In this document: one piece after another, positions 1-64,000 of the stretch
Numbering within the stretch: position 1 is the first letter of the stretch
How the letters are laid out: every line of letters starts with the position of its first letter
Source of the DNA: an uncultured Opitutaceae bacterium
GTDB lineage: Bacteria; Verrucomicrobiota; Verrucomicrobiia; Opitutales; Opitutaceae
Direction: 5' to 3'
Assembly (NCBI GenBank): GCA_964574435.1
Contig: CAZNNO010000009.1
Span: forward strand, 3,828-67,827
Length of the DNA stretch: 64,000 bases
The notes under the pieces: generated by a model
What the model was told of the DNA's origin: nothing
Databases searched by the model: none
The model's input: the letters and a program-made list of their open reading frames with translations, nothing else
Position numbers and translations under genes: made by a program

Positions 1-769
1 CCTCGGCCTCGTTTCCGGCACCCAGCAGGGCCGCCGGCTGGGCATGCTGTGGCTCTCCTTCCTCCTTTTCACCGAGTACTTCTTCGTGGACGACGTCTAT
101 TCGGGCGTCTACGACCGGTTCAACACGACACTCAAGTGGTGGCCCTGGGTGGCGGCGGGCGCCCTGATGACCCTGGGGCCGTTCGTCCTCGAGCAGGCCC
201 GGCGCCGCTGGGTGCGCGTCGCGGGGATCGTCTTCTGCCTCTATCCCTGCTTCTACGCGATCGACCTCGCGAAGGCCTTCGTCGAGGGGCCCAAGCCCTC
301 GGTCGGCCGGATGGAGGGGACCTACTACCTCACCAAGGACGAGTTTCCGCGGCTGATGCTCGGGCGGCTCAAGGTCGAGCCGCCGGGGGTCGTCGTGGAG
401 CGACCCGACAACGCGGGAGGCTTCACCGACTCGGCCGTCATTCCTCTCTTCGCGGGCAAGCGGATGTGGCTCGGGTGGTACGGGCATGAGCTCCTGTGGC
501 GGGAGTTCAGGGAGGATGTGAGGAAGCGCCATGAGGACCTCATCTCGCTCTTCGACGGCGAGATGCCGGATGCGGGCAACTGGCTGCTCGCGCAGGGGAT
601 CGACTACGTGCTCTGGTACCGGCCGGGGGACAGCCCCGAGCTCTGGAAGAAGGTGAATGATTCCGTGTCCCCTGAGTACGTCTGGTGCGACGTCCTCACC
701 TACGAGGACCCCCGCGAAGACGCGAGGCGGGTTGGCCTTTGGAGGCGCGCCCTCGCGCCGGACCCCTGA
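1..769 (+). CDS. Membrane protein, C-terminal part (possibly DUF2298/YYY-like); 5' end lies outside the window
   Basis: The frame is open from position 2 through the listed ORF 44..769 with no stop. Hydrophobic segments are present, and the RFNTTLKWWPW motif resembles DUF2298 membrane proteins. Converges on glf. Confidence 0.4.
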   Translation, partial: LGLVSGTQQGRRLGMLWLSFLLFTEYFFVDDVYSGVYDRFNTTLKWWPWVAAGALMTLGPFVLEQARRRWVRVAGIVFCLYPCFYAIDLAKAFVEGPKPSVGRMEGTYYLTKDEFPRLMLGRLKVEPPGVVVERPDNAGGFTDSAVIPLFAGKRMWLGWYGHELLWREFREDVRKRHEDLISLFDGEMPDAGNWLLAQGIDYVLWYRPGDSPELWKKVNDSVSPEYVWCDVLTYEDPREDARRVGLWRRALAPDP

Positions 770-771
770 GC

Positions 772-1908
772 TCAGGGCCCCGCGTCCCTCAGCTTCTCGT
801 AGGTGTGGAGGGCTGCAGCGACCACCTGGTCCATGTTAAGGTAGCGGTACTGCGCGAGGCGCCCGATGAAGGTCACGCCCGGCACCTTCTCGGCCAGCTC
901 CCGGTAGCGCGTTGCGAGGGAGTCGCTCTCCGGGCCGGGAACGGGGTAATTGGGATCGCTCTCCCCCGGGCGGTACTCCGCGGGGAACTCGCGCACGAGG
1001 TTGGAGGACCGGCTTGTCTGGCCGGTGACGTGCTTGAGCTCGACGGTCCTCGTGAAGGGCTCGGGACCGGGATAGTTCACCTGCAGGACCGGCTGGACGA
1101 ACCCCCCTGCGGGGACCTGGCTCGGGTCCAGCTCCTCCAGCGCGTAGCGCGCGGTCCGGTAGGGCAGGGGCCCGAAGCGGCAATCGAAATACTCGTCGAG
1201 AGGCCCCGAGTAGATCAGGTGCCGGTGGCGGATACGCGGCAGGACGTCGCGGTAGTCGGTCCCGAGCCGCAGGTCGGCCTTCGATGCCTCGAGGAGCGCC
1301 TCGAACATCGGGTGGTAGCCGTGCTTTGGCAGGGCCTGGAATTCGTCGCGGAAATAGCGCTCGTCGAGGCCCGCGTGGATGGGGATCCTCCGGCAGACCG
1401 AGGCGTCAAGGGCCTCGGCCGGTCGTCCCCATTGCTTCTCCGTGTAGCCCTTGTAGAAGAGCTCGTAGAGTTCGACGCCCACGGCCGACAGGATGGCCTC
1501 CTTGGAATTGGACGGGGTGGCGATCGGCACGGCGCTGCGCGCAAGGTACTCCTTGAAGTCGAGCTCCGTCGCCGCCGGATTGCGGCTGAACTGTCGAAAC
1601 GTCCCAAGGTTTATGGGGAAGCTCCAGAACGTGCCCCTCGTGAAAACGTTGACGCGGTACTTGGCGTCGGTCCACTCGGTGAACCGGCTCAGGTAGGCGC
1701 GCACCAGCTCGGAATTTGTGCGGAAATAGTGCGGACCATAGACATGGTAGAAGAGACCGTTGCGGTCCTTGCGGTCGTGGCAGTTCCCGCCTATGTGTTC
1801 GCGCCGCTCGACGACGAGGCAGCTTCGCCCCAGCGAGCCGAGGCGCTCGGCGAGGACGAGGCCCGACAGGCCGGCCCCGACGATCAGGTAGTCATAGCTG
1901 TCGCGCAT
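772..1908 (-). CDS. glf: UDP-galactopyranose mutase
   Basis: ATG at 1908. N-terminal FAD fold DYLIVGAGLSGLVLAERL, then ERREHIGGNCHD, YGPHYF and length about 378 aa, all typical of Glf. Confidence 0.9.
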   Translation of the reverse strand: MRDSYDYLIVGAGLSGLVLAERLGSLGRSCLVVERREHIGGNCHDRKDRNGLFYHVYGPHYFRTNSELVRAYLSRFTEWTDAKYRVNVFTRGTFWSFPINLGTFRQFSRNPAATELDFKEYLARSAVPIATPSNSKEAILSAVGVELYELFYKGYTEKQWGRPAEALDASVCRRIPIHAGLDERYFRDEFQALPKHGYHPMFEALLEASKADLRLGTDYRDVLPRIRHRHLIYSGPLDEYFDCRFGPLPYRTARYALEELDPSQVPAGGFVQPVLQVNYPGPEPFTRTVELKHVTGQTSRSSNLVREFPAEYRPGESDPNYPVPGPESDSLATRYRELAEKVPGVTFIGRLAQYRYLNMDQVVAAALHTYEKLRDAGP

Positions 1909-1912
1909 TCCC

Positions 1913-2731
1913 TCAATGCCCTAGACCAAACAGGTCCCGATGCAATCGCAGCGCCTTGGGTACAAACCCCCACAGGCGCACCGTCGGGTGCCCCCCGATC
2001 CTGTCGCGGAAATGAATGGGCACCTCCTCGAAGCCCTCGGGCTCCAGGAGGAGGGCCATGGCGATGTTCGCCAGGCTGAAGCTTGCCGGAATGCGCCGCG
2101 CCGCCGCGGCGGCGAGCGGAGCGCGGTAAAGGCGGAACGGCACGTTCGTGTCGTTGAGCCTCGTCCCGCGGGCAACCTTGAGCGAGGCGCGCAGGACGCT
2201 GCTGATCACCCTTCGCGCCATCCCGTCGTCCCGGCTCATGCGCCTGCCGTAGACCGCCGCGACCTTCCCCCGCCTCGCCCAGACGCCTGCGAATCCGGCC
2301 GGGTCGCACTGCCCGTCGGAATCAATCTGGAAGATATAGGTGGCGCCCAGCCTGTCGGCCTCAATGTATCCGGCAAGGCAGCTCTGGCCGTGCCCGCGGT
2401 TGGCGTGCCGGTGGACCCGCAGCTCGGGCCAGCCCAGGGCCGAGAGGCGCGCGGGGGTCGCGTCGGTGGACCCGTCGTCGACCACGAGGATGAGAAAGCG
2501 CCCATCGCCGACCGTGCGCGACAGCTCGGCGCGCCACTCCGTCAGGACGGGAACGATCGCGTCCTCCTCGTTGTACACGGGCACGATCAGTACGAGCTCG
2601 GGCTGTGGGTTGGGCACTGTTGAAAGCGCGTTTGGTCCGTGGGACTCGGGCGCCGGAGTTTCGCAGCCGCGCCCGGGCCTAGCAACGCCAATTCCTCGGA
2701 CCGCGCGCCCGCGGCCCCCTGGGCCCCTCAT
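1913..2731 (-). CDS. Family 2 glycosyltransferase
   Basis: LVLIVPVYNEEDAI and VVDDGSTDAT motifs (GT-A fold, DXD region). Lies 4 nt upstream of glf. The start is uncertain: ATG at 2731 gives a 45-aa leader, and GTG near 2617 is an alternative. Confidence 0.85.
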   Translation of the reverse strand: MRGPGGRGRAVRGIGVARPGRGCETPAPESHGPNALSTVPNPQPELVLIVPVYNEEDAIVPVLTEWRAELSRTVGDGRFLILVVDDGSTDATPARLSALGWPELRVHRHANRGHGQSCLAGYIEADRLGATYIFQIDSDGQCDPAGFAGVWARRGKVAAVYGRRMSRDDGMARRVISSVLRASLKVARGTRLNDTNVPFRLYRAPLAAAAARRIPASFSLANIAMALLLEPEGFEEVPIHFRDRIGGHPTVRLWGFVPKALRLHRDLFGLGH

Positions 2732-2765
2732 TTAAAGGAATTTTGACCGCACGGGACCGTCGGAG

Positions 2766-3830
2766 TCAGGGCCCCGCGGTCAGGCTGGGGTAGTCGGTGT
2801 AGCCCTTTGGGCCCGTTCCGTAGAATGTCTCGGGCTGCGGTGCGTTCAGAGCCGCCCCGAGCGCGAAGCGCCTGGGCAGATCCGGGTTGGCGATGAACGG
2901 GGTGCCGAAGGCGACGGCGTCCGCCTCGCCCGCGGCGATCACCTGCTCCGCGGCCTCCCTCGAGAACCTCTCGTTCGCGATGAAGCCCCCGCCGAAGTCG
3001 GCCTTCAGCCTCGGGCCTATCCTGTTTGGGCCAAGCGACTCGCGCGCGCATAGGAAGGCGATCCTGCGCTTGCCGAGCTCGCGTGCGACATAGCCGAAGG
3101 TCGCCAGAGGGTCCGAGTCCCCCATTGACTGGCCGTCGCCCCGCGGAGCAAGGTGCATGCCGACCCGTCCGGCCCCCCAGACCGATATGGCCGCGTCCGT
3201 GACCTCGATCATCAGCCGCGCCCGGTTCTCGATGCTTCCCCCGTAGTCGTCTGTCCTGCGGTTGGATCCGTCCTGGAGAAACTGGTCGAGCAGGTATCCA
3301 TTCGCGCCGTGCACCTCGACGCCGTCGAAACCGGCTGCCTGCGCGTTCTGGGCGCCCTTGCGGTAGGCCCCGACTATGCCCGGCAGCTCGGATGTCTCGA
3401 GTGCGCGCGGCGTGACATAGGGCCTCTGGGGGCGGACGAGCCGCACAAAGCCCGCCGGGGCGATCGCGCTTGGCGCAACGGGCAGCGCCCCTTCGAGGAA
3501 GCACGGGTCGGAGATCCGCCCGACATGCCAGAGCTGCAAAACCATCCTTCCGCCGGCCGCGTGGACCGCGGCCGTGATCGAGCGCCAGCCCGCCACCTGC
3601 TCCGGCGACCAGATGCCAGGCGTGTCCGCGTAACCGACGCCCATGGGCGTCACTGCGGTCGCCTCCGAGATGATCAGCCCGGCGGAGGCCCGCTGCGCGT
3701 AGTACTCGGCCATGAGGGCGTTCGGGACGCGCCCGCCGCCGCCGGCGCGTGCCCGGGTGAGCGGTGCCATCACCACGCGATTGGGCAGTCTGAGCTCGCC
3801 GAGGATCAGGGGATCAAGGAGTCCGGGCAT
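2766..3830 (-). CDS. Old Yellow Enzyme family NADH:flavin oxidoreductase (N-ethylmaleimide reductase-like)
   Basis: ATG at 3830. LRLPNRVVMAPLTRARA, LQLWHVGR, GFDGVEVHGANGYLLDQFL and RTDDYGGS are classic OYE motifs. Confidence 0.9.
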   Translation of the reverse strand: MPGLLDPLILGELRLPNRVVMAPLTRARAGGGGRVPNALMAEYYAQRASAGLIISEATAVTPMGVGYADTPGIWSPEQVAGWRSITAAVHAAGGRMVLQLWHVGRISDPCFLEGALPVAPSAIAPAGFVRLVRPQRPYVTPRALETSELPGIVGAYRKGAQNAQAAGFDGVEVHGANGYLLDQFLQDGSNRRTDDYGGSIENRARLMIEVTDAAISVWGAGRVGMHLAPRGDGQSMGDSDPLATFGYVARELGKRRIAFLCARESLGPNRIGPRLKADFGGGFIANERFSREAAEQVIAAGEADAVAFGTPFIANPDLPRRFALGAALNAPQPETFYGTGPKGYTDYPSLTAGP

Positions 3831-3887
3831 GAGGGTCTGCGTCCAAGAGAGCCGCCTTTCCGCGTTTGTCGAACGCAGCGGCCAGTC

Positions 3888-4376
3888 CTATTCCGAGATA
3901 AGCTCGGCCCCCTCGAGCGCCAGGAGGCGCGTCTTCGTCCGGACGCCGCCCGGACCCGAGAATCCCGTCATCTTCCCCGTGGCCGACACGACCCGGTGGC
4001 ACGGCACTATGAGCGGCCAAGGGTTTGCCGCGAGGGCAGAACCCACCGCGCGGGCGCCGCCGGGGCCGAGCGCGAGCGCCCGGGCGATCTCGCCGTAGCT
4101 TCTCAGGTATCCCGCCCTTATCGAGAGCGCCTGCTGGAGGACCGCCCTCTGGAAAGCGCTGACGATTGACCAATCGATCGCGGTGCCCGAGAAATCCTGC
4201 GGGTCGCCCTCGAGGTGCCGGCGCACCCGCGAGATGACGTCTCGCACCCAGTCCGGCGGGTCGTCCCCGGCGCAGGGGTCCGCGCCCCCGCCGGGAAGGC
4301 GGAAGCGGGAGAGGCCCCGCTCGCTCCACTCCAGGCTGCAGGTGCCGAATGCGGTCAGAAAGCTTGAATGGGACAT
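3888..4376 (-). CDS. ogt: Methylated-DNA--protein-cysteine methyltransferase
   Basis: ATG at 4376. Active-site IVPCHRVV motif, SYGEIA helix-turn-helix region, 162 aa. Confidence 0.9.
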   Translation of the reverse strand: MSHSSFLTAFGTCSLEWSERGLSRFRLPGGGADPCAGDDPPDWVRDVISRVRRHLEGDPQDFSGTAIDWSIVSAFQRAVLQQALSIRAGYLRSYGEIARALALGPGGARAVGSALAANPWPLIVPCHRVVSATGKMTGFSGPGGVRTKTRLLALEGAELISE

Positions 4377-4398
4377 GGCGTGCCTGCTGCCGCCGGCC

Positions 4399-6105
4399 TC
4401 AGGCGGGCACCATCCAGGTCAGGACGTAGGCCTGGAGGTAGACGATCGCCGCCATGACGAGCAGGAGGATGACCGAATGCTTCAATGTGAAGCGGAAGAG
4501 CGAGCCCTCCTCGCCAACCATCCCGGTGGCGGCGCAGGCGACGGCGATCGACTGCGGCGAGATCATCTTGCCCATGACTCCGCCGCTCGTGTTGGCTGCG
4601 CAGGTGAGGAGCGGATTGACGCCCAGCTGCTCGGCCGCCTTTTTCTGCAGGCTCCCGAAGAGCACGTTGCTCGACGTGTCGGAGCCCGTGAGGAACACCC
4701 CGACCCACCCGAGGATCGGCGAGATGAAGGGGAACCACCGGCCGGCCCTCGTCGAGAATATGCCGAGGCAGGGTGTCATGCCGGATGCGTTCATCACGTA
4801 GGCGAGCGCGAGCACCGAGCCGATCGTGACCGCGGGATAGCGCATGTCGTGGAGCGTCTTGCCGAGAAGCCGCAGCGTCCCTGCCGCCCCTGTGCCGCAG
4901 ACGAGCGCCGAAATCAGGGCCGCGATCAGCACGGCCGAGCCGCCGCTGGCAAGGTAATCGAGCTTGAACTTGGCGGGCAGCGGCACGGCCCCGCCCGGGG
5001 TCGACTGCTGCCGAGCGGCGGCCGGCGGCCTGGCGATGGCATTGTCGAGGCCGCTTACGGGGATCAGGAGCGTGCTCCGGTTCAGTGCCGCCTTCACCGG
5101 CGGTACCCCCCAAAGCAGCACCATCGCCGTGAGGGCGATGTAGGGTGACCACGCATGCACGACCTGCGCAGCGGTATAGGAGTGGCGCTCGGCGCCGGAC
5201 ACGGGATCATGGTCGAACCGGAATACCGCCGGCGGCCGCCAGAACCTGAGCAGGACCATCAGGGCGGCCATCGACGCCAGTGAGGACAGGATGTCGGGCA
5301 GGTAGGGCCCGAGGTAGCTCGACACCGCCCACTGGCAGGTCGCGAACGTGGCGCCGCAGGCGGCGACGGCCGGAAGGACCTCGATCGTCCTCCTGAATCC
5401 CGCCATGATGAGGACCAGGTAGGTGGGAAGGATGAGCGAGATGAACGGGAGCTGGTGTCCCACGATGGCCGATAGCTTCATCAAGCCCGCGTCGCTCAGC
5501 CCGATGACACCCCCGAGCGCCACGATCGGGATCCCGATGGTCCCGAAGGCCACCGGCGCCGTGTTCGCCACGAGGCAGATCCCGGCGGCGTAGAAGGGGC
5601 GGAACCCGAGGCCAACAAGCGTCGCGCCCGCGATGGCCACGGGCGCTCCGAAGCCGGCCGCGCCCTCTATGAAGGCCCCGAAGCAGAAGGCGATAAGCAG
5701 CGCCTGCAGCCTGCGGTCGGCCGTGACGCTGGCGAGCGACGCGCGGATGACCTCGAACTGCCCGCTCCTGACCGTTATGTTGAAGAGGAACAGGCTTGCC
5801 AGCACGATGAAGAAAACGGGGAACACGCCGAAGGCGGCGCCCTGGGCGGCGGCGAGCCCTGCGAGCCCTGCCGGCATTCCCCACGCGAAGACCGAGAGGA
5901 GGAGGGCTGTGGAGAGGGCGAGAAGGGACGCGTTGTGGGCCTTCATCCTCAGGACGGCGAGGCAGAAGAAAATGACGGCCAGTGGGACGGCCGCCACCGC
6001 GGCGGACAGGCCCGCGCTTCCCGCGACCGGGGAGTAGGCCTGTATCCAGGGAATGTTTGCGGGGGCCAAGGCGGCAAGGGAAACGCACGCGCCCGTTCGC
6101 GGCAA
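4399..6105 (-). CDS. lctP: L-lactate permease family transporter
   Basis: 568-aa polytopic protein. The N-terminal WIQAYSPVAGS..SAAVAAVPLAVIFFCLAVLRMKAH and the overall pattern resemble LctP/GlcA. The listed start is TTG at 6105; TTG at 6069 is an alternative. Confidence 0.8.
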   Translation of the reverse strand: MPRTGACVSLAALAPANIPWIQAYSPVAGSAGLSAAVAAVPLAVIFFCLAVLRMKAHNASLLALSTALLLSVFAWGMPAGLAGLAAAQGAAFGVFPVFFIVLASLFLFNITVRSGQFEVIRASLASVTADRRLQALLIAFCFGAFIEGAAGFGAPVAIAGATLVGLGFRPFYAAGICLVANTAPVAFGTIGIPIVALGGVIGLSDAGLMKLSAIVGHQLPFISLILPTYLVLIMAGFRRTIEVLPAVAACGATFATCQWAVSSYLGPYLPDILSSLASMAALMVLLRFWRPPAVFRFDHDPVSGAERHSYTAAQVVHAWSPYIALTAMVLLWGVPPVKAALNRSTLLIPVSGLDNAIARPPAAARQQSTPGGAVPLPAKFKLDYLASGGSAVLIAALISALVCGTGAAGTLRLLGKTLHDMRYPAVTIGSVLALAYVMNASGMTPCLGIFSTRAGRWFPFISPILGWVGVFLTGSDTSSNVLFGSLQKKAAEQLGVNPLLTCAANTSGGVMGKMISPQSIAVACAATGMVGEEGSLFRFTLKHSVILLLVMAAIVYLQAYVLTWMVPA

Positions 6106-6188
6106 CCCTTCAGTTCCCCTTGCCGCTGCGCCGAAGGCCGCGCCAAAATCCCTTTGCCCGGCGGCTGGCGCCGGCCCAAGATCCGCCG

Positions 6189-6599
6189 ATGAAGCCGCTA
6201 CGATGGCTGGTGAAGCAGGAGCCCGAGAGCTATTCCTGGGCGCAGTTCGAGCGCGACGGCCGAACGTCGTGGGACGGCGTCCGAAACTACCAGGCGCGAA
6301 ACAACCTCAGGGCAATGCATGCCGGCGACCGCGTTCTCTTCTATTCCAGCGGGGCTATGAAGGCGGTGGTCGGAGTCGCAAGGGTCAGCAGGGCATGCTA
6401 CCCCGATCCGACGTCGGATGAGCCGGCGTGGGTTTCGGTGGAGCTCGAGGCGCAGCGGGCGCTTGCGCGCCCCGTGACCCTCGCCGAGATCAGGGCCGAC
6501 CCGCTCCTTGCCGGGGTCCCCATCGTCCGCAACAGCCGGCTTTCGGTGATGCCGCTCGCGGCCGCTGATTTTGACCGCATCATCCGGCTCGAAGGCTGA
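6189..6599 (+). CDS. EVE (PUA-like) domain protein
   Basis: ATG at 6189 begins MKPLRWLVKQEPESYSWAQFERDGRTSWDGVRNYQARNNLRAMHAGDRVLFY, the canonical EVE-domain N-terminus. The upstream extension of ORF 5982..6599 is Arg/Pro-rich and overlaps lctP. Confidence 0.8.
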   Translation: MKPLRWLVKQEPESYSWAQFERDGRTSWDGVRNYQARNNLRAMHAGDRVLFYSSGAMKAVVGVARVSRACYPDPTSDEPAWVSVELEAQRALARPVTLAEIRADPLLAGVPIVRNSRLSVMPLAAADFDRIIRLEG

Positions 6600-6610
6600 G
6601 GCCGGCTCCG

Positions 6611-9600
6611 TCAGTCGGCCGGACGGCGGACGAGGCGGCCCGATTCCGGCGGCGGCGCCACCTCGGGCTGCTCCTCGGCGAACGCCCGCGTGGGCGCGAG
6701 CGCCTGGCCGGATGCCGTCTGCAGCCTGCCGTCCTTCACCGCCACGTCCTCGACCCGGTAGAGGCGGCCCTCCCTCCGCAGGAACGCATCGAACTCGCCC
6801 GCGTTGAACGGGCGGCTGCCGCGCCTGCCGAAGACCACGGTCTGGTTGCCGGTCTCGTCGACCACCCGGTCGCGATCGAGTCCGCGGCTCACGGCCACGG
6901 CCGCGCCCCGGGTCGGGTAGGTGGCGATCAGCCTCGGGTTCGGGGCCGGGCTGAATCCCATGTAGCCGGGGACGTTCTCGGGCGAGATCATCTGGAGGAC
7001 CCGCAGGCCGTTCTTCCCGTCAGCGACGAGCGCGTACATGGACGCGCTCACGGAGCCGATCTGCACGGCGCGCGTGTCATTGAGCTGCCCGCCGGCGCTG
7101 AAAATCTCCCTGAGGCTCGGGGACGCCGGATTCTTGATGTCCACGATCGCGAGGCCCTCGGAGCCGTCGGCGACATAGAGGTAGGTCCGGGCCGCGTAGA
7201 GGCCCTGCGCATCCCTCAGGGGGACCGTGGCGCCCGCCAGGGGCGCGGGATTGTCCGGGTCGGCCAGGTCGAGGACCTTCACGCCGTCGTCGTCGGTGAC
7301 GAAGGCGTACAGGAACTGGACGGCCAGGCTCCGCGGGTTGCGCAGGAACCCGGCGGGCGTGCGGCCTGTTATCCGCGGCTTCGTCGGGTCGCTCACATCG
7401 ACAACCACGAGGCCCGCGGTGCAGGTCACGTAGAGTCGCCTTCCGGCGACATAGGCGTGCGTCGCCCCGTCGAGCGCGCCGCCGGGGTTGAAGCGCGTGA
7501 CGTCCGAATCCCTGAAGAAGTTGTTCGTGGGATCGCCGTCGAGGAGCGTCCCGACCATCACGTCGACCAGGCCCTCGTAGCGGTCGGTGACGTAGACGTA
7601 ACCGTAGACCAGGCTGATCGGCTGCTCCTCGTTCTCCGGCCGGTGGGTGCGAAGGGGGTCGATGCCGAGCGTGCTGGGAAGGGCCACGCTTGTCGCATAC
7701 TTCGTGCGGACCCAGAGGCGCTGGCCGAGGGGCGAGACCGGGGCCGAGACGATGCGCTCCGAGAAGCCCTTGTTGTCGACATTCGCGACGTCGAATACCT
7801 CGAATCCGCCGGGGCCGTTGGCCGTGTACAGGTACTCGCCGCGCAGCGTGAGGTCCCTGATGTCCTCGCCGTCGTGGTGCCAGCCCTCCTTGAGGACGCC
7901 CGCGTTGGCCTCGACATGCAGCCTGTAGTTGTCCGGATACGCGAGGCGCTGGAGGTGGCTGCCCAGGGGCGCCTGGGGCTCCTCGCGCTCCGTCCACGCG
8001 ACGGCGTCAAAGCCGTCGCGCCCGGAGCCGACATAGGCGTAGCGTCCGAAGAAGTTGACCGTGCCCGTCCCGAAGCCGAGCAGCTGGGTCACCCAGGCAT
8101 TGTTGTCGTTCGAGGCGGACAGGTGGCAATCCGTGCAGTTCTTCGTCGTGCCCACCGAGCTTGTCGTGTGGGGGAAATGCGGGTTGAAGGCCTGGCCTGA
8201 GTAGCCCTCCGCCGATATGGTCTGCTGCTGAGAATAGATCCATTCGCGGTTGGCGTTCTGCGATCCCACGATGACCGCGCTCGACGAGCGCAGGACGGCC
8301 AGGCGGTTCCCCTTGTAGGTGGCGTCCTTGCCGAGCATGAACACGTCGTCGCGCACGACCTGGGGGTTGTAGCTCGTGTAGTTGCGCGTGGTCGTCCCCT
8401 CGAACTTGTTGGCCTGGACCATCTTGTTTGCGCGCATCGGCAGGTGGCAGCCGAAGCAGCTCGTCGCCCATGACGTGTGGCATATCTGGCACGAGATATT
8501 GGAATTTGCGTGGGCAAGCTGCTCGGAGATGATGACGGGGTTCGCGGGCACGTCGCCCCACGTTACCCCGTCCCGCCGCAGGGTCTTCGCGTAGGCGGAC
8601 TTCGGGTTGTAATGCTCCGAGGCGGGGTTGATCGTGTCGATAGTCTGCGGGACCTCCCAGACCACGTCGGGGGTCATCATCGAGCGCTGGTAGAGCCGGC
8701 GCCCGACCCAGAAGAACCTGGGTCCCCACGGCGTGGAGCCCTTGGACAGGTCGGACGGCTCGACTTTTCCGTCCTCAAAGGTCCCGGAATTGCCCGTGGT
8801 CACCAGCGTCGGCCTCCGCTCTACGGTGCCGTGGCAGTCGATGCACTCGATTGCGGTCGCAGCGCGCGGTTCGCCGTAGAGCAGCCCGTTGCCGTGCACA
8901 TCGGTCCCGAAGTGGCAGTCGACGCACTGCATGCCGCGCGCAAGATGGACGTCCTTCAGGTGCACTGCCTTCGTGAACTTCGCGGGGTCGTCGTGGTCGA
9001 TGGGCTTGTCGTCGAGCGTGAGGAGGTTGCCCTCGCGATCCTTCTTGAATACGGCGCGGAACACCCATCCGTGGCCATGGTAGTCGGCAAACTGGGTCTG
9101 CTTCAGCTTGGGATTGAGCTCGGCTACCTTCTCCAGGAAGTCGGGATCGCCCCAGAGGCCCCTCGCCGCGGCAGCCTCGGGGTTGCGCTGCAGCGAAGCC
9201 GCCACCTCGGCCTCCGTCGGGTTCCTCTGGGAGGCCGGGTACATGAATTCGCCGTCGCTCTCCTGGTCCCACCAGATGTAGCCGAGAAAGGGGTTAACAA
9301 ACAGGTTGCCCTGGTGCATGTGGCAGGTGATGCACTGGCTCGACGGGATGCTGCGCGTGAACTGGTGGCGGATCGGGTGGGCCTTCTCGCGCTTGGAGAT
9401 CATGGGGTCGCCAGTGAAGCTGAGTCCCTGGTTGCCGTACTTGGACCACCAGCCGGAATTGGTCGGCGACCGGTCGTTCGCATAGACAACATGGCAGGCG
9501 GCGCAGCCCGACGAGCGGTAGTCGCCCGGGTGGTCGTTCGAGCCCATGAAGCCGAGGAGGGGATCGTGCAGCCGGGTCTTCTGAAGGTTGAGGAACACGG

Positions 9601-10498
9601 GGTCGATGCGGTTGAGCGTCCCAAGGCCCCTTTCCGAGAGGCGCCGCTCCGGATGACCGGGCGTCTCGAACGGGTCGGGAATCCCGATCCGCTCCTGCTT
9701 CTCGCCGCCCTCCTCGAAGATCCGCAGGATGTTCGACGGCTGGCCGAGCTCGAAGCGGGGCAGCGGCTCGAGGTAGGGAAGGATGCCGTTGAGCCGGGTC
9801 AGCTCCGGGGAGACGGGCACGGGGCTCTCCAGCCGCAGGGCCTCGCCATTGGCCCCGTACGCCTGACCGTAGCGCGGGTTCTTGAACGGAACCGCGCCGT
9901 TGTTATAGAGGGCGGCGCCCCAGAGCATCGCCCCGTGGTTCATCATGCTCTTGCCGACATGCTGGACTATCTCGCCGTGGCATAACCCGCAGGCCTTGTC
10001 CGCCACCCGCAGATCCGCCGGGTTCACGAACCGGATGAACTCCTCCGACTCGTGGTTGAGCAGGACCGAGGAGTCGGAGGGTTTTGCCGAGCTCTGCCAG
10101 AAGACCGGGTTGCGCGGCGCGACGTGGGCCTTTCGCATCGTCAGCCCGGGTGTCGGGTCGCCTCCGTGGCAGTCGACGCAGCCGAGGACCACGAAGGGCG
10201 AGGCGTGCATGTCCTCGACTCCGCTGTGGCACTGCAGGCAGCCGGCGCTCTTGCGCCGGGCCGCCTCCGGGCTCTGGTCCACGAGGGTGGCCTCCTTCGG
10301 CGCAGGCAGGGGGGCATCGGACGAGCGCGCGTCCCGCGAGACGGAGATCGGCGGACCAAAGAGCGTCGGTCCCGCCGGGGCCTGGGCTGCGCCTGGGGTC
10401 CCCGCCGGCTGCGCGAGCGAACACAGCGCCAGGCCCGCGCCCGCGACGGCCGCGATCAGGCGCTGGGCGCGTACGGGCTTCTTCGGTGGGAAAGGCAT
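6611..10498 (-). CDS. Secreted decahaem c-type cytochrome fused to a C-terminal LVIVD-repeat beta-propeller
   Basis: ATG at 10498. Sec-type signal peptide (RLIAAVAGAGLALCSLAQP). Ten CXXCH motifs in the first ~800 aa (CLQCH, CVDCH, CGLCH, CAACH, CITCH, CVDCH, CIDCH, CQICH, CFGCH, CTDCH). The C-terminal ~450 aa carries repeated GFEVFDVANVDN, GLVVVDVSDPTKP, GVKVLDLADPDNP, GLAIVDIKNPASP and GLRVLQMISPEN units typical of LVIVD repeats. Confidence 0.85.
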   Translation of the reverse strand: MPFPPKKPVRAQRLIAAVAGAGLALCSLAQPAGTPGAAQAPAGPTLFGPPISVSRDARSSDAPLPAPKEATLVDQSPEAARRKSAGCLQCHSGVEDMHASPFVVLGCVDCHGGDPTPGLTMRKAHVAPRNPVFWQSSAKPSDSSVLLNHESEEFIRFVNPADLRVADKACGLCHGEIVQHVGKSMMNHGAMLWGAALYNNGAVPFKNPRYGQAYGANGEALRLESPVPVSPELTRLNGILPYLEPLPRFELGQPSNILRIFEEGGEKQERIGIPDPFETPGHPERRLSERGLGTLNRIDPVFLNLQKTRLHDPLLGFMGSNDHPGDYRSSGCAACHVVYANDRSPTNSGWWSKYGNQGLSFTGDPMISKREKAHPIRHQFTRSIPSSQCITCHMHQGNLFVNPFLGYIWWDQESDGEFMYPASQRNPTEAEVAASLQRNPEAAAARGLWGDPDFLEKVAELNPKLKQTQFADYHGHGWVFRAVFKKDREGNLLTLDDKPIDHDDPAKFTKAVHLKDVHLARGMQCVDCHFGTDVHGNGLLYGEPRAATAIECIDCHGTVERRPTLVTTGNSGTFEDGKVEPSDLSKGSTPWGPRFFWVGRRLYQRSMMTPDVVWEVPQTIDTINPASEHYNPKSAYAKTLRRDGVTWGDVPANPVIISEQLAHANSNISCQICHTSWATSCFGCHLPMRANKMVQANKFEGTTTRNYTSYNPQVVRDDVFMLGKDATYKGNRLAVLRSSSAVIVGSQNANREWIYSQQQTISAEGYSGQAFNPHFPHTTSSVGTTKNCTDCHLSASNDNNAWVTQLLGFGTGTVNFFGRYAYVGSGRDGFDAVAWTEREEPQAPLGSHLQRLAYPDNYRLHVEANAGVLKEGWHHDGEDIRDLTLRGEYLYTANGPGGFEVFDVANVDNKGFSERIVSAPVSPLGQRLWVRTKYATSVALPSTLGIDPLRTHRPENEEQPISLVYGYVYVTDRYEGLVDVMVGTLLDGDPTNNFFRDSDVTRFNPGGALDGATHAYVAGRRLYVTCTAGLVVVDVSDPTKPRITGRTPAGFLRNPRSLAVQFLYAFVTDDDGVKVLDLADPDNPAPLAGATVPLRDAQGLYAARTYLYVADGSEGLAIVDIKNPASPSLREIFSAGGQLNDTRAVQIGSVSASMYALVADGKNGLRVLQMISPENVPGYMGFSPAPNPRLIATYPTRGAAVAVSRGLDRDRVVDETGNQTVVFGRRGSRPFNAGEFDAFLRREGRLYRVEDVAVKDGRLQTASGQALAPTRAFAEEQPEVAPPPESGRLVRRPAD

Positions 10499-10516
10499 GG
10501 CGATGGTGGCCCGGGT

Positions 10517-12841
10517 TCAGTAGGTGAACGTTCCGGCGAGAATTGCGCTGTACAAAAATTGGTCAACCTTGCCGCTCGAGGCGGGCGTGAATCCGGGCAC
10601 GGCCGGCACCGTGTTCGTGTAGATGTCCCGGTAGCCGCTTCCGGGAAGCAGGACACCGCAGCCGGCGGAGATAATGACGTTGCTAATGAGGAAGGGGCGC
10701 CACTGGAACCCGAGGCTCAGGTCGAAGCCGATGCTGCGGCCCGCCTGGTTTGTCATGAGGACCGTCTTCAGGGTGTCGGTCGAGTCAAACTGGAGGTAGT
10801 TTGCGTTCGCGAAGGCCCGAAGCTTCGGGGTAATGTCCGCCTCGGCGCCCAGGCCGTACAGCAGCAGGCCCGGATTCACGAAATTGGACTGTCCCTCGAA
10901 GGAGCCTCCCGCGCGAAGGTCGGGAAGCAGGCTGAAGCGCTGCTTGAGCGGGACCGACGTCCCGCCGAGGTTGAAGCTTTGGCGCACCCAGTAGCTGAAC
11001 GGCCCCCCGGTGAAGTTCGTGTTGTCCTCGATCGAGTCAAAGCCCGTTGCGCGCCCGCCCTGAGGGTCCCTGTCGCCCGACGCGTAGAAGAACGAGGCCT
11101 TGTAGCGGATCCAGTCCCTGTCGAAGCTCAGCTCGATCGCCGCCATCTCCGCCAAGATGTCCTCCGGGCGCCCCGCAAGGCCGTTGAACTCGTCGCGGCC
11201 TGTGACGAGATAGAGGGCGTCATCCACGTTCAGCTTGCCGATATGACCGTCCCCGGTCAGCCCGATGTAGTAGCTGTCGACGCGGTGGGCTCGAACCGTG
11301 CCGATCGGCGCGGGGCGAACAAGGAATCCGTTCGTGTCGTACTTGGTGCCCGGCTGGTCGAAGCTGCCCAGGACGCTGAGCTCCGTGGTGAACCCGGGGA
11401 ACAGCGAGTCCTGGCGGTAGACGTTCGCGACCGCCACGAGCTGGCCGCGCCTCTGGAAAGTGTTGAGGTCCGAGTCCGTGTCCTTCTCGCGCAGGTCGAA
11501 CAGGGCGAGGTTGTATTGCCACTTGTTGTTGCCGTAGTTGCCGAAGAAGCGGGCGCCGAGGTTCGTGTCGTTGAATATGAAGCCGCGGAAGTCGCTGTTG
11601 AACGTCTGGTTTCCGACGTCGACGGCGCAGAAGTCGTAGTTGGGGGACAGGTCGGCGAGGTGCACCTCGAGGAACGCCTCCTGGAGCGAAACGTAGGTCC
11701 TGTCCCGGGATGTCGCCTGGGTGCCGGCCAGGCTTCCCGGGGCGGGAGTGAGCCCCCCGAGGAGCGAGCCCACGTCGCCCGGGTTTGTGACCCCACCGTC
11801 GTCCGTTCCCGTCCCGTTCGAGGTCAGCGACCCGGTCGGGCTCGGGGAAACCTGGGCCGTCTCGCGGAAATCCACGTGGTTGAAGTCGAAGACGGGCTTG
11901 ATATGCACCAGCCAGTCGACCGGCTTGAACACCGTGTCCCCCTTGAAGAGGTCGAACTCGAGCGCGAGGTCCGACGTGAAGAGCCGCGAGCCGCTGTTCC
12001 CGTAGAAATTGAAGCTTCCCGCGGACGCCGCGCTCGGGCCGCTGGGAACCGGCAGCGTCCGGTCCTCGCCGACAAAGTCGGCCGTCGCGGTGAGCCTGAG
12101 GAACACGTCCTGGCCGCTTATCGGCAGGTCTCCCTTGAGCATGCTCTGGCGGTAATAGTGCCAGAACTCGGGATCGGAATGAAAATACGGCATCTCCTCG
12201 GTGTCGCCGGAGGTGTAGCGGCGCCAGGGCTCGAAGCCTTCCCGCCAGCGGTCGGGCACGGGCCGCGCCCCGGGGAACGCGCCGGGGGTGTCCGCAGGCG
12301 GGTAGGAGCCCGGGGCGCTCCAGTGGCCCGGGATGAACTCGTCCTCGCGCACGCCCGCCCTCGGGAGCCTGAGCGGCGCGGGGAGGGGCTCCTGGCCGTA
12401 GCCGGACGGCGCGGCGGCCTCGGGGGCCTGCGCGATCTGGACCCGCTCGAGGGGCCCGCGGGCCACGCTGACCTGCGCGGTCTCCTGCTTGGCCGGCTCC
12501 GCGGCCTGGAACGTCGAGAAAAGGGAAGGCTCCGGTGCGGGCGCCACTGCCTGCCAGGCTCCGGGGTCCGGGTCGAACTGGAGCGCGGGCTGGGCGCCAT
12601 TGCCCTCTGGGATACGCCTGAGCACGAGGACAGGCGGGGGAAGCGCCACGGGCGGCGCCGGCAGGGGCGCGCCCGGATCGACGTGGACATCGCTCGGCGC
12701 CGCGGGAGGCGTTCCCCTGGACTCCCGTTGCATGGGGCGCGGCTTGTCGGCGGGCAGGACGTCGGGCGCGACCGCGGGGCCGCTCCGGCAAGCCGCCAGG
12801 GCGACAAGGACGAAGGCCGACGTCAGCAGCGCTCGCCTCAT
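10517..12841 (-). CDS. Large outer-membrane beta-barrel lipoprotein (porin-like component)
   Basis: The internal ATG at 12841 gives MRRALLTSAFVLVALAACRSG (lipobox LAAC) and overlaps the upstream stop by 4 nt (ATGA). A ~200-aa Pro/Ala-rich linker is followed by ~550 aa with alternating hydrophobic/polar, Gly/Asp/Asn/Tyr/Phe-rich barrel-type composition, ending ...LAGTFTY with a C-terminal aromatic residue. The longer ORF to 13072 is rejected. Confidence 0.7.
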   Translation of the reverse strand: MRRALLTSAFVLVALAACRSGPAVAPDVLPADKPRPMQRESRGTPPAAPSDVHVDPGAPLPAPPVALPPPVLVLRRIPEGNGAQPALQFDPDPGAWQAVAPAPEPSLFSTFQAAEPAKQETAQVSVARGPLERVQIAQAPEAAAPSGYGQEPLPAPLRLPRAGVREDEFIPGHWSAPGSYPPADTPGAFPGARPVPDRWREGFEPWRRYTSGDTEEMPYFHSDPEFWHYYRQSMLKGDLPISGQDVFLRLTATADFVGEDRTLPVPSGPSAASAGSFNFYGNSGSRLFTSDLALEFDLFKGDTVFKPVDWLVHIKPVFDFNHVDFRETAQVSPSPTGSLTSNGTGTDDGGVTNPGDVGSLLGGLTPAPGSLAGTQATSRDRTYVSLQEAFLEVHLADLSPNYDFCAVDVGNQTFNSDFRGFIFNDTNLGARFFGNYGNNKWQYNLALFDLREKDTDSDLNTFQRRGQLVAVANVYRQDSLFPGFTTELSVLGSFDQPGTKYDTNGFLVRPAPIGTVRAHRVDSYYIGLTGDGHIGKLNVDDALYLVTGRDEFNGLAGRPEDILAEMAAIELSFDRDWIRYKASFFYASGDRDPQGGRATGFDSIEDNTNFTGGPFSYWVRQSFNLGGTSVPLKQRFSLLPDLRAGGSFEGQSNFVNPGLLLYGLGAEADITPKLRAFANANYLQFDSTDTLKTVLMTNQAGRSIGFDLSLGFQWRPFLISNVIISAGCGVLLPGSGYRDIYTNTVPAVPGFTPASSGKVDQFLYSAILAGTFTY

Positions 12842-14541
12842 GGCAGCTTCGCCGTCAACGACCCCCTGGACAGCATCGCCGGCATGTTGTGGTAGACGTG
12901 GCAGGTCGTGCAGCTGTGCGCGACGCCGCCCTTCGGGCTGTGGCATCGGACGCAGCTCTGCTGCGTCGGAAGGATGACGTCGGAGGTGCGCTCGCTTGCG
13001 GCCGCCGCGTGGCACTCGGTGCAGGCCATGGCCGAGTGGGCCGAATGGCGGAACGAAGCGCCGAGCAGCCACCGGTCGGGCGTCTCCGGGGGCGTCACCT
13101 GGGGAACCGCGCTCCCGCGCCAGGCGACGTCGTGGCAGAGCGCGCAGCCCGCGAATTTCGCCCGCTCCTCTCCTCCACCGGCGGCCGGCATGGTCTTGCC
13201 GTTGCTGAGAAAGACCTCCCGCTCAAGTTCCTCGCCGCTGTGCGCGCGCTGGCGCAGCGACTCGAGCTTGCGCCGCACAAAGGCCTCGACCTCCCTTTGG
13301 GAGGAGATCCCGAGCTTGCGAACGGCGAAGTCGGCGTACTGGACTGGGAGGCTTCGCAGGAACGCCCGCACGAACGCCGCGTTGCCGTGCGGAAGGTTCA
13401 TCCCGGGCGTCCGTTCGTCGAAGTCGAGTGCGTGGCAGGCGCGGCATGAGCCCTCGAAGGAGATCCGGGACATGTAGGCCCCGGAGGCGTCGGGCCTGTG
13501 GCAGTAGGCGCAGTCGAGCGGACGGCCGTCCACCAGCGGGATGTCGGTGCCGACCAGGTGGAGACGGTGGTTGAAGCGGAGCGTGTTGACGTCCTGGGAC
13601 TTGTCGCGCAGCACCCGGAACTCGGGGTGATCGGCGGCAAACCCCGTAATCACCTCGGTGTATCCGTCGACAGGCCTGCGCACCGAATGAACGACGAGGC
13701 CGGGAGGGGCCGGACGCTCGAACAGGATCGCCGGCAGGGGCCGGCTCAGCTGGCGCGACGCCTGCATCTGCCTTGGGTCGCCGTGGCACGCGATGCAGTT
13801 CTGCCCGGATACCGCCAGCATCGGGCCGGAGCCCTGGTGCTCCCGGTGGCAGACGGGGCACGAGGTTGCGCGCGCCACGTCGGCCTCGTGGAAGCCCCGC
13901 GCCGCATGGCAGGCCAGGCAAGAACGGTCCATGCGCGAGAAATCCTTCGGGTGATCGCCCGTCAGGTCCGCGAAGCGAAGCGAGGTCCGGGAGGCCGCGA
14001 GGGCATCCAGGGCTAGGTCGCTGAACGTCGAATTCGCGACCGCATGGCAGAGGACGCAGCCCTGCCCGCCCTTCGCGCCCGGCACGCCCGCGGCCAGGTG
14101 CGCGAATTCGGGGCCCGAATGCTGCCGGGAGAGCGGCCGGGGATTTATGAAAATGTCCCGCGCCGAACCCGACAGGCCGACCAGGAGCGCCCCAAGCGCC
14201 GCCGCGGTCACCGCAAGGGCGACCTGGCCGCGGCGCGCCCGCAGGCTGCGCACCGGCTTGCATCGGGGGACCGCGCGGCAGCACGCGCCGTCGGGCAGCG
14301 GCCCGGCCTCGCACGGGCCGCCCCAGTCTTCGGGCCGCGTGCAAACCCACGTGCCCTTTGTTTCGCCCGGCTTGAGCGCGAGACGCGGGGCGCACTCCGT
14401 CGTTGCGCGGCATTTGCCGGTCGGACTCGGGCCGATGCGGCACGGGCACCCGTCCTTCGCGTTGCCGCACACCCAGTCCTTGTTCGGGCGCTCGTAGCGG
14501 CCGCTATTGAAGTCCGGCGTGGGCGCTCTTCCCTCGCTCAT
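12838..14541 (-). CDS. Signal-anchored decahaem c-type cytochrome with N-terminal cytoplasmic Cys-rich domain
   Basis: ATG at 14541 overlaps the upstream stop (ATGA). Residues ~20-95 contain 10 Cys (WVCGNAKDGCPC..GKC..TEC..WVC..GPC..ACC..PRC). These are followed by RSLRARRGQ and one TM helix (VALAVTAAALGALLVGL), then ten CXXCH motifs (CVLCH, CLACH, CPVCH, CIACH, CAYCH, CRACH, CALCH, CTECH, CVRCH, CTTCH). Confidence 0.85.
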   Translation of the reverse strand: MSEGRAPTPDFNSGRYERPNKDWVCGNAKDGCPCRIGPSPTGKCRATTECAPRLALKPGETKGTWVCTRPEDWGGPCEAGPLPDGACCRAVPRCKPVRSLRARRGQVALAVTAAALGALLVGLSGSARDIFINPRPLSRQHSGPEFAHLAAGVPGAKGGQGCVLCHAVANSTFSDLALDALAASRTSLRFADLTGDHPKDFSRMDRSCLACHAARGFHEADVARATSCPVCHREHQGSGPMLAVSGQNCIACHGDPRQMQASRQLSRPLPAILFERPAPPGLVVHSVRRPVDGYTEVITGFAADHPEFRVLRDKSQDVNTLRFNHRLHLVGTDIPLVDGRPLDCAYCHRPDASGAYMSRISFEGSCRACHALDFDERTPGMNLPHGNAAFVRAFLRSLPVQYADFAVRKLGISSQREVEAFVRRKLESLRQRAHSGEELEREVFLSNGKTMPAAGGGEERAKFAGCALCHDVAWRGSAVPQVTPPETPDRWLLGASFRHSAHSAMACTECHAAAASERTSDVILPTQQSCVRCHSPKGGVAHSCTTCHVYHNMPAMLSRGSLTAKLP

Positions 14542-15365
14542 CGCGCCCCCCCTGAAAAAGCATAGACCAACACGACATGCACGCCCGTGAACGTCAGCAT
14601 CGCATAGGTCAGCGGTATGTGGACAAACAGCCAGCCCTTCAGGACGAGCTGCATCGAGCGGTGGAGGTCGAGGGCGTCCTTCTCGCGCACCAGAGCCGCG
14701 AGCTCGACCGCCGCCGACTTCTCAAAGTGGCTCAGGTACTTCTTGATCTCCCCGATGTCCGCAAGGAGCCTGTTCAGGGTGTGGCGGGAGCCAAGCAGAT
14801 GCGGCCCGAAGTTCGCCGGGCCGGCGAAGAAGCCGCTCAGCCTCGCGGCGTAGAAGTCGGCAAGGGTCGTCGCGCCCGCCGTGGGGATGCCGGCGACCAC
14901 AAGGGCCTCGGCGCGCTCGCGCAGCGACCGGCGGATGGACGGGATTCGCTCGTAGGGGACCTCGCCCCCGGCGCTCGTCAGCCTGCGCGGCAGGACGCTC
15001 GAAAGCCACCAGCCGGCGATGCCGCTCAGCGTTACCCCGACGAAGAGCGCGGCCAGCGTTGCCTCGAACGGCCCCCGGGGAAGGCGCCGGCCCGCGTGCA
15101 TGAAAAATACGATGGCCGTCAGCATCCCAATCCAGGAATGAAGCCGCATCCAGGTCCGAGAGCTCACTAGCGGCAGGAAGGCGATCTTCTTGCGCAGGTT
15201 GTAGGCGGTCAGGAAAAGCGTCAGGGCAAACAGAACCCACCCCGTGAGGTAGGCCAGGCGGGGGTTAACCGTCTCGGCCCTGCTGAACGCCCAGATGGCC
15301 GCTGCCGCGGCCCCGGTCGCCGCGGCCGGATAACCGGCCCGCCTTAGGATCCGGCCCGCCTTCAT
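14538..15365 (-). CDS. Polytopic membrane protein with four intramembrane His (candidate dihaem b-type cytochrome)
   Basis: ATG at 15365 (MKAGRIL) overlaps the upstream stop by 4 nt. About 5 predicted TM helices, with His in helices at WMRLHSWIG, VFFMHAG, LFVHIPL and FTGVHVVL, plus a ~110-aa soluble loop. Haem b binding is an inference. Confidence 0.65.
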   Translation of the reverse strand: MKAGRILRRAGYPAAATGAAAAAIWAFSRAETVNPRLAYLTGWVLFALTLFLTAYNLRKKIAFLPLVSSRTWMRLHSWIGMLTAIVFFMHAGRRLPRGPFEATLAALFVGVTLSGIAGWWLSSVLPRRLTSAGGEVPYERIPSIRRSLRERAEALVVAGIPTAGATTLADFYAARLSGFFAGPANFGPHLLGSRHTLNRLLADIGEIKKYLSHFEKSAAVELAALVREKDALDLHRSMQLVLKGWLFVHIPLTYAMLTFTGVHVVLVYAFSGGAR

Positions 15366-17086
15366 CTTTGAATCCAGCTCACGAGCTCGTCGAGCGTGTT
15401 GAGGTTGATCCTTTTCAGCGCGTCGTGAGGGCACGCGCGCTCGCAGGCCGGCCCCCCGTACTGGTCATTGCAGAGGTCGCACTTGGTCGCCTTGTGGATC
15501 GGGTTGGAATCGCTCGCGAGGAGGATGGCCCCCTTTCGGTCGCGCTGCTCGACCATGCGGATGGCCCCGTACGGGCAGTTGTTGGCACAGGCCGAGCAGC
15601 CGATGCAGCTCGAAGGGTTGATGACGACGTTTCCCTCAAAGGTCTCGCGGTGGATGGCGCCCGTCGGGCACCCGATCATGCAGATCGGGTCCGTGCAGTG
15701 CATGCAGGCCTGGGCCACCATGAGGTTGTTGTGGATGGGGCCGTGCCTCAGGAAGCGCGGGTTGTTGTCATGAGTGGCGGCGCACGCCCGGACGCAGTCG
15801 TCGCACCGGGTGCAGTGGTCCAGGTCGATGACCATGGTCTTCGTCCCGTTGAAGAACCTGTTCTGGGTGACGAATTCCATGACCTCCGCCGCCACGCGCG
15901 CGTCGGGCGACTCCGGTGAGGAGGCGGGCCTGAGACGCGCGTCGGCGCGGCGGTCGCCCTCGATCGGGGGCGGAAGCATGGCGTCGGGCATCGCCGGCAG
16001 CACGATCTCCTCTATGATGGAGGCCGGTATCACGAGCACATGCGTGTACCCGATGACGCGAAGGGTGTGCTGGAGGGCGACGTGGTCGTTCGGCCGGCGC
16101 CAGTTGTGAGCGATCTCGTCGAAGCCGTACATGCGTCCCGAGCCGAGGTAGCTGAGGGTGCGGTGCCCGCTTCCATAGCGCTGCGTGACGCGCGCGAACC
16201 CGGCCCGGATCATCACGACGCTGTTGGGGTAGTCGCCCTCGACCGCGATCGTCGGCTCCTGCGCGGCCGAGGCCCCGGACTGCACGAGCTGCTTGTATTC
16301 GCCGGACCAGTCGTATTCCCCGTAAGTCTCGAACTGCGTCGCGTCCATCAGGCGCCTCTTGGCGTCCGCGCCGAGGAACCTCATGAACGGCAGCTCCTCC
16401 AGGTAGGTCGAGAGGGCCCTGTCCCTGTAGATCCCGTCGATGAACTTCCTGACTTGGGGGTCGTAGCGCATGAGGTCGCGCAGGCCCTGCCAGCGGATCT
16501 CGAGCATCTCGGCGCCACCGGCCTTTGCCAGGATTGTCGCGGTCCGAGGGAGTCGAGAAAGCGCGGCTATCTCGCCGAAGACGTCGCCGACGCTGATGGT
16601 CGCTGTGCGCTGGCCGCTCAGGACGCGCGGGATGTCCTGGAGGATGATGCCGGGCTCGGCGTCGCCCGACCGCGCCGCAGGGGTGTCGGCTCCCGCGCCC
16701 CCCTTCGCCACCTCGTCCTCGGCGGGATTCGTCCAGAGCTGGGCAAGCGCCCGGAACAGTCCCCGTCGGGCCGGTTCGCTTCGTCCCACGAGCCTCGGCG
16801 GCAGACCCGGGCTTAGGACGACCTCTGCGGAGCCCGACATGACCATGAAAGCCGAGTTCCCATAGTCGCCCTCGCGCACGATGATCTCGCCGGGCTTGAA
16901 CTGGCGCAGGCGCGCGTCGTTCCTAAGGATGTCGTGGAGCTGTGCCGATCTCGGGAAGCTCTCCGGGTTCATTTCCTTGAACGGGGGGATCCTCAGGAGC
17001 CGGCCCACGTCCATCTCGGACATGTCCTTGCTGAACGGGACATCCCACCGCCTCGGACGATTGAGACCGGACGTGGACTGGCTCAT
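15362..17086 (-). CDS. Two cyclic-nucleotide-binding domains fused to a four-cluster [4Fe-4S] ferredoxin (DmsB/NrfC-like), cytoplasmic
   Basis: ATG at 17086 (MSQSTSGLN) shares 1 nt with the upstream stop (TGATG). cNMP-type segments are FKPGEIIVREGDYGNSAFMVMSG...GDVFGEIAAL and a second AVEGDYPNSVVMIRAGFARV...GRMYGFDEI. The C-terminus has CTRCDDCVRAC, CMHCTDPICMIGCP, CIGCSACANNCP and CDLCND..ACERACP. No signal peptide. The upstream extension to 17431 is rejected. Confidence 0.85.
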   Translation of the reverse strand: MSQSTSGLNRPRRWDVPFSKDMSEMDVGRLLRIPPFKEMNPESFPRSAQLHDILRNDARLRQFKPGEIIVREGDYGNSAFMVMSGSAEVVLSPGLPPRLVGRSEPARRGLFRALAQLWTNPAEDEVAKGGAGADTPAARSGDAEPGIILQDIPRVLSGQRTATISVGDVFGEIAALSRLPRTATILAKAGGAEMLEIRWQGLRDLMRYDPQVRKFIDGIYRDRALSTYLEELPFMRFLGADAKRRLMDATQFETYGEYDWSGEYKQLVQSGASAAQEPTIAVEGDYPNSVVMIRAGFARVTQRYGSGHRTLSYLGSGRMYGFDEIAHNWRRPNDHVALQHTLRVIGYTHVLVIPASIIEEIVLPAMPDAMLPPPIEGDRRADARLRPASSPESPDARVAAEVMEFVTQNRFFNGTKTMVIDLDHCTRCDDCVRACAATHDNNPRFLRHGPIHNNLMVAQACMHCTDPICMIGCPTGAIHRETFEGNVVINPSSCIGCSACANNCPYGAIRMVEQRDRKGAILLASDSNPIHKATKCDLCNDQYGGPACERACPHDALKRINLNTLDELVSWIQR

Positions 17087-18381
17087 CAGGCGTCGATTAC
17101 CAGCGCGGTGGCGGGCCGGCAGATGCACGCGAGGCAGGAACCCTGCTCCACGTCGGCCCCGTGAGCGCCTATGTATTCCACCGAACCGGACTTGATCGCG
17201 ACAAGGCAGGAGCCGCAGTTGCCGGCGCGACACCCGGCGTCGATCCGGATCTGTGCCTCCTCGGCCAGCTCGAGGAGGGAACGCCCGCCGCCCTGCCAGG
17301 TGACCTTGCGGCCAGATTTCGCGAACGTGACCTCCAGGCCGCCAAACGGGGCGAACGTGACGGCGACCTTCGCCTCGGGCTTTGCCGCGCGCTTTACCGA
17401 GGCGGGGCCGAAGGCCTCGAAATGCACCCACTCGTCAGGCACTCCCCATTTCCTGAGGTCCTCGGTTATGCTCTCCATGAATGCGCCGGGGCCGCAGAGG
17501 AAATACTCGAAGTTGTTGGAGGGAAGCACCTGCTTGAAGAGGTCCACCGTGACCCGCCCCTGATGCTGGTAATCGCGGCCCTTTACGTCCGACTCTAGCG
17601 GCTTGGAATAGCAGATGTGAACCCGCACGTTCCTGTGATCGCTGCCAAGAGCGCTCATGTAGCCCTTGAACATGTGATCCTTGTTGTTCCGGGCCCCGTG
17701 GAAGAACCAGATCTCGCGGGACGACTTGGTCTCCAGCAGCGCGTTGGCCATGGCCACCATGGGCGTCACGCCCACTCCGCCCGAGATGAGGACGACCGGC
17801 CGCTCCTGCTCCGGGTCGAGGTGGAAGTGCCCGTTCGGCGCCTTCACGTCGAGGATGTCGCCAACCTTGACCTGGTCGCAGAAGAAGGACGAACCCACGC
17901 CTGGCGGGTGGATTCCCCCCTCTGCCGGAGGGCAGCGCTTTATGGTAACGCGGTAGTGCGTCGCCCGGGCGCAGTCCGAGAGCGAGTAGCATCGCACCAG
18001 CGGTTTTCCGAGTCCCGGGATGTTCAGCAGGAACGTGAGGTACTGGCCGGGCTTGAACGGGGGCAGGGGTTTGCCGTCGTGGGGCTTGAGGTAGAACGAG
18101 TAGGTGTCTGCGCATTCCATCACCTTCTGGGTCACCGAGAACTTGCGGATTCCGTTCCAGGCCGACTTGGCCTCCTCAACGTTCTTTATCTGCTGGCGGG
18201 CCTTCTCGATCTCGAGCTCCAGCCGCCGGCACTGCAACGCCGCCCGCCTTCTCTCCGCAAGCAGCCCGAGGATTCCGGTCGCTGCCAGGACACACACCTC
18301 CGTCGCGAGACCGAGGACGATCAGGACACCTGCGGTCGCCTCGGGGTGATCGGCGACAAATTTTAAGATCCTCACCAGCAT
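17086..18381 (-). CDS. Membrane-anchored FNR-family flavoprotein oxidoreductase with C-terminal plant-type [2Fe-2S] ferredoxin domain
   Basis: ATG at 18381. N-terminal TM helix (GVLIVLGLATEVCVLAATGILGLL) and a coiled stretch. FAD-binding RCYSLSD (RxYS), NAD(P)-binding VVLISGGVGVTPMVAM, then CRAGNCGSC...CLAC 2Fe-2S ligands. Confidence 0.85.
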   Translation of the reverse strand: MLVRILKFVADHPEATAGVLIVLGLATEVCVLAATGILGLLAERRRAALQCRRLELEIEKARQQIKNVEEAKSAWNGIRKFSVTQKVMECADTYSFYLKPHDGKPLPPFKPGQYLTFLLNIPGLGKPLVRCYSLSDCARATHYRVTIKRCPPAEGGIHPPGVGSSFFCDQVKVGDILDVKAPNGHFHLDPEQERPVVLISGGVGVTPMVAMANALLETKSSREIWFFHGARNNKDHMFKGYMSALGSDHRNVRVHICYSKPLESDVKGRDYQHQGRVTVDLFKQVLPSNNFEYFLCGPGAFMESITEDLRKWGVPDEWVHFEAFGPASVKRAAKPEAKVAVTFAPFGGLEVTFAKSGRKVTWQGGGRSLLELAEEAQIRIDAGCRAGNCGSCLVAIKSGSVEYIGAHGADVEQGSCLACICRPATALVIDA

Positions 18382-18497
18382 TCAATAAATGTGGATTATG
18401 CGCGCAAGGGCCAGAACGGCGACATTTGACGCTGGAATTGAAGCCCCAGACAACCCATTGGTAGTGGAGACTCTCCTACCGGGCCAAACCAAATATC
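18382..18497. promoter_or_regulatory. Divergent promoter region between the redox operon and the multihaem cytochrome gene
   Basis: 116-bp intergenic spacer flanked by two divergently oriented ATG starts (18381 minus, 18498 plus). It is relatively AT-rich compared with the flanks. No specific operator was identified. Confidence 0.35.
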
Positions 18498-19640
18498 ATG
18501 CGACCGGCAACAAAAGTGGGCATCGTGGCGATCCTGGGCCTGGCCGCCCTGGCTCCCCTTGCGCCGGCGGCCGCCCTTGAGGGGCTCGGGGCAGGCACGT
18601 GCTCCACAAGCGGCTGCCATGGGGGCGCGGGCGAAATGAGCAACCAGTATGTCGTTTGGGTGCAACGAGACGTGCATTCCCGGTCCTATGCCACGCTCAA
18701 CACGGCGCGCTCCGCCCGAATGGCCGAGGCGCTGTCCGTGGCCAATCCGGCAACAAGTCCGCGCTGCATCGTGTGCCATGCGCCGCTGGCGAGCATCCCG
18801 TCCATGGGCCCAGGCGCGGGATTCGACCCGGCCGAGGGCGTTTCGTGCGTGAGCTGCCACGACCTGCCGGCCGGCTGGCTTCGCAGTCACACCCGCAAGG
18901 ACTGGACGCACGCCGACCGCGTCGCGGCCGGCATGCGCGACTTGAACGACCTTTATTGCCGGGCGAACACCTGCGTCGCCTGCCACCAGAATGTCGATCC
19001 CGAGCTTGTGAGCGTCGGACGCCACCCCGCTCTCATCTTCGAGCTCGACGGTCAGACCCAGGACGAGCCGAAGCATTGGCGCGAGCGCTCGGCCGACATT
19101 GGAGCCCAGGCCTGGTTTGTCGGGCAGGCGGTTGCCCTGAGGGAGGTCAGCTGGGCCCTCCTCAACGGCCGGGCGGACACCGCGCGCTCAATTCCCGTAT
19201 GGCGGGGACTGGTCTGGCTGCTGGCCCGCAGCGGAGTGGACGCCGGGTTGGCGCCGTTGGCCCTGTCGGCGCCCTCGCAGTCGGCGCTGGCGTCCGCAGT
19301 CGAGACTGCCGACCTGCTGGCGAAGAGGGCGGCGCAGACCTGGGAGCCGCAGTCCGCTGGCACCGTGCTAAGGCGCCTCGCAGCGACCCAGGATGACTTC
19401 CTCGCCACGGACATTCCGCAGCTTGAGCAGGCATGCCGCGCCGAGCGGCTCGTCCTGGCCCTCGACCGGCTCCTGGCCGCAGTGCCGGCCGAAGGCCGCC
19501 CGCCCGAAGCCTCCAAGCGGCTGGACCGGCTCTTCAGGCTCGCGCAGTCGCAGCCGGATTTCGTGCCGGCCGACTTTGCGCACGAGCTCGCGGCCTTTTC
19601 AGGGGCGCTCGGCGGGCTCAGTGGCTCGACGACGCGCTGA
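18498..19640 (+). CDS. Secreted multihaem c-type cytochrome (3 CXXCH plus one CX4CH)
   Basis: ATG at 18498. Signal peptide (VGIVAILGLAALAPLAPAAA). Motifs CSTSGCH (CX4CH), CIVCH, CVSCH and CVACH in the first ~170 aa, followed by a ~200-aa Ala/Leu-rich non-haem C-terminal region. Confidence 0.8.
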   Translation: MRPATKVGIVAILGLAALAPLAPAAALEGLGAGTCSTSGCHGGAGEMSNQYVVWVQRDVHSRSYATLNTARSARMAEALSVANPATSPRCIVCHAPLASIPSMGPGAGFDPAEGVSCVSCHDLPAGWLRSHTRKDWTHADRVAAGMRDLNDLYCRANTCVACHQNVDPELVSVGRHPALIFELDGQTQDEPKHWRERSADIGAQAWFVGQAVALREVSWALLNGRADTARSIPVWRGLVWLLARSGVDAGLAPLALSAPSQSALASAVETADLLAKRAAQTWEPQSAGTVLRRLAATQDDFLATDIPQLEQACRAERLVLALDRLLAAVPAEGRPPEASKRLDRLFRLAQSQPDFVPADFAHELAAFSGALGGLSGSTTR

Positions 19641-21129
19641 CCGGCGGGGTCGGCGGGTTGAGCTCGGGCTCGCGCGGGAACACGGCGTAGGGCAGCCTGG
19701 CGCCGAGATAGGTGAAATTGTCGGCCCGTATGGCGGGATCCGGTTGGAATCCCGGCGTGCCAGAGGCCGAGATCAGGTCGTCCTGGTCGACGCCGTCCCC
19801 CGATACGCCGATTGCCCCGATGAGCACGCCGTTGCGGTAGAGGGGGAATCCGCCGGGGAAAATGGTGATCCCGTCGGGAAGGTTGCCGTTGATGGTGCCT
19901 GTGCCGCTTATGATTGGGGCCGAGAAGGTCGCCTGCAGGCCGTTGAAGGGGCCCGGCGGCTCGCCGTCAATCCCGGGGGGGTACATCGACTGCGCCAGGA
20001 ACCCCACGGTTCTCGCGGAGAACGCCCGGCTTGCGTCCGAGAAGAAGAGCGCCGTGCGCGCCTTCTGGACTGAGACATCCCACGAGAAGAGCGTGGCGTC
20101 GGGCGTCCGGAAGGTGCCGAGGACAACGGGCGCCTCGCCGGGACTGTTCGGGTTGTTGACGACCGAGATGAACACCTCCGCATTCTGGCCCACCGGCAGT
20201 CGGATGCCGGCTCGCGTCACAAGGGAGCGGGCGGCCGCGCTGGAGATGATGCCCCTGACCTCGGCCGCCGAGAGGCGCGCCTGTCCGGAAATGGCGCCGG
20301 GTGCCGGGTCGGCTATGATCGGCGACCTAACCTGGCCGAGCACCCCTCCCATCACCGCCGTCGGCCATGCGAGCGGGGAGAGTTCGACCAGGCCGGTCGT
20401 GTCCGGAGCGACAGCGGCCGAAATCGGCCCAGGGGAGCTCGCCACATAGGGGAAGCCGATGCCGCCGACGTAGATGCCTGTGGCAAGGATGTCCTGGGGG
20501 GGGGCGTAGCCTACCTGCCCCGTCAGGGCGACCACCTCGTTGGTGTCGGGACCGTAGATGCTTCCGTCCTCGACCTCGGGTCCGGCGCCGGTGACTCCGA
20601 TGCCGGCAAGGAGGACGCCGTTCTTGTAGAGCGGGACCCCCCCGGGCGAGCCGTAGAGCCGGGTGCCCGGAATGCGGCTTCCGTCGAGGCGGCGGAAGCT
20701 GTTGATGTCCGAGAACGCCAGGGAAGAGAACCCGACGCCCACAAGGGGCCCCGGGGGCGTGTTCGCAACGCCTGGTGGGTAGTGCTGCTGGATTATGAAG
20801 CCGGCCGTCCGCGACGTCAGGGCCTCGCCGTCGCTGCTCAGGAATGCGGCCGTGCCTGCCTTTGAAACGGCTATGGCCTCCTCGGTCTCGGAGAAATTCT
20901 GGGTGCCGTCGGCCGCGCGCACCAGCAGCTCGCGTCCGTCGCGGTCCACGATCGCGATGACCGAGGCAGGTGAGATCTGCCGGGCGATGCCGGCCGCCTG
21001 AGAAAAAATCGTCGCCTGGTCATCGACGGTCAGGCCCTGGCCGGAGGCAGCCGACGCGACTGCGAGGGCGCCCGCGCACAGGAGCGTCTGGCGCAGCGTC
21101 TGAAATCCGCTTCCAAGGGCCTCGATCAC
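19618..21129 (-). CDS. Secreted protein with two tandem GlcG/HbpS-like (DUF336) domains
   Basis: GTG start at 21129 and a signal-like N-terminus. Two copies of the pattern ..IAIVDRDG..L....DG.......A..KA.TA..F... and GG.PLY.NGVL.G.IGV.G (GGVPLYKNGVLLAGIGVTG and GGFPLYRNGVLIGAIGVSG). Confidence 0.7.
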   Translation of the reverse strand: MIEALGSGFQTLRQTLLCAGALAVASAASGQGLTVDDQATIFSQAAGIARQISPASVIAIVDRDGRELLVRAADGTQNFSETEEAIAVSKAGTAAFLSSDGEALTSRTAGFIIQQHYPPGVANTPPGPLVGVGFSSLAFSDINSFRRLDGSRIPGTRLYGSPGGVPLYKNGVLLAGIGVTGAGPEVEDGSIYGPDTNEVVALTGQVGYAPPQDILATGIYVGGIGFPYVASSPGPISAAVAPDTTGLVELSPLAWPTAVMGGVLGQVRSPIIADPAPGAISGQARLSAAEVRGIISSAAARSLVTRAGIRLPVGQNAEVFISVVNNPNSPGEAPVVLGTFRTPDATLFSWDVSVQKARTALFFSDASRAFSARTVGFLAQSMYPPGIDGEPPGPFNGLQATFSAPIISGTGTINGNLPDGITIFPGGFPLYRNGVLIGAIGVSGDGVDQDDLISASGTPGFQPDPAIRADNFTYLGARLPYAVFPREPELNPPTPPVSASSSH

Positions 21130-21792
21130 GCCCGGGAATCAAGGAATCGCGCCGGAAAAAGGCCAGACCATTCCTCGCGCAAGCGAGGTGCGCATGTCCG
21201 ATGACTTGAACCCGGGAGCTGGTGTTCGCGGGGACGAAGGGCAACCGGCGCCGAATTTGGCAAGAGATGGTCGTGTCTTGTCCTGAGGTGCCGCCTTACT
21301 TGCCTTGGCGGCGGCCGGCTCCGAGACGAGGGCGTTCCCTGGCCGCGGTGTCCGCACGCCTCCGAGTTTTATGCCGGATGCGGCTACCTCTCCAAGTCCG
21401 GCCCGTGGCCTTCTTCGGCGACCGGCCTCCAAACGTGCCTGTGCCGATTGACGTGACCGCGCCCGACGGAACCCGTGCCACGCATCCCTTCCAAGCCAGT
21501 GTCCCGCGGATCGTGATTCGGAAGTGTCCCTGATCCATGCTTGGATTGGGTGGGCTGCGCGGGGGTGTTGTGTCGCCCGAGCAGTCGCGCCGGACCCGTC
21601 TGGCGTTCGTCGGATTCCGGCGGCAGAGCAAGATATGCGCAGCCTTCGTCAAGCTGCGCGCAGCGGGTTGGCTCATAATCGGATAGGCTCCCACCGATGC
21701 TTCGCAGCCCGACCCTGCCCGTTTCCAAGGACCTAGGCCGACCCGCAGTTGGTTCCGGGTGCCCGTGGCCGCAATGGATATGACGTATCTAG

Positions 21793-21810
21793 TTAATATA
21801 ACAATATTAA
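21793..21810. promoter_or_regulatory. Perfect AT-only palindrome TTAATAT-AACA-ATATTAA upstream of hemA (candidate operator)
   Basis: Read directly: 7-bp arms at 21793-21799 and 21804-21810, about 75 bp upstream of the hemA ATG, inside the only AT-rich patch of a 754-bp intergenic region. Confidence 0.3.
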
Positions 21811-21883
21811 GCGAATTCTTGCACAGCTCATCCCGGGCCGCTGCTCCATGGATCCTCGATACGAGTGAACTAGGCTATACCGC

Positions 21884-22993
21884 ATGAACACTCCACTCCT
21901 CTTCGTCGTTGGAGCCACCCATCGCACCGCCTCTTTCGTGTTTCGGGAAAAGCTTGCCTTAGGAGGTGAGCAGGAGGCCCAATTCTCAAAGGAACTTGCT
22001 TCTATGCAGCATCTTATGGAATTTGCTGTGCTCAATACGTGCAACAGGGTCGAAATCTATGGGGTTGCGGGCCGGGATGACCTGCCAAGCCGGGTCAGCG
22101 CGGCCCTTTGCGCCCGTCATGGCGTGGAGAGCGCAGCTTTTGCCGAGTTCGGCTTCGTCTCCATGGGCCTTGAGGCTGTCCGGCACCTTCTGGAAACGGC
22201 CTCGGGACTTGATTCTCAGATGCTGGGCGAGACGGAGATCCTCGGCCAGGTGAAGAAGGCGTATATGAACGCCCAGGCGCGCGGATCCGCGGGTCCCGTT
22301 TTGAATCGGCTGTTTCAAAAAGCCTTTCAGGCGGCCAAGCACGTTCGCACCCAGACGGCGATATCGGTAGGGCAGGTCAGTGTCGCCAATCTCGCGGTGG
22401 ACCTTGCCGCAGGCATCTTCGGGCGCCTCGAGAACACCCGTGTGCTCATCCTCGGGGCCGGGGCGATGGGCGAGAAAAGCGGCAAAGCCTTTGCAAGCCG
22501 CGGAGCCAGAACCTTTGCCGTTTCCAGCCGCAGGCTCGAGAGCGCCGGCGAGCTCGCCGAAAAACTCGGCGCCTCGGTGCTCCCGTTCGAGGAGCGCGAA
22601 CAGGCGCTGGCCGATTGGGACGTCGTCGTCTGCTCCGCGGCCGCGTCCGGGGCAGTCATTTCCGCTGGAGCCGTGCGGGGAGCCGTCGAGCGCCGGGGCG
22701 CCCGGCCGATCCTCTTCGTCGACCTCGCGATGCCCAGGGACGTGGACGCAGCCGCCGTCGAGGCGGGCAATGTCTTCCTGTACAATCTGGACGACCTGGC
22801 GCAGATTGCTGCCAAGAACCGCCTTGCCCGCGCGGCGGAGGCTGAGCGGGCCCTGCAGATCCTCGCCCCGCGCGCCGAATCGCTCTGGCTGCAGGTGCGG
22901 GCCCAGTTCAGCGGCAGGGGCTCCGCGGGCGGCCGCCCCTTGGAGCCCGCCGCCCCGCAGGCGGCGCCCGCGCTGGCATGGGCCGCCCAGTGA
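21884..22993 (+). CDS. hemA: Glutamyl-tRNA reductase
   Basis: ATG at 21884. VVGATHRTASFVFREKLAL, the LNTCNRVEIYGV active-site Cys motif, GETEILGQVKKAY and a Rossmann VLILGAGAMGE. At 369 aa it is short for the family. Confidence 0.9.
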   Translation: MNTPLLFVVGATHRTASFVFREKLALGGEQEAQFSKELASMQHLMEFAVLNTCNRVEIYGVAGRDDLPSRVSAALCARHGVESAAFAEFGFVSMGLEAVRHLLETASGLDSQMLGETEILGQVKKAYMNAQARGSAGPVLNRLFQKAFQAAKHVRTQTAISVGQVSVANLAVDLAAGIFGRLENTRVLILGAGAMGEKSGKAFASRGARTFAVSSRRLESAGELAEKLGASVLPFEEREQALADWDVVVCSAAASGAVISAGAVRGAVERRGARPILFVDLAMPRDVDAAAVEAGNVFLYNLDDLAQIAAKNRLARAAEAERALQILAPRAESLWLQVRAQFSGRGSAGGRPLEPAAPQAAPALAWAAQ

Positions 22994-23016
22994 CGCGAGG
23001 CGACCTGACCCGCCCC

Positions 23017-24420
23017 ATGGTCCTTCCAAATGAATCCGCCTCCGGCTCAGGGGTCGACCTCGACCTCGAGCTGATCCGCAAGTATTCGGTCGCGGGTCCG
23101 CGCTACACCTCGTATCCGCCCGCGACGCGCTTTGCGCCGGACGTCAGCTCCGAGCGCTACGACGCGGCGATCGCCGCGGACAACGCGCCCGGTGCCGGTC
23201 CGCTCTCCCTCTATTTCCACCTGCCTTTCTGCGAGTCGCTCTGCTGGTATTGCGGCTGCAACACCGTGGTGACGCGCAGGCGCGGCGCGGTGCGCGAGTA
23301 CCTGGACGACCTCGGCAAAGAGGTGTCAATGACCGTCGCCCGCATCGACAGAAGCAGGCCGGTAACCCAGATACACCTCGGGGGCGGAACGCCGACCTTC
23401 CTCCTCCCCGAGGAGCTGGCCGAGCTCGGCCTCCTGATCCACGGCAACTTCAACGTCTCCGACGCCTGCGAGTTCGGCGTCGAGATCGATCCGAGGCGTC
23501 TGTCCCAGGAGCACGTCGAGGCCCTGAGCGTCATCGGCGCGAACCGGGCCTCGCTCGGAATCCAGGACACGGATCCGCGTGTGCAGCTCGCGATCCACCG
23601 GTGGCAGCCGACACGGCTCAATGTCCAGGCAATGGAATGGCTGCGCCTCGCGGGTTTCGCCTCGGTCAACGTGGACCTGATCTACGGGCTGCCCCTCCAG
23701 ACGAGGGCCTCGTTCGGCAAGACGATAGACGATGTGCTCAGGCTGGGCCCGGACCGCCTCTCGGTGTTCAGCTATGCGCATGTGCCGTGGCTGCGGCCGG
23801 CCCAGCGCATATTTGACGATCGGGGGGAGCTGCCCCCTCCGGAGGAGAAGCTCTCCATGTTCGCCCTTGCGCATGAGAAGCTAAGCTCGGCCGGCTACGT
23901 TGACATCGGGCTCGACCATTTTGCGCGGCCGGACGACGAGCTCGCCCTAGCCCGGGACACGGGAAAGCTCCAGCGCAACTTCCAGGGATACAGCACCGCC
24001 GCCGGGGCTTCGCTCTACGGCTTTGGGGTGTCCTCGATCTCCTCGACCGCTGACAGCTACCGCCAGAACCACAAGGACCTCGGGGAATGGAGCGCGGCGC
24101 TGGCCGCGGGGCACCTTCCGATCGAGCGCGGACTGATCCTGAGCGACGAGGACCGGCGCCGGCGCGCCCTGGTCATGGGGCTGATGTGCGAGAGGCGCAT
24201 CGATTATGCCGAGCTCTCAAGAAAGCTGGGTGTCGACGTCGCAGCTCGTTACGCCCGGGAAATAGCTGGTCTTGAGGACCTTGAGGCCGACGGACTCCTG
24301 CTCCGGACGGATGAGGGGATTCGGGTGCTGCCCCGCGGAGCCCCGCTCCTGCGCGTGATCGCGATGCGCTTTGATGCGACCCTGGCTCCGGGCTCCGGGC
24401 ACCACTCGAAGACAATCTGA
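23017..24420 (+). CDS. hemN: Oxygen-independent coproporphyrinogen III oxidase (radical SAM)
   Basis: GPRYTSYPPATRF and the radical-SAM motif LYFHLPFCESLCWYCGCN. The ATG at 23017 spaces the LIRKY motif as in characterised HemN. The listed ORF start 22978 would overlap hemA by 16 nt. Confidence 0.9.
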   Translation: MVLPNESASGSGVDLDLELIRKYSVAGPRYTSYPPATRFAPDVSSERYDAAIAADNAPGAGPLSLYFHLPFCESLCWYCGCNTVVTRRRGAVREYLDDLGKEVSMTVARIDRSRPVTQIHLGGGTPTFLLPEELAELGLLIHGNFNVSDACEFGVEIDPRRLSQEHVEALSVIGANRASLGIQDTDPRVQLAIHRWQPTRLNVQAMEWLRLAGFASVNVDLIYGLPLQTRASFGKTIDDVLRLGPDRLSVFSYAHVPWLRPAQRIFDDRGELPPPEEKLSMFALAHEKLSSAGYVDIGLDHFARPDDELALARDTGKLQRNFQGYSTAAGASLYGFGVSSISSTADSYRQNHKDLGEWSAALAAGHLPIERGLILSDEDRRRRALVMGLMCERRIDYAELSRKLGVDVAARYAREIAGLEDLEADGLLLRTDEGIRVLPRGAPLLRVIAMRFDATLAPGSGHHSKTI

Positions 24421-24538
24421 ACCCCATGCGCGGCAATTTCCCAATCCGGTGCCGCCTCACGGAGGCCAGGGCAAGAAATGCGCAGACACCGGCAATCCGC
24501 GCGGAGCGAGCGCCGCAAGCCGTGCGGTAGGATCATTT

Positions 24539-24733
24539 ATGGCCGTTATTCCACTCACACTAACCATCAGCCTCGTGCTGGTCCTGACCTTCGTCGCGTT
24601 CTTTGTCCGTGAGCAAAAGCGGGGCAGCCGCGGCGGCGCTGAGCGCGATTCCCTGCTCCCCCTCGCCGACGAGGTGAGGACTCCGGTTCCGGCGCGCGTG
24701 GCGTCCGACCCAGCCGCTCCGCGGCGCAGCTGA
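24539..24733 (+). CDS. ccoS: Small single-TM protein, CcoS/FixS-like cbb3 oxidase maturation protein
   Basis: The internal ATG at 24539 gives MAVIPLTLTISLVLVLTFVAFFV followed by a charged tail (64 aa). Size, topology and position directly upstream of ccoN fit CcoS. The canonical GQ(F/Y)DD motif is not clearly present. Confidence 0.55.
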   Translation: MAVIPLTLTISLVLVLTFVAFFVREQKRGSRGGAERDSLLPLADEVRTPVPARVASDPAAPRRS

Positions 24734-24751
24734 AGCCCCACACTTCCGGAT

Positions 24752-27079
24752 ATGTCCAACGAAAAGACCACAATCGAATTCAACGACGGGATCGTACGCC
24801 AGTTCCTGATCGCCACCGTCGTCTGGGCCGCCGTGGCGATGCTGGTCGGCGTCCTCATCGGTGCGCAGCTCAACTTCTGGCAGCTCAATTTCAACACGTC
24901 CTGGCTGACCTGGAGCCGGCTGCGGCCGCTCCACACCAACGCCGCGATCTTCGCGTTCGTCGGAAACATGATGTTCGCCGGCGTCTACTACTCGACGCAG
25001 AGGCTGGTCAAGGCCCGACTGGCGAGCAACTTCCTCTCCCAGTTCCACTTCTGGGGCTGGCAGGCCATCATCGTCTCCGCGGCGGCGACGCTCCCCTTCG
25101 GGCTGACCCGCAGCAAGGAGTATGCGGAGCTGATCTGGCCCATTAACGTCCTGGTGGTGATCGTCTGGGTCGTCTTTGCGGTCAACTTCTTCTGGACCCT
25201 GGCGCGCCGCAACGAGCCCAGCCTGTACGTCGCAATCTGGTTCTACATAGCGACGATCGTGACGGTGGCGATGCTCTACATCGTCAACCACCTGTCGATC
25301 CCGACCAGCTTCACCCACAGCTACTCCGTGTTCGGCGGGGTGCAGGATGCGCTTGTCCAGTGGTGGTACGGCCACAACGCCGTGGCTTTCTTCCTGACGA
25401 CGCCGATCCTCGGCATCATGTACTACTTCCTGCCGAAGGCGGCAGAACGGCCGGTGTATTCGTACAAGCTCTCGGTCATCCATTTCTGGTCGCTCGTCTT
25501 CGTCTACATCTGGGCCGGCCCCCATCACCTCCTCAACACCGCTCTGCCCAACTGGCTGCAGACGCTGGGAATGACCTTCTCGCTGATGCTCTGGGCGCCG
25601 TCCTGGGGCGGCATGCTCAACGGGCTGCTCACGCTCCGGGGGGCCTGGGACAAGGTGCGCACCGACCCGGTGCTGAAGTTCTTTGCGGCGGGTGTCACCT
25701 TCTACGGCATGGCGACCTTCGAGGGGCCGCTCCTGGCAATACGCTCGGTCAACGCCCTGGCCCACTACACGGACTGGATCATCGCGCACGTCCACGGCGG
25801 GACCCTCGGCTGGAACGGGTTCATGGCCGCTGGGATGATCTACTGGCTGCTGCCGCGCCTCTGGAACAAGCCGCTGTACTCGACAGCCCTCGCGAACCTT
25901 CACTTCTGGATAGGGCTGGTCGGAATCCTCCTCTACGTCTCGGCAATGTGGACCAGCGGGATCACGCAGGGCCTGATGCTGAACGCCACGACCGACAATG
26001 GAACGGTCCTGGCCTACCCGAACTTCCTGGACACGCTCAACGCCATCCGCCCGATGATGCTTATGCGGGTGATCGGGGGGGCGCTCTACCTGGCCGGATG
26101 GCTTCTCCTGGCCTACAATTTCTTCCGCACGGTTCGCGGCGCCCGGCCCGTGAACGGGAGCATCGAGGTGTTCGTCGAGCCCGCCTCGTCGACACCCCCG
26201 CGGCTCACCCTCTCCGGGTCGGTCGTCAACCCACCGGTCATCTTCTCGGTGATCGCCGTCGCCTTCGCCTGCGCGTGGATGTTCGGCGGAGACTACCTGA
26301 AGATTGCGGGGATTGTCGGGGCCCTTTTCAGCCTTGTCGCTGCCTACCTCCACTTTGAGTCAAGGGGGAGGCAATGGGCTGCTTGGTACGACCGGCTGCT
26401 CGTCACCGCGCTTCCGTTCACGGTCCTGACGCTGATAGCCGTGGTCGCGGGCGGCCTGATCCAGATCATCCCGACCGTTGTCGCGCAACAGGCCGCAAAC
26501 GTTGAGGATCGCCGCCAGATCCCGTACACGCCGCTCGAGCTGGCCGGCAGGGACCTGTACGTGAGCGACGGGTGCTACCTCTGCCATTCGCAGATGATTC
26601 GCACGCTCGTGCCCGACGTGCTGCGCTACGGCGATTATTCGCGCCTTGGGGAGTCCATCTACGACCATCCGTTCCAGTGGGGCTCGAAGCGCAACGGGCC
26701 CGACCTGGCCCGGGTCGGCGGAAAGTACCCGAACATCTGGCACCTGCGCCATCTCCAGGACCCCAGGTCCGTGTCGGCAGGATCGAACATGCCCAACTTC
26801 CAGTGGTTGCTGACGGACAAGTACGACCTGGCCGCCCTTCCGAAGAAAATCTCCGTGATGCGCATGCTTGGCGTGCCATATCCAGCGATGAGCGCCGCCG
26901 CCGTCATGGCCAACGCGAAGGCGCAGGCCGACGGCATTGCCGACGACCTCCGCGCGGCCGGCGCAACCGTTGAGCCCGACAGGCAGGTCATTGCCCTCAT
27001 AGCCTACCTGCAGGAGCTCGGCAAGTTCGAGCCCGTGAAGCAGAAGGTGCCCGAGCAGGGCTCCCGCCTCAGCGATTGA
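24752..27079 (+). CDS. ccoNO: cbb3-type cytochrome c oxidase, fused subunits I and II (CcoN-CcoO)
   Basis: The N-terminal ~500 aa is CcoN (LRPLHTNAAIFAFVGNMMFAG, WYGHNAVAFFLTTP, HFWSLVFVYIWAGPHH, HYTDWIIAHVHGG). The C-terminal ~230 aa is CcoO (GRDLYVSDGCYLCHSQMIR, GSKRNGPDLARVGGKYP..WHLRHLQDPR). Confidence 0.95.
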   Translation: MSNEKTTIEFNDGIVRQFLIATVVWAAVAMLVGVLIGAQLNFWQLNFNTSWLTWSRLRPLHTNAAIFAFVGNMMFAGVYYSTQRLVKARLASNFLSQFHFWGWQAIIVSAAATLPFGLTRSKEYAELIWPINVLVVIVWVVFAVNFFWTLARRNEPSLYVAIWFYIATIVTVAMLYIVNHLSIPTSFTHSYSVFGGVQDALVQWWYGHNAVAFFLTTPILGIMYYFLPKAAERPVYSYKLSVIHFWSLVFVYIWAGPHHLLNTALPNWLQTLGMTFSLMLWAPSWGGMLNGLLTLRGAWDKVRTDPVLKFFAAGVTFYGMATFEGPLLAIRSVNALAHYTDWIIAHVHGGTLGWNGFMAAGMIYWLLPRLWNKPLYSTALANLHFWIGLVGILLYVSAMWTSGITQGLMLNATTDNGTVLAYPNFLDTLNAIRPMMLMRVIGGALYLAGWLLLAYNFFRTVRGARPVNGSIEVFVEPASSTPPRLTLSGSVVNPPVIFSVIAVAFACAWMFGGDYLKIAGIVGALFSLVAAYLHFESRGRQWAAWYDRLLVTALPFTVLTLIAVVAGGLIQIIPTVVAQQAANVEDRRQIPYTPLELAGRDLYVSDGCYLCHSQMIRTLVPDVLRYGDYSRLGESIYDHPFQWGSKRNGPDLARVGGKYPNIWHLRHLQDPRSVSAGSNMPNFQWLLTDKYDLAALPKKISVMRMLGVPYPAMSAAAVMANAKAQADGIADDLRAAGATVEPDRQVIALIAYLQELGKFEPVKQKVPEQGSRLSD

Positions 27080-27088
27080 TCCCCTCCC

Positions 27089-27292
27089 ATGTTCCAAAGA
27101 CTCATCCTCCAAGACTCGGCTGCGCTCTACACGATCGCAGCCTTCTCCGTCGCCTCATCGATATTTGTCGCGGTTGCCTGGCGCGCGCTCCGGATGAACA
27201 GGTCGCAGGTCGACCGCTTTTCCCAGCTTCCCTTCGAAACCGCAACCCCTGCCAGCCAGCATGAGCGCCGATCCGAATCGTCAGACCTCTGA
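27089..27292 (+). CDS. Small membrane protein at the CcoQ position (putative cbb3 subunit IV)
   Basis: ATG at 27089. One hydrophobic helix (LYTIAAFSVASSIFVAVAW), 67 aa, located between ccoNO and ccoP. It overlaps ccoP by 32 nt. Assigned by position and size only. Confidence 0.35.
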   Translation: MFQRLILQDSAALYTIAAFSVASSIFVAVAWRALRMNRSQVDRFSQLPFETATPASQHERRSESSDL

Positions 27293-27860
27293 GCCGTCGG
27301 TCCGTCCCCACATCTACGACGGCATCAGGGAATTCAACAACCGCCTACCGAATTGGTGGCTGTTCACGCTGTATGCCACAATCGTGTTCTGGATCGGCTA
27401 CTGGGCCTACTACGAGTGGTTCCGGATAGAACCCGAGGGCCCGAGGAGCGTGGAGCTTGCCATGTCGAGGATCGAGGCCACGAGGCTCGCCGCCGCCGCG
27501 ACGGCGAACATCGATGACAAGAGCCTCTGGGCGATGAGCCGCAACCCGGTCTTCGTCGACGCGGGCCGCCAGACCTTCAACTCAAACTGCGTCGCCTGCC
27601 ACCTCCAGAGCCTGCGGGGCAAGAGCGAGAACCCCGCGGCGATCGGCCCGGACCTCACGGATCAGATCTGGATCCATGGGGGGCATCCGACCGACCTCTA
27701 CCGCACCGTGACCGAGGGCGTCCCAGCAAAGGGCATGCCCACATGGGGTCCCGTGCTGGGGGCGAAGCGGATAACCGAGGCGGTGGCCTACGTGCTCAGC
27801 CACCACCAGGAGGGCGAGCCGATCATAATCGACGGCTCGAGCCCCGCCCCGCCACAGTAG
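27261..27860 (+). CDS. ccoP: cbb3-type cytochrome c oxidase subunit III, monohaem form
   Basis: FixP N-terminal motif IYDGIREFNNRLPNWWLFTLYATIVFWIGYW. A single CXXCH (CVACH) with downstream MPTWG. At 199 aa it has one haem domain rather than two. Confidence 0.85.
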   Translation: MSADPNRQTSEPSVRPHIYDGIREFNNRLPNWWLFTLYATIVFWIGYWAYYEWFRIEPEGPRSVELAMSRIEATRLAAAATANIDDKSLWAMSRNPVFVDAGRQTFNSNCVACHLQSLRGKSENPAAIGPDLTDQIWIHGGHPTDLYRTVTEGVPAKGMPTWGPVLGAKRITEAVAYVLSHHQEGEPIIIDGSSPAPPQ

Positions 27861-27863
27861 AGG

Positions 27864-29276
27864 ATGCAGACCAACTCGCCCTTCAAGCCGGTCCGCGACT
27901 TGGTAACCACTATTCGTGAGGATGGTTCGCGCAGGTTCCTCTATCCCGCCGATTCCTCCGGCCGATTTGCCACAGCCCGGCGCTTCGTGGCGCTCGCCCT
28001 GATCGGCGTTTACCTGCTGCTCCCATGGATAAGGGTGGGGGGATATCCCGCGGTGTTCCTGGATGTCGCCCAGCGCCGGTTCCACCTGTTCGGGCTCACC
28101 CTTGCCGCGCAGGACCTCTGGCTGCTTTTCTTCCTCATCAGCGGCGTCGGCTTCGGGCTCTTCTTCGTAACCGCGCTCTTCGGGCGCATCTGGTGCGGCT
28201 GGGCCTGCCCACAGACCGTGTTTCTCGACCATGTGTACCGGCGGGTCGAACGCTGGATCGAGGGGGATGGCGTGAGGCGCCGCGCTCTTGCGAAGGCGCC
28301 CTGGAGCGCCTCGAAGATCCTTCGCAGGGGCCTGAAGCAGGCGATCTTTCTGCTGCTCGCGGCCGCGATCGCGCACCTCTTCCTCGCCTATTTCGTGTCG
28401 ATCCCATCGGTCTGGGCGATGATGCGCGACGCCCCGACGAAAAACTGGGGCACGTTTGTGTTCATCGCCGCCGCCACGGGAGTCGTCTACTTCAATTTTG
28501 CCTGGTTTCGTGAGCAGCTCTGCATCGTGGTGTGCCCTTACGGCCGCCTGCAGTCGGCCCTGACGGACGACCACACGCTCGTCATCGGCTACGACCAGGC
28601 GCGCGGCGAGCCGCGCGGAAGGCCGGAGGACAAGGGTGCCGGGGACTGCGTGGCCTGCGACCGGTGCGTCAGCGTCTGCCCGACGGGAATCGACATCCGG
28701 CATGGCCTCCAGCTCGAATGCATCGGGTGCGCCGCCTGCATCGACGCCTGCAACGAGGTGATGGGCAGGCTGGGGCGCCCGCCCGGCCTCGTGCGCTATG
28801 ACTCGCTGGCCGGCCTCGGCGGCCGGCCCAAGCGCTGGATCCGACCGAGGACGATTCTCTACGGGGCGCTTCTGCTCGCGGGAGCCTCGGTCGCGGGCTG
28901 GAGCATCAGCGGGATCCGGCCCGCTGTCCTAAGCGTCACGCGCATGATTGGCGCCCCCTATTACCTGGACGGCTCCAATGTCCGAAACCAGTTCCTGGTG
29001 CGTCTGGTCAACAAGCGCTCGGTGACTGTGGCCCTTGCGCTGTCCGTCCGCGGCCTGCCGGGTGGGGCGGCCGTTCGGGGATTCGAGGCCCCGGTCGAGA
29101 TACCCCCGATGGGCGAGGAGCTTCGTCCCCTGGTTGTGCAGGTGCCGCGCGGCCGGAATGCGCCGGCCTTCACGTTCGAGGTCGACGCAAGCGACGCAGC
29201 GGGCTCGTTCCATCTGAGGCGGGAGATGGAGTTCCTGGGACCCGAAACGACCCCGTCGCCCTCGGGGCCCCATTGA
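27864..29276 (+). CDS. ccoG: CcoG/FixG-type 4Fe-4S membrane ferredoxin (cbb3 assembly)
   Basis: GRIWCGWACPQTVFLDHVYR, CIVVCPYGRLQ and CVACDRCVSVCPTGIDIRHG.QLECIGCAACIDACN, with TM helices and a C-terminal Ig-like region. Confidence 0.9.
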   Translation: MQTNSPFKPVRDLVTTIREDGSRRFLYPADSSGRFATARRFVALALIGVYLLLPWIRVGGYPAVFLDVAQRRFHLFGLTLAAQDLWLLFFLISGVGFGLFFVTALFGRIWCGWACPQTVFLDHVYRRVERWIEGDGVRRRALAKAPWSASKILRRGLKQAIFLLLAAAIAHLFLAYFVSIPSVWAMMRDAPTKNWGTFVFIAAATGVVYFNFAWFREQLCIVVCPYGRLQSALTDDHTLVIGYDQARGEPRGRPEDKGAGDCVACDRCVSVCPTGIDIRHGLQLECIGCAACIDACNEVMGRLGRPPGLVRYDSLAGLGGRPKRWIRPRTILYGALLLAGASVAGWSISGIRPAVLSVTRMIGAPYYLDGSNVRNQFLVRLVNKRSVTVALALSVRGLPGGAAVRGFEAPVEIPPMGEELRPLVVQVPRGRNAPAFTFEVDASDAAGSFHLRREMEFLGPETTPSPSGPH

Positions 29277-29289
29277 ACCCGCGACTGCG

Positions 29290-29451
29290 ATGAACCCGGC
29301 GCAAGCGGCCCCCAGGGGCCCCCGCTCTAGAATCTGGTGGTGGATTGCCGCCGCCATCGCCCTGCACCTCGCGGCATGGGCCGCCTGGTTCACGATCGCC
29401 ACCAGGCACCCTGTCGCCGACGTGCCCCTGGCCGGGGCATCGCGGCACTGA
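29290..29451 (+). CDS. Unlisted 53-aa single-TM ORF at the FixH/CcoH position
   Basis: Translated by hand: ATG 29290 to TGA 29449-29451 gives MNPAQAAPRGPRSRIWWWIAAAIALHLAAWAAWFTIATRHPVADVPLAGASRH. It fills the gap between ccoG (ends 29276) and the next gene (starts 29454). Too short for the ORF track. Confidence 0.35.
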   Translation: MNPAQAAPRGPRSRIWWWIAAAIALHLAAWAAWFTIATRHPVADVPLAGASRH

Positions 29452-29453
29452 AC

Positions 29454-30149
29454 ATGGAGTACGCCAGCATAAGCTCCCCTGGGGCCGCATTCATCGCCGG
29501 ACTGGTGACAAGCATCCACTGCGCCGGAATGTGCGGGCCCCTGGCCTGCGCGGTGATCCCGTTGCGCCAGCAGCAGGGGGACATTTCGACAGCGGCCACG
29601 GCCTACCACCTTGCGCGCCTTTCCAGCTACGCGGCCCTTGGGGCGCTAGCGGGAGGGCTGGGCAGGATGCCGCTTTCGCTTGTCTCGGGGACCGCCCTCA
29701 GGTGGCTTCCCTGGCTGGGCGTGCTGTTCTTCGTCGGTCTCGCGCTCCGCTGGGACCGCCACTGGCCGAAGATTCCCCTCCTGGGGAGGCTTTACCTGGC
29801 CGTTTCGGGCCTCATGCGCGGATACCCTCCGTCGGCCACCTCCGCAGCGCTGGGGCTCGCCACGCCGCTGCTGCCCTGCGGGCCCCTCTATTTCCTGCTG
29901 GCCCTCGCACTCCTCTCCGGCAGCGTCGCGCGAGGCGCCGAGTTCATGCTCGCGTTCGGTCTTGGCACCGTGCCGCTCCTCTGGATTGCGCAGACCCAGT
30001 TCGGAAGGGTGCAGCGAATGCTGAGCCCGCTGTGGCATGAACGCATCCGGATCGGCCTCGCGCTGGCGGCGGCGCTGGTGGCGGCGTGGCGCCTGCGCGG
30101 AACGCTCGGCGGCGGCGGGCCCGACCCGACCTCATTGGTATGCTTCTAA
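29454..30149 (+). CDS. DsbD_2/TauE-like membrane protein commonly linked to cbb3 assembly clusters
   Basis: The internal ATG at 29454 gives MEYASISSPGAAFIAGLVTSIHCAGMCGPLACAV. The HCxxMCGP motif and ~6 TM helices fit the family. The upstream part of ORF 29337..30149 is Arg-rich and rejected. Confidence 0.65.
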   Translation: MEYASISSPGAAFIAGLVTSIHCAGMCGPLACAVIPLRQQQGDISTAATAYHLARLSSYAALGALAGGLGRMPLSLVSGTALRWLPWLGVLFFVGLALRWDRHWPKIPLLGRLYLAVSGLMRGYPPSATSAALGLATPLLPCGPLYFLLALALLSGSVARGAEFMLAFGLGTVPLLWIAQTQFGRVQRMLSPLWHERIRIGLALAAALVAAWRLRGTLGGGGPDPTSLVCF

Positions 30150-32500
30150 CGGAGGCACCAAGAACGGCCGGGCGCCGTGCGACGGCCTGCCGGCACTGCG
30201 GAGCACCGGTCACAGACCCGCGCCTCAGGGAGACGGGCTTCTGCTGCAGCGGCTGCGCCTACGTCTTCCGCCTCGTGCACGAGCACGGCCTCGACGCCTA
30301 CTACCGCATCAAGGATCCGGTGACGGTTCCGGCCGACGCCGCCGTTTTCGAGCCCCGCGACTACTCGTGGCTCCGGGCCGCGCAGGCGCAGGCCGAAAGC
30401 GCCCCGGCCGGGGTGCCGCCCGAGCTGCATCTCGACATTCAGGGTGTCTCCTGCGCCGGTTGCGTCTGGCTGATCGAGCGCCTGTTCCAGCAGGAGCCGG
30501 GGGCCCGCGACATCGTTGTGAATGCCCAGCTCGGGTCCGTCCGCGTGCGCTGGCTGCCCGGCGCCTTTGACGCGGCGGGCTGGGCGGGCCGGCTTCAGAG
30601 CTTTGGGTACCTGATGGGCCCCGCGGGTGAGAAGCCCGTCCGGCTCGAGAGCACGGACATGGTGAGGCGCATCGGGCTTTGCGCCGCCTTTGCGCTCAAC
30701 GTGATGCTCTTTGCGCTCCCGGCCTACTTCGGGATGCGCCCCGACTTTGAATACGCAGGCCTCTTCCGCCTGCTGTCGCTGCTCTTTGCAACCCTGAGCG
30801 TCCTCGTCGGGGGGACCTACTTCATCGGGCGCGCGGCCCGGGCCCTTCGCACCCGCGTCATGCACATCGACCTGCCGATCGCCATTGGAATCGTCGGCGC
30901 CTACGCAGCCTCCCTCTTCGGGTGGCTGCTCGGGGAAAGCCGCCTCTTCTACCCGGACTTTGTCGCCACCTTCATCCTGCTGATGCTCGTCGGGCGCTGG
31001 GCGCAGGTCTCCGCCGTCGAGCGCAACCGCCAGCGACTCCTCAAGCAGCAGCCGGTGCCGTCGCGCATCCGGCTGGCGATCGGAGGGGCAGTTCCCAGGG
31101 AGCGGCTGGAGAGCGGGCAGGTCATGCTCATCGCCTCGGGCGAGACGGTTCCGGTGGAGGCCCGCCTCGAGGAAGCGGCTGCGGCGTTCTCCCTCGCATC
31201 CATCAACGGCGAGGCGGATGCCCGCATCTTCGGCGCCGGGCAGCACGTGCCGGCGGGCGCCGTCAACCTGGACCGGGCCGAAGCCAGGCTTTGCGCGCTC
31301 CAACCCTGGTCCCGGTCGCTCCTCGCGCAGCTCCTGGCCCCAGCCGAGCGGGCGGGCTTCAGGCATGAGTTCCTTGAGCGGATCGTCCGGGGCTATGTCG
31401 TGGGCATCCTCGCCGCGGCGGCGCTGGCCGGCCTCGGCTGGTGGCTGGCGACCCGTGACCCGGAGCGCGCGGGCGCTGCAGCCATCGCCGTCCTTGTCGT
31501 GTCGTGCCCGTGCGCGATCGGGCTGGCCCTGCCGCTGGCCGACGAGATTGCGACAGGCGCCCTTCGCCGCAGGGGGGTCTTCATCCGCGAGAACGACCTT
31601 TGGTCGAAGCTGGGCCGCGTTCGGACGATCATCTTTGACAAGACGGGAACGCTGACCCTTGAGAACCCGGTCCTGCTCAACCCGGGGGCGCTGGCCGGCC
31701 TGGGGGCGCCCGAGCGCCGGGCGCTCCTCGCGCTCGTGCAGGGCAACCCGCACCCGATCGGCAGGTGCCTGCACGAGAGCCTGCTGGCCGCCGGGGCCGG
31801 CCTCCCCCTCGACGGCGTCCTGGAGGAGGACGTGGGGTTCGGGGTCTGGACAGGGTCCTGGAGCCTGGGCCGGGCGGGATGGCGCGACCGCGGCCCGCAG
31901 GGGCCGGAGACGGTCCTCGCCCGCGACGGCACCGCAGTGGCGAGCTTTCGTTTTTCGGACTGCGTGCGCCCGGGCGTTGCCGCCGAGGTGGCAGGGCTCG
32001 AGAGCGAGGGCTACGGCGTCTATGTCCTGAGCGGCGACCGCGCCGAGAAGGTCGAGGTGCTCGCCGTCGAGCTCGGCCTGGCGCCGTCCCATGCGCTGGG
32101 CGGGCTCTCCCCCGAGCAGAAGGCTGTCTGGATCGAGAACCATGCGCCGGAGCGCGCGCTCATGCTGGGCGACGGCGCCAACGACAGCCTCGCCTTCGAC
32201 CGCGCACTCTGTCGGGGTACACCGGTGATCCACCGCGGCATCCTGGAGAGCAAGGCCGACTTCTATTACCTGCGCCGGGGCATCGGCGGCATCCGCGACC
32301 TCCTCGCCACAAACAGGATCCGCCGCCGGGTCCAGCGCGCGATCATCGCCTTCTCGATCGCCTACAACGTCGTGGCGGCCGGATTCGCGTTCGCCGGGAT
32401 GGTCAATCCCCTCGTGGCCGCCGTGCTGATGCCCGCGAGCTCACTGGCCTCGCTGGCCATTGTCGCGGTCGGAATGAGTCCCGCGAAAGGCTACCGGTGA
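30140..32500 (+). CDS. ccoI: Copper-translocating P1B-type ATPase (CcoI/FixI-like)
   Basis: ATG at 30140. N-terminal CRHCGAPV...CCSGCAYVF zinc-ribbon-like segment, an HMA-type GVSCAGCVWLIE, the TM CPC motif (SCPCAIGLALP), DKTGTLT and GDGANDS. Confidence 0.9.
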   Translation: MLLTEAPRTAGRRATACRHCGAPVTDPRLRETGFCCSGCAYVFRLVHEHGLDAYYRIKDPVTVPADAAVFEPRDYSWLRAAQAQAESAPAGVPPELHLDIQGVSCAGCVWLIERLFQQEPGARDIVVNAQLGSVRVRWLPGAFDAAGWAGRLQSFGYLMGPAGEKPVRLESTDMVRRIGLCAAFALNVMLFALPAYFGMRPDFEYAGLFRLLSLLFATLSVLVGGTYFIGRAARALRTRVMHIDLPIAIGIVGAYAASLFGWLLGESRLFYPDFVATFILLMLVGRWAQVSAVERNRQRLLKQQPVPSRIRLAIGGAVPRERLESGQVMLIASGETVPVEARLEEAAAAFSLASINGEADARIFGAGQHVPAGAVNLDRAEARLCALQPWSRSLLAQLLAPAERAGFRHEFLERIVRGYVVGILAAAALAGLGWWLATRDPERAGAAAIAVLVVSCPCAIGLALPLADEIATGALRRRGVFIRENDLWSKLGRVRTIIFDKTGTLTLENPVLLNPGALAGLGAPERRALLALVQGNPHPIGRCLHESLLAAGAGLPLDGVLEEDVGFGVWTGSWSLGRAGWRDRGPQGPETVLARDGTAVASFRFSDCVRPGVAAEVAGLESEGYGVYVLSGDRAEKVEVLAVELGLAPSHALGGLSPEQKAVWIENHAPERALMLGDGANDSLAFDRALCRGTPVIHRGILESKADFYYLRRGIGGIRDLLATNRIRRRVQRAIIAFSIAYNVVAAGFAFAGMVNPLVAAVLMPASSLASLAIVAVGMSPAKGYR

Positions 32501-32562
32501 CGCCCCGGCCGCGAGCGACCCCGGGAGGCGCCGCTGCGCGATAGTCGGGCCATCGTCCCTCA

Positions 32563-34470
32563 ATGGACACCCAGCCACAGGAGGCCGCGGGCGGCGCGCC
32601 GATGAAGCCGGCGCCGCAGCAGCCCGGCGTCGTGCACCGTGAGACGGCGGTCATCGCCGCGCTCTCGTTCACGGCGATCGCGCTTCACCTCGCGCTCCGG
32701 TTCGGCTTCCGCGCGGGGCCCGCCGCGTTCAACGCGCCGCTCCTTGCGACGCTGGCCCTCGGGGGGGCGCCGCTCCTCTACGACCTGCTCCGGAAGTTCC
32801 TGAGGCGGGAATTCGGCTCGGACCTGCTGGGCGGCATTTCCATAATCACGTCGATCTTCCTCGGGCAGTATCTGGCGGGATCAATCATCGTCCTCATGCT
32901 ATCAGGGGGGGAGGCGCTCGAGGGCTACGCCCTACGAAGCGCCTCGTCGGTCCTGGAGGCGCTCGCCAAGAGGATGCCCTCGATCGCGCACCGGAAGCGC
33001 GCGGCTGGGATCTCGGACGTGGCGCTCGCCGATATCGAGGTGGGCGACACGCTCGTCATCTACCCTCACGAGATCTGCCCGGCGGACGGCGTGGTGCTGG
33101 ACGGCCGCGGGGTGATGGACGAATCCTACCTGACGGGCGAGCCGTTTGAGATCACGAAGACCTGCGGATCGCGGGTCATCTCGGGCGCCGTCAACGGCGA
33201 GGCGGCCCTGACGATCCGCACGACCCAGCGCGCTGCCGACTCGCGCTACGCGAAGATCATGGAGGTCATGCGCGAGTCCGAGAGCAAGCGCCCGCGGCTG
33301 CGCCGGCTGGGGGACCAGCTGGGCGCAATCTATACGCCGGTCGCGCTTGCCGTGGCCGCGCTGGCCTGGGTTGGCAGCGGGCAGTCGGTGCGCTTCCTGG
33401 CCGTCCTGGTGATTGCCACGCCGTGCCCCCTCCTGCTTGCGATCCCGATCGCGGTCATAGGCTCGGTCTCCCTCTGCGCCCGCCGGGCGATAATCGTCAA
33501 GAGCCCCGTCGCGCTCGAGAGGATTACCGGCTGCCGCACGGCCATACTCGACAAGACCGGCACCCTGACCTACGGCGTGCCGCGGCTCGCGGAGCAGCTC
33601 ATCGGCCCCGGCTTCGCCCAGCGCGACGTGCTGACCCTCGTGGCGGGCTTGGAGCGCTACTCCAGGCATCCGCTTGCCCATGCCGTGCTCGCCGCGGCCA
33701 GCGAGGAAGCGCTGCGGCTCCCGGAAGCGACGGAGGTGAGCGAGAGGCCGGGCGACGGGCTGCGCGGCACCGTCGCCGGGGCGCGGATCCAGGTCACAAG
33801 CCGGCGGATGGCCGTGGCGCAGGACCCCGCGATCGCCGGGCAGCTGCCCTCCGTCACCGCGGGCCTCGAATGCGTTGTCGTGATCGACGGCCGGTATGCC
33901 GCGACACTGCGCTTTCGAGACGAACCCAGGGCCGAGAGCCGCTCGTTTGTCATGCACCTCGGCCCGAAGCACCAGTTCCAGCGCGTGATGATCGTCTCGG
34001 GGGACCGCGAGACGGAGGCCCGCTACCTGGCGGGGCAGGTCGGCATCACGGAGATCTATGCGCAGAGGAGCCCTGAGGAGAAGCTCGCCATAGTCCGCCG
34101 GGAAACGGCCGCCGCGCCGACGCTCTACGTGGGGGACGGCATCAACGACGCGCCGGCGATGATGGCGGCCACTGTCGGCCTGGCGATCGGCCAGAATAGC
34201 GACGTCACGTCGGAGGCGGCCGCGGTTGTCGTCATGGACAACTCCCTTCGGAAGGTTGACGAGTTCATGCACATCAGCAGGCGGATGCGAGCGATAGCCC
34301 TGCAGAGCGCGGTGGGCGGCATGGCGCTCAGCGTCGTGGGGATGGCATTTGCCGCCACGGGCAACCTGAGCCCGGTGAGCGGGGCCATCAGCCAGGAGGT
34401 CATTGACGTCCTGGCCGTGCTGAACGCCCTCCGGGCGGCCTTCGCCCCGAGGCTCATCCACGATTTTTGA
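32563..34470 (+). CDS. Heavy-metal P1B-type ATPase with TPCP membrane motif and no N-terminal metal-binding domain
   Basis: ATG at 32563. TGEPFE, ATPCPLLLAIP, ILDKTGTLTYG, VGDGINDAPAM, and a last TM with SQEVIDVLAVLNALR. No CXXC HMA domain and no C-terminal extension. Confidence 0.9.
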   Translation: MDTQPQEAAGGAPMKPAPQQPGVVHRETAVIAALSFTAIALHLALRFGFRAGPAAFNAPLLATLALGGAPLLYDLLRKFLRREFGSDLLGGISIITSIFLGQYLAGSIIVLMLSGGEALEGYALRSASSVLEALAKRMPSIAHRKRAAGISDVALADIEVGDTLVIYPHEICPADGVVLDGRGVMDESYLTGEPFEITKTCGSRVISGAVNGEAALTIRTTQRAADSRYAKIMEVMRESESKRPRLRRLGDQLGAIYTPVALAVAALAWVGSGQSVRFLAVLVIATPCPLLLAIPIAVIGSVSLCARRAIIVKSPVALERITGCRTAILDKTGTLTYGVPRLAEQLIGPGFAQRDVLTLVAGLERYSRHPLAHAVLAAASEEALRLPEATEVSERPGDGLRGTVAGARIQVTSRRMAVAQDPAIAGQLPSVTAGLECVVVIDGRYAATLRFRDEPRAESRSFVMHLGPKHQFQRVMIVSGDRETEARYLAGQVGITEIYAQRSPEEKLAIVRRETAAAPTLYVGDGINDAPAMMAATVGLAIGQNSDVTSEAAAVVVMDNSLRKVDEFMHISRRMRAIALQSAVGGMALSVVGMAFAATGNLSPVSGAISQEVIDVLAVLNALRAAFAPRLIHDF

Positions 34471-34491
34471 ACCCCCGGGCCTCCCCGGGGT

Positions 34492-36939
34492 TCAGGCTCC
34501 GAGCGTGGCCTCGACCGCGACCGCGGTGCGCCCGTCGGCCGGGATCGGAATCACGTTGCCCTCGATCCTGCGCCCGTCGACCACGAGGCTCTTCACTCCC
34601 TTGGACCTTCCCCTTGGGTTGCGCACCGTGACCGTGTAGGTGACGCCGCGGAACTTGCGCTGGACGGTGAAGCCCTTCCATTCGCCGGGGACGCAGGGGT
34701 CGACCCGAAGGCCGCCGAACTCGGGGCGGACGCCGAGGATGTACTGGCTGCCGACGACGAAGGACCAGGCGGCCGTGCCCGTGAGCCAGGAATTCTTGCC
34801 CTCGCCGGGGGTGGGGGAGAACTGGCTCGCCGTCATCTGAGAGTAGACGTAGGGCTCCGAGCGGTAGACATCGTGATCCTTCTTGGCCGACGGGCAGATG
34901 CTCAGGTAGTACTCGAGCGCCCGCTTGCCGTCCCCAAGCAGCGCCCAGCCGATGTGGATCCACGTGTTGTTGTGGGTGAAGACGCCGGCGTTCTCCTTGT
35001 AGCCGGGGGGGTAGCTGCTCACCTCTCCCAGCTCGAGGTGGTACGTCGAATAGGGCGGCCACTGCAGGGCGCAGCCGAGATCCGGGTGGTAGAGGTGCCT
35101 CTCGACGGCCATGAGCGCCTTCCTCGCCCGGCCGTTGTCCGCGCCCGCGCCCCCGAGGACGCACCACGCCTGGCTCTCGATGAACAGCTTTCCCTCCTCG
35201 CAGCTCCTCGAGCCGACCGGGCGGCTCTGCGCGTCGAAAGCCCGGGTGTACCAGGCGCCGTCCCATGCCTGCTCCTCGACCGTCTTGAGCATGTCGGCAT
35301 AGTAGCCGTCGACCCGAACGGCGTCGCCCGTCGATCCCAGGAACCGGTAGAGACCGGCGAGCTCGCGGGCCGCGTAGAGGAAAAGCCCCGCGATCATGAC
35401 CGACTCGGCCTTCGAGCCGGCGATGTCGCCGGTGACCTGGAAGGACTCGTTGGGCTCCTTTGAGAAGCAGTTCAGGTTCAGGCAGTCGTTCCAGTCGGCG
35501 TGGCCTATCAGCGGGAGGCCGTGCGGGCCGCGGTTCCTGAGTGTGAACGCTATCGACGTCTCAATGTGGTGGAGGAGCGTGTCCCGCGAGCCCGGCTTGT
35601 CGGCGTAGCCGCACGGCTCGCCGAGTATCGCGCTGTCCCCGGTCTCGCGGATGTAGGCGCATGTCGACAGGATGAGCCAGAGGGGGTCGTCATTGAAGCC
35701 TCCGCCGATGTCGGCGTTGCCCTTCTTCGTCAGGGGCTGGTACTGGTGGAAGCAGGTGCCGTCGGACAGCTGGGTGGAGGCAATGTCCAGGATGCGCTGG
35801 CGCGCGCGCGCCGGCAGCAGGTGGACAAAGCCGAGGATGTCCTGGTTGGAATCCCGGTAGCCCATGCCCCGGCCGATGCCGGTCTCGTAGCCCGACGTCG
35901 AACGCGAGAGGTTGAAGGTGGCCATGCACTGGACCTGGTTCCAGACGTTGACCGTGCGCTGCAGGTGCTTGTTCGGAACCTGGGTTGCCTGGTAAGTCGA
36001 CAGCAGATCCCTCCAGCGGCCCTGGAGGGCCCCGAAGGCGGCGTCCACGACCGCGAGGTCCGAGTATTTCTTCAGGACCGCCCGGCCCCTCGCCTTGTTC
36101 ATGACAAAGGGCGCGTCGAATTTCTCCAGTTCCCCCTGCTCGACGTAGGCGAGCACGAACGCGAAGGTCTCGGCCGTGCCGGGCTTCACGGCGAGGTCGA
36201 CCTGGTGCGCCCCGACCGGGTTCCAGCCGTAGGCGTGGCTGTTGGAGCAACGCCCCGCGAGGACCGCCTGGGGATCGTGCAGGCCGTGATGGACGCCAAC
36301 GAAGGCGTCGCGCGACGTGTCGTAGCCGGTTACCTTGCGGGTGCAGCCGAAAAGGGTGTAATGGTTGCGGCGCTCCCGGTACTCCGTCTTGTGGTAGATG
36401 GCCGAGCCCTCGACCTCGACCTCGCCGATCGAGTACGTGCGCTGGTAGTTCGTCATGTCATTGAGCGCCTCGAAGAAGCAGAACTCGACGAACGAGAAGA
36501 GGGACAGCTTCTGCGTCGTCTTCGAGGTGTTGCGCACGGTGACCTTCCAGATCTCCACGTTCTCGTCGGGCGGTATGAAGATGAGCTGCTCCACCTCAAC
36601 GCCCGCCTTCCGTCCCTTGATGCGGGTGTAGCCCAGGCCGTGGCGGCACTCGAACGCGTCCAGCTTGGAGCGCACCGGCTTCCAGCCGGGGTTCCAGATG
36701 CTCCTGCCCTGCTTGATGTAGAGGAATCGCCCGTCGTTATCCATCGGGTTGCTGTTGTAGCGGTACCGCGTCAGCCGCCGAAGCCTCGCGTCCTTCCAGA
36801 ACGAGTAGCCCCCGGCGGTCTGGGTGCACAGGCCGTAGAACTCGTCCTGTCCGAGCATGTTGAGCCAGGGCAGCGGCGTGTCCGGGCGCGTGATAACGAA
36901 CTCGCGGTTGGTGTCGTCGAAGTATCCGTATTGGGCCAT
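34492..36939 (-). CDS. GH94-family disaccharide phosphorylase (cellobiose/chitobiose phosphorylase-like)
   Basis: The ATG at 36939 gives MAQYGYFDDTNREFVITRPDTPLPWLNMLG, the typical GH94 N-terminus. At 815 aa, with motifs RDSNQD, GHADWNDCLN and a (alpha/alpha)6 region. The extension to 37077 is rejected. Confidence 0.85.
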   Translation of the reverse strand: MAQYGYFDDTNREFVITRPDTPLPWLNMLGQDEFYGLCTQTAGGYSFWKDARLRRLTRYRYNSNPMDNDGRFLYIKQGRSIWNPGWKPVRSKLDAFECRHGLGYTRIKGRKAGVEVEQLIFIPPDENVEIWKVTVRNTSKTTQKLSLFSFVEFCFFEALNDMTNYQRTYSIGEVEVEGSAIYHKTEYRERRNHYTLFGCTRKVTGYDTSRDAFVGVHHGLHDPQAVLAGRCSNSHAYGWNPVGAHQVDLAVKPGTAETFAFVLAYVEQGELEKFDAPFVMNKARGRAVLKKYSDLAVVDAAFGALQGRWRDLLSTYQATQVPNKHLQRTVNVWNQVQCMATFNLSRSTSGYETGIGRGMGYRDSNQDILGFVHLLPARARQRILDIASTQLSDGTCFHQYQPLTKKGNADIGGGFNDDPLWLILSTCAYIRETGDSAILGEPCGYADKPGSRDTLLHHIETSIAFTLRNRGPHGLPLIGHADWNDCLNLNCFSKEPNESFQVTGDIAGSKAESVMIAGLFLYAARELAGLYRFLGSTGDAVRVDGYYADMLKTVEEQAWDGAWYTRAFDAQSRPVGSRSCEEGKLFIESQAWCVLGGAGADNGRARKALMAVERHLYHPDLGCALQWPPYSTYHLELGEVSSYPPGYKENAGVFTHNNTWIHIGWALLGDGKRALEYYLSICPSAKKDHDVYRSEPYVYSQMTASQFSPTPGEGKNSWLTGTAAWSFVVGSQYILGVRPEFGGLRVDPCVPGEWKGFTVQRKFRGVTYTVTVRNPRGRSKGVKSLVVDGRRIEGNVIPIPADGRTAVAVEATLGA

Positions 36940-37136
36940 GGGAAGGGGGTCGGTGGGTGGGTTTTGCCGCGCGGGAGGCTCTCCCGGCGCCCGGCAACGG
37001 CATGCCGCCACCGGCTGATTGCGGAGGTCCGCGCGGTCCGAAGGGAAATGAATGGGCGGCCCGCTGGGCGTTTGCAAGCCTCGGACGGCCCGGCCTCAGG
37101 CGGGGTCCCCGGGGGCGGGGCCGCGGGCGCCGAGAC

Positions 37137-38288
37137 CTAACGCCCCAGGCGGAGCAAGCGCTCGCCGGCCGCATGGAGCGTCTCCGGCTTCTTCGCGAAA
37201 TTGAGGCGGATGTACCGGTTTTCGCCGGGCATGAAAAAGCTTGAGCCCGGAACGGGGGCGACGCCGATCTCACGGGTCATCCAGTGCGCGAACTCGATGT
37301 CGCTCGCCCAGCCAAACGGGGAGATGTCGACCATGACGAAATAGGCGCCCTCGGGCCGGGTGTAGGAGAGGCCGGTCCGGTCAAGGTAGCCGAGGAGCAC
37401 GTCCCGGGAGCGCGCATAGACCGCGGCCAGCTCGCCGTAGTACTCCGGCGCAAAGCCGAGCGCCGTCACCACGGCGTGCTGGAGGGGCGCCGCGGCCCCG
37501 ACGGTCAGGAAGTCGTGCACCTTTCTGGCCTGCGCTATGATCTCGGGCGCGGCGTGCACGTAGCCCAGCCGCCAGCCGGTGATGGAGAAGGTCTTGGAAA
37601 GGGACGAGCACATGAGGGTGCGCCCCGCCATTCCCGGGAGCGCCGAGAAGTAGGTGTGCCTGTGCGGGGTGAAGACAATGTGCTCGTAGACCTCGTCGGT
37701 CAGCACGAAGACATCGAACTCCTCGGCGGCCGCGGCGATCACCGAAAGCTCGGCGCGCGTGAACACCCGGCCGCAGGGGTTCGAAGGGTTGCACAGGACG
37801 AAGGCCTTGAGCCCGCCCTCGAATGCGCGGCGCAGCTCATCCGGGTCGAACCGGTAGTCCGGGGGGTGGAGCGGCACCAGGACGGGCTGCGCGCCGCAGA
37901 GTATGGCGTCGGCCGAGTAGTTCTCATAGAAGGGCGAGAAGAGGCCGACCTTGTCGCCGGGATCGCAGACGGTCATCATGGCGACCATCATCGCCTCGGT
38001 GGCGCCGCACGTGACGACCAGCTCGCTCGCGTCGTCGACCCGAAGGCCGGTGAAGCGCTCGAGTTTCGCCGCGAGCGCCTTCCTGAGCTCGGGAGCGCCC
38101 CACGTGATGGCGTACTGGTGGCGCCCGGCATCCATGGCGTCCTTCCCCGCCTGGACCAGCTCGGGAGGCGGGTCGAAGTCGGGGAACCCCTGGGCCAGAT
38201 TTATGGCGCCGTGGCGCTGCGCCACCCGCGTCATCTCCCGGATGAGCGATTCTGTGAAGACAGAGGTTCGTCGAGACGTGCTGGGCAT
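37137..38288 (-). CDS. Class I/II PLP-dependent aminotransferase (YbdL/kynurenine aminotransferase-like)
   Basis: ATG at 38288. INLAQGFPDFDPP, NPSNPCGRVF and the SLSKTFSITGWRLGY Lys motif. Confidence 0.85.
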   Translation of the reverse strand: MPSTSRRTSVFTESLIREMTRVAQRHGAINLAQGFPDFDPPPELVQAGKDAMDAGRHQYAITWGAPELRKALAAKLERFTGLRVDDASELVVTCGATEAMMVAMMTVCDPGDKVGLFSPFYENYSADAILCGAQPVLVPLHPPDYRFDPDELRRAFEGGLKAFVLCNPSNPCGRVFTRAELSVIAAAAEEFDVFVLTDEVYEHIVFTPHRHTYFSALPGMAGRTLMCSSLSKTFSITGWRLGYVHAAPEIIAQARKVHDFLTVGAAAPLQHAVVTALGFAPEYYGELAAVYARSRDVLLGYLDRTGLSYTRPEGAYFVMVDISPFGWASDIEFAHWMTREIGVAPVPGSSFFMPGENRYIRLNFAKKPETLHAAGERLLRLGR

Positions 38289-38351
38289 CCACCCTGGAGA
38301 CTCAGATCCGGCGCCAACAGGGCAATTGAAAACGGGCCGCCCGGAACCCCG

Positions 38352-40268
38352 TCATTCCCGGACGAGCGTGGTCAGGCTGCGAGCGGGAAGGGTCAGCACG
38401 CTCCCGGCCCTCCCGGGCGCAATCGCCACATGGCCCTCCTGGTAGCCCGACGACTCGGTTGTCGTCACGGTTCTCCAGGATCCGGGGGGAAGGCCCGTGA
38501 GGGTCGCCTCGCAGCCCGGCCCCACGTTCAGCACGTGCACGACCAGCGCGTCCTTCCGTGCAAAGGCGCTGATCTGGACGTCGGCCCTGTCGCTGGACGT
38601 CCTGACCGCCTCGCTCTTCGTGGGCGTCAGGTTCGCGAACTGCTTCATCAGCCAGAACCTACCCGTCGGCTCGATTGCGCCACCGGGCCCGACATGGACC
38701 AGGGCGTAGTCCTCGGTAAACTGCCAATAGATGAGCGCCTGCGGGCGCGCATGGCGGAGAAGGTCCTGGAACTGTCCGGCCTCCCTGAGGCCGTAGGAAT
38801 AGCTGTCGAACATCCTGTTCTTGTAGGAGCCGGGATCGACGCCGGCCTCGGCGACAAGCAGCGGCAGGTGGAGCCAGGAGGCCACGTCGCCCCATGCCTC
38901 GTACTGCGCCGGCGTGCCGCCTCCCCAGCTGTGGACCGAGACCGCGCCGACGTAACCCATGGCCTCGGGGTCGGCTGCGGCGGCGAGGACGAACTTGTGG
39001 GAATCGCGGGGGTTGGCGGTGTCGCCCAGGAGCATCTTGGTCTTCAGGCCCTTCGCCGCCAGGTACGCCCCGATGCGCTTGATCTCGTCTCGGTGTGTCT
39101 CCGCCGTGAACCCGACGTTCACACCGAGGTCGGACTCGTTGAACGAAAAGAGGTCGGGAGCGGCCCCGTAATTGTCCCTGATGTACACCAGGTAGCTTCC
39201 CAGCAGGTCGAGGAATTCGGGCCAGCGATCGGGCGCGATCTGGCGGGCGAAGGTGCCGAACGGCCGCTGGTTGGGATCCGTGTAGTAGCGCTCGGGAAGG
39301 GACCAGACGCTCAGGATCCACGGGATGCCCATGCGCTGGATGCGCTGCATGAGCTCGAAGTCCCTCTTGAGCATCGGGCCCGGAGAGGCTGCGCCGCGGT
39401 CGTGGTCCCATGCGGTCGCCTTGAACTCGATGCGGGCCCAGGAGACCTGGAGGTTCTTCAGGGTGTAGTCCACTATGGGCGTGTCGGCATAGACGCGGTA
39501 GTTGCCCCCGAAGCCGTCGAAGGGGTAGAGCTCCGCAGCCGGGTCGACGGCGAGGTTGGCCTGAGTCGCGGCGGGGGTGCCCGACAGCCTCAGCGAGAGG
39601 CCGATCTTCAGGGTGTCGCCCATCATCCAGGGCCCCGAGATGAGCCTAACCCGGATGCGGTAGGAGCGCCCCGAGGAATCCCAGACATCCGTGATCGTGA
39701 TGGGCCTCGGCTGGTCGAGCGCGAGCGACAGCCTCCAGTTCCCCGTCGAGTCGGCGAAGGCGACGCCCGCGGAGGTGGCGTCGAAGAAGCGCGGGTCGGG
39801 CGGCTTGGCCAGCGGAAGGGGAGCCCCAGACGGATCGAGGTGCCAGCCCTCGAACGACGCGCGCGGCAGGTCGATCACGTAGTCCACGGACTCGACGTCC
39901 AGCGGGAAGCGAAAGGCGGGCCGCCCCGGGAAGGGCGACTTCGACGTGATTGACGCAGCGAGGGCCACACCCGCTTCGGGCTCGCTCCAGGCCACGTTGA
40001 CCTGGGCCTGGCTGCCGTTCGGGAAGGGCACCGTTCCCGACCAGCTCGTGTCGGGGCCGGGCCTCGCGATCGGCGATCGCTGGTCATTCGGCTGCGCCGA
40101 GTATGCCGGCGCCCCGGTGAACCTGACCGAGAGCTCCCCGCGCACGGGCAACTCGACTCCGCTTGCAATGAGCGAGGTCAATCTTCCGGCCGAGTCATAG
40201 GTAGCGCGCTCGCCGGCCAGGCACGTGGCGGCGGCGCAGAGCGCCAACAGGGGTGCTTTCTTGAGCAT
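38352..40268 (-). CDS. Secreted putative glycoside hydrolase (TIM-barrel, family not resolved)
   Basis: The ATG at 40268 gives the signal peptide MLKKAPLLALCAAATCLAGE. The N-terminal part is beta-rich. The C-terminal part has FGGNYR, NESDLGV and VHSWGG patterns suggestive of a GH5/GH30-like barrel. Assignment is weak. Confidence 0.5.
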   Translation of the reverse strand: MLKKAPLLALCAAATCLAGERATYDSAGRLTSLIASGVELPVRGELSVRFTGAPAYSAQPNDQRSPIARPGPDTSWSGTVPFPNGSQAQVNVAWSEPEAGVALAASITSKSPFPGRPAFRFPLDVESVDYVIDLPRASFEGWHLDPSGAPLPLAKPPDPRFFDATSAGVAFADSTGNWRLSLALDQPRPITITDVWDSSGRSYRIRVRLISGPWMMGDTLKIGLSLRLSGTPAATQANLAVDPAAELYPFDGFGGNYRVYADTPIVDYTLKNLQVSWARIEFKATAWDHDRGAASPGPMLKRDFELMQRIQRMGIPWILSVWSLPERYYTDPNQRPFGTFARQIAPDRWPEFLDLLGSYLVYIRDNYGAAPDLFSFNESDLGVNVGFTAETHRDEIKRIGAYLAAKGLKTKMLLGDTANPRDSHKFVLAAAADPEAMGYVGAVSVHSWGGGTPAQYEAWGDVASWLHLPLLVAEAGVDPGSYKNRMFDSYSYGLREAGQFQDLLRHARPQALIYWQFTEDYALVHVGPGGAIEPTGRFWLMKQFANLTPTKSEAVRTSSDRADVQISAFARKDALVVHVLNVGPGCEATLTGLPPGSWRTVTTTESSGYQEGHVAIAPGRAGSVLTLPARSLTTLVRE

Positions 40269-40400
40269 GGGGGTAGTTCCAGCGTAGCACTGGCTGCAAT
40301 TTCGACAAACCGATTCGTCATTTCTGCCCGCGGCCAGGCTGCGCCGCGGCATGACCTTTCTCAAGAGCGGCCGGGCCGCGGAGGACCAGCCTTCCCTACG

Positions 40401-41663
40401 TCAGACCCCGGTGGCGGGGACAAGGGCGGCCCGGCCGTCCGGACGCCACGCCCAGGCCGCGGCGGCAAACACCAGGATGCCGGCGACGCCGAGGAGCGAG
40501 TCTGCGGCCAGCATCCCGCGCGGACCAAACCCTGTCTCCACCGCCGCAAGAAGCAATCCCATGTACCAGATCGGAAAGTTGGAGAGCGATGCGAAGGCGT
40601 TGTACTTGGTCGCCGCAAGCTTGGCTCCAATTGCCTCCAGCACAAAGGCCGAGAAGGCGGCGTAGGTGAGGCCGGTCGTAAACCAATACGCCAGGCTGCA
40701 GAGCTCGTAGGCCCGCGGCGTCGCCGGCAGAAGCGCCATGGCCAGCGCGACGGCGGCCATGATCGCGCCGTACACGGCATAGCCTGCCCGGGCGCCGAGG
40801 CGCACGCACCCATAGCCTCCCGCGATGCAGCCGGCCATCGAGACCAGGCCGCCGAGGACCCCCTGTATGAGCGAAACGGTCGCCGAGCCGACTCCCCAGT
40901 AGGCCGCCACGTCGGCCTGACCCAGGACGCCGGTCGCGGTGCCGGTGCCGACGGGCACGAAGCAGAGGAGCGCGCACATCGCCCCGCTTCGCGAACGCAC
41001 CACCCGCCAGAGCTCGACAACGATCCCTCGGCCCGAGGCCGCGAGGCTCCCCGTGGCCGGATCGGCCGGTATGTCGGGAACGAGGGCGAGGGCGGCGGCG
41101 CAGGAAAGCGTCAGGACGGCCAGGATGAGGCCCGTCTCCCATCCCGCCGGGAGGACGGTCAGAAGCCAAAGCCCCAGCCCGCCCCCTATCCCCGAGCCGC
41201 CGAGATTGCCCGCCTGCAGCCATCCGCTGACCCTGCCCACGTCCGGTGCCGGCGTCAGGTGCGCGACCATGGCCTCGACCGCGAAGCCGAGGAAGGAGGT
41301 GGCCACCGAGCTCAGCAGTATTATCACCTCGATCAGCTGGAACGTGGCCGGGCCCAGGGGGACGGCCGCCGTTGCGAACAGGCCCGCGGCGATCATCGCC
41401 GCGGACAGGAGGTACCAGCGCCGGCGGCTCAGCGTCGTGTCCGCCACGGGCGCAAGCAGGAACTTCCATACCTGGGGACCCATGAAGGTCGCGATCATGA
41501 GGGCGCCCTGCTGGACGCTCAGCCCCCGCCTCGTCGCGAGAAAGGCGAGCGCCACGCTCACGAAGCCCATGGCCGCGCCATACGGCAGGTACAATATGGC
41601 GAATAGGATCGGATGGCGCTTCGGGTGCGCTCCCTGCGGGTGATTGGATGCCTTGGACTCCAA
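40401..41663 (-). CDS. MFS transporter (AmpG/PAT-like)
   Basis: About 12 predicted TM helices. The N-terminal ILFAILYLPYGAAMGFVSVALAFLATRRGLS resembles AmpG-type permeases. The listed start is TTG. Confidence 0.65.
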   Translation of the reverse strand: MESKASNHPQGAHPKRHPILFAILYLPYGAAMGFVSVALAFLATRRGLSVQQGALMIATFMGPQVWKFLLAPVADTTLSRRRWYLLSAAMIAAGLFATAAVPLGPATFQLIEVIILLSSVATSFLGFAVEAMVAHLTPAPDVGRVSGWLQAGNLGGSGIGGGLGLWLLTVLPAGWETGLILAVLTLSCAAALALVPDIPADPATGSLAASGRGIVVELWRVVRSRSGAMCALLCFVPVGTGTATGVLGQADVAAYWGVGSATVSLIQGVLGGLVSMAGCIAGGYGCVRLGARAGYAVYGAIMAAVALAMALLPATPRAYELCSLAYWFTTGLTYAAFSAFVLEAIGAKLAATKYNAFASLSNFPIWYMGLLLAAVETGFGPRGMLAADSLLGVAGILVFAAAAWAWRPDGRAALVPATGV

Positions 41664-41810
41664 GCGACCGTGCGGGTCTGGCCGTTGGCGCGTGCCCCGG
41701 CAAGGCTTATCTCGGGCGGTCCGGAGAGCCGGACTCCAGCCGTGATCGGGGAAGGCGGCGGCAGCAATGCCGTCGCCTTGCCCGATCCAGCCCGGGAAAC
41801 CCGGCGGCGC

Positions 41811-43013
41811 TCAGTTCCTCCCGGAGGGCCCGATCGCACCCAGGACCTTGCCGAGAAACGGGTCGATGGATTTCCCCTGGATCCAGCGCGCGACGACGAC
41901 CAGGTCGTTGTCCCAATCGATGTAGATGATGTTGGTCCCGTTGCCGACGAAGACCACGCTGTCGGCCGGCGCCGAGGGATACTCCCTCCTGCCGGGGTTC
42001 AGGTACCAGTTCGCGAAACCATAGGCGGGATTGGCGGGGCCCGGAGTTCTCGCCAGGGCTATCCACGTCCCCGAAACGATCTGCCTTCCCGCCCAGCAGC
42101 CGTGCTCAAGGAAGAGGTAGCCGAATCGGGCCATGTCCCAGGCGCTGATGAACATGCCGCCGCCGTAGTGGCCGCCGCCCGAAACGGATTGGATGCGCCG
42201 TCCGCCAATCTCGACCCAGGAGTTGTCGTACCCTTCCCAGTGCCACGTGTCCGACGCGCCTATGGGATCCATGACCTGCTCGCGGAGCACCTCCGGCAGC
42301 GGCCGCTTCCAGACGTGGAGCGCCGCCAGGGCGAGGAGGTTCACGCGGACGTCATTGTATTTGAAGTGCGTGCCCGGCTCATGCATCGGGCGGCGGGGAT
42401 GGTCGGCGGGGGTGGCGCCCTCCGGGCGGTCCGCCCAGTCGGGGATTCCCCAGAGGGTCCCCGACCAGTCGCTCGTCTGGCGAAGCATGTGGTCCCACGT
42501 GATCTTCGCATTGTGCTCCGATTCGAACAGCTCGGGCTCGGGAACATAGCTCTTAACCGGGTCGGAGAGGTCGTGGATCATGCCCTGCTGCCACGCAAGC
42601 CCGACAACCGTGGTCAGGAACGTCTTGGTGACGCTATGCGTCATGTCGACCCGCGCCGGGTCGCCCCAAGCGGCGACGACGTAGCCGTGGCGGATGACGA
42701 GGCCGGTCATCCCGCCCCTGGGCTGGGTCGGGCCGAGAAGCCTCCAGAGCGGCTCGCGCTTGCCGAAGGACTGGCGCAGGTCGAGCGCGACGTCCCTCGG
42801 CCCTGGGCTCTCGTGGGCCTCGGAGAAATCGACGGCAGCCTTCAAGAGCGCGGAATCCATGCCGCAGGTTTCCGCCAGCCGATGCTCCCAGCTGCCCCGC
42901 GGCGGGAAATAGGCCGTTTCCTGGCTGCACAATCCGGCCCGCGCAAGGCAGAAGGCCAGGGCCACGCCGAGGGGCGGCACCCTGTGGGCGACGCGCCAGC
43001 TGGGGAACCTCAT
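41811..43013 (-). CDS. Beta-lactamase-related serine hydrolase
   Basis: ATG at 43013, signal-like N-terminus, SxxK motif (HSVTKTF), 400 aa. Confidence 0.75.
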   Translation of the reverse strand: MRFPSWRVAHRVPPLGVALAFCLARAGLCSQETAYFPPRGSWEHRLAETCGMDSALLKAAVDFSEAHESPGPRDVALDLRQSFGKREPLWRLLGPTQPRGGMTGLVIRHGYVVAAWGDPARVDMTHSVTKTFLTTVVGLAWQQGMIHDLSDPVKSYVPEPELFESEHNAKITWDHMLRQTSDWSGTLWGIPDWADRPEGATPADHPRRPMHEPGTHFKYNDVRVNLLALAALHVWKRPLPEVLREQVMDPIGASDTWHWEGYDNSWVEIGGRRIQSVSGGGHYGGGMFISAWDMARFGYLFLEHGCWAGRQIVSGTWIALARTPGPANPAYGFANWYLNPGRREYPSAPADSVVFVGNGTNIIYIDWDNDLVVVARWIQGKSIDPFLGKVLGAIGPSGRN

Positions 43014-43217
43014 GCCCCATTCACGGGTCGCCGGGAGCTGTTGGCAATTGGGAAACCCCCTGAGAAGGCCCGGTCGCTTCAGGCGCAGAAGCCCGAGACC
43101 GGCAGGATCGCGGCGAATGGCCTCGACGGCCTAAGCCCTTGCAGGCGCGCCTTCACCTGGAAAGCGCCACCGCTTTCCCCTGGGCGCGGGGCTGCGGAAT
43201 GGGGCGGGGGAGAGGAT

Positions 43218-43982
43218 TCAGGACCTCGCCGACGCGCGCTGGCGGCGAGCCAGGAGCGAGAGGCCTGCCAGGGCGACGCCCACCAGGGCGGCCGTGCTGG
43301 ACGCGTCCGGGACGGCGCTTGAGCCGCTGCTAAAATTGGCCGTGAATGCCAGGTCGCCAAAGTCATAACCGTCATCCCAGGTGCCGACCTCGCCGATGTT
43401 CGAGTAATTGAACCCGCCGCCGCCGTCGTTGGCGACATGGCCGAATTCGGTGTCGCCAAAAACGCCGAAGTTGGAGCTCGGTCCGGTGAGGTCGGTCAAA
43501 TCGACGACGTAGCTGTCACCCGCCACAAGTGAAAGTCCGCCAGGGATCGTGACCGTCACCGCATCGAATGCGCCATCGGAAGTGACGGTGAAGCTCGGGC
43601 TCGTGTAGAGCGCTGGTCCCGTGGTGCCCTGGCTTGGGTTGCCCGCCTGGAGGCCGCCCGTCCAGTTGAAGACCTCGCCGATGACGGAATACTGGTCGCC
43701 GACGGCATCGGGAAGGTAGCCATCCGCTCCCGTGGCGCCGTCTGAGCTCCCGACGTAGAAGGTGTAACTGTTGAGGTAGGTGTTTCCGGCAGGCGCGACG
43801 AAGGTTTCACCGTAGGTCGGCGTGTCATCCGCCGATGCCGGGCCAAATGCGCCAATGCTCGAAGCGCCGTCCCATCCTGGGGTCGTGTCGTAGCTCTGGC
43901 CGGCACGTGCGGACGGGGAAAGGCAAACAACCGCCATTGCCCCGGCAGTTATCAGGAATTTTCTCGGGTCGAAATGTGTCAT
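43218..43982 (-). CDS. PEP-CTERM sorting-domain protein
   Basis: ATG at 43982 and a signal peptide. The C-terminus VPDASSTAALVGVALAGLSLLARRQRA is a PEP-CTERM motif, TM helix and basic tail. Confidence 0.75.
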   Translation of the reverse strand: MTHFDPRKFLITAGAMAVVCLSPSARAGQSYDTTPGWDGASSIGAFGPASADDTPTYGETFVAPAGNTYLNSYTFYVGSSDGATGADGYLPDAVGDQYSVIGEVFNWTGGLQAGNPSQGTTGPALYTSPSFTVTSDGAFDAVTVTIPGGLSLVAGDSYVVDLTDLTGPSSNFGVFGDTEFGHVANDGGGGFNYSNIGEVGTWDDGYDFGDLAFTANFSSGSSAVPDASSTAALVGVALAGLSLLARRQRASARS

Positions 43983-44449
43983 GGGGTCGGTGGGTGGATG
44001 GTTAATTTTGCCAAACTGCTCCCCCTAAATGCAAATGTTGGGCCAATTCAATGGCTTGGGCGTTGTCTTTGTATAAGTAACAACTTTGCAATAAGATAAC
44101 GAAGTCGCTGCCCGGCCTGTTTTTGAGCTGAAGTCACGGAATGTAAGATAATCTGACAAATTATAAGGAGAATTGTCGTAGGCAGGTAGTTATGAATTCT
44201 CTCAAATAATTTATTATTAATTTATATACAATAACTTACGTATAACAGTTCCCACGCATTTTTGCACTGGATTGAGCACCGCTGGCTGGGCGCCTTGGAT
44301 TTGAAAATTCCTTACACTTTCCGGCCGGGATTTCACGGTAGCGCCACGCGGTATGCCCAAACCCTACCCCTGGCAGACACCCTGAATAGCGTGTCCCGGG
44401 AGTGACTCACGCTCAATCGAGCGGTCGGCCACGGGCCGCCTCACGAACG
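43983..44449. promoter_or_regulatory. AT-rich 467-bp intergenic region (promoter of the PEP-CTERM gene and 3' flank of the repeat-protein gene)
   Basis: The 44000-44280 core is strongly AT-biased (for example aataatttattattaatttatatacaataacttacgtataac), in a window that is otherwise about two-thirds G+C. No convincing ORF. Confidence 0.35.
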
Positions 44450-47400
44450 TCAGGGAGCCGACGACGGCACGTCGTAGACCTCGATCAATCCGGTCCCGGT
44501 GGTCCCGTTGACACCGCTCACCTGGGCCGTGTACGCGCCCGGTGGCAGGGTCGCGACAAAAGCGGAATCGGCTGAACCGGCAGGGAGCGCGAACGCATCA
44601 ACGCTGGCGATCACGGCCGCCGTGGCCGCCTGGACGCCGGCCGCGACGCTTGAATTGCCCTGGAGGCTGGCGTTGGACCAGCCGACATTGGTCGCAATGA
44701 CGTTGCCGGAGCTATCGTAAAGTGTCAGCTGCGGAGCCGCCAGGGTCCCCGTTACGCCGAAGGAGCCCAGTGCCGGCCCAACGCCGCGGATCAGGAGGGT
44801 TTCCGAGGTCGTTCCCGATACCACAAAACCCGCCACCAAGACGCTCGATCCGCTCCCAACCTGGGCCCGCGCTGACAGATTGGTCAGGTGGGAGGTGGGG
44901 GCGCCGGAGCCGGCATCGGTCAACTCGGCCATTGCGACACCGGTGGCCTGGTTCAGGCCGCTAAGCTTGGCCGTGTACACTCCTGCCGGCAAGTCTGCGA
45001 GCAACGCGCAGTCCGGGGAGCCGACCGGCAGCCCGAAGACGTTGAGCTGCGCAAAAAGGGCCGAACTGGCCGGTTGAACACTGGCCGCGATTGGCGACGG
45101 CCCTGTGGCCAGGGGGCTGCTCCAGCCGCTGTTGGCGGCAATGAGGCTCCCGGACACATCGTAAAGCGAAAGCTGGGGGCTCGCGAGCGGGCCTGCGACC
45201 TGGAAGAGGTCCAGCGATGGACCGATGCCGCGGATCAGCAGCGGCTCGGGGCCGATTCCGGCTACCGCGAATCCCGTCAAAAGGGATTGATCGTCGGTGG
45301 CGCCGACATGGGCGCGGGTGGAGGCGTCAATGAGGCGGGCGTCGGCCGTGACGCCCACGATGGCCGCACCGGTCCCAATCGAGCCATCCGGATTCGTGAC
45401 GACGGCCGTGTAGGTCCCGGCCTGATTTGTTCCGATACTGGCGAGGGTGAGCGTTGGCCCGGTGGCCCCGCCAATGGCGGCACCATTGAACAGCCATTGG
45501 ACCGTGCCCGACGCCGAGACGCTCAGCGTTGGGCTCGCACCCGCTCCAACCGTCAGTGAGGCAGGCGAGACCGCAAGCAGCGTGGCGCCCGACGCCTCCG
45601 GGGCACCCAACGCAGCGGCGCTGCCGGATCCCGGAGTGGCCACCTTGGCCGTCGAACGGGTGTTTGCAGGGATTGCCGTCACCGTCTGTGTCACGCTGGC
45701 GGCGGCTGAATAGGTGGCATTGCCGCCCTGGCTGGCAACGATCGTCACCGGGAGGAGATTCAGGATCTTAAGGCTCGTCCCGGTGATCGTGGCGTCGCCG
45801 CTCAGAACGGTGAGAGTCACGGGAAGACCTGAGGAGGCAGTCGCGCTCAGGGTGTAGGGCAGGCCCTGCATGACGGTGCCGATCGTCGTGAAATTGATCG
45901 TCTGGGAGGCCTGCGCAACCACCACGGTATAAGCCTGGCTCCCCGTGAACGGTGCGCCGACACCCGTTGAACTGTCGGTCGCCGTCACCGTGAAGGTGAA
46001 CGTTCCCGCCGTCGTCGGTCCGCCTGACAGGACGCCCCCGCTCGACAGGAGGAGACCCGGGACCGGAGTACCCGAGGTTACCAAGAAGCTGTAGGGCGGC
46101 GTGCCGCCCGAGGCCGTGATCGTCTGCGAGTAGGCGGCTCCGATCGACGTGCCCGGCAGGCTGCCCGGGCTGACCGTCAACGTGACTGAGCTGATCGTGA
46201 TCACCAGCGTGGCCGTTCCCGTCCCTGCGGCGTTTGTCGCGCCGATCGTCACGTCGAACACCCCGGCCTGGCTGGGAATCCCGGTAATTTGGCCGTTGGC
46301 CGGATTAAGGAGCAAACCGGACGGCAGGCCGATCGCGCTGAAGGACACGGGCGAATCGATTGCCGAGATGGTATAGGTCACGAAGCCGACGCCGACCGTG
46401 CCGCTTGCCGCGAGCGACGCGTCGGAAATCACCGGAGCCAGGTTCGCGGCCGCCACCCAGGTCGGCGCGATGAAGGCCGTGCCCGAGCCGACGCCGTCGC
46501 CCGAAAGAATGCTCCGGGCTCCCCCTGTGGGATTGACCGAGATCACGCTGTTGGCCGTGCCGCTGGCGCCCTCCTCGAAGTAGTAGATTGTCCCGCCCAG
46601 GGTCACGGTGGCAAATTCGGGTACGTCCAGAGCCACGCCGCTTCCGGCGCCGTTGCCGGTGACGAAAGTCCGGTCACCGGTCGAGGGATCGACACGGATG
46701 ATTCCCGAGTTAGATGACGATGTCCCTGCGTCCGAGGCGATCAGGGTGGAGGTCGAAAGGTCCCACGCCAGCCCGGTCACGGCCACGAAGGCGGAGCCGG
46801 AGCCGAGGGGACCGCTTCCTCCAGAGACCAGCGTGCGCGCACCGTTGGCTGGATTGACCGCGACCACTCCATCCGCCGTGCCCGATGCCGTCGTCTCATA
46901 GTAGTAGATTGTGCCGTTGGCAGCCACGGTTGCGAACTGGGGATTGTCAATGGCCGCCCCGCTCCCGAGGCCGTTGCCCGTAATCTGCGTGCGGTTGCCC
47001 GAGGAAGGATCCACGCCCAGGATTCCGGAGTTGTTCGCGGAGGAACCTGAATCGGACACGACCAAGCTCGATGTCGCCAGGTCCCAGGCCAGGCCGCTGA
47101 CGGCGACAAACGCCGGTCCGGTCCCGACGCCGTCGCCTGACACGAGCGCGCGGGCTCCGGTCGCGGGATTTATGGAGAAAACGCCAAGGGCCGTGCCCGA
47201 GGCTGTCGTATCGTAGTAGTAGACCGTCCCGTTTGGCGCCACCGTGACAAGGGTGGGATTATTGAGACTCACGCCGCTGCCAACGCCGTCTCCGGTGACG
47301 ACCGTGCGCGCGCCGCCGGAGCCGGCAGCGTTGATTACAGCGGCCGAAGCGGCGCTTGTACCGGCGTCGGAGACTTCCGCGTCGCCATTCACGGCGGCGC

Positions 47401-47488
47401 GCACGCCCACGGTCAGCCCGAAGCTGACCGCGAGGAGGAGAAGGTTGCTGCTAAATCGGCCCAGCGACCGGCCGAAGACGGATGTCAT
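44450..47488 (-). CDS. Large secreted repeat protein (propeller-type repeats, Ig/cadherin-like domains, duplicated C-terminal module)
   Basis: The ATG at 47488 gives the signal peptide MTSVFGRSLGRFSSNLLLLAVSFGLTVGVRA; the listed TTG at 47539 is the alternative start. Contents: three ~105-aa repeats; PSGLLLNPANGQITGIPSQAGVFDV (putative Ig/dystroglycan-like); GTYTAVVTNPDGS (Ig-like); two C-terminal NLSARAQVG...LLIRGVGP...PQLTLYD modules. Confidence 0.8.
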   Translation of the reverse strand: MTSVFGRSLGRFSSNLLLLAVSFGLTVGVRAAVNGDAEVSDAGTSAASAAVINAAGSGGARTVVTGDGVGSGVSLNNPTLVTVAPNGTVYYYDTTASGTALGVFSINPATGARALVSGDGVGTGPAFVAVSGLAWDLATSSLVVSDSGSSANNSGILGVDPSSGNRTQITGNGLGSGAAIDNPQFATVAANGTIYYYETTASGTADGVVAVNPANGARTLVSGGSGPLGSGSAFVAVTGLAWDLSTSTLIASDAGTSSSNSGIIRVDPSTGDRTFVTGNGAGSGVALDVPEFATVTLGGTIYYFEEGASGTANSVISVNPTGGARSILSGDGVGSGTAFIAPTWVAAANLAPVISDASLAASGTVGVGFVTYTISAIDSPVSFSAIGLPSGLLLNPANGQITGIPSQAGVFDVTIGATNAAGTGTATLVITISSVTLTVSPGSLPGTSIGAAYSQTITASGGTPPYSFLVTSGTPVPGLLLSSGGVLSGGPTTAGTFTFTVTATDSSTGVGAPFTGSQAYTVVVAQASQTINFTTIGTVMQGLPYTLSATASSGLPVTLTVLSGDATITGTSLKILNLLPVTIVASQGGNATYSAAASVTQTVTAIPANTRSTAKVATPGSGSAAALGAPEASGATLLAVSPASLTVGAGASPTLSVSASGTVQWLFNGAAIGGATGPTLTLASIGTNQAGTYTAVVTNPDGSIGTGAAIVGVTADARLIDASTRAHVGATDDQSLLTGFAVAGIGPEPLLIRGIGPSLDLFQVAGPLASPQLSLYDVSGSLIAANSGWSSPLATGPSPIAASVQPASSALFAQLNVFGLPVGSPDCALLADLPAGVYTAKLSGLNQATGVAMAELTDAGSGAPTSHLTNLSARAQVGSGSSVLVAGFVVSGTTSETLLIRGVGPALGSFGVTGTLAAPQLTLYDSSGNVIATNVGWSNASLQGNSSVAAGVQAATAAVIASVDAFALPAGSADSAFVATLPPGAYTAQVSGVNGTTGTGLIEVYDVPSSAP
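46460..47296 (-). repeat. Intragenic tandem repeat, three units of about 315 bp (about 105 aa each)
   Basis: Protein-level repeats start at TGDGVGSGVSLNNP, TGNGLGSGAAIDNP and TGNGAGSGVALDVP, each followed by ..TV..NGT(I/V)YYY(D/E)..ASGT.. and ..GLAWDL(A/S)TS(S/T)L..SD(S/A)G(S/T)S. Coordinates are approximate. Confidence 0.7.
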
Positions 47489-47535
47489 GACGTGGAAGAG
47501 GTGTTGAGTCCGGCCGGAGAACCATGGCGAATGAA

Positions 47536-48048
47536 TCAATTGCGGGAGGGGAAGATACCCTGGAAGGCGATGCAGAAGTTGAGGACCACGGTTGGCTGAA
47601 GCGTCGAAACCGGCACGCTGCCGCCTGCGGCACCGATAGATGCTCCCGCAAGAGCGACAGTGGGGGCCACTGCGTCGTAGATTTCCGGCCCGCTGCGCGC
47701 GGGCTGTGCCAGGAATGCGCCCGAAGGATTCTGGGTCGTGGCGCCGCCGCTACTTGCGCCCAGGCTGTGGGTATGTTGGGGCATGTTCGTCTGAAGGAGC
47801 GTCACCGACTCAGCGCCGCCCGCTTGGCCAAGATCGTAGACCCCCCCTTCCTGGTGGATCGGCACTCGGCCGCGAAAGTCCGGAAGCGCGAAGTTGTTCA
47901 CTCCATTGCCGCCATACGTCGTGCCAAGAATGGAAAAGAGAGCGGTATACTGGGAAATCGCGAGGAGCTGGCCCTGGCACTGGAACCAGCCGGTGGGATT
48001 GAAATTGAAGGAAAAGACCCTAACTTCGCCTAGAAATGGTTCGGACAT
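47536..48048 (-). CDS. Phage tail collar domain protein (MdpB/COG4675-like), paralog 3
   Basis: MSEPFLGEVRVFSFNFNPTGWFQCQGQLLAISQYTALFSILGTTYGGNGVNNFALPDFRGR and C-terminal GIFPSRN. Its stop overlaps the TTG at 47539 of the next ORF. Confidence 0.9.
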   Translation of the reverse strand: MSEPFLGEVRVFSFNFNPTGWFQCQGQLLAISQYTALFSILGTTYGGNGVNNFALPDFRGRVPIHQEGGVYDLGQAGGAESVTLLQTNMPQHTHSLGASSGGATTQNPSGAFLAQPARSGPEIYDAVAPTVALAGASIGAAGGSVPVSTLQPTVVLNFCIAFQGIFPSRN

Positions 48049-48057
48049 GGGACGGCT

Positions 48058-48582
48058 TTAGTTGCGAGATGGGAAGATTCCCTCGAGTGCAATGATGAAG
48101 CTCAAGGCCAGATACGGCTGGAGATTGCTGACGGGCTGGCTGCTGCCTGAGATGCCGAGCGCGGCCGGATTCAGGGCCACGCTGCTTCCGCCGGCGTTGT
48201 AGATGGCCTGATTGCGACCCACGTCGGCCAGCGCTGTACTCGATGACGGAGTTCGCGTGGTCCCCGCAGCACTGCTCGCCAGCAGTTGATGGGTGTGCGT
48301 CGGAAGATTTTCGGAATTAAGGCTGGTATTCTGCGAGCCAAGTGCTTGGCCTATGACGCGGGGAGAAAGCCCCGGTCCCTGTCCCTGCGACATCGGGACG
48401 CTGCTCTGGAGGTTGGGGAGGGCGAAGTTATTCACGCCATTGCCTCCGTAGGTGGTTCCCACAAGGGCGAAAAGCGCCTGATTCTGGTTGATGGCCAGGA
48501 TCTGGCCGTTGCAGAACGCCCAGCCGCGGGGCGCGAAATTTCCCGCAAAGATTCTGATTTCACCTAGGTAAGGAGAGCCCAT
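48058..48582 (-). CDS. Phage tail collar domain protein, paralog 2
   Basis: MGSPYLGEIRIFAGNFAPRGWAFCNGQILAINQNQALFALVGTTYGGNGVNNFALPNLQ and C-terminal EGIFPSRN. Confidence 0.9.
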   Translation of the reverse strand: MGSPYLGEIRIFAGNFAPRGWAFCNGQILAINQNQALFALVGTTYGGNGVNNFALPNLQSSVPMSQGQGPGLSPRVIGQALGSQNTSLNSENLPTHTHQLLASSAAGTTRTPSSSTALADVGRNQAIYNAGGSSVALNPAALGISGSSQPVSNLQPYLALSFIIALEGIFPSRN

Positions 48583-48591
48583 GGGGATGGT

Positions 48592-49113
48592 TCAGTTGCG
48601 GCTTGGGAATATGCCGAAAAGCGCGATGATGAAACTGACGACCAGGTAGGGCTGTTCGCGGGTGAACGGCTGACTGTCCCCGGTCAGGTTCACCGACCCG
48701 GGGAACAGTGTCACGTCGGACGTCGGGGCGTAAAGTGGCGGCCCGTTGCGCAGGGGCTGGCTCAAAAAGTTGCCGTTCGGGCTCCCGAGCGTCGGCGCGT
48801 CACTGCTCGCTAAAAGCTGATGGCTGTGGGCGGGCATCGTCGAATCGTTCAGCGTGACCGTCGTCGAACCCCCAGTCTGGCCAATTTCATTGGTGAATCC
48901 GCCCGGGCTGGTGCCCCAATGCAGCGGAATCCTGCCCTGCAGGTTGGGCAACGCAAACGTGGTCTGGCCGTTGCCACCATAGGTCGTGCCTATGAGGCTG
49001 AAGAGAGCGGCATTCTGCGAGATCGACATGGTCTGACCGTTGCAAAACTGCCACCCGTTCGGCGGGAAATTACCGGCAAACATTCTGATTTCTGCTATAA
49101 ACGGTTCCGCCAT
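48592..49113 (-). CDS. Phage tail collar domain protein, paralog 1
   Basis: MAEPFIAEIRMFAGNFPPNGWQFCNGQTMSISQNAALFSLIGTTYGGNGQTTFALPNLQGR and C-terminal FGIFPSRN. Confidence 0.9.
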   Translation of the reverse strand: MAEPFIAEIRMFAGNFPPNGWQFCNGQTMSISQNAALFSLIGTTYGGNGQTTFALPNLQGRIPLHWGTSPGGFTNEIGQTGGSTTVTLNDSTMPAHSHQLLASSDAPTLGSPNGNFLSQPLRNGPPLYAPTSDVTLFPGSVNLTGDSQPFTREQPYLVVSFIIALFGIFPSRN

Positions 49114-49145
49114 GGGATTGTGATTTTTGTACCGGAGATTAAGAC

Positions 49146-49664
49146 TTGCATTGCGGGGAAGGTCTGGAAGGTGATGGGCGCCTCGTGGGCGACATTGTTA
49201 CTCTGGTTGATTCGACTCCGGGCGACGAAGATTTCCTCTTCAAGGTCTACGCGGGCGTCCGCCGCGAGGAGGTGGCCGCCTGGGGCTGGGACCGCGCACA
49301 GCAGGATGGCTTCTTGAGAATGCAGTTCATGGCGCAACAGGGCGGCTACCGCGCTCGTTTCCCCGATGCCGTGTATTCAATAATCCGATGCGGCGGGATT
49401 CCCGTGGGAAGCATGATCGTCGCACGTGAAAAGGGGGAGATCATGCTCGTCGACATCGCCCTCCTGCCCGAGCACCGGCGCAAGGGAACCGGCCGGAGGC
49501 TTTTGGAGGGACTGCTCGCGGAGTCGGCCAGGACCGGGCTGCCGTTGCGGCTGTCGGTGAGGAGGGACAATCCATCCATCAGGTTGTACTCACAAATCGG
49601 ATTTTCTGTGGTCGCAGAGGACGATGTGTACCTCATGATGGAAAACGGGACGCGGTATAAATGA
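49146..49664 (+). CDS. GNAT family N-acetyltransferase
   Basis: Acetyl-CoA binding motif VDIALLPEHRRKGTGRRLLEGLL and C-terminal YSQIGFSVV. The listed start is TTG at 49146; GTG at 49185 is an alternative. Confidence 0.75.
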   Translation: MHCGEGLEGDGRLVGDIVTLVDSTPGDEDFLFKVYAGVRREEVAAWGWDRAQQDGFLRMQFMAQQGGYRARFPDAVYSIIRCGGIPVGSMIVAREKGEIMLVDIALLPEHRRKGTGRRLLEGLLAESARTGLPLRLSVRRDNPSIRLYSQIGFSVVAEDDVYLMMENGTRYK

Positions 49665-49734
49665 TGACAATCCTTAATATGTCCAAGTAATAAAAGTGAT
49701 TTGCGAATATTTTTTCCGACACCCATTCCCTGCC

Positions 49735-50322
49735 ATGCAATCCAGCCTGCGCCTCGCGGTAACCTTTGACCCGGTCCGTCTGCAAGCCGATCTCGATCGG
49801 ATTCTTACGGATGATTTTGTGCCGCATTTCAACAAGGGATACTATACCGGCGACTGGAGTGTCGTCCCCTTGCGCTCGATCGGCGGTCAGGCGCGGCAGA
49901 TCTACCCCGATCCCACGGCCAAATCCACATGGCAGGACACGCCGCTTCTGGATCGTTGTCCCTATGTGCGTGAGGTTCTTGCGTATTTCCGATGCCCCCA
50001 GCAGGCCGTGCGGTTCATGCGCCTGAAGGCCGGGTCGGTCATCAGGGAGCACCGGGACCTTGCCTTGAGCTTCAAGGACGGGGAGGTTCGCCTGCATATT
50101 CCGGTGCGCACGAACCCCGAGCTGGATTTCCGGTTTGCCGGTCGGCGGGTGGTGATGGCGGAAGGGGAATGCTGGTACCACGATTTCACGGAGCTCCACA
50201 GCGTGGCCAACCGGGGCGAGACGGACCGGATCCACCTGGTGATCGATTGCGTCGTCAACGAGTGGCTGAGCGACCTGCTCCTGTCGGAGTCCGCGCGCGC
50301 CGAGGCCCAGCAGGGCGGCTAG
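49735..50322 (+). CDS. Aspartyl/asparaginyl beta-hydroxylase family (cupin, Fe/2-oxoglutarate) protein
   Basis: The internal ATG at 49735 gives MQSSLRLAVTFDP. Motifs are MRLKAGSVIREHRD, VRLHIPVRTN, ECWYHDF..LHSVAN.G..DRIHLVIDC. The stop overlaps the convergent sulfotransferase stop (CTAG). Confidence 0.8.
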   Translation: MQSSLRLAVTFDPVRLQADLDRILTDDFVPHFNKGYYTGDWSVVPLRSIGGQARQIYPDPTAKSTWQDTPLLDRCPYVREVLAYFRCPQQAVRFMRLKAGSVIREHRDLALSFKDGEVRLHIPVRTNPELDFRFAGRRVVMAEGECWYHDFTELHSVANRGETDRIHLVIDCVVNEWLSDLLLSESARAEAQQGG

Positions 50323-51284
50323 CGCTGCCGCGCCGTTTCCAGCTGTTCGTACAGGCCGCCGAGCCAGACCTGCGCCCGGCGCCGGATTTCCCCCGTGGCC
50401 TCCTCCTGCTTGGCGGCTGAGTCCGCTTGGAAGGCGAACGATGGATTCTTGGCATCGCGGAGGGCGGCAGCGCCCATGCCCGCCTCCTCCTCCGGCGTGA
50501 ATTCGGCGCCGAAATGGCGGGCTATCGCGGCCGGCACGGCCCCGGGCAGCTCGCGGTAATTGACGAGGAGTCCCCGGCCTCGCCCAGTGAAGGCCAATGC
50601 AGCCTTGCAAATCTGCGCCAGGACGCGGGCGGCGTATTCCCCGACGGCGGCCGGGTCGACGCTGGCCGGATCTAGGCCAAGCCGCCGGGGATTGACAAAG
50701 CCAGGGACCGTCTGTGCGCCCGGCACGCGGTGGTGAGAGACCAGCACCTCGACTGGATCACGGTAGAGGAAGATCCACGGCACGCCGGGGAAGGCATCGA
50801 GGATCGCGGGCAACTCCAGGAGATGCCAGCTGTCGAACTTGACGAAGAACCGTGTCTCGGCGCCGCGCGGCCGGGCCCATGCACTCATGAGGCCCCGTAG
50901 CGAGGCGATCCGCGGGTCCGGCGCCGAGGCGCTCATCGGAAAATTGAGCACCTGGTCGAAGGGCGGCGGCTCGGAGACGACGATGTTCGCAGCGACGGCG
51001 GCCAGCATCTGTGAAACCAGCGTCGAGCCGCACCGCGAAAGGTGAAAGACGAATCCGGTGGGCGGGATGCCTGGGCTATCGCGGGCGAGGGTTTCCAGGA
51101 AACCGATCGGGGATTCCCTTCGGAACAGCATGCGCGCGGGATGGCCGAGGGCGTGATTGACCGTCTGCTGGAAGAAGGGATCGGTAAAACGTATGCCGTG
51201 GAAATTGGCCCAGTCGACGACGGGTCCCGACGGACCCCGCCGGACAGAGATCGGCATCCAGTCGCGCCACCGGGAGCTGTTCAC
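50319..51284 (-). CDS. Sulfotransferase family protein
   Basis: 5'-PSB-like loop HLSRCGSTLVSQML and 3'-PB-like FLYRDPVEVLVSHH. The GTG at 51284 overlaps the upstream stop; ATG at 51257 is an alternative. Confidence 0.75.
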   Translation of the reverse strand: MNSSRWRDWMPISVRRGPSGPVVDWANFHGIRFTDPFFQQTVNHALGHPARMLFRRESPIGFLETLARDSPGIPPTGFVFHLSRCGSTLVSQMLAAVAANIVVSEPPPFDQVLNFPMSASAPDPRIASLRGLMSAWARPRGAETRFFVKFDSWHLLELPAILDAFPGVPWIFLYRDPVEVLVSHHRVPGAQTVPGFVNPRRLGLDPASVDPAAVGEYAARVLAQICKAALAFTGRGRGLLVNYRELPGAVPAAIARHFGAEFTPEEEAGMGAAALRDAKNPSFAFQADSAAKQEEATGEIRRRAQVWLGGLYEQLETARQR

Positions 51285-51505
51285 GGTCCGATCCGCCCGC
51301 GCCAGGATCCGCAGGCCGCCGACCAGGCGTCTCGGACCTGGAGCGACGTGAAAACCAGGCCCCTGGCCCGCCCAAGCTCGACGGCCCGATCCGCCATCTT
51401 CTGCACATCCTGAAACACGCCGAGATCCTCCAGCAGCTCGGGCTCCTCCTGCACACGGGCGCTAAACGCCTCGAATGCCGCGCCGGGATTATCCGCGGGC
51501 TTCAA
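51281..51505 (-). CDS. Small Nif11-like domain protein (74-85 aa)
   Basis: AFEAFSARVQEEPELLEDLGVFQDVQKMADRAVELGRARGLVFTSLQV matches the Nif11 N-terminal domain pattern (L..F...V..D..L...L........V..A.E.GF.FT..EL). The TTG at 51505 overlaps the upstream TGA (TTGA); the listed TTG at 51538 would overlap the upstream gene by 37 nt. Its stop overlaps the sulfotransferase start. Confidence 0.5.
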   Translation of the reverse strand: MKPADNPGAAFEAFSARVQEEPELLEDLGVFQDVQKMADRAVELGRARGLVFTSLQVRDAWSAACGSWRGRIGP

Positions 51506-51894
51506 CCGAAGCGATTGAAAATCGCCCGGTAGAAGCAATCGGCGCCGGACTTCGAGCCGGGCACGACGAGGACCGCCATGCGGCCCATCTCGGGGTGCAC
51601 GAAATCGTAGGTGCCCTGGGCCAGCTGCCTGCGGGAATCCCCGCGGAAGCGCAGGGAGGCGGTCTCTATGCCCTGGGATCGCCGGTGACTCACGTCGTCA
51701 AGCGTCAGGCGTTGCGCTCCCTCCGGGCCCGCCACTTCAAAAGAGGTCCCGCGATAACGGGTGAATGCGGCTCCAGACCAACCCTCGGGTCCCACCGCCG
51801 CCGCTCGGGGCTTAGAAAGCCAGCCGACGGACGGGGCGACCGCAAGGGCGGCCGCGCCAACGGCAAGATCACGGATGAAATCGCGTCGTTGCAT
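51502..51894 (-). CDS. Small Tat-signal protein of unknown function
   Basis: ATG at 51894. Twin-arginine motif MQRRDFIRDLAVGAAALAVAP. 130 aa, with a beta-rich C-terminal domain ending YRAIFNRFG. Confidence 0.6.
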   Translation of the reverse strand: MQRRDFIRDLAVGAAALAVAPSVGWLSKPRAAAVGPEGWSGAAFTRYRGTSFEVAGPEGAQRLTLDDVSHRRSQGIETASLRFRGDSRRQLAQGTYDFVHPEMGRMAVLVVPGSKSGADCFYRAIFNRFG

Positions 51895-51957
51895 TGTCTA
51901 ATAGAGACCAGTAGGCAGGCTGGTCGTCCGCGTAAAGGAAAAATCCTCAACAAATTC

Positions 51958-52989
51958 ATGTCCGCACCCGCAACACCCCTCGCCGCGGCCACCGACCCCG
52001 GCTCCCTCGGCGTCTTTCAGGTCAAGCGGCTCTGGTCGCGCCACATGGCCGCGCGCCAGGCCCGCGCAGCCGGCGCTCCCGGCGAATCGTACCGCGACAT
52101 GCTGGTGATCCACGCGCTGGGCCTCGGTCTCGAGCCGACCCTGCAATTTCTGTACCGCAAGGGCCCTTCGTTCGAGGAATTTGAGCGTTGGATTGTGGCC
52201 ACGGCGGGGGCGCCCGATCCCGTGCAGGCGGCCCGCATCAATGCTGCAATCGCCGGGACCGAGGCTCCGGAGGAGTCCCGCCGTCTCCAGGCGGCCGTCG
52301 ACTCGGCGCCGCCGGTGCTTTCGCCTGCCGATATGGCATTCTGGGAGGAGCACGGCTACGTCATCGTGCACGACGCCGTTACGGCAGAAATGTGCGCAGC
52401 GACCGAACGGGTGATCTGGGAGCATCTGGGCATGCGGCCGGACGAACCCGGCACCTGGTACTCGGAACGCACCCAAGGAATCATGGTGCAGCTTTTCCGG
52501 CACGCCGCCCTGGACGCGAACCGGCGGTCGCCGCGCATCCACAAGGCCTTTGCGCAGCTCTGGGGAACATCGGACCTCTGGGTCACAACGGACCGCGTGG
52601 GCTTCAACCCGCCGGAGCGGCCCGGATGGAAATTCCCTGGGCCTGACCTGCATTGGGACGTCAGCCTGTATCCGCCGATGCCCTTCGGCACGCAGGGGAT
52701 CCTCTATCTGACCGACACGCCGGCGGAGCAGGGGGCCTTCACCTGCGTGCCGGGATTTCACCGGCGGCTCGCCGCCTGGCTTCAAAGTTTGCCGCCGGGA
52801 ACCGACCCTCGCAGGGAGGACATTCACGCCTTGGGTTCAAAGCCCATCGCCGGTCGCGCTGGCGACCTCATAATCTGGCACCAGGGCCTTCCCCATGGGA
52901 GCCGCCCCAACCGGGGAACCCGCCCACGATTGGTCCACTACATCAATATGTATACGGCGCACCTCGAGGAACAGCCCACGTGGCGCTGA
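51958..52989 (+). CDS. Phytanoyl-CoA dioxygenase (PhyH) family Fe/2-oxoglutarate oxygenase
   Basis: The internal ATG at 51958 gives MSAPATPL. FWEEHGYVIVHDAV, LHWDVS (HxD), ILYLTD and GDLIIWHQGLPHGSRPN are PhyH-type motifs. The upstream part of ORF 51475..52989 overlaps minus-strand genes and is rejected. Confidence 0.8.
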   Translation: MSAPATPLAAATDPGSLGVFQVKRLWSRHMAARQARAAGAPGESYRDMLVIHALGLGLEPTLQFLYRKGPSFEEFERWIVATAGAPDPVQAARINAAIAGTEAPEESRRLQAAVDSAPPVLSPADMAFWEEHGYVIVHDAVTAEMCAATERVIWEHLGMRPDEPGTWYSERTQGIMVQLFRHAALDANRRSPRIHKAFAQLWGTSDLWVTTDRVGFNPPERPGWKFPGPDLHWDVSLYPPMPFGTQGILYLTDTPAEQGAFTCVPGFHRRLAAWLQSLPPGTDPRREDIHALGSKPIAGRAGDLIIWHQGLPHGSRPNRGTRPRLVHYINMYTAHLEEQPTWR

Positions 52990-53478
52990 GATTCCGGGCA
53001 ATACTGCAAAGGATTGGCTTTGCCGATTCCTCTGAAGGCGAAGTTGCCAGGCGCTGCATCCCATGGATCGAGGCGTCGCAAAATTTGGAAAAGTGTAAAC
53101 GTACAACCAATTTTGTCGGCATTTCTTACGATTTTTGGGTTGTGACTCTTGCCGCTCGAAAGGCAGTTCAAGATGATTGATCTGGTAATGAGCGCTGTAG
53201 AATGGCTTATATTGGAATGCCGATTGATAGCTGAATCCAAAAACTTGCGGCACAATTAATGCTTTGTTTTTGCTGCCGTTTCATGCCGTGTTGGGTCCAA
53301 CTTAAACCTGCTGAAGTAGGCAATTTCCCGTAGTGTATCAGTTTGGGGTGCGGGAGATGCCCCAAATCCCCAACGGGAGGGCCGTTAAGTGCGAGGGGCA
53401 CTTCCAGGCCGTTTTTGCCATCCCGCTTATCCATCGTCGTTGACCCGAAGGGGGTCGAAGGCGGACCCTAGCAAGCGT

Positions 53479-54360
53479 ATGACCATTGTACTTGGTTTCG
53501 CATGCAAGGATACCCTGATTTTCGCCAGCGACAGCCAGATGGGCCTAATCGGGGACACGTTTAAACGGTGGGATGAACCCAAACTTAGCTCCGTCCAGTT
53601 CAAGAATCATGTGCATGCAATGGTTGGGATTTCGGGGGTTTTGGATTCAGCCAATTACTTTCAAGACATTTTCGAACGGAGAGCTTTGAATGCTGTCGTT
53701 GAGAGCTCTCAGGATATCGCAAACGTCGCAGAGGAATCCTTCAGGGAAACGCGGATCAAGTTTCTAGAGTACGTCGATGACGGGGTAATGACCCTAGAGG
53801 CCAAGCAAAGGCATTTAGACAGCCTTCATTTTGCGGTCCTACTGGGATGCTATTGGCAAGATAAGCCGCACCTATTCGTGGGGGATTTTTATCACGGCAG
53901 GCTAAAGCGAAGCCGTCGCCCTTTTGAGGCCATCGGATGCGGCCACAATATCGCAAGTTTTGTCTTAGCTGGATGCGACCTACCCTCGCTTAATTTTAGC
54001 GATGGCTTGGGCGTGGCTGTTTATGCGGTAGAAAAATGCAAGAAATTCGACGACGCATGCGGCGGCCCAGTTCAGCACTTGATCGTGAACGATGGATGGA
54101 ATGGCTACCCGTTTTCATTTCCACCATGGATTCTGGACGTTTACGCTAGGGCCACGGAAGCTCTCGATAAGAAAATGCCTCAAATGCTGATCTCAGTAAT
54201 TTCTGAGGAGATTAAAAAGGTGGCTGATCAAGTGAGCCGAGAAGTAGCGGAACGATCTAAATTCACGCCGCCTTCTCCTGACTCATGGAATCCATCATCC
54301 GAACCACGTCCGTCATCTCCCAAACCTGATCCGCAACACCCGCCTGCATCGCCGGGGTGA
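53479..54360 (+). CDS. Orphan HslV/proteasome beta-subunit-like Ntn hydrolase; 3' end runs into an IS element
   Basis: The internal ATG at 53479 gives M-TIVLGFACKDTLIFASDSQMGLIGDTFKRWDEPKL (Thr directly after Met; Asp17 and Lys33-34 equivalents), GISGVLDSANYFQDIFERR (equivalent to GGTADAFTLFELFERK in HslV) and EAIGCGHNIASFVLAG (GSG-loop equivalent). The last ~33 codons (54263-54360) are antisense to the transposase gene and Pro/Ser-rich. Confidence 0.65.
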   Translation: MTIVLGFACKDTLIFASDSQMGLIGDTFKRWDEPKLSSVQFKNHVHAMVGISGVLDSANYFQDIFERRALNAVVESSQDIANVAEESFRETRIKFLEYVDDGVMTLEAKQRHLDSLHFAVLLGCYWQDKPHLFVGDFYHGRLKRSRRPFEAIGCGHNIASFVLAGCDLPSLNFSDGLGVAVYAVEKCKKFDDACGGPVQHLIVNDGWNGYPFSFPPWILDVYARATEALDKKMPQMLISVISEEIKKVADQVSREVAERSKFTPPSPDSWNPSSEPRPSSPKPDPQHPPASPG

Positions 54361-55145
54361 CCCGAAGCGTCGTATGAATCCTGCAAAAATTGTAATGCAT
54401 GAAGTAGAGTGCCAAGGCATGTCCATGGTTCTCGACCTTCTTGGAGAATCCGTTTGTAAGGCGGGTGAACCGGCGCATTCCCATACGCATCGTCAGGTTT
54501 TGACGCTCCACATAGCTTGTGGAAATCCCGCCCGACTGGGGCTTGCCGGTGACAACCGAAACCTTGGTGCCCGTGCATTTCGGGGGGCTGGAACGTCCTC
54601 CTCTGGAACCGTCCTCGAAGATTTTGACGAGTTGGGCGTAGTCAACGTCGCCAGCAAACGCGCTCTCGACGGCGACCAAGTAGGGCTTGTGGGCGTCTGT
54701 GGTAAGCTGGACGCGGTGGGTGAGGCGGGAAGCCAAGTCGTGCATGAACTCAACCGCAGCGCCCGTGTTCCTGTTGCCGACCAGCCAGCACGGGATCAGC
54801 TTCGTTTCGGCGTCAATGGCCGTCCAAGTCCAAACGTCGCCGTAGCCGAACTGCCCTCGCTTGTCCTCGGGCACGTTCTTCTCTTTCGCGTAGCAGAAAG
54901 ACCAAATTTCGTCGCACTCAATCCGCTTGCAGGTGAGGTTGCGGAACGCCCCGTCTTGGTACTCCGAGCACGCTTGCCCGGCTTCAATCTGGAGCTTGAC
55001 GACCGTGTTGATGGCGACTCCGCAAAGGCGAGCAGTTGCCCGAATGCTGACCCCTTCAACGAGGCAAGAAAGGATGCGGGCTCGGTTTTCGATGGGCAGT
55101 TGGTTCATGCCTTTCACGATACGAAATATCGTTTAGCGGTCAAGC
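54245..55145 (-). mobile_element. IS1-family insertion sequence (boundaries approximate)
   Basis: A single transposase ORF in a lower-GC context. Only an imperfect candidate terminal inverted repeat was seen by eye (around 54245-54265 and 55118-55140, sharing an AACGAT core). No target-site duplication was verified. Confidence 0.45.
54263..55108 (-). CDS. IS1-family DDE transposase
   Basis: MNQLPIENRARILSCLVEGVSIRATARLCGV (HTH), CDEIWSF, WTWTAIDAETKL, TDAHKPY and YVERQNLTMRMGMRRFTRLTNGFSKKVENH..ALALYFMHYNFCRIHTTL. ATG at 55108; GTG at 55117 is an alternative. Confidence 0.85.
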   Translation of the reverse strand: MNQLPIENRARILSCLVEGVSIRATARLCGVAINTVVKLQIEAGQACSEYQDGAFRNLTCKRIECDEIWSFCYAKEKNVPEDKRGQFGYGDVWTWTAIDAETKLIPCWLVGNRNTGAAVEFMHDLASRLTHRVQLTTDAHKPYLVAVESAFAGDVDYAQLVKIFEDGSRGGRSSPPKCTGTKVSVVTGKPQSGGISTSYVERQNLTMRMGMRRFTRLTNGFSKKVENHGHALALYFMHYNFCRIHTTLRVTPAMQAGVADQVWEMTDVVRMMDSMSQEKAA

Positions 55146-55207
55146 ATTTTATATCATCAAAAACATGAAACAAATACTAGCAAAAGAACGAGTTACAAAA
55201 CTATCAC

Positions 55208-55426
55208 CTACCAATGGCTCAACACGTCGCGAATTAAAGCGGCCTCTTGCGGATTCGAGGATCCAATTTCGGATAGCTTCTTTGAAATTAGCCGTCGCCG
55301 GGCTGCGGAAAACATCGGCTGAACTTCGCTCAAATCTTGAGAATTTAGTGAGAGCTTTTTCGCTACCTCTGACAGGGCCTCTAGGAGCGCCTCGTCCCCA
55401 ATCTGGATTAGATAGCGATAAGCCAT
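55208..55426 (-). CDS. Small hypothetical helical protein (possibly the remnant of a 110-codon gene interrupted by an in-frame TAG)
   Basis: ORF MAYRYLIQIGDEALLEALSEV... An ATG at 55540 in the same frame overlaps the upstream stop (ATGA), but that reading frame hits TAG at codon 16. Confidence 0.25.
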   Translation of the reverse strand: MAYRYLIQIGDEALLEALSEVAKKLSLNSQDLSEVQPMFSAARRRLISKKLSEIGSSNPQEAALIRDVLSHW

Positions 55427-55536
55427 TACGGCCGGGACAAGATCAGAGACGAGTTTTGTCTGCGCTTGCAGATCGAAAATAAGTTTTTCGACCTATTCTT
55501 GGAGGCCCTCCAAGTCCTCCTCAAATTCATTGGCTT

Positions 55537-55761
55537 TCATGACTTCGCACCCCACCGCGCCTCCGCGCCCTTCTTGGCTATCGCAGCTCTTTGCTCAGGC
55601 GTCAGGGACGCGGCGCGGGCCGGTCCTCCGACACGTCCGCCTCGCCTTCCGAGGGCCACGGCGGCGCGGTTCTTGGGCTTCACTGAGGGGACTGGCGAGA
55701 ACTCGCCGTGCGTTGCCTGCGCGACAACTCGTGCTGCGATCTGGTTCATGTCCGGTTTCAT
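55537..55761 (-). CDS. Small basic protein with GRRGG...LTPEQRAAIAKKGAEARW motif (phage/plasmid-type hypothetical)
   Basis: 74-aa ORF in the lower-GC islet. The C-terminal motif recurs in small mobile-element-associated proteins (from memory, not searched). Confidence 0.4.
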   Translation of the reverse strand: MKPDMNQIAARVVAQATHGEFSPVPSVKPKNRAAVALGRRGGRVGGPARAASLTPEQRAAIAKKGAEARWGAKS

Positions 55762-55838
55762 GCCCTCAACTTACCCACGGTTGACCGCTCAAGCAATCCC
55801 GATTCCAAAATGATACATTACCCAATTTCCATAAGACT

Positions 55839-56354
55839 ATGAAATCCATCCGTTCTGCGCTAATCTGTGCCGTGATCGTCGGCATGGGGGTTGAAGCTCG
55901 TGCCGACCAGTCCTACGAATGGACCGGGGGCGCAGCGGATTTCGGCGGCTTAATCGTGCTGGATTCGTCCTCAAATGCAGCGGGTTCCCTGACCGACATT
56001 GTCGCGGCCGGAATATTCACTCCGCAGGGCGGCTTCTCTTTCGATCCGTCGTCGGCCATTTTGCTTCAGCCCGACTTTGCATGGAATCCATCGCAGATCA
56101 CCGACATGTTCATTGCTTGGAGCGTCGGTCCCTCCTTGGCGGGGTTTGGGGAAAACGTCGTTGAGCTGTCGGGGGCGAACCTAGTGATAAGCGAGATAGA
56201 CGGTGCGGACGGAGCCATGTCGGCGGATCTCACTGGGTCTTGGCAGGCGGTACCCGGGGCGCAGGTTCCCGATGCGGCGCCAACAGCGCTGTTGGTTGGA
56301 CTCGGCTTGCTCGGCATTGCCCTGGCGAGCCGGAAAAGATTTGCGGCCGTATAG
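55839..56354 (+). CDS. PEP-CTERM sorting-domain protein
   Basis: Signal peptide MKSIRSALICAVIVGMGVEARA. C-terminal VPDAAPTALLVGLGLLGIALASRKR. Confidence 0.75.
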   Translation: MKSIRSALICAVIVGMGVEARADQSYEWTGGAADFGGLIVLDSSSNAAGSLTDIVAAGIFTPQGGFSFDPSSAILLQPDFAWNPSQITDMFIAWSVGPSLAGFGENVVELSGANLVISEIDGADGAMSADLTGSWQAVPGAQVPDAAPTALLVGLGLLGIALASRKRFAAV

Positions 56355-56650
56355 GCAGGCGGGGAAGCGGCCTTTTTAGCGAGGCGCGAGACCGCGGACC
56401 GGGGCCTGCTTGGCGGTTGCGCCGGAAGGGGTTGGCACGGCACCATCCTGTCACGAATTTGGGTAAGGCGGGAATGTGCGCCAATATGCCATGATAGCCG
56501 TGGCTTTTTTGACTCGAGGCACCCCAACTCAGGGGCTGCCACTCACACCAACACAGCTCTGGCTCCAAGGAGCGGCAGCACGCAGTCTGGATCGATTCCC
56601 AAGGGCGGCAACCGCGCGTTCCGCGGTGTGCCCGTGAGCGCAAGGCGACG

Positions 56651-59389
56651 CTACTGCTTGTCCGAATCTCGCCCTTGGGCGCTGTCCTCCAGACACCTTA
56701 TTGCCAACGCCGACCAGCCTGTCTGATGGCTCGCGCCGACACCCCGACCGGTGTCGCCATGAAAATATTCGTAGAACAGCATCAGGTTTCGGAAATGGGG
56801 GTCGCTGGCATAAAGCTCGCAGTCGCCGTGAACGGGCCGCCGGCCGCTCCCGTCGGCTAGGAAGATCGAGCCGAGGCGCCTCTGGAGTTCGAGAGCTGCG
56901 TCCCCGAGCGTCACCATTCTGCCAGAGCCCGCCGGCATCTCGACCACGAGCCCGTCCCCGTAGTAGCTGTGATAGCGCTCGAGAGCCTCCACCAGCAGGT
57001 AGTTGACGGGAAACCAGACCGGTCCGCGCCAGTTAGAGTTGCCGCCAAAAAGGTAGCTGTTGCCCTCCGCCGGCGTATAATCGAGCCGCAGCTCGCGGCC
57101 GTCGGCGGCAAACGTGAACGGATGCTTCTCGTGATGCTTGGACACGCCCCGGATTCCATGCGGCGAGAAGAACTCGGTTTCGTCGAGCATGTACCGGAGC
57201 ACCCGGACCAGGCGCTCGCGCGAGGGGATGGCGAGGAGCGCCCTGCGGTGTCCCAATTCGCAGTCGGCCTCAGCGTTCGAGATGTGCCGGGATAGCTCGG
57301 GACGGTGGCGCAGGAACCACTCGTAGCGCTTCCGGAATCCAGGGAGCGCGTCGATCTGGTCGCGATCCAGCACCTCGACGGCGATGAGCGGCAGGAGACC
57401 CACGAGCGAGCGCGTCCTGAGCGGCATCGTGTGGCTGCCGAAATCAATTTGGTCGTAGTAGAACCCATCCTGCTCGTCCCAGAGGCCCGTGCCCCCGGCG
57501 CTGTTCATGGCGTCGGTGATCTGCACGAAATGCTCGAAGAACTTTGAGGCCATGTCCTCGTAGGCGGTGTTGACAGTGCCATCCGAATTGCGGGCGAGCT
57601 CCAGGGCCATCGAGAGCATAGTGTTGGCATAGAAGGCCATCCAGGCCGTGCCGTCGGCCTGGCGGAGGTGGCCGCCCCCCGGGATGGGCTGGCCCCTGTC
57701 GAAGACGCCGATGTTGTCGAGGCCGAGGAAGCCGCCGGAGAACAGGTTCTTGCCCTCCGAGTCCTTGCGATTGACCCACCAGGTGAAGTTCAGGAGCAGC
57801 TTCTGGAATACGCTCTCAAGGAACGCCCGGTCGCGCTCGCCCCGGCGGCCGGAGATTTTGTAGACCCTCCACGCAGCCCAGGCGTGAACGGGCGGGTTGA
57901 CGTCTCCGAACGCAAACTCGTACGCGGGGATTTGGCCGTTCGGGTGCATGTACCATTCCCTAAGGAAGAGCAGCAGCTGGCCCTTGGCGAATTCGGGATC
58001 GATCCGGGCGAACGGGATCATGTGGAACGCGAGATCCCAGGCCGCGAACCAGGGGTACTCCCACTTGTCTGGCATCGAGATGATGTCGCGGCTGTGGTGG
58101 TGGCGCCATTCGCTGTTGCGGCCGTTCGTCCGCGAGCGGGGCGGCTGCAACGTGGAGGGGTCGCCCTCGAGCCAGTGATCGACGACATAGTAATAGAACT
58201 GCTTCGACCAGAGCAGGCCCGCATATCCCTGCCGGATCACGTTGCTCTCGTCGGGCGTCGACCCGGCCGGGACGATGCGAGCGTAGAACTCGTCGGCCTC
58301 GCGCTCCGCACGTTTCATCTCCCGATCGAAGGCGCGCCCGAACGCCACGGGCTGCTCCCCGCGCGCGTAGAGCTGAAATTCGATTGTCTGCTCCCCTCCC
58401 GCCGGGATTTCGAGGGCGTAGTCAAGCGCGGCCTTGGTGCCTGTATGGGCGGGATTCACCGCGGCACGCTCCCCCTTGACGACGAAGCGGTGGAAGGCGT
58501 CCTTGACGTAGGGGGACGGGTTTGGCGCTCCCCACAGGCGCTCGGAATTGGTCTCGTTCTCCGTGAAAAGCGGGACGGGTACTGTGCCGCCGGACGACGG
58601 GGCGTAGGCGATGTTGAAGGATCCCAGCGTCTCGTGGTCGGCGGTTAGCGTGAGATCGCCGGCAAGCGAGAGGATGGGCTTCTTGGCCACGCCCTCAAGC
58701 GTGCAGCCCCAGGTCCACATGTTGCGGAACCACGCCTGCGGAAGGACATGGATGGAGGCCGCGGAGGGACCACGATTGGCGACCCTGATTCGGACAAGCA
58801 TGCGGTCGGCTCCCGCCTTCGCATAGTCGGCAAACACGTCGAAATAGCGGCCTCCGTCGAACACACCGGTGTCGGACACCTCGTATTCCAGGCCGCCGAT
58901 GCCCCTGCGGCGGTTCTCCTCGAGAAGCTTTGCGTAGGGATACTCCGCCTGCGGGTACTTGTAGAGCGCCCGCATCCACGAATGGGTCGGGGTGGAGTCG
59001 AGGTAGTAGTAGAGTTCCTTCACGTCCTCGCCGTGGTTTCCCTCGGGTCCGGTAAGCCCGAAGAGGCGCTCCTTGAGGATTGGGTCGCGTCCATTCCAGA
59101 GGGCTAGTCCGAAGCACAGGCGGCATTCGCGGTCGGTGAAGCCCAGCAGGCCGTCCTCGCCCCAGCGGTAGGCACGGCTTCGGGCGTGGTCGTGCGGGAA
59201 ATAGTCCCAGCAGGTGCCGTCGGGCGAATAGTCCTCGCGAACCGTGGCCCACTGGCGCTCAGAGAGGTAGGGGCCCCAGCGCTTCCAGTTCTTGGCCCGC
59301 GCACGGTCCTCGGCCAGGCGCTGGCCCTCGGCGGTGGCTACGGGGCGTTGGATGGGAGGATTGCCTGCGGATGGGGTTGATTGGGGCAC
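56651..59389 (-). CDS. GH63-like (MGH1/glucosidase-type) glycoside hydrolase
   Basis: The GTG at 59389 lies 11 nt downstream of the preceding gene. NWKRWGPYLSERQWATVREDYS..WDYFPHDHARSRAYRWGEDGL..FGLTGPEGNHGEDVKE and the C-terminal (alpha/alpha)6 motifs WEYPWFAAWD and GASHQTGW fit the family. The extension to 59674 overlaps the upstream gene and is rejected. Confidence 0.8.
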   Translation of the reverse strand: MPQSTPSAGNPPIQRPVATAEGQRLAEDRARAKNWKRWGPYLSERQWATVREDYSPDGTCWDYFPHDHARSRAYRWGEDGLLGFTDRECRLCFGLALWNGRDPILKERLFGLTGPEGNHGEDVKELYYYLDSTPTHSWMRALYKYPQAEYPYAKLLEENRRRGIGGLEYEVSDTGVFDGGRYFDVFADYAKAGADRMLVRIRVANRGPSAASIHVLPQAWFRNMWTWGCTLEGVAKKPILSLAGDLTLTADHETLGSFNIAYAPSSGGTVPVPLFTENETNSERLWGAPNPSPYVKDAFHRFVVKGERAAVNPAHTGTKAALDYALEIPAGGEQTIEFQLYARGEQPVAFGRAFDREMKRAEREADEFYARIVPAGSTPDESNVIRQGYAGLLWSKQFYYYVVDHWLEGDPSTLQPPRSRTNGRNSEWRHHHSRDIISMPDKWEYPWFAAWDLAFHMIPFARIDPEFAKGQLLLFLREWYMHPNGQIPAYEFAFGDVNPPVHAWAAWRVYKISGRRGERDRAFLESVFQKLLLNFTWWVNRKDSEGKNLFSGGFLGLDNIGVFDRGQPIPGGGHLRQADGTAWMAFYANTMLSMALELARNSDGTVNTAYEDMASKFFEHFVQITDAMNSAGGTGLWDEQDGFYYDQIDFGSHTMPLRTRSLVGLLPLIAVEVLDRDQIDALPGFRKRYEWFLRHRPELSRHISNAEADCELGHRRALLAIPSRERLVRVLRYMLDETEFFSPHGIRGVSKHHEKHPFTFAADGRELRLDYTPAEGNSYLFGGNSNWRGPVWFPVNYLLVEALERYHSYYGDGLVVEMPAGSGRMVTLGDAALELQRRLGSIFLADGSGRRPVHGDCELYASDPHFRNLMLFYEYFHGDTGRGVGASHQTGWSALAIRCLEDSAQGRDSDKQ

Positions 59390-59400
59390 GGGTTTGGGTG

Positions 59401-61398
59401 TTAGGAGCGCTTGGAACCGCGGCCGGGGACGGCGCGAACAGGGGGTGTAGGTTTTCGGGGATCGGCGCGGAGTACCAGGCTCTCCAGCCGGATCAGCTCG
59501 GCAAGGGACCACGCCTGGAACGGGCAGCCGCCGGGCGTGTGGGGAGCGTCGCCGTCGGCGACCTCGCTCACGTGCCTCAGGCCCGAGGTGCCGAGATGGG
59601 CGTGGATCGGCGCCAACAGGCGCTGGCGAACCTCGGTTCGATTGAGCGGCGTATTTCCCTTCACCCGCAGCCACGCCTCGGCATACGCACCGATGAGCCA
59701 GGGCCAGACGGTGCCCTGGTGGTAGGCACCGTCGCGTTCGCGCACGCCACCGGCATAGCGGGCCCGGTAGTCGGCATGCCCCGGGTCAAGGGAGCGGAGG
59801 CCGAGAGGGGTGAGCAGCCGCTCCTCCACGATTCGCAGGACGCCTTCCGCCCGTTCGCCTGAGAGCAGCGCGAACGGCAGGCCGCCAATCGCAAGGATCT
59901 GGTTCGGTCTCACGCTGGCGTCGATCCGGCCTGCGCGGTGGTCAGCGTCGACGACGTCGAAGAGGCATCCCAGCGCGGGGTTCCAAAACCTGAGGAGAAA
60001 GGAGGCGTTCGCCCGCTCCGCAAGGTCCGCCCATCCCGGATTGAATTTTGCGGCAATCCGAAGGGCGTTGATCCAAAGCGCCTGGACTTCGACCGGCTTC
60101 CCGATGCGCGGCGTGACCACCCAGTCGTCCACCTTCGCGTCCATCCACGTGAGCTGCACTCCGGGCTGTCCGGCGCTGAGCAGCCCGTCCTCGTCGGCGC
60201 CTATGCCGAACCGGGTACCTCGAGCGTAGCCCTCCACGATCGCCTCGACGGCCTCGAGCAGGCTCCTCAGCTCGCCGTCGGCGGCCGGCCTGCCCGCGAC
60301 GAGCATCGCCTCGATATAGTCGTGGACGGCGACGATGTACCAGAGCGAGGCGTCGACGGAGTTGTACTCCGGCCGGCCGTTGCCGTCCGGAAAGAAGTTG
60401 GGCAGCATCCCCTCTGAGACGGCGCCGGACCATGCGAGCAGGATGGAACGGGCCGTGTCCAGGCAGCCCGTAGCCAGGCAGAGCCCGCGCAGGCTGATGA
60501 ACGTGTCGCGCCCCCAATCGGTGAACCAGGGGTAACCTGCGATGATCGTATGCCCGGTGCCGCGCCGCACGATGTAGTCGTCCGCAGCCTGGTGGAGGGC
60601 GCTGGCGAAGGCGCCCCGCCGCCTGAGCTCAGCCTCGCGCCATTTTTTGGCGACCGAGGCCGCGGGGTTCTGGAAGAAGTCGCCGTAGCCCTCGCCTGTC
60701 ATCGGCGCAGCGAGGATTAGCACCGCGGGGCCGTCTCCCAGATTCCAGGAAAAGACTCCTGGCGCTGCAAGATCCTCGCTGGCGTCGAGGCCCCTGGCGC
60801 TCTCCTCCTCGTAAAGGAACTGACGGTACCACTCGGGAGCATGGGTGTAGCAGCCGTTCGACTTCACCGAGACCGCCGGCACGCCGGGGTACGGCTGCCA
60901 ACGGAGCAGGCCGCCGATACGCTCGGGCTCAAAGCGGAACTCCCGGTTCTCATGGTGGGTTGAGTGCAGGTCCCTGCCTGAAAAAAAGGGACGGACCTCG
61001 AGCGGCAGGTCCGCCTTGTCACCCACGAGACTCCAAATGACAACCGTTGCCGCAGGCTCGCGCACCGCGAATACCTCCTGGCGGACCTCGCGGCCGCCGC
61101 GAATCGAAAAAGACCACGTCGGCCACGGCTCACCCTCGAAGCTCCTTATGGAATCGGCCCCATCGGGAGCCGTGACACCCGGCTGGTAGCGCTGGGCGCT
61201 CAGCGCCACGCGATCGGGCCCCGCCCCGACGAAGGCGTCGAGCCCATTGACGAGCACAAACCGGTTCGACGGGGAGTCTGCCGCGCGCAAGAGCAGCGCA
61301 TGGTAGCGACGCGTGCGGGCGAGGGCGACCGTGCCCGAGGCGAATCCGCCCAGGCCGTCGGGCTCCAGCCATTCCTGGTTAGCAAAGCGTGCGGTCAT
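59401..61398 (-). CDS. Glycogen debranching enzyme family protein (amylo-alpha-1,6-glucosidase, GDE_N plus GDE_C)
   Basis: ATG at 61398. EWLEPDGLGGFASGTVALARTRRYHALL, GYPWFTDWGRDTFISLRGL, QGTVWPWLIGAY. Confidence 0.9.
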   Translation of the reverse strand: MTARFANQEWLEPDGLGGFASGTVALARTRRYHALLLRAADSPSNRFVLVNGLDAFVGAGPDRVALSAQRYQPGVTAPDGADSIRSFEGEPWPTWSFSIRGGREVRQEVFAVREPAATVVIWSLVGDKADLPLEVRPFFSGRDLHSTHHENREFRFEPERIGGLLRWQPYPGVPAVSVKSNGCYTHAPEWYRQFLYEEESARGLDASEDLAAPGVFSWNLGDGPAVLILAAPMTGEGYGDFFQNPAASVAKKWREAELRRRGAFASALHQAADDYIVRRGTGHTIIAGYPWFTDWGRDTFISLRGLCLATGCLDTARSILLAWSGAVSEGMLPNFFPDGNGRPEYNSVDASLWYIVAVHDYIEAMLVAGRPAADGELRSLLEAVEAIVEGYARGTRFGIGADEDGLLSAGQPGVQLTWMDAKVDDWVVTPRIGKPVEVQALWINALRIAAKFNPGWADLAERANASFLLRFWNPALGCLFDVVDADHRAGRIDASVRPNQILAIGGLPFALLSGERAEGVLRIVEERLLTPLGLRSLDPGHADYRARYAGGVRERDGAYHQGTVWPWLIGAYAEAWLRVKGNTPLNRTEVRQRLLAPIHAHLGTSGLRHVSEVADGDAPHTPGGCPFQAWSLAELIRLESLVLRADPRKPTPPVRAVPGRGSKRS

Positions 61399-61417
61399 GG
61401 TCGGCTCGGCAATCGGC

Positions 61418-62290
61418 CTAGCCTCCGGTATCGAATCCGGGGTAGAGCGTCATGCCTCCGTCCACGAAAAGGGTGGTCCCGTTCACGTAGTCGGAATCGT
61501 CGGAGGCGAGCCACACCGCGGCGCGGCCGATCTCCTCGGCCTCGCCGATGCGCTTGTACGGGATCAGCTTCAACAGCGCCTCATAGGCTCCACGTGTTCC
61601 CCAGGCCTCGGTGTTTATGGGCGTGCGGATCGCGCCCGGGCCGATGCTGTTGACTCGGATTCTCCAGGGGGCGACCTCCTGTGAAATGCTCTTCATCATG
61701 AGCATTACTCCGCCCTTTGACGCGGCGTAGTTCACGTGGCCGGCCCAGGGGATAACCTCGTGGACGGACGACACGCAGATGATCTTGCCGGCCGAGCATG
61801 AGACCTCCTTTCGCACCCCCCGCCGCTTGAACTCGCGCACGGCCTCCCTGGCGCAAAGGAACTGCCCGGTCAGGTTCACATCGATGACCCGCTGCCAATG
61901 TGCCAGGCTGAGTTGGTCGAAGGGCGCATCCTTTTGAATGCCGGCGTTGTTGACGAGGATGTCCACCGTCCCGAAATGCTCGCGGGCGAGGGCGAACATG
62001 CCCTGGACGTCCGCTTCGCTGCTCACGTCAGCCTTGTGGATGATGGCCTTTGCGCCGCAGCGGCGGATTTCCTCGGCGACGGCTTCCGCGTCCTCCGGGC
62101 CGGAGACATAGTTCACCATCACGTCCGCGCCGGCGTGGCCGAGCGCGATCGCGATGGCCTTTCCGATCCCGGAACTGGCGCCGGTGACGATTGCACGCTG
62201 GCCGCGGAGCACCTTGGAGATCGAGCAGGCGGGCATCACCGGCTCGGGGAAGTTCTGTTTTACGAATTCGGGATCTATTGTCGGGCTCAT
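61418..62290 (-). CDS. SDR family oxidoreductase (glucose 1-dehydrogenase-like)
   Basis: ATG at 62290. TGASSGIGKAIA, NNAGI, and the YAASKGG catalytic Tyr-x3-Lys. Confidence 0.9.
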   Translation of the reverse strand: MSPTIDPEFVKQNFPEPVMPACSISKVLRGQRAIVTGASSGIGKAIAIALGHAGADVMVNYVSGPEDAEAVAEEIRRCGAKAIIHKADVSSEADVQGMFALAREHFGTVDILVNNAGIQKDAPFDQLSLAHWQRVIDVNLTGQFLCAREAVREFKRRGVRKEVSCSAGKIICVSSVHEVIPWAGHVNYAASKGGVMLMMKSISQEVAPWRIRVNSIGPGAIRTPINTEAWGTRGAYEALLKLIPYKRIGEAEEIGRAAVWLASDDSDYVNGTTLFVDGGMTLYPGFDTGG

Positions 62291-62344
62291 GATGAAGGTT
62301 GGGATTGGGTCGAAGGGGATGCGGATTAGATGGCCCGTTAACCA

Positions 62345-62386
62345 ATTTATTCCCTCTGCAAAAAAAGGCTTTTCCCGGGAATAAAT
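62345..62386. promoter_or_regulatory. Perfect 10-bp inverted repeat ATTTATTCCC / GGGAATAAAT with a 22-nt spacer (terminator or operator candidate)
   Basis: Read directly in the 111-bp spacer between the aquaporin stop (62402) and the SDR start (62290). The spacer contains an A7 run. Confidence 0.3.
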
Positions 62387-62401
62387 CGGCCGATTCCTTG
62401 C

Positions 62402-63238
62402 TCAGAGCGGGGGAGTTTCGGGAGGCAACGATTTCTGGGAGTATTCGCAGAAGATGCATCGCATCCGGTCCACGTGCCTGAGCTTGGCGCACCTGACGCG
62501 CCGAAGACCGTAGCGCGCGCGGTACGCCGCCGCCGCTGCGATCATGCCGAGCGGCGGCGCCACGAGATAAACCCAGAGTGCCGTCATGTCTCGGGCGGCG
62601 ATCGCGCTCGCGAGCGTTCGCGCGGGATTGAGGCTCATGCCGGAGTATGGTGCCTCCAACGTGATGAAGAGGGCCACACAGGCGCCCGCGGCCACGCCTG
62701 TGTAGCGGGCGATGCTCGGCGTGTTAGAGAATGTCAGAACGACCCCCATCAGGATAAAGGTGATCGCGAACTCCGCGCCGAACGCGCCGGCCGGGCCCGC
62801 CGGCCCGGGCCGGGTGACCACGAAGTACACGGCCGGATGCGCGAGCCACCGGCCGATCGCCAGTGAGGCCGCTGCCATTCCGAGTGAGCCGCCAAGGAAT
62901 TGGGCGACGGCGTAGCCCACGAGGTCCCGGTGTGCGACCTTGCCGAGCCAGAAGAACGTGAGCGTGACGGCGGGGTTGAAATGAGCCCCGGACCGCTGGC
63001 CCCAGGGCGAGTAGATCAGGGCGATGGCGGTCGCCCCCATTGCGGCGCCCATGATTGCGCGCCGAAGCAGGGCGCTCGGAATCAAGGCGTGGAAGGGGGA
63101 GGCGGGATGCTCGAGCAGCACCGCGAAGATGCTCGCCGAGATCATGAAAAGGCCGAGGCCTGCGGCCTCGATCAGGTACTCGCGCCAGTTAGGGGGCGCG
63201 GCCCCGTTGGTCCTACCGCCGCTGGAGCTCAACGACAT
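62402..63238 (-). CDS. MIP/aquaporin family channel with Cys-rich C-terminal tail
   Basis: The internal ATG at 63238 gives MSLSSSGGRTNG. Two NPA boxes (HFNPAVTL, LNPARTL) and six TM helices. The tail is RCAKLRHVDRMRCIFCEY. The extension to 63505 is rejected. Confidence 0.9.
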   Translation of the reverse strand: MSLSSSGGRTNGAAPPNWREYLIEAAGLGLFMISASIFAVLLEHPASPFHALIPSALLRRAIMGAAMGATAIALIYSPWGQRSGAHFNPAVTLTFFWLGKVAHRDLVGYAVAQFLGGSLGMAAASLAIGRWLAHPAVYFVVTRPGPAGPAGAFGAEFAITFILMGVVLTFSNTPSIARYTGVAAGACVALFITLEAPYSGMSLNPARTLASAIAARDMTALWVYLVAPPLGMIAAAAAYRARYGLRRVRCAKLRHVDRMRCIFCEYSQKSLPPETPPL

Positions 63239-64000
63239 GGCCGTCGGGATCACGCACAAGGAGGTCCGCCGGATCCTCATTGGGCGATTGGGTCGAGACG
63301 AGGCGGCCGCCAGCGCGCAGCAGCTTGTCCGCCGCGGCCCTCGGGCTGTACGTCGCCACGGTGGTGCGCCAGGCCACGAGGTCGTTGAGCCGCGCGTCCG
63401 GGGGCATCGGGCGACCGTCCCCAGGGGAAAGATATTCCAGGAGCTCGACCCCGAGGCTTCCCGGGATCCGAAGGGAGGTGATGCGAAGGTGCGCGCCAAA
63501 GACATTGTTCAGCCGCTCCTGCTCGGGCCCAAAGTTCTCAGAGGTTCCCGAAACCCCTAGCCCGAGCACGTCACGGTAGAAGGCGAGGCTCCGCTCGGTG
63601 TCCGAGACGACCAGGGCGGTGTGGTCGATGCCGAGAAACAGCCGGCCCGTGTCGGCGTGCTGCCATCGTGGGTCGCCCTTCCCATCTGGAAAATGGATGA
63701 CCTCAAGGTGGTGCCCGTCCGGATCGCGAAAATAAAAAGCCTCGATGCCGCCGGCATTCGGGTTCCAGTCCGGAAGGCGTTGCGGGGCAGGGGATCCGTG
63801 GCGCACGTGAAGGGCGCGCAGGTGGGCATAGGCGCGGTCCATGTCCGAGGTGACGATGGCTATGTGCTGAAACCAACGGTCGTTACTGCGTGTTCCCTGC
63901 GGGAAAGGCGCTCCCTCTGGCGCGAGGAACTCAACGAGCTCAATTTCCTCGGCTCCGAGGCTCAGGCGTTCCGACCGTGCCCGCGCCCCGAAGACCCCGG
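63213..64000 (-). CDS. VOC (glyoxalase/bleomycin-resistance/dioxygenase) family protein; 5' end lies outside the window
   Basis: The frame stays open upstream of the listed Met (hand translation ...NDRWFQHIAIVTSDMDRAYAHL). Repeated VOC modules are present (FYFRDPDGHHLEVI, IDHTALVVSDTERSLAFYRDVLGL, VRDPDGHVVEL). Confidence 0.8.
   Translation of the reverse strand, partial: GVFGARARSERLSLGAEEIELVEFLAPEGAPFPQGTRSNDRWFQHIAIVTSDMDRAYAHLRALHVRHGSPAPQRLPDWNPNAGGIEAFYFRDPDGHHLEVIHFPDGKGDPRWQHADTGRLFLGIDHTALVVSDTERSLAFYRDVLGLGVSGTSENFGPEQERLNNVFGAHLRITSLRIPGSLGVELLEYLSPGDGRPMPPDARLNDLVAWRTTVATYSPRAAADKLLRAGGRLVSTQSPNEDPADLLVRDPDGHVVELQRR

Follow-up and report, generated by a model that had tools for sequence, protein, structure and literature searches.

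The closest described relative of the locus studied here is a novel porin-multihaem-cytochrome complex proposed in Verrucomicrobia by He et al. (2017, mSphere; PMC5615132; also PMC6344600), in which a novel porin gene lies beside multihaem cytochrome genes in a cluster that is enriched in humic-bog genomes and was reported in Trout Bog MAGs, Opitutus terrae, IMCC26134, and Candidatus Udaeobacter. The inner-membrane step was left there as an unspecified 'ET in IM', and the paper (PMC5615132) makes no mention of ferredoxin, NADP, or cyclic nucleotides. Our locus, from a soil or peat Verrucomicrobium of the family Opitutaceae, contains a porin-cytochrome pair (g5-g6) that very probably belongs to the same type of cluster, as judged by its description and by shared genomes and lineages; the homologue search recovered IMCC26134 (L026), a Candidatus Udaeobacter MAG (L042), and Opitutae MAGs. 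The initial annotation named no characterized system of such composition. The outer cytochrome-porin part is not new, having been proposed in 2017 (PMC5615132), but the inner part, fed by NAD(P)H and probably gated by cyclic nucleotides, appears to be undescribed.

The window, i.e., the whole stretch of 64,000 nucleotides that was analyzed, carries g1 to g6 as six ORFs on the minus strand, with unchanged coordinates and with chosen starts identical to existing NCBI/JGI gene calls. The g1/g2 junction overlaps by 1 nt (position 17086), the g2/g3, g3/g4, and g4/g5 junctions overlap by 4 nt each (ATGA), and g5 and g6 are separated by a gap of 18 nt; these overlaps are of the translational-coupling type and bear out the tight minus-strand operon that had been claimed. 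All domain assignments made earlier for the six proteins were verified by profile searches (Pfam, NCBIfam) and motif inspection. Two more genes are part of the system, one encoding a c554-family cytochrome, divergent from g1, and one encoding a GlcG/HbpS-like protein. The 116-bp intergenic region between g1 and the c554-like gene (18382..18497) is presumed, from gene layout only, to be the promoter region for both, and a sigma-70 consensus scan of these 116 bp gave no match.

The g1 product (17086..18381, minus strand; 431 aa) is a predicted NAD(P)H-oxidising flavoprotein in which a single N-terminal TM helix, an anchor conserved by hydropathy and topology, precedes FNR-type FAD and NAD(P)H modules and a C-terminal plant-type 2Fe-2S domain (Pfam FAD_binding_6, 2e-7; NAD_binding_1, 2e-19; Fer2, 5.5e-12). 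Its top NCBIfam match was the Hmp reductase module (1e-80), and the motifs RCYSLS, GGVGVTP, CGPG, and CxxxxCxxC...C are kept in 19 homologues. In g2 (15362..17086, minus strand; 574 aa), two PKA/PKG-type cNMP-binding domains lie N-terminal to a HycB/HydN/PsrB-like domain whose 16 Cys make up four 4Fe-4S motifs; the first cNMP domain retains the phosphate-binding cassette FGEIAALSRLPRTAT, and this cassette and all 16 Cys are kept in 20 homologues. No Tat signal was found in g2, and the predicted topology places g1, g2, and the N-terminal domain of g4 all in the cytoplasm. On these features g2 is predicted to be a cytoplasmic Fe-S 'wire' that carries a sensor. In one related locus (P0360/L081), g2 and g3 are naturally fused and the gene for a g4-like cytochrome comes next, and another locus has a cyclase and a class-II phosphodiesterase in one operon with its c554/g2/g3/g4 set (L082). 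Sets of g2-g3-g4 are also found without g1, g5, or g6, so that other donors than NAD(P)H are possible; the sets of L081 and L082 have no NAD(P)H module at all.

The g3 product (14538..15365, minus strand; 275 aa) scores below every Pfam threshold, has no sequence relative in the PDB, and represents a family of 2,140 representatives at 50% identity. Hydropathy and positive-inside analysis predict an inner-membrane protein with five TM helices, the N-terminus inside, and a cytoplasmic domain of 120 aa. Four His are invariant in the alignment, H76/H90 on TM2 and H249/H263 on TM4, both spaced as Hx13H and with the paired His at matching membrane depths in the predicted topology; all four are kept in a distant homologue (L046) whose branch is 24-37% identical. 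Sub-threshold matches were obtained to DUF4405 in 15 of 26 members and to Ferric_reduct in 7 of 26. Haem b binding by DUF4405 has been shown experimentally, and the domain has been proposed as a transmembrane electron carrier (PMC11334425). We predict that g3 holds two stacked haems b that move electrons across the membrane.

Ten CxxCH motifs, present in 26/26 homologues examined, characterize g4 (12838..14541, minus strand; 567 aa), which crosses the membrane once (TM helix, residues 107-125), exposes about 440 aa to the periplasm, and has a wire-like density of about 44 aa per haem. Its earlier description as a signal-anchored decahaem protein was right as to the haems, but the N-terminus is not merely a signal anchor, since its ~95 aa form a conserved cytoplasmic domain with 8 Cys in two 4-Cys repeats. 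This Cys-rich domain occurs in 17/17 homologues recovered from loci with the g1-g2 block and is absent from loci of the NuoEF and Chthoniobacterales types described below; the L082 homologue has one Cys repeat. The c554-like protein (18498..19640, plus strand; 380 aa; Pfam Cytochrome_C554, E 9e-9) has a signal peptide, three CxxCH motifs and one CxxxxCH, and a helical C-terminal half, and among loci whose flank extends that far its gene adjoins g1, or g3/g4-like genes where g1 is absent, in nearly every one. We propose that it is a soluble periplasmic shuttle between g4 and g6.

The outer module comprises the GlcG/HbpS-like protein, g5, and g6. The first of these (19618..21129, minus strand; 503 aa) is predicted to be secreted and has an N-terminal signal-like sequence and two DUF336 domains (Pfam HbpS-like in two stretches, E 5.6e-25), with no name in NCBIfam; no other gene is found beside g5-g6 in other genomes as often as this one, which lies immediately upstream of g5 in 37 of the 61 loci with sufficient flank. 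The g5 product (10517..12841, minus strand; 774 aa) has an LAAC lipobox, retained mainly among close relatives, and a Pro-rich stretch of about 210 aa that extends into the periplasm and contains short conserved motifs. The AlphaFold2 model has about 18 long strands within residues of about 240-774, where the block means of pLDDT are mostly around 80-95; Foldseek ranked AlgE first (3rbh; E 1e-16; TM-score on target 0.67), so that the barrel-like C-terminus noted earlier is predicted to be an outer-membrane beta-barrel. Weak Alginate_exp was the only barrel-family Pfam match of g5, none being found to the MtrB_PioB family, and its more than 2,700 homologues are all of Verrucomicrobiota type. 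The predicted fold is of the 18-strand AlgE class and not of the MtrB/PioB class, and no MtrB structure was among the best 50 structural matches. Because the modeled 18-strand barrel may be too narrow to sheath a decahaem cytochrome, electrons may not cross the outer membrane through g5.

Directly downstream of g5 in 57 of 63 loci, g6 (6611..10498, minus strand; 1,295 aa) encodes an exported protein with a haem domain of about 750 aa and a C-terminal LVIVD beta-propeller (Pfam LVIVD, 3.9e-21). Its ten CxxCH motifs are all conserved across homologues, and a search gave more than 7,500 homologues, all unnamed. The propeller was modeled at a pLDDT of about 90 and gave generic propeller matches only in structural searches; the haem domain gave no usable model (pLDDT of 20-40), and no PDB sequence relative of g6 was found. 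Identity across the classes of the phylum is 54-84%, a conservation that looks more like that of an enzyme than of a typical surface cytochrome. Since 99 of 111 homologues are not lipoproteins and many have an anchor-like N-terminus, g6 may be periplasmic, and we propose it as a terminal reductase at or under the outer membrane. In view of the AlgE class of g5 and the unusual conservation and non-lipoprotein nature of g6, a true porin-cytochrome conduit is no more than a candidate function for this pair.

Synteny was compared across 80 related loci. The inner-membrane module, consisting of the c554-like gene and g1-g4, had a fixed order in 20/80 loci, g1-g2-g3-g4 being colinear in all 20 loci that carry the block, and in 20/80 loci the block lay within 10 kb of g5-g6, which it adjoins in four arrangements across Opitutae, Pedosphaerae/Limisphaerales, and Verrucomicrobiae. 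The exact co-directional six-gene order was found in 6/80 loci, all from Opitutae relatives. Conservation of the order thus holds for g1-g4 but not for all six genes, and the picture of one invariant operon gives way to two separable modules. The outer module is far more widespread than the inner-membrane module, and the GlcG-g5-g6 trio often stands alone amid housekeeping genes; with the g1-g4 block nearby in only 20/80 loci, the modules are linked but not obligatorily so. In Chthoniobacterales, g1/g2 are replaced by a NuoE-NuoF-like NADH module, which lies beside the c554/g3/g4 core in L046, L056, and L071 at two different positions. Four further Chthoniobacterales loci (L044, L051, L060, and L068) have c554/g3/g4-like genes with neither g1/g2 nor a NuoEF-like gene in the visible stretch; L044, L051, and L060 end within about 1.5 kb past the c554-like gene, and their cytoplasmic partner may therefore be out of view. 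The 'split NOX/ferric-reductase logic' suggested in the initial annotation gains independent support from the Hx13H pairs, the weak DUF4405/Ferric_reduct matches, the g2-g3 fusion, and the NuoE-NuoF-like replacement, and its view that the inner end does not resemble CymA/NapC agrees with the profile searches, in which no quinol-dehydrogenase family of the CymA/NapC, NrfD, or HybB type appeared among the six proteins.

We tentatively propose, as a reading that may well be right, a two-module electron-export system across the cell envelope that is typical of Verrucomicrobiota, in which the inner module feeds the outer one. Membrane-anchored g1 would oxidise NAD(P)H on FAD and, by way of its 2Fe-2S cluster, reduce the four 4Fe-4S clusters of g2, which would dock on the cytoplasmic face of g3 and perhaps also on the Cys-rich domain of g4. 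From the g3 haem b near the cytoplasm (H76/H249) and that near the periplasm (H90/H263), electrons would reach the ten haems c of g4, and the tetrahaem c554-like protein would shuttle them onward; the intact cyclic-nucleotide site of g2 would probably gate this flow, and electrons could plausibly bypass the quinone pool. At the outer membrane the second module would take up the electrons, and g6 together with the AlgE-class barrel g5 would reduce an external or imported acceptor, for which humic quinones or Fe(III) are the leading candidates because two related clusters come from peat and bog sources. Export from NAD(P)H down the membrane potential would conserve no energy, and the system is therefore likely to serve as a reductase, either assimilatory or extracellular, or as a regulated redox valve, rather than as a proton-pumping respiratory chain.

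The outer half of this scheme admits another reading, unlikely but deserving of weight, in which the inner module works as proposed but g5 and g6 form no porin-cytochrome conduit. The multihaem/beta-propeller protein g6 would then be an enzyme of the periplasm with a diffusible substrate, for instance a chelated metal, a quinone of the fulvic type, or a small anionic oxidant. The AlgE-class channel g5 would admit this substrate or release its product, with the GlcG/HbpS-like protein as an accessory haem- or ligand-binding factor. The fold and strand count of g5 match AlgE/OccD-type substrate channels and not MtrB, conservation within g5 is highest in a long loop (about residues 590-658) of the kind that constricts a channel or sets its selectivity, and g6 is no lipoprotein and is conserved at a level typical of enzymes; moreover, the GlcG-g5-g6 trio is autonomous in many genomes, including that of Candidatus Udaeobacter (L042), believed to be aerobic soil bacteria. 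However, no catalytic-site signature or known enzyme relative of g6 was found, LVIVD propellers carry a cell-surface domain annotation, and g6 has about 75 aa per haem, a density comparable to that of surface reductases such as MtrC. He et al. (PMC5615132) called the cytochrome beside the porin periplasmic, whereas Geobacter ExtB, predicted like g5 to have 18 strands, belongs to ExtABCD, which is genetically a conduit (PMC6148476).

At the inner membrane, it is rather improbable that g3-g4 form an ordinary quinol:cytochrome c oxidoreductase on the menaquinone pool, like CbcBA, CbcL, or CymA, so that the quinone pool would not be bypassed and g1/g2 would be a side branch serving as a cNMP-responsive regulator or as an NAD(P)H:quinone-type input at g3. 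Two Hx13H pairs are also the arrangement of quinone-reactive cytochromes b (bc1/b6f), and such a cytochrome could itself react with quinones, as in bc1 complexes; profile searches detected no quinone-binding family or motif in g3, however. The four Chthoniobacterales loci that lack g1/g2 and NuoEF-like genes in the visible stretch fit this reading, albeit with the early ends of three of them, as do the g2-g3-g4 sets of L081 and L082 and the quinone-dependent aerobic chain that the host genome has, given a cbb3 oxidase encoded in the same window, but if the cytoplasmic proteins were regulators only, one would hardly expect g3 to have a large conserved cytoplasmic domain, g2 to be fused to it, or NAD(P)H modules to recur and be exchanged for one another. 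Inward flow, in which a donor in the periplasm or outside the cell (e.g., Fe(II) or reduced humics) would feed g6, c554, and g4 and, through g3, g2, and g1, finally NAD(P)+, is very improbable: it would run against the membrane potential and uphill to -320 mV with no energy-coupling subunit present, the nearest matches of g1 are reductase modules that oxidise NAD(P)H (Hmp, oxygenase reductases), and no carbon-fixation context was found within the window, even though all the cofactors are reversible in principle, FNR-type enzymes and NuoEF modules can reduce NAD(P)+, and PioAB, MtoAB, and related porin-cytochrome systems run in the oxidative direction.

The export system preferred here shares parts with several known systems. 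As in MtrCAB, PioAB/MtoAB, and Geobacter OmaB-OmbB-OmcB and ExtABCD, the gene for an outer-membrane barrel is grouped with genes for one multihaem cytochrome and for another, large one, and g4 has a weak DmsE/MtrA-family match covering its first haems. The parallel drawn earlier with these conduits stands in this joint encoding, but the barrel is not of the MtrB class, the outer cytochrome g6 is not a lipoprotein and carries a beta-propeller, the decahaem protein g4 has an inner-membrane anchor and in most genomes a gene away from that of the barrel, and the cluster has no quinol dehydrogenase of the CymA, ImcH, or CbcL type. With the NOX/ferric-reductase superfamily and Fre-MsrQ it shares a path from cytoplasmic NAD(P)H through flavin and two stacked bis-His haems b to a non-cytoplasmic acceptor; g1 passes the Pfam cut-off for NAD_binding_6, as in ferric reductases, and g3, by its Hx13H pairs and weak matches, resembles the DUF4405, PepSY-like, and FezC haem-b proteins (PMC11334425). 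Unlike in those enzymes, three separate proteins carry the parts, five Fe-S clusters (one 2Fe-2S and four 4Fe-4S) form a relay, with cNMP domains, between flavin and haem b, g3 combines five predicted helices and a large cytoplasmic domain in a sequence below every Pfam threshold, and the acceptor would be a decahaem cytochrome c, not O2, an Fe(III) chelate, MsrP, or a flavinylated protein. Hmc, Tmc, and DsrMKJOP of sulfate reducers likewise form one transmembrane path, in which a dihaem cytochrome b of the membrane joins a multihaem cytochrome c in the periplasm to an Fe-S protein in the cytoplasm, linking periplasmic cytochromes with cytoplasmic redox chemistry as proposed here. Their cytochromes b are of the NarI type and their Fe-S proteins of the HdrD/CCG type, and they probably move electrons inwards, whereas g2 is HycB/HydN-like with cNMP domains and paired with an NAD(P)H flavoprotein, and flow is most likely outwards. 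Finally, the inner-membrane bc-type complexes of Geobacter (CbcBA, CbcL, Cbc3-6/ExtMNOPQS), which are dedicated to extracellular electron transfer, also pair a cytochrome b with a multihaem cytochrome c, and g6 has a weak match to ExtM (E 1.4e-18; 66.6 bits vs a cut-off of 800); they are, however, menaquinol oxidases of known cytochrome b families, to none of which g3 belongs, and in the present cluster a cytoplasmic NAD(P)H/Fe-S feeder is added.

The six genes g1 to g6 all lie on the minus strand and encode an FNR-type flavoprotein with a 2Fe-2S cluster (g1), a cNMP/Fe-S protein (g2), a four-His membrane protein (g3), an anchored decahaem cytochrome (g4), a barrel (g5), and a decahaem cytochrome with a beta-propeller (g6). 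GC3-based gene finding and ORF listing placed them at 18381-17086 (g1, 431 aa), 17086-15362 (g2, 574 aa), 15365-14538 (g3, 275 aa), 14541-12838 (g4, 567 aa), 12841-10517 (g5, 774 aa), and 10498-6611 (g6, 1,295 aa). Start and stop codons overlap by 1, 4, 4, and 4 nt at the g1/g2, g2/g3, g3/g4, and g4/g5 junctions, and 18 nt separate g5 from g6; public gene calls on a 74.5-kb contig contain all six products with identical boundaries. The six-gene arrangement described in the initial annotation was thus borne out by gene calls, overlaps, and domain profiles, as were its domain calls for g1 to g6 by profile searches. Rfam and tRNA scans of the window returned no matches, so no RNA element is involved; scans for sigma-70 promoters and intrinsic terminators between 6 and 19 kb stayed at chance level and are uninformative for Verrucomicrobiota.

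Upstream of the cluster lie a gene for a secreted protein with two tandem GlcG/HbpS-like domains (21129-19618, minus strand) and, on the plus strand at 22846-34470, a HemN-like radical-SAM gene followed by a cbb3 oxidase cluster in which ccoN and ccoO are fused into one gene (781 aa) and which also includes ccoP, ccoG, a DsbD_2-type membrane protein, and two P-type ATPases (CcoI-like), from which it follows that the host is not a strict anaerobe. Downstream, an EVE-domain gene (5982-6599, plus strand) is convergent with g6, and beyond it, together with an old-yellow-enzyme homologue, is a lactate permease ORF (4399-6105, minus strand). The permease was ruled out as an operon member because the convergent EVE-domain gene intervenes before g6, and among related loci lctP is kept only in the closest relative. 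The long EVE-domain ORF overlaps the 5' end of the permease ORF, so that one start codon is probably further in. GH94, GH63-like, and glycogen-debranching genes occur elsewhere in the window, and the context as a whole is consistent with a microaerobic or facultative sugar-degrading Opitutaceae. The G+C content of the 64-kb window is ~67%, with a stretch at ~48000-56000 of 0.55-0.59 versus ~0.67 elsewhere; this stretch carries a sulfotransferase-like protein, a PhyH-family dioxygenase, and several ORFs without a family, lies near a VPDSG-CTERM protein and a 1,029-aa Ig-domain protein, and may be an acquired surface-modification island.

Homologues of g5 number more than 2,700, and those with a named source come from Opitutaceae, Opitutae, Pedosphaera, and other Verrucomicrobia, including the isolate Rariglobus hedericola; g6 homologues exceed 7,500 at 90% clustering, and the g5/g6 family is almost confined to records labelled Verrucomicrobiota. 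When one genome per species was scanned, at least 597 stretches proved to encode a g5 relative, and 80 of these loci, 22 kb each, were compared by tblastn with the window proteins. Nearly all 80 are labelled Verrucomicrobiota, and the few labelled Klebsiella, Proteobacteria, Blastochloridaceae, or Planctomycetota were taken to be mislabelled or misbinned MAGs. Where enough flank was present, g6 lay directly 3' of g5 in 57 of 63 loci (54-84% identity) and a GlcG/HbpS-like gene directly 5' of g5 in 37 of 61; L019 is one example of the loci where the three genes stand alone amid housekeeping genes. The GlcG/HbpS-like protein, 892 aa long in L046, is the commonest g5-g6 neighbour across the phylum, and haem or tetrapyrrole handling and redox sensing are possible roles for it. 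A subgroup of g5-like barrels at 41-44% identity (L054, L069, L072, L074, L075, and L077) has no downstream g6 homologue, which suggests that these barrels form a paralogous lineage with another partner.

The g1-g2-g3-g4 block was found within 10 kb of g5 in 20 of the 80 loci and was colinear every time, with a divergent gene for a c554-like tetrahaem cytochrome adjoining g1 where the flank permits. Its position relative to g5-g6 varies: it is co-directional and abutting, as in the window, in six Opitutae loci, and elsewhere it is separated from g5-g6 by the GlcG-like gene, inverted, or downstream, the arrangements spanning Opitutae, Pedosphaerae/Limisphaerales, and Verrucomicrobiae. Conservation of the six-gene order, on which the operon proposal had been made to depend, therefore holds within g1-g4 and, in most loci, within g5-g6, whereas the complete co-directional order is confined to those six Opitutae loci. 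The g1-g4 block and g5-g6 are separable modules and not a single operon; that their linkage outlasts rearrangement speaks for a functional tie between them.

On the cytoplasmic side, g1 scores above the Pfam cut-offs for FAD_binding_6, NAD_binding_1, and Fer2, carries the motifs RxYS, GGxGxxP, CGP, and a four-Cys 2Fe-2S site, all conserved in homologues, and has as its best NCBIfam match the reductase half of flavohaemoprotein (1e-80). It is thus an FNR-type NAD(P)H:acceptor reductase with a C-terminal 2Fe-2S cluster (oxygenase-reductase/Hmp-reductase type), to which an N-terminal TM anchor has been added. The 16 Cys of g2 fall in four CxxCxxCxxxC-type motifs, all conserved in homologues, and its best PDB matches are HycB3 (1.7e-17), HycB, and PsrB for this part and PKG and PKA domains for the cNMP part; NCBIfam matches to HydN and AegA are below equivalog cut-offs. 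These features place g2 with the four-cluster ferredoxin-like proteins of HydN/HycB/NrfC type, from which it differs in its cNMP-domain fusion and in having no Tat signal. The Pfam cNMP_binding score is 70 bits, and the first cNMP domain contains a canonical phosphate-binding cassette (FGEIAALSRLPRTAT) kept in all 20 homologues examined, while the second is degenerate; g2 accordingly has the signature of the PKA/PKG/CAP-type cyclic-nucleotide-binding class and is predicted to bind such a ligand. A Tat-exported periplasmic subunit of NrfC type was considered and rejected, given that g2 has no twin-arginine signal or hydrophobic region, has cNMP domains, and occurs naturally fused to the inward-facing N-terminus of a g3-type protein.

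Four His are invariant in g3: one helix carries H76 and H90, a second carries H249 and H263, and both pairs read Hx13H. All four are kept in a Chthoniobacterales branch at just 24-37% identity. Family-averaged hydropathy and the positive-inside rule predict five helices, with the N-terminus and a K/R-rich domain of 120 residues in the cytoplasm, a topology that places H76 and H249 at cytoplasmic and H90 and H263 at periplasmic helix ends. Two stacked bis-His haems b would have this geometry, and g3 is predicted to bind them. The best DUF4405 (PF14358) match of g3 scored 21.9 bits (cut-off 26.7) and the Ferric_reduct match was far under threshold (E 0.027, 15 bits versus 28); sub-threshold matches to these families occurred in 15 and 7 of 26 family members, respectively. 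A DUF4405 protein has been purified and binds haem b; it was proposed to carry electrons across the membrane and to be related to MsrQ, PepSY, and FezC (PMC11334425). Four central conserved His characterise DUF4405. As described, it has six helices (PMC11334425), compared with the five predicted for g3, and the profile matches point to g3 as a remote relative of DUF4405 and Ferric_reduct rather than a DUF4405 member. The g3 family comprises 2,140 representatives at 50% identity; of the 120 members that the homologue search listed, none bears a functional name. The 150 best representatives include no g1-g3 fusion, and neither the g3 profile nor g4 gave a significant PDB sequence match.

The decahaem cytochrome g4 has ten CxxCH motifs and only a weak DmsE-family match (32.5 bits versus a cut-off of 192), is predicted to have an inner-membrane anchor and a cytoplasmic N-terminal domain, and lies apart from g5 in most genomes. 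Residues 1-100 (gene at 12838-14541, minus strand), predicted to be cytoplasmic, contain eight conserved Cys in two four-Cys repeats of about W-x-C-x8-C-x9-C-x5-C and W-x-C-x9-C-x9-C-x6-C; this domain had no Pfam or PDB match and could bind Zn or Fe-S. Every one of the 17 g4 homologues recovered from loci with the g1-g2 block has it.

Coupling of the b/c core to cytoplasmic redox proteins is supported by loci that depart from the arrangement in the window. The 843-aa protein P0360 (L081, 10001-14820, from JGI metagenome 3300038831) is a natural fusion of a g2-type cNMP/4Fe-4S protein with a g3-type membrane protein, and 3' of it is a 656-aa g4-like multihaem cytochrome; no g1, g5, or g6 was found within 10 kb of the fusion. 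Chthoniobacterales loci have neither g1 nor g2 and instead encode a fused NuoE-NuoF-like protein (708-776 aa, with 2Fe-2S, an FMN/NADH site, and 4Fe-4S), located 3' of the c554-like gene at the c554/g3/g4 core in L046 (19306-21432, plus strand) and L056 (~20073, plus strand), directly 3' of the g4-like gene on the same strand in L071 (1749-4079, minus strand), and at ~20989 (minus strand) in the Chthoniobacterales-type locus L061. This amounts to one NAD(P)H-oxidising module taking the place of another, non-orthologous one; in L044 an FAD-dependent oxidoreductase stands 3' of the c554-like gene in place of the NuoEF-like protein. A third variant, from a high-G+C bacterium (L082, 1-12927; GCA_030428785.1, JAUIEF010000011.1; the same in L083), is a co-directional string encoding a class-II cNMP phosphodiesterase-like protein, an FHA-GAF-cyclase, two c554-like cytochromes, an uncharacterised 487-aa protein, a g2-like cNMP/Fe-S protein, a g3-like protein, and a g4-like multihaem cytochrome, without g1, g5, or g6, and its composition suggests a self-contained cyclic-nucleotide-controlled transmembrane electron conduit. 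One four-Cys repeat of the g4 domain remains in L082 and the domain is absent in NuoEF-type loci; its presence thus varies with the kind of cytoplasmic partner. Strict tracking of g1 by the domain was rejected, as L082 has one repeat with g2 only and L078 has a g2-like gene without the domain. The fusion, the module replacement, the co-varying g4 Cys domain, and the cyclic-nucleotide context are four independent observations that argue for physical and functional coupling of the core to cytoplasmic redox proteins.

Together, cofactor motifs, predicted topology, the fusion, and synteny support a putative chain in which electrons would pass from NAD(P)H to the FAD and 2Fe-2S cluster of g1, the four 4Fe-4S clusters of g2, two haems b in g3, ten haems c in g4, and then c554, with a cyclic nucleotide controlling flow at g2; the direction of flow and the gating are what we infer. 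A rival to this chain is that g3/g4 might be a quinol oxidase to which g1/g2 are a side input or regulator. Paired Hx13H motifs are also the pattern of cytochrome b (bc1), and in some loci no cytoplasmic partner is visible beside the b/c core; however, three of the four partner-less loci (L044, L051, and L060) end just past the c554-like gene. Inward flow to NAD(P)+ would be energetically unfavourable and is given low weight. If electrons are instead exported from NAD(P)H, negative charge would move down the membrane potential while the proton stays inside, as in NOX enzymes, and the path would thus dissipate rather than build proton-motive force, which would give a rationale for a cNMP sensor. 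A gated valve or an assimilatory/extracellular reductase would fit better than a respiratory chain.

The outer module is where the main alternative arises, namely that the inner module is as proposed and g5/g6 are a channel and a periplasmic enzyme. An AF2 model of g5 built from 120 sequences has a disordered Pro-rich region at ~residues 24-230, in which short motifs are conserved, and after it ~18 long strands whose block-mean pLDDT is mostly ~80-95; g5 carries an LAAC lipobox. Foldseek placed AlgE first (E 1e-16, TM-score on target 0.67, 12% identity), followed by Occ/OprD and OmpF; MtrB was absent from the top 50 structural matches, and g5 had no MtrB_PioB Pfam match. The claim in the initial annotation that g5 is a barrel is therefore confirmed, and the model assigns this barrel to the substrate-channel class. 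The Alginate_exp (PF13372) score of g5 is 17.8 against a threshold of 25.2, some homologues carry PF13372, and no alginate genes lie near the cluster in the window; g5 is best described from its model as a member of the AlgE fold class and not as a functional AlgE channel. Its most conserved stretch, a long loop at ~residues 590-658, may form a constriction or a specific interface. Strand number alone is no bar to a conduit, since Geobacter ExtB, likewise predicted to have 18 strands, is regarded, on genetic evidence, as part of a conduit (PMC6148476).

The partner g6 combines ten CxxCH motifs with LVIVD repeats; a lipobox-like motif occurs in 12 of 111 homologues and an anchor-like N-terminus in many. 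There was no MtrC/MtrF-domain match, matches to ExtM and NetB were weak, and neither the single sequence nor the profile gave a significant PDB sequence match. In the AF2 model (residues 70-1260) the haem domain has a pLDDT of 20-40 and the propeller alone is usable, and the propeller matched generic propellers (YncE, BtuG, and LRP6) from which no function can be inferred. Conservation of g6 appears enzyme-like. Its haem density is ~75 aa/haem, to which that of surface reductases such as MtrC is close, while g4, at ~44 aa/haem, looks more wire-like.

Taken as a whole, the reading in which a quinone-independent, cNMP-gated 'electron valve' in Verrucomicrobiota would pass electrons from NAD(P)H (or, in other lineages, from NADH via a NuoEF-like protein) through an Fe-S relay, a new dihaem-b membrane family, and ~24 c-type haems to an outer-membrane decahaem/beta-propeller reductase, allowing largely fermentative sugar degraders to offload reducing equivalents to humics or Fe(III) when needed, is tentative and rather doubtful in its entirety. 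To our knowledge, known Gram-negative extracellular electron-transfer pathways begin at the quinone pool (CymA, ImcH, CbcL, and CbcBA); an NAD(P)H start, a NOX-like haem-b pair, and a cyclic-nucleotide switch would, if true, be a design unlike these routes, and the system a regulated redox valve and not an energy-conserving respiratory chain. Verrucomicrobiota are abundant or dominant in soil, peat, freshwater, and humic lakes, and their physiology is poorly understood. Reduction of humics or iron would bear on how carbon is split among respiration, fermentation, and methanogenesis in peat and bog, and the question of carbon flow in bog systems was raised by He et al. 2017 (PMC5615132). Concrete whatever the final acceptor are the unnamed g3 family, the eight-Cys cytoplasmic domain of g4, and the cNMP-Fe-S protein g2.

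A verrucomicrobial porin-multihaem-cytochrome complex was proposed earlier by He et al. (PMC5615132), who reported homologues from Opitutus terrae, IMCC26134, and Candidatus Udaeobacter and suggested humic substances as the electron acceptor. The inner-membrane step appears in their model as 'ET in IM', and the paper nowhere mentions ferredoxin, NADP, or cyclic nucleotides. The whole eight-gene set is present in IMCC26134 (our L026), which is probably Lacunisphaera limnophila. The cytochrome-barrel-cytochrome idea is thus already published as a hypothesis, which later papers restate. In the searchable literature there was no description of the inner feeder module, the cNMP link, the g4 Cys-rich domain, or the NuoEF-type replacement; the outer part is known as a proposal, and it is the inner module that we did not find described.

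The MtrB_PioB-family barrel has ~26 strands and is wide enough to enclose a decahaem. In MtrCAB and PioAB such a barrel stands beside a soluble periplasmic MtrA/DmsE decahaem and a surface lipoprotein cytochrome (MtrC/OmcB type), whereas g5 has ~18 strands, g4 is membrane-anchored with its weak DmsE match, and g6 mostly has no lipobox. By these features the cluster does not belong to the MtrB or MtrC families and probably not to the MtrA family. A barrel gene contiguous with multihaem genes, the generic definition of a porin-cytochrome gene cluster and one that is also operational in PMC6148476 and PMC5615132, is nonetheless what g4-g5-g6 form in the window. The parallel initially drawn with MtrCAB/PioAB therefore stands for the contiguity of cytochrome, barrel, and cytochrome and for the barrel itself, but not for an MtrB-family barrel or a lipoprotein surface cytochrome. 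The NOX/ferric-reductase superfamily shares with g3 the geometry of His pairs 13-14 residues apart on two helices, yet its FAD/NAD(P)H domain is fused to the TM domain, while here it is a separate protein, g1, with another separate protein, g2, between it and g3. The system resembles NOX or Fre-MsrQ functionally, in a split and extended design; it has the c-b-Fe-S layout in common with Hmc and Tmc, and the bc-type inner-membrane complexes of Geobacter resemble it functionally.

Follow-up and report, generated by a model that had tools for sequence, protein, structure and literature searches.

We report that a single 1295-aa protein fuses a decahaem cytochrome c to an LVIVD-repeat β-propeller, and that it belongs to a real, widely conserved and so far unstudied protein family. 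Its gene lies in the window, by which we mean the whole 64,000-nucleotide stretch of DNA analysed, from an uncultured Opitutaceae bacterium. The chances are about even that its product is the distal redox component in a conserved envelope-spanning electron-transfer system. The gene and the parts of its product are as follows.

6611..10498, minus strand: decahaem cytochrome c/LVIVD β-propeller fusion gene (ORF, translation, Pfam, exact NCBI match, relatives)
10412..10498, minus strand: probable Sec (SPase I) signal peptide, aa 1-29, cleaved between SLA and QP (inferred by sequence reading)
8054..10279, minus strand: decahaem domain, ~aa 74-815, ~740 residues (CXXCH motifs, AlphaFold2 secondary structure, profile match)
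6791..8053, minus strand: seven-bladed LVIVD β-propeller, ~aa 816-1236 (Pfam, AlphaFold2 blades, Foldseek)
6614..6790, minus strand: C-terminal tail, aa 1237-1295, outside the AlphaFold2 model (tails of aligned relatives)

The fusion, which a first-pass annotation had read directly from the translation, is genuine. The ORF runs from an ATG start to a TGA stop. NCBI already records the exact protein, on a 74.5-kb contig, and a separate JGI contig carries a partial copy that spans 91% of the query and matches it there with 100% identity. Database searches returned more than 140 full-length relatives of this architecture at 40-88% identity; of the best 120 listed, nearly all are full-length or close to it (1200-1390 aa in most cases), and full-length proteins with both parts are found down to ~40% identity. 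Both parts are present in every full-length relative inspected, and the sole seemingly propeller-less relative inspected (P0132) ends in Arg/Pro-rich sequence of frameshift type. An assembly artefact as the source of the fusion is ruled out by the second contig and by the >140 relatives with this architecture. Relatives occur in no fewer than 591 GTDB species, for the most part Verrucomicrobiota, Acidobacteriota and Planctomycetota, and ~50% identity between phyla, with many invariant Arg, Asp, Tyr, Lys and Asn residues, points to a large and strongly constrained family. The named relatives are all annotated ‘hypothetical’, and we found no experiment on any family member in the literature.

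The count of ten CXXCH motifs given in the first-pass annotation was exact (aa 87, 107, 170, 332, 389, 525, 552, 670, 681 and 788). They take up 20 of the protein’s 22 cysteines, and 2000 shuffles of the protein gave a mean of 0.0125 motifs and a maximum of 1. In a 144-sequence alignment all ten are invariant or at least 90% conserved; we predict that they are occupied c-type haem sites. Eleven non-motif His are also conserved, for ten haems. Pfam places LVIVD (PF08309) on the C-terminal region (E 3.9e-21; 74.5 bits, cut-off 20.2). The earlier statement of ‘at least five’ repeats is correct, because seven LVIVD-like repeats can be read against the AlphaFold2 model (starts at ~aa 819, 887, 965, 1019, 1063, 1104 and 1153), six of them clear and the first degenerate. 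In the model these correspond to four-stranded blades, and the best Foldseek matches of the domain are β-propellers, among them 1ri6 (TM 0.64 on the matched structure), AztD and WD40 proteins. The model as a whole has a pLDDT of 91 and a pTM of 0.92, values from which we take the haem domain and propeller to be fixed in mutual orientation, the propeller being predicted to pack rigidly against the haem domain.

The fusion gene is the last of a six-gene operon on the minus strand. The other five genes are listed from its 3′ to its 5′ end.

10517..12841, minus strand: 774-aa outer-membrane barrel (exact database protein, AlphaFold2, Foldseek, synteny)
12838..14541, minus strand: 567-aa decahaem cytochrome c (translation, motif count, Pfam Cytochrome_C7 and Paired_CXXCH)
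14538..15365, minus strand: 275-aa DUF4405-like membrane protein (weak Pfam DUF4405 match, invariant His)
15362..17086, minus strand: 574-aa cytoplasmic cNMP-binding and 4Fe-4S dicluster ferredoxin protein (Pfam, NCBIfam)
17086..18381, minus strand: 431-aa FNR-type flavoprotein, first gene of the operon (Pfam and NCBIfam matches)

All five consecutive junctions are tight, with four stop/start overlaps (one TGATG, three ATGA) and one 18-nt gap. That gap separates the barrel gene from the fusion gene inside the translationally coupled operon, and in 72 of the 82 related loci, which come from several phyla, the barrel gene directly precedes that of the target; on these grounds a functional tie between the target and the barrel is supported. 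A 774-aa database protein identical to the barrel (P0389) confirms its start. The barrel carries a lipobox (LAAC) followed by a 245-aa Pro-rich N-terminal extension, which is poorly ordered in the model yet carries conserved motifs, and it ends in FTY. AlphaFold2 places 18 long strands between aa 246 and 773. The best Foldseek matches are AlgE alginate exporters (E 2e-16, TM 0.61-0.70 on AlgE), also 18-stranded, followed by OccD/OprD and OmpF-type porins; MtrB, a 26-strand barrel enclosing MtrA, is absent from the top 50 structural matches. The partner thus models as an 18-strand AlgE-like channel rather than a 26-strand MtrB-like sheath. Some of its relatives are annotated ‘Alginate export domain-containing’. 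Unlike AlgE, however, it scores below the Pfam Alginate_exp cut-off (17 bits against 25.2), adds the N-terminal extension with its conserved motifs, and belongs to a cytochrome operon; across the 82 loci, genes for alginate or polysaccharide do not recur near the barrel.

The first-pass annotation had asked whether the haem domain is MtrC/OmcA-like or octahaem-reductase-like. The first affinity is not supported, as profile searches reached no cut-off for either MtrC/OmcA or MtrA/DmsE models; the second survives in a remote and partial form. Among solved structures, octahaem nitrite reductase alone gives a significant match (E 2e-5), as two collinear di-haem segments covering target haems 1-2 and 6-7, and the NrfA profile match is weaker. 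We regard the domain, on this profile similarity, as a probable but remote relative of the octahaem nitrite-reductase/NrfA class. In contrast to TvNiR and NrfA, it has ten haems in ~740 residues, with haems 1-7 in a mainly helical or coil region and haems 8-10 in a β-rich one (AlphaFold2, pLDDT mostly >90), and it carries a propeller; most of the domain is unaligned, and the catalytic CXXCK motif is missing. The target might still be a catalytic multihaem enzyme for a small N or S compound (nitrite, hydroxylamine, sulfite, tetrathionate or similar) instead of an electron conduit, with the barrel as a dedicated anion channel and the propeller in the substrate site or an oligomer interface, and we consider this unlikely. 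Its ~74 residues per haem and cross-phylum identity do look more like those of an enzyme than of a wire that evolves fast, the AlgE channel serves an anionic substrate, and at one locus (L083) a class I cytochrome c follows the target homologue. However, the nitrite reductase match that favours an enzyme spans just the two di-haem segments, a motif scan of the target found only CXXCH with no CXXCK or other variant haem motif, and the 11 conserved His are enough to make ten haems bis-His. Furthermore, the propeller has no conserved His, Cys or Met in the 144-sequence alignment and no conserved metal ligands, and no nitrogen- or sulfur-metabolism genes recur near the target in the 82 loci.

Read by eye, the target’s N-terminus has a basic n-region, a hydrophobic AAVAGAGLALCSLA and a probable SLA/QP cleavage site, and it is probably secreted through a Sec-type signal. 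The N-termini of relatives are similar, with a lipobox-like motif in just 14 of 143, and most family members appear to have plain SPase-I type signals; a true lipobox does occur in one relative or more, as in P0133, which is probably a lipoprotein. Among the C-terminal tails of aligned relatives no known surface-sorting tail was seen, and the motif YRVEDV..DG.L.T.SG..L.PT..F...ERL.RRP is common to the Verrucomicrobial ones. In one lineage (P0314 and P0319), a Pro-rich linker and a C-terminal OmpA-like peptidoglycan-binding domain replace the target’s tail, and the barrel partner (26% identical, E 5e-43) has an N-terminal AMIN domain. These fusions, limited to two closely related clusters, imply that at least the C-terminus is periplasmic in that lineage; the Pro-rich linker could in principle thread the barrel, leaving the haem-propeller body outside. 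The first-pass annotation had proposed a plug for the adjacent barrel: a dock or plug is still a tenable reading, more probably on the periplasmic side than outside.

We therefore favour, at roughly even confidence, a terminal oxidoreductase docked at the channel’s periplasmic face and fed from NAD(P)H. The propeller would be a docking or scaffold module that keeps the haem domain on the periplasmic side of the outer membrane, beneath the co-translated 18-strand barrel, and the protein would reduce (less probably oxidise) a soluble or colloidal substrate that uses the channel, perhaps humic quinones, chelated Fe(III) or an oxyanion. The base of this proposal, namely anatomy, conservation, synteny, operon structure and predicted folds, is direct or modelled, and haem occupancy, protein location, electron direction and substrate are inferred.

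A surface-exposed terminal reductase, with the propeller contacting minerals or humic particles or capping the barrel externally and electrons crossing at the barrel as in MtrCAB or Pcc, is possible but less probable. The gene order (periplasmic decahaem, barrel, large MHC) resembles that of mtrA-mtrB-mtrC-type clusters, LVIVD repeats are mostly ascribed to cell-surface proteins, EET roles have been put forward for comparable porin-MHC clusters of Verrucomicrobial and Acidobacterial origin, a few relatives have weak Pfam matches to MtrC domains II/IV, and P0133 is a probable lipoprotein. Against this stand the AlgE-like barrel, the failure of the target to reach any MtrC/OmcA or DmsE cut-off, the OmpA-like and AMIN fusions, which indicate the periplasm, and the plain SPase-I signals of most members; moreover, the operon’s second decahaem, at 567 aa and membrane-anchored, is unlike the slim MtrA-type insert. 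A mineral-contacting surface module of MtrC type on a porin-cytochrome conduit is not supported by the barrel, profile and fusion data. An 18-strand barrel is not by itself incompatible with electron conduction, as Cyc2, in which a single-haem cytochrome is described as joined to a porin, may offer a conducting-porin precedent; we know of no solved structure for the Geobacter Pcc porins.

Returning to the periplasmic oxidoreductase, the remaining operon genes suggest how it might be supplied. From domain content and gene order, electrons would pass from NAD(P)H to the FNR-type flavoprotein with its 2Fe-2S cluster, then in the cytoplasm to the cNMP-binding 4Fe-4S protein, to the DUF4405-like membrane protein as a di-haem b carrier, to the membrane-anchored 567-aa decahaem and finally to the 1295-aa target. 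The flavoprotein has FAD_binding_6, NAD_binding_1 and a C-terminal 2Fe-2S domain behind an N-terminal hydrophobic segment. The Fe-S protein, whose start was set from the TGATG junction, has three cNMP_binding stretches and Fer4 families in Pfam and is HydN/DmsB-like in NCBIfam. In the DUF4405-like protein four hydrophobic segments can be made out by eye, and its His form two pairs (i, i+14); H76, H90, H249 and H263 are invariant in 28 of 28 aligned sequences, the window’s included, and it is probably a transmembrane di-haem cytochrome b. The 567-aa cytochrome has 10 Cys in aa 1-100, a single hydrophobic anchor at ~aa 107-125 and ten CXXCH motifs, of which nine are conserved in 28 of the 29 relatives and the tenth in all 29; ATGA overlaps on both sides of its gene indicate translational coupling. 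No quinone-handling subunit was found in the window’s operon.

The Fe-S/DUF4405/decahaem module recurs in ~29 of the 82 loci (29 for the Fe-S gene); only about a third of the loci have the inner-membrane module within 10 kb. An FNR-type flavoprotein is present in 11 of the 82, and in 13 others a NuoE/F-like flavoprotein adjoins the Fe-S gene instead; two unrelated NAD(P)H flavoproteins have thus been recruited beside the module. Electron flow outward is inferred from domain logic alone. We think it very doubtful that the flow is reversed, with the target oxidising Fe(II), Mn(II) or reduced humics from the barrel and passing electrons to a cytochrome c and a terminal oxidase. The window does have a complete cbb3 oxidase operon 14 kb away, many hosts belong to aerobe or microaerophile lineages, and L083 has its class I cytochrome c; but none of the genes for cbb3 oxidase, hemA, hemN or class I cytochrome c recurs across the 82 loci, the recurrent NAD(P)H-linked flavoproteins and cytoplasmic Fe-S protein suit outward flow better, and inward flow to NAD(P)+ would demand energy input. 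A role in anaerobic respiration only is, for its part, hard to square with the many host lineages known to be aerobic heterotrophs.

Comparison with known systems sets this cluster apart. Like MtrCAB of Shewanella, it joins an outer-membrane barrel to two decahaems, one of them periplasmic and the other large, and its presumed purpose is also electron transfer across or to the outer membrane. However, its barrel has 18 strands where MtrB has 26, its cytochromes reach no MtrA/DmsE or MtrC/OmcA model, its large cytochrome is fused to a propeller in a family mostly without a lipobox, and a flavoprotein, Fe-S protein and cytochrome b replace the CymA-type quinol dehydrogenase that is the inner-membrane feed of MtrCAB. 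Acidobacteriota ‘EET1’ (bioRxiv 10.64898/2026.05.27.727921), whose host phyla overlap those of the target family, and Tenderiales Uet (bioRxiv 10.1101/2022.05.06.490989) likewise tie a propeller to a porin and a multihaem cytochrome, but there the propeller is a separate NHL protein, proposed as an assembly scaffold, the cytochrome is 13-haem and OmcE-like, and the porin is MtrB-like. In the target, by contrast, an LVIVD-type propeller is covalently fused to a decahaem of another fold class beside an AlgE-like barrel, and none of the four architectures described in the peat EET paper (bioRxiv 10.64898/2026.05.27.727921) equals it. In the same phylum, He et al. 2017 (PMC5615132) described a porin clustered with MHC genes, sometimes an ‘extracellular MHC’, and proposed EET to humic substances; relatives of the target occur in the same genera, such as Opitutus and Ca. 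Udaeobacter. The paper gives no sequences, and by its description that cluster appears to differ, with eight conserved haem sites in a periplasmic cytochrome and a porin of at least 20 strands against ten sites each and 18 strands in the window, and with no mention of LVIVD or a propeller. DUF4405-type proteins have been shown to bind haem b and carry electrons across the cytoplasmic membrane (PMC11334425); the window’s protein resembles these DUF4405/MsrQ/PepSY-like carriers in its four central invariant His and weak DUF4405 match, but the known proteins have six helices and a link to ApbE flavinylation, whereas this one has multihaem cytochromes and a cNMP-binding Fe-S protein as its partners.

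Two further genes lie beyond the first gene of the operon.

18498..19640, plus strand: 380-aa secreted cytochrome c with three CXXCH, cytochrome c554-like, divergent (motifs, Pfam)
19618..21129, minus strand: 503-aa protein with two HbpS-like/GlcG (PF03928) stretches (Pfam HbpS-like, E 5.6e-25)

The 380-aa cytochrome (Pfam Cytochrome_C554, E 9e-9) is present in 26 of the 82 loci, and a separate NHL-propeller gene lies 3′ of the target in 13. The HbpS-like protein has an N-terminal hydrophobic segment, by eye a probable signal, and its gene is the commonest accessory neighbour (50 of 82 loci), usually beside the barrel gene.

Translation of the minus-strand open reading frame at 6611..10498 (ATG start, TGA stop) gives a 1295-aa protein with ten CXXCH motifs (aa 87, 107, 170, 332, 389, 525, 552, 670, 681 and 788), the number counted in the first-pass annotation. 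The motifs are spaced along the protein in a 3+2+2+2+1 pattern and hold 20 of its 22 cysteines; 2000 shuffles of the sequence produced a mean of 0.0125 CXXCH and a maximum of one, versus the real ten. In an alignment of 144 sequences with 40-88% identity to the window protein, each of the ten motifs is at least 90% conserved, and a motif scan of the protein found no CXXCK, CX3CH or CX4CH variants. The N-terminus, read by eye, is probably a Sec signal cleaved between SLA and QP, and a canonical lipobox is absent from it. Several conserved CXXCH motifs in an exported protein, with export judged from the signal read by eye, place this protein among the multihaem cytochromes c. Its best NCBIfam score, to ExtM (NF040943, a cytochrome of the Geobacter selenite/tellurite operon), is 66.6 bits against an equivalog cut-off of 800 and reflects a local match to haems 6-7 only; no NCBIfam score comes near any cut-off, and Pfam matches of the c3/c7 type are borderline only, around the same two haems.

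The C-terminal part matches the Pfam LVIVD family (PF08309; E = 3.9e-21, 74.5 bits against a cut-off of 20.2), as do all listed relatives. An AlphaFold2 model of aa 74-1236, built from the 144-sequence alignment, has a pLDDT of 91 and a pTM of 0.92; the high pTM indicates a confident, fixed mutual orientation of the haem part and the propeller. In the model, seven four-stranded blades begin at about aa 816, each bearing one LVIVD-like repeat (Y.YVA.G..GL.V.D...P..P), and they form a closed beta-propeller with pLDDT >90. The C-terminus had initially been credited with at least five LVIVD-type repeats; the Pfam scan and the structure prediction agree, and the number is now seven. When the whole model was compared with the PDB using Foldseek, the top matches were beta-propellers (1ri6, AztD and WD40 proteins; E down to 2.5e-8), and propellers alone filled the best 50 matches, crowding out any to the haem domain. 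Across the 144 sequences the propeller has no conserved His, Cys or Met, and a catalytic metal site in it was rejected; its conserved loops are rich in Gly, Asp, Pro, Arg and Asn (for example, TL.DGDP.NNF). Lacking such residues, the propeller looks structural or binding, not catalytic.

Several lines of evidence show that the fusion of haem and LVIVD parts is genuine, as originally proposed, and widely conserved. An NCBI record from a 74.5-kb contig gives exactly the same 1295 aa, and a partial copy on a JGI contig is 100% identical across the covered part. The 120 best database relatives (68-100% identity, nearly all full or near-full length, mostly 1200-1390 aa) are called ‘hypothetical’ wherever they bear a name, and their source names point to Opitutus, Opitutaceae, Rariglobus, Pedosphaera and Limisphaerales. 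Representatives clustered at 50% identity, searched exhaustively, returned 1881 proteins at E <1e-30, with full-length relatives carrying both parts down to ~40% identity; starting a second search from a member with 41% identity brought in Acidobacteria, KSB1, Wallbacteria and Planctomycetes, and when each GTDB species was scanned through one genome, at least 591 loci were confirmed. The independent records and the many full-length two-part relatives rule out an assembly or fusion artefact. The one apparent propeller-less relative that we inspected (P0132) ends in Arg/Pro-rich, out-of-frame-looking sequence of the frameshift type; together with the many two-part relatives, this suggests that the architecture is obligatory and old. 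In a related locus (L044, 9710-13612) the homologue lies in two ORFs split by an in-frame stop; both this split and the end of P0132 seem to reflect pseudogenes or mistakes in sequencing or assembly, not natural split forms. A 1648-aa relative (P0134) has an extra N-terminal ~550 aa, packed with c7/c3-type CXXCH motifs, ahead of the decahaem-propeller body; this would amount to a built-in haem ‘wire’ extension.

The model places haems 1-7 in a mainly helical/coil region and haems 8-10 in a beta-rich region, and the 144-sequence alignment contains 11 conserved His outside the motifs, which would suffice to give each of the ten haems two His ligands. The first-pass annotation left two candidates for the haem domain, an MtrC/OmcA-like and an octahaem-reductase-like form; the former found no support, and the latter only in two di-haem segments. 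Specifically, a profile of 29 haem-domain sequences matches octahaem nitrite reductase (E = 2e-5) over two collinear di-haem segments, with NrfA scoring weaker in the same search. This match required the profile, a single-sequence search against PDB sequences giving only E ~0.09, and the relationship appears remote and partial. It bears on the idea that the protein is a catalytic N/S-oxyanion enzyme, which we consider improbable; the protein falls outside the octahaem nitrite reductase/NrfA class, having no CXXCK and resembling it in the two di-haem segments only. MtrC/OmcA proteins are recognized by family models, by pentahaem and beta-barrel domains, two of each, in alternation, and as lipoproteins. 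Our protein has no match to TIGR03507 or PF22113 at E up to 1, a 3+2+2+2+1 haem spacing and no canonical lipobox, which excludes it from that family; PF22113 is weakly present in some relatives (for example, P0126 at 30.8 versus 30 bits).

The decahaem-propeller gene is the last of six minus-strand genes, which are joined by four stop/start overlaps (one TGATG, three ATGA) and, at the final junction, an 18-nt gap:

Gene 1, minus strand: FNR-type FAD/NAD flavoprotein with a C-terminal 2Fe-2S domain
Gene 2, minus strand: cytoplasmic protein with cyclic-nucleotide-binding domains and a 4Fe-4S dicluster domain
Gene 3, minus strand: DUF4405-like membrane protein
Gene 4, 12838..14541, minus strand: 567-aa decahaem cytochrome c with a Cys-rich N-terminus and one membrane anchor
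Gene 5, 10517..12841, minus strand: 774-aa outer-membrane protein (the barrel)
Gene 6, 6611..10498, minus strand: the decahaem-propeller protein

An EVE-domain gene (6186-6599, plus strand) lies convergent just downstream, which indicates that the decahaem-propeller gene closes its operon; a lactate permease gene (4399-6105, minus strand) lies beyond it.

The first four genes (12838-18381, minus strand), which precede the barrel gene, are translationally coupled and look like a self-contained module that would pass NAD(P)H electrons on to a cytochrome in the periplasm; we saw no subunit within it that would handle quinones. The DUF4405-like protein scores 21.4 bits against Pfam DUF4405, below the cut-off of 26.7. 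It has two His pairs (i, i+14) on two hydrophobic segments, and these four His are invariant in 28 of 28 aligned sequences, the relatives being 24-57% identical to the window protein. Experiments have demonstrated haem b binding by DUF4405, a relative of the MsrQ/PepSY transmembrane electron carriers (PMC11334425). In the anchored decahaem, each of the ten haem sites is conserved. Membership of the MtrA/DmsE family (TIGR03508) was rejected for both cytochromes, the anchored decahaem scoring 32.5 bits against a cut-off of 192.2 and the decahaem-propeller giving no match. The first 100 residues of the anchored decahaem (window 14245-14541, minus strand) contain ten cysteines before the anchor (for example, WVCGNAKDGCPCR...CCRAVPRC), and this stretch could be a metal or Fe-S cluster site on the cytoplasmic side. 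The presence of cNMP-binding domains on an Fe-S electron carrier is unusual and suggests allosteric gating. In one related locus (L001) a CHASE2-guanylate/adenylate cyclase gene (3725-5836) sits between the cytochrome genes; this cyclase may have a link to the Fe-S protein that carries the cNMP-binding domains.

To describe the surroundings of the fusion we used 82 related loci. The barrel gene is directly upstream in 72 of the 82, and in many of the remaining loci a contig ends near the decahaem-propeller gene. The commonest accessory neighbour of this pair is an HbpS-like/GlcG (PF03928) tandem protein, found in 50 of the 82; it could be a partner that binds haem, or act as a chaperone or sensor. 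Its window copy, encoded at 19618-21129 (minus strand), has 503 aa with two such stretches and an N-terminal hydrophobic segment. The inner-membrane components recur less widely (anchored decahaem 30/82, Fe-S protein 29/82, DUF4405-like protein 28/82, FNR-type flavoprotein 11/82), a c554-like three-haem cytochrome occurs in 26/82 and a separate NHL-propeller gene lies downstream in 13/82. Unbiased clustering of neighbours yielded one further recurrent gene, a fused NuoE/F-type NADH flavoprotein (Complex1_51K, thioredoxin-like 2Fe-2S and NADH_4Fe-4S domains), which lies beside the Fe-S gene in place of the FNR type in 13 loci (L016, L018, L043-L045, L051, L052, L055, L056, L063, L065, L067 and L073). 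The recruitment of two unrelated NAD(P)H flavoproteins to the same module points to NAD(P)H as the cytoplasmic redox partner. That these genes form an oxidising, electron-uptake system strikes us as very unlikely.

A database entry of 774 aa, identical to the partner barrel, confirms where the barrel protein starts. AlphaFold2 predicts 18 long strands over aa 246-773, with confidence in the barrel part and not in the first 245 residues; invariant motifs persist in this poorly ordered N-terminal extension, suggesting that it may be a binding interface. The best Foldseek matches are the AlgE alginate exporters (E = 2e-16, TM 0.61-0.70 on AlgE), followed by OccD/OprD, MOMP and OmpF, so that the modelled fold is AlgE-like; the score to Pfam Alginate_exp (PF13372), 17 bits, is below the cut-off of 25.2, although a few relatives carry this domain. 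MtrB is not among the top 50 Foldseek matches, and the barrel has no Pfam MtrB_PioB match. In a preprint on extracellular electron transfer (bioRxiv 10.64898/2026.05.27.727921), MtrB is cited as a 26-strand barrel enclosing MtrA. With 18 modelled strands versus ~26 and neither of these matches, our barrel does not fit the wide, decahaem-enclosing porins of the MtrB/PioB type and is unlikely to sheathe a decahaem.

These results have implications for where the protein resides. The N-termini of its relatives are mostly of the plain SPase-I type, with a lipobox-like motif in 14 of 143, and known sorting tails were not seen. In one lineage the homologue ends in a Pro-rich linker and an OmpA-like peptidoglycan-binding domain, and its barrel partner (26% identical, E = 5e-43) starts with an AMIN domain. 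A locus of this kind is:

L083, 7599-14622: barrel homologue with an N-terminal AMIN domain; cytochrome-propeller with Pro-rich linker and OmpA-like domain; then a 113-aa class I cytochrome c

From the SPase-I signals, the narrow barrel and these OmpA-like and AMIN fusions we infer a periplasmic location, which is the weakest point of our reading. The opposing idea, a surface-exposed MtrC-like reductase, draws on the Mtr-like gene order, on the reputation of LVIVD repeats as surface repeats, on a true lipobox in one relative (P0133) and on the Pro-rich linker, which could in principle thread the barrel; we think it unlikely.

Taking the anatomy, conservation, operon structure and synteny as observed, we arrive at an inferred haem loading, location, direction of flow and substrate, and we give roughly even credence to an NAD(P)H-fed chain in which the decahaem-propeller protein is held at the channel's periplasmic mouth and reduces a substrate. 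Electrons would pass from NAD(P)H to the flavoprotein and the cNMP-binding Fe-S protein, then through the di-haem b membrane protein and the anchored decahaem to the decahaem-propeller. The propeller and the barrel's N-terminal extension would hold the latter at the periplasmic mouth of the AlgE-like channel, where it would reduce a substrate diffusing through that channel. A more specific proposal, which we put forward tentatively, is that the six genes are a complete, quinone-pool-independent electron-export chain that delivers electrons of NAD(P)H to humics or metals outside the cell, through the decahaem-propeller docked on the AlgE-like channel, with flow gated by the cNMP-binding Fe-S protein. 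Oxidation of NAD(P)H would fall to the FNR-type flavoprotein, or to a NuoE/F-type one in other lineages, and the di-haem cytochrome b would take the electrons over the inner membrane to the anchored decahaem. Such a chain would be a bacterial counterpart to NOX/ferric-reductase logic, one that reaches the outer membrane. It would serve the Verrucomicrobiota, Acidobacteriota and Planctomycetota that abound in soil and freshwater as a regulated electron sink that conserves no energy, and would constitute a previously unrecognised route for organic-matter and iron reduction.

Systems that combine a multihaem cytochrome with an outer-membrane barrel are known; we rate as unusual here the fused LVIVD propeller, the AlgE-like barrel and the NAD(P)H-linked inner-membrane feed. 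In contrast to the Mtr and Pcc paradigms, the barrel is small, the propeller is covalently attached and the proposed inner-membrane feed draws on NAD(P)H instead of a quinol dehydrogenase. He et al. 2017 (PMC5615132) described a novel porin-MHC cluster in Verrucomicrobia, including Opitutus, with an eight-haem periplasmic cytochrome, and mentioned no propeller. Identity with that cluster could not be shown; its periplasmic cytochrome has eight conserved sites, compared with ten in each of the two cytochromes of our operon. The peat preprint (bioRxiv 10.64898/2026.05.27.727921) defines four EET architectures in Acidobacteriota and Verrucomicrobiota, of which EET1 combines a porin, a cytochrome and a separate NHL propeller ‘scaffold’; none of the four matches our operon. 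The Tenderiales Uet cluster (bioRxiv 10.1101/2022.05.06.490989) also contains NHL propellers. In the literature on LVIVD, propeller/porin multihaem systems, DUF4405 and alginate export, we found no description of a decahaem-LVIVD propeller fusion. If our reading is right, this is an undescribed and very common family of envelope electron-transfer machinery, present in at least 591 species representatives, from phyla that are prominent in soil and freshwater and in which cultured models of extracellular electron transfer are scarce. It would also widen the gene set with which metagenomes are used to predict the reduction of humic substances and iron, or some other redox reaction in the periplasm, and provide the first concrete role for an LVIVD propeller. 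A cultured carrier, Rariglobus hedericola, whose homologue is 75% identical, makes the question directly testable.

On the plus strand at 21884-34470 are hemA, a hemN-like radical-SAM gene and then a cbb3 oxidase operon encoding a fused CcoN-CcoO (775 aa), CcoP, CcoG, a DsbD_2-type protein and two P-type ATPases. Together these genes form a block for microaerobic respiration and haem synthesis beside the operon that is not kept in related loci: cbb3 oxidase, hemA, hemN and class I cytochrome c lie close to the operon in our window or in a single other locus and do not recur among the 82, which rules out a conserved link to any of them. No tRNA genes are present across the whole window. The stretch at 48000-56000 has a G+C content of 0.55-0.59 versus ~0.67 elsewhere and may have been acquired; its genes include a sulfotransferase-like one and one for a PhyH-type dioxygenase, along with ORFs that lack any Pfam match.

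Follow-up and report, generated by a model that had tools for sequence, protein, structure and literature searches.

Gene content and identity of the locus

The window, which is the whole 64,000-nt stretch of DNA analyzed, carries a run of minus-strand genes around a 567-aa multihaem ORF (Table 1). This ORF is the decahaem PtdG of the PCC4 or ptdABCDEFG cluster (He et al., 2017, Front Microbiol, PMC5566968; bioRxiv 10.1101/2023.11.21.568154). Like published PtdG, it has ten CXXCH motifs and its gene lies directly after an FRD-like PtdF, with PtdE (cNMP/4Fe-4S) and PtdC (FAD/NAD(P) oxidoreductase) also present. A homologue of tetrahaem PtdD is close by here too (26% identity to Nitrospirales PtdD, E 9e-11). 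The PtdF counterpart in PCC4 is an FRD-like inner-membrane protein with two HX13H motifs (PMC5566968), and the homologue in the window has two such pairs, His76/His90 and His249/His263. It has four hydrophobic helices, while PtdC and PtdG have one each. The published ptd gene order was seen in the retrieved alphaproteobacterial, Nitrospirales, and planctomycete loci. In contrast, pentahaem PtdA and the porin PtdB are absent here, and a decahaem cytochrome with LVIVD repeats stands in place of PtdA. The locus is a verrucomicrobial variant of the cluster, because its different barrel and the 1295-aa LVIVD decahaem cytochrome occur in verrucomicrobial loci only. The barrel gave no match outside Verrucomicrobiota, and it is syntenic only within that phylum.

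Table 1. Predicted genes and protein features at the ptd-type locus (positions in the window).
Feature	Position	Strand	Sequence pattern
1295-aa multihaem (decahaem) cytochrome with LVIVD repeats, likely outer component	6611..10498	minus	
Putative outer-membrane barrel; start overlaps PtdG stop (ATGA)	10517..12841	minus	
PtdG-type decahaem cytochrome c, 567 aa: predicted cytoplasmic twin-Cys4 domain, signal-anchor helix, ten-haem domain	12838..14541	minus	
Predicted periplasmic domain, ten CXXCH haem sites, residues 126-567	12841..14166	minus	
Predicted single transmembrane signal-anchor helix, residues ~105-125	14167..14229	minus	
Basic juxtamembrane stretch, predicted cytoplasmic side	14230..14250	minus	R98-S-L-R-A-R-R104
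N-terminal Cys-rich domain, residues 1-97	14251..14541	minus	
Cys4 module 2, residues 62-96	14254..14358	minus	W-x-C67-x9-C77-xxGPxPxG-x-C87(C88)-x5-C94-x-P
Cys4 module 1, residues 16-52	14386..14496	minus	YERPN..W-x-C25-x8-C34-RIGP-x3-G-x-C44-x5-C50-x-P
PtdF homologue, 275-aa membrane protein, putative dihaem b	14538..15365	minus	
PtdE homologue: cNMP-binding-like domains and 16 Cys in four [4Fe-4S] motifs, without TM helix	15362..17086	minus	
PtdC homologue: N-terminal TM helix, FAD/NAD(P)H-binding domain, C-terminal 2Fe-2S domain	17086..18381	minus	
Cytochrome c554-like tetrahaem protein, PtdD homologue, divergently transcribed	18498..19640	plus	

The haem motifs of PtdG are at C162, C208, C228, C249, C344, C366, C466, C507, C530, and C544. 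All ten are kept in the homologue alignment A1, and the ORF has no CX3-4CH motif. The arrangement given in the preliminary description, a decahaem protein with ten preceding Cys, a basic stretch, and one transmembrane helix, is borne out by the sequence.

The PtdG ATG (14539-14541) overlaps the TGA stop of ptdF as ATGA, and homologues from Verrucomicrobiota, Alphaproteobacteria, Planctomycetota, Gemmatimonadota, and other groups start at the same position. In these homologues from several phyla, the Cys-rich segment and the haem domain share one open frame. By the overlap and the cross-phylum agreement, the upstream ATG is the real start and the N-terminal domain is translated; the earlier reservation that orthologs might start downstream of the Cys segment does not hold. 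Some public gene calls do begin at an internal GTG ("VRSLR...", in P0055, P0064, P0066, and P0081), which would make the segment an annotation artefact with V97 as the true start and the 96 preceding codons untranslated. We give this almost no credence, and the conservation data refute it: the GTG lacks conservation, as just 73 of 99 homologues have V97, the 96 upstream codons are the best-conserved part of PtdG across phyla, and the ATGA coupling is located at the upstream ATG.

A duplicated cysteine-rich domain ahead of the cytochrome

The N-terminal domain is rich in Pro and Gly (14 and 12 per 97 residues), and its ten Cys (residues 25, 32, 34, 44, 50, 67, 77, 87, 88, and 94) match the ten-Cys, Gly/Pro-rich string described earlier at residues ~20-95. 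A ~40-residue module, W-x-C-x8/9-C-xxGP-x4-G-x-C-x5/6-C-x-P, is duplicated in tandem within the domain (hhalign probability of the internal repeat 94%, E 1e-7). Eight Cys form the core (25, 34, 44, 50, 67, 77, 87, and 94), with spacings of 8, 9, 5 in one module and 9, 9, 6 in the other. C32 and C88 are accessory and variable, additional Cys are frequent at position 29, and in 56 of 255 family members the eight core Cys are the only ones. The number of modules is usually two, but one is found in L121 and three in P0246 and P0265. By AF2, the domain is mainly coil, with pLDDT of 76-85 across residues 20-100.

The eight core Cys are invariant among close homologues (99/99) and 96-99% conserved among representatives of the 150 most similar clusters at 50% identity, which come from several phyla. 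The pattern is not due to chance, and the earlier reservation that it might not be conserved in orthologs can be dropped. Conserved together with the core Cys are W23, G26, G31, G37-P38, G42, P52, R69, G74-G75, G80-P81, G85, and P96.

Comparison with known domains gave no relatives. Searches with Pfam and NCBIfam on whole PtdG gave no match in the N-terminal domain, Pfam on residues 1-100 gave none at E<=10, and a PDB sequence-profile search with the domain gave none. Residues 1-100 have neither the CxxCxxCxxxCP motif nor a profile match of Fer4-clan ferredoxins. The domain has no zinc-ribbon or ZAS features (paired CxxC knuckles or HxxxCxxC) and no His. The domain is not mentioned in either publication on the cluster; the word "cysteine" is absent from the preprint (bioRxiv 10.1101/2023.11.21.568154) and is used only for the haem motif in PMC5566968. 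No account of a multihaem cytochrome with a Cys-rich cytoplasmic domain turned up in full-text literature searches.

A profile of the N-terminal domain alone retrieved 622 protein clusters. Of the 150 matches listed, all except four have the domain at the N-terminus with a multihaem cytochrome behind it, and the same holds for every full-length example checked; exactly ten CXXCH are present in 93/109 full-length carriers. The Cys-rich segment is a domain family restricted to PtdG-type cytochromes and not described before. The arrangement was at first called unusual, which holds among characterized cytochromes, but within its own large family, which comprises 622 clusters or more, it is standard. 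Seeming fusions of PtdF with PtdG, or an internally placed domain (P0121, P0130, and P0238), trace to upstream read-through or frameshifted gene calls.

Topology and co-inheritance

PtdG has a single hydrophobic segment (about 105-125, Kyte-Doolittle peak 2.09), which comes after RSLRARRG (98-105), and AF2 places a helix at 100-124 with pLDDT above 90. One hydrophobic segment is present in 207 of 216 family members. Attachment of c-type haem by the Ccm and Ccs systems is periplasmic, and the positive-inside rule holds in the family: K+R flanking the helix average 5.0 on the N-side and 1.6 on the C-side across the 216 members. The head should therefore be cytoplasmic and PtdG N-in/C-out, in keeping with the topology first assigned. 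A Tat signal peptide was rejected because the twin arginine of S/T-R-R-x-F-L-K is not invariant (RR in 107, KR in 64, and another pair in 27 of 198 members).

Gly/Pro-rich, Cys-rich modules with little secondary structure resemble small disulfide-knot domains, and the eight Cys could in principle form four disulfides outside the cytoplasm. We regard this as very improbable, since PtdG lacks a signal peptide at its N-terminus and has just one hydrophobic segment, which with the haem domain outside puts the N-terminus inside; the N-part also has a mean net charge of +7 in the family and a strongly basic juxtamembrane flank. A less remote but still unlikely alternative is that signal peptidase cuts after the helix, releasing a soluble periplasmic decahaem protein and leaving a tethered Cys subunit of ~125 residues, so that the fusion would serve merely for 1:1 synthesis and co-insertion of both parts. 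The 10-haem protein is listed as a periplasmic multihaem cytochrome (PMC5566968; bioRxiv 10.1101/2023.11.21.568154), small residues follow the helix in the window protein (L-S-G-S-A-R), and all co-occurrence data are compatible with cleavage. However, the published labels are automatic predictions, the post-helix residues are not conserved as an AXA-type site (family consensus GLxGxxRxSF), and invariant Arg128 comes directly after.

The PtdF/PtdG gene order is conserved in about 130 loci, and PtdC-PtdE-PtdF lies directly upstream of PtdG in essentially every locus with enough flank; the sole exception, L036, is a 9.8-kb contig with unrelated AT-rich sequence upstream. When loci were collected independently, with the C-terminal four-haem region as query, 54 had a ptdE match, and the N-terminal domain was present in 54/54. 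The domain is 41-52% identical where the haem part drops to 27% or less, and this range is similar to that of PtdC, PtdE, and PtdF (39-53%). In the alphaproteobacterial loci L065-L072, which were also retrieved with the C-terminal four-haem profile, it is 47-52% identical and the haem part about 27%.

Nitrospirales genomes lack PtdE altogether, and only in this lineage is the N-terminal domain deleted. In one clade the domain persists next to what remains of PtdC, a TM-anchored 2Fe-2S protein, and another clade has lost this anchor and, cleanly, the domain too. These clades are natural deletion variants for comparison. Strict co-occurrence with PtdC, PtdE, and PtdF and loss of the head only where PtdE is missing both fit the earlier suggestion that the head is a docking site for the neighboring ferredoxin.

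Survival of the conduit without the domain in one Nitrospirales clade would also suit a regulatory role, in which the Cys modules sense cytoplasmic redox state, iron, or another signal and gate the conduit jointly with the cNMP-binding-like domains of PtdE, instead of carrying electrons or mainly docking. A cytoplasmic Cys domain, one helix, and a periplasmic domain make up the topology of anti-sigma factors and sensors, and PtdE has ligand-binding-like domains. We nevertheless think a thiol or metal sensor quite improbable: the domain has neither a ZAS motif nor His, no sigma factor or regulator is syntenic with the PtdG loci, and eight invariant Cys with module numbers of 0 to 3 fit fixed metal sites better than a thiol switch.

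Proposed role and comparison with known systems

The reading we favor, with somewhat better than even confidence, is that N-in PtdG offers a cytoplasmic, putatively metal-binding dock, and possibly a relay, for PtdC and PtdE beside PtdF. PtdG would be inserted by one uncleaved signal-anchor helix, with residues 1-97 remaining in the cytoplasm. With about 10 residues between it and the helix, the domain should lie at the cytoplasmic membrane face next to PtdF. It may serve there as a membrane-proximal dock for PtdC (NAD(P)H/FAD/2Fe-2S) and PtdE (4x[4Fe-4S]), and possibly as their last redox relay. On this view the b haems of PtdF, and not the PtdG helix, would take electrons across the membrane and hand them to the ten periplasmic c haems of PtdG, from where they would go on to the barrel and LVIVD cytochrome. 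The preliminary description had also considered the head as a second transmembrane electron entry point; this finds no support, since one Cys-free helix cannot carry electrons and PtdF, with its two HX13H pairs, is the obvious membrane path.

Each of the two modules, with four invariant Cys, most likely holds one metal centre, and an iron or iron-sulfur centre is slightly favored over structural zinc. That each Cys4 module carries a redox-active iron centre, either [4Fe-4S] or rubredoxin-like Fe(Cys)4, is a tentative proposal to which we give somewhat less than even weight. Under it, one polypeptide would combine cytoplasmic iron or iron-sulfur centres with ten periplasmic c haems, the domain would be a new Fe-S family without a relative in Pfam or PDB, and a wire would run from NAD(P)H to the cell surface without involving the quinone pool, its cytoplasmic end longer or shorter depending on module number (0 to 3).

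PCC4/ptd clusters are widespread in marine oxygen-deficient-zone Alphaproteobacteria, Nitrospirales, Planctomycetota, Verrucomicrobiota, and iron oxidizers, and at least ptdAB is highly transcribed in the oxygen-deficient-zone Alphaproteobacteria (bioRxiv 10.1101/2023.11.21.568154). Published models have the decahaem protein soluble in the periplasm and the inner-membrane protein joined to the quinone pool. That PtdG has a conserved cytoplasmic domain of metal-binding type, inherited along with a flavoprotein and a four-cluster ferredoxin, speaks for another picture, in which a complex independent of quinones couples NAD(P)H in the cytoplasm directly to haems in the periplasm and outside the cell. 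The domain defines a new small Cys4 module family; it probably binds metal and probably links NAD(P)H and iron-sulfur proteins of the cell to the envelope electron conduit.

MtrA/DmsE (TIGR03508) and PtdG both have ten haems and go with an outer-membrane barrel and an outer cytochrome. However, MtrA is soluble with a cleaved signal peptide, whereas PtdG is probably anchored, and TIGR03508 scores PtdG at 32.5 bits over residues 159-268 only, below the curated cut-off of 192.2. NrfH, NapC, and CymA, like PtdG, have an N-terminal single helix anchoring periplasmic c haems at the inner membrane, but they have four haems, a quinol site, and a short N-terminus that is just a few residues long; PtdG has ten haems and a 97-residue cytoplasmic domain, without a Cytochrom_NNT match.

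In sulfate reducers, TmcABCD, HmcABCDEF, and DsrMKJOP combine periplasmic multihaem c, membrane haem-b, and cytoplasmic Cys-rich Fe-S subunits. The logic is the same as proposed for ptd, one electron path across the membrane. In those complexes a CCG-domain protein of its own (HmcF, TmcB, or DsrK) provides the Cys-rich part in the cytoplasm, whereas that of PtdG is fused through one helix to cytochrome c and has no CCG or Fer4 match; since there is no sequence homology, the likeness is functional only. Ferric-reductase-domain systems (NOX, FRE, and MsrQ with Fre) pass electrons from NAD(P)H through flavin to two stacked bis-His b haems (HX13H pairs) that span the membrane. PtdC and PtdF, with its HX13H pairs, look like a split version of this design, but NOX and FRE need no Fe-S chain or Cys4 domain and have six helices in one chain. 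It is a matter of speculation that the helices of PtdF (four), PtdC (one), and PtdG (one) pack together.

Cysteine-rich N-terminus and membrane orientation of PtdG

The window PtdG has 567 residues, and motif and hydrophobicity scans confirmed the preliminary description of it as a ten-haem cytochrome with ten N-terminal cysteines, a basic stretch, and one transmembrane segment. In the whole-protein motif scan, CXXCH was the sole haem-type motif found, with ten copies from C162 to C544. Ten additional cysteines (positions 25, 32, 34, 44, 50, 67, 77, 87, 88, and 94) lie in the N-terminal domain (N-domain), whose 97 residues include 14 Pro and 12 Gly; a composition check found His absent from the Cys-rich segment. 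The basic stretch R98-S-L-R-A-R-R104 is followed by the sole hydrophobic segment of the protein (approximately residues 105-125).

A search of a collection of 5.8 billion proteins retrieved 477 relatives. Among the 120 listed, most are 560-576 aa in length with query coverage of 97-100%, and those that are named belong to Opitutaceae or other Verrucomicrobiota. In a 24-sequence alignment, conservation is strongest over the first 100 residues of the protein. Cys25, 34, 44, 50, 67, 77, 87, and 94 are invariant in the 99 N-termini compared, and the accessory cysteines C88 and C32 are present in 91 and 80 of them; 53 of the 99 also have Cys at position 29, where the window protein has Lys. A small number of public gene calls begin with VRSLR, corresponding to an internal GTG at V97. 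This residue is valine in only 73 of the 99 sequences, so these shorter starts are gene-caller choices. An internal start and a non-conserved Cys pattern, two weaknesses foreseen in the preliminary description, were therefore not found.

Membrane orientation was assessed in 216 family members; in 207 there is just one hydrophobic segment. The preceding 15 residues contain on average 5.0 K+R and 0.26 D+E, compared to 1.6 K+R in the 15 residues that follow, and in 98.6% of members the more basic flank is the N-terminal one. A Tat signal was considered and rejected (of 198 members, 107 have RR, 64 KR, and 27 another pair), and family alignments show no conservation of a signal-peptidase site behind the helix. 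Attachment of c-type haem occurs outside the cytoplasmic membrane (Ccm/Ccs systems). Because of this, the predicted orientation of PtdG can only be N-in/C-out, which puts the Cys domain in the cytoplasm, and the flanking charges support the cytoplasmic location first proposed for it.

The twin four-cysteine module and its occurrence

The N-domain is an internal duplication in which residues 18-55 align to residues 60-99 (hhalign probability 94%, E 1e-7). Both halves share the module W-x-C-x8/9-C-x-x-G-P-x4-G-x-C-x5/6-C-x-P, with four invariant cysteines each, and the linker between them varies in length across the family. Module number also varies: one locus from a Poriferihabitaceae MAG encodes a single module (L121:7192-9429), and two metagenomic proteins (P0246 and P0265) have three. 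Another family member (P0193) has an insert of approximately 25 residues between modules. The accessory cysteines are dispensable: in 56 of 255 family members the core eight occur without any others.

Residues 1-100 had no Pfam match even at E<=10, no NCBIfam model covers the N-domain, and none of the PDB sequences matched it in a profile search. AlphaFold2 gave a pLDDT of 50 with a shallow alignment and 78 with 88 sequences from several phyla (76-85 for residues 20-100). Residues 20-100 are predicted to be almost entirely coil with short beta bridges, followed by a confident helix at 100-124. The N-domain is a new, family-specific module that has apparently gone undescribed.

Searching 1.84 billion cluster representatives with a profile restricted to the 100-residue domain yielded 622 proteins at E<=1e-3, of which 467 reached E<=1e-10. 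The domain is at the extreme N-terminus in all but four of the 150 matches listed, the four being apparent gene-calling artefacts, and the carriers among them are mostly proteins of 500-1100 aa. All 15 longer examples fetched have the domain followed by a basic stretch, one helix, and a multihaem cytochrome; in the ten that were scanned, Pfam identified only cytochrome c families plus one SPOR domain. Exactly ten CXXCH motifs occur in 93 of 109 full-length matches, and the core eight cysteines are 96-99% conserved in the diverse domain-profile set. The few internal positions of the domain were attributed to upstream read-through or frameshifted gene calls. The N-domain is therefore confined to a single family of cytochromes rather than being shared widely among proteins. 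The window genome has a single copy. Among 301 sampled genomes of the phylum the domain is present in 11, including 7 of 26 in the window's family; thus, it is a patchy accessory trait.

Gene neighbourhood and domain loss in Nitrospirales

The window ptdG is the fourth of six co-directional genes, and its start and stop codons overlap the adjoining genes by ATGA at the ptdF/ptdG and ptdG/barrel junctions. Mechanical ORFs running from upstream GTGs are too long for PtdE (689 aa, 15362-17431) and PtdF (298 aa, 14538-15434); the lengths of homologues (592/575 aa and 275/274 aa), together with the stop/start overlaps, indicated 574 and 275 aa, respectively. The gene adjoining the PtdD-like cytochrome gene has a counterpart at the same position in Rariglobus hedericola, a 653-aa HbpS-like gene (L002:2807-4768).

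Features of the window ptd locus
Feature	Description	Position	Strand
Gene 1 (PtdC)	TM-anchored FAD/NAD(P)H/2Fe-2S reductase	17086-18381	-
Gene 2 (PtdE)	cNMP-binding-like domains and 16 Cys in four [4Fe-4S] motifs	15362-17086	-
Gene 3 (PtdF)	275-aa membrane protein, His76/His90 and His249/His263	14538-15365	-
Gene 4 (PtdG)	Decahaem cytochrome	12838-14541	-
PtdG helix	Hydrophobic segment of PtdG	14167-14229	-
Gene 5	Putative outer-membrane barrel	directly after ptdG	-
Gene 6	1295-aa LVIVD multihaem cytochrome	after barrel gene	-
PtdD homologue	Cytochrome	18498-19640	divergent
HbpS-like protein	503 aa, two HbpS-like stretches (haem-degrading/GlcG-type, PF03928)	19618-21129	-

A contig search with the domain returned 70 loci from Verrucomicrobiota, Alphaproteobacteria, Planctomycetota, Gemmatimonadota, Omnitrophota, and Methylomirabilota. 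Cultured organisms among the domain carriers include Rariglobus hedericola, Bythopirellula polymerisocia Pla144, Aeoliella sp. SH292, and strain IMCC26134. Wherever the contig extends far enough upstream, with a single exception, ptdC-ptdE-ptdF precede the domain gene with order and strand kept. The exception (L036:4669-6453) is on a 9.8-kb Akkermansiaceae MAG contig with AT-rich unrelated DNA upstream, which may reflect misassembly or insertion. Among the 70 loci, the barrel and LVIVD cytochrome are found in Verrucomicrobiota only. In alphaproteobacterial and planctomycete loci, the N-domain is 41-52% identical to the window's and the three upstream proteins are 39-53% identical, whereas the haem part falls to 27% identity or has no match. 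These identities indicate that the N-domain diverges at about the rate of its cytoplasmic and membrane partners and far more slowly than the haem part.

A second contig search used only the C-terminal four-haem region, so retrieval was independent of the domain. Of the 80 loci found, 54 have a recognizable ptdE upstream, and the N-domain is present in all 54. Twelve loci of Nitrospirales-type MAGs have ptdF and lack ptdE; whole-genome searches of two of these genomes returned nothing but generic Fe-S matches of 50 residues, and no homologue of PtdE. Six of the twelve loci keep the domain (including L097, L100, L105, and L114). In L097, which was examined in detail, a 154-aa protein consisting only of a TM helix and a 2Fe-2S domain is in the place of PtdC. 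The domain is missing in the other six (L092, L095, L096, L098, L102, and L104). In L095, also examined in detail, PtdG has a short acidic N-terminus followed by the basic stretch and helix, a clean deletion of the Cys domain, and the 2Fe-2S remnant of PtdC has lost its TM helix too. Two planctomycete loci where ptdE is not neighbouring (L137 and L140, the latter from Bythopirellula polymerisocia Pla144) have a full-length PtdE encoded elsewhere in the genome; in Pla144 it is on the same contig as ptdF-ptdG, showing that the cluster can be split.

Considering the Nitrospirales loci without PtdE and the planctomycete PtdE encoded elsewhere, domain loss is observed solely alongside decay of the cytoplasmic input module. 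The loss is probably one evolutionary event, so the co-loss is suggestive, not statistical. Because one clade keeps the domain without PtdE, these gene contents show that PtdE cannot be its only partner.

Possible role and relationship to PCC4

Eight invariant cysteines in a reducing compartment, arranged as two (or one to three) independent four-Cys modules with conserved flanking Trp, Arg, Gly, and Pro, suggest that each module holds one metal centre. Iron or iron-sulfur is weakly favoured over zinc, because the invariant cysteines form no CxxC knuckles but are distributed along extended Gly/Pro loops, the ligands have aromatic and Arg neighbours, and the setting is an electron-transfer chain. 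The last ligand is approximately 10 residues from the helix, which would place the domain at the membrane surface. The single Cys-free helix of PtdG is unable to conduct electrons, and PtdF with its two His pairs is the only plausible transmembrane path. The metal-type head and link to neighbouring Fe-S proteins suggested in the preliminary description are supported, but its second transmembrane electron entry point is unsupported. The N-domain is probably a dock on the PtdG side that joins PtdC/PtdE to the inner haem b of PtdF, possibly serving as final relay to that haem, and the helix of PtdG would belong to the membrane bundle.

PCC4 was defined as a porin with three "periplasmic" multihaem cytochromes of 4, 5, and 10 haems (He et al., 2017; PMC5566968). 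It includes a conserved inner-membrane protein that has two WX3HX13H motifs and resembles ferric-reductase domains, as well as an Fe-S gene and other redox genes (PMC5566968). Novel porin-cytochrome clusters in Verrucomicrobia, including Opitutus, were described by the same first author (PMC5615132). The name ptdABCDEFG comes from a preprint in which PtdG is "a periplasmic deca-heme protein" (10.1101/2023.11.21.568154). Neither PMC5566968 nor the preprint mentions an N-terminal domain, and no further paper in the literature searched uses the ptd gene names; the cluster is published but uncharacterised. The N-domain changes how it should be modelled. Based on the PtdD homologue and matching cluster content, the window gene is identified by homology as a verrucomicrobial PtdG, and its cluster as a variant with outer components unlike the published ones. 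PtdF has four hydrophobic helices, and PtdC and PtdG contribute one TM each. The resulting six equal the helix total of the ferric-reductase (NOX/FRE) membrane domain, although here they are summed over three proteins; the match may be fortuitous or may reflect a six-helix bundle split among them.
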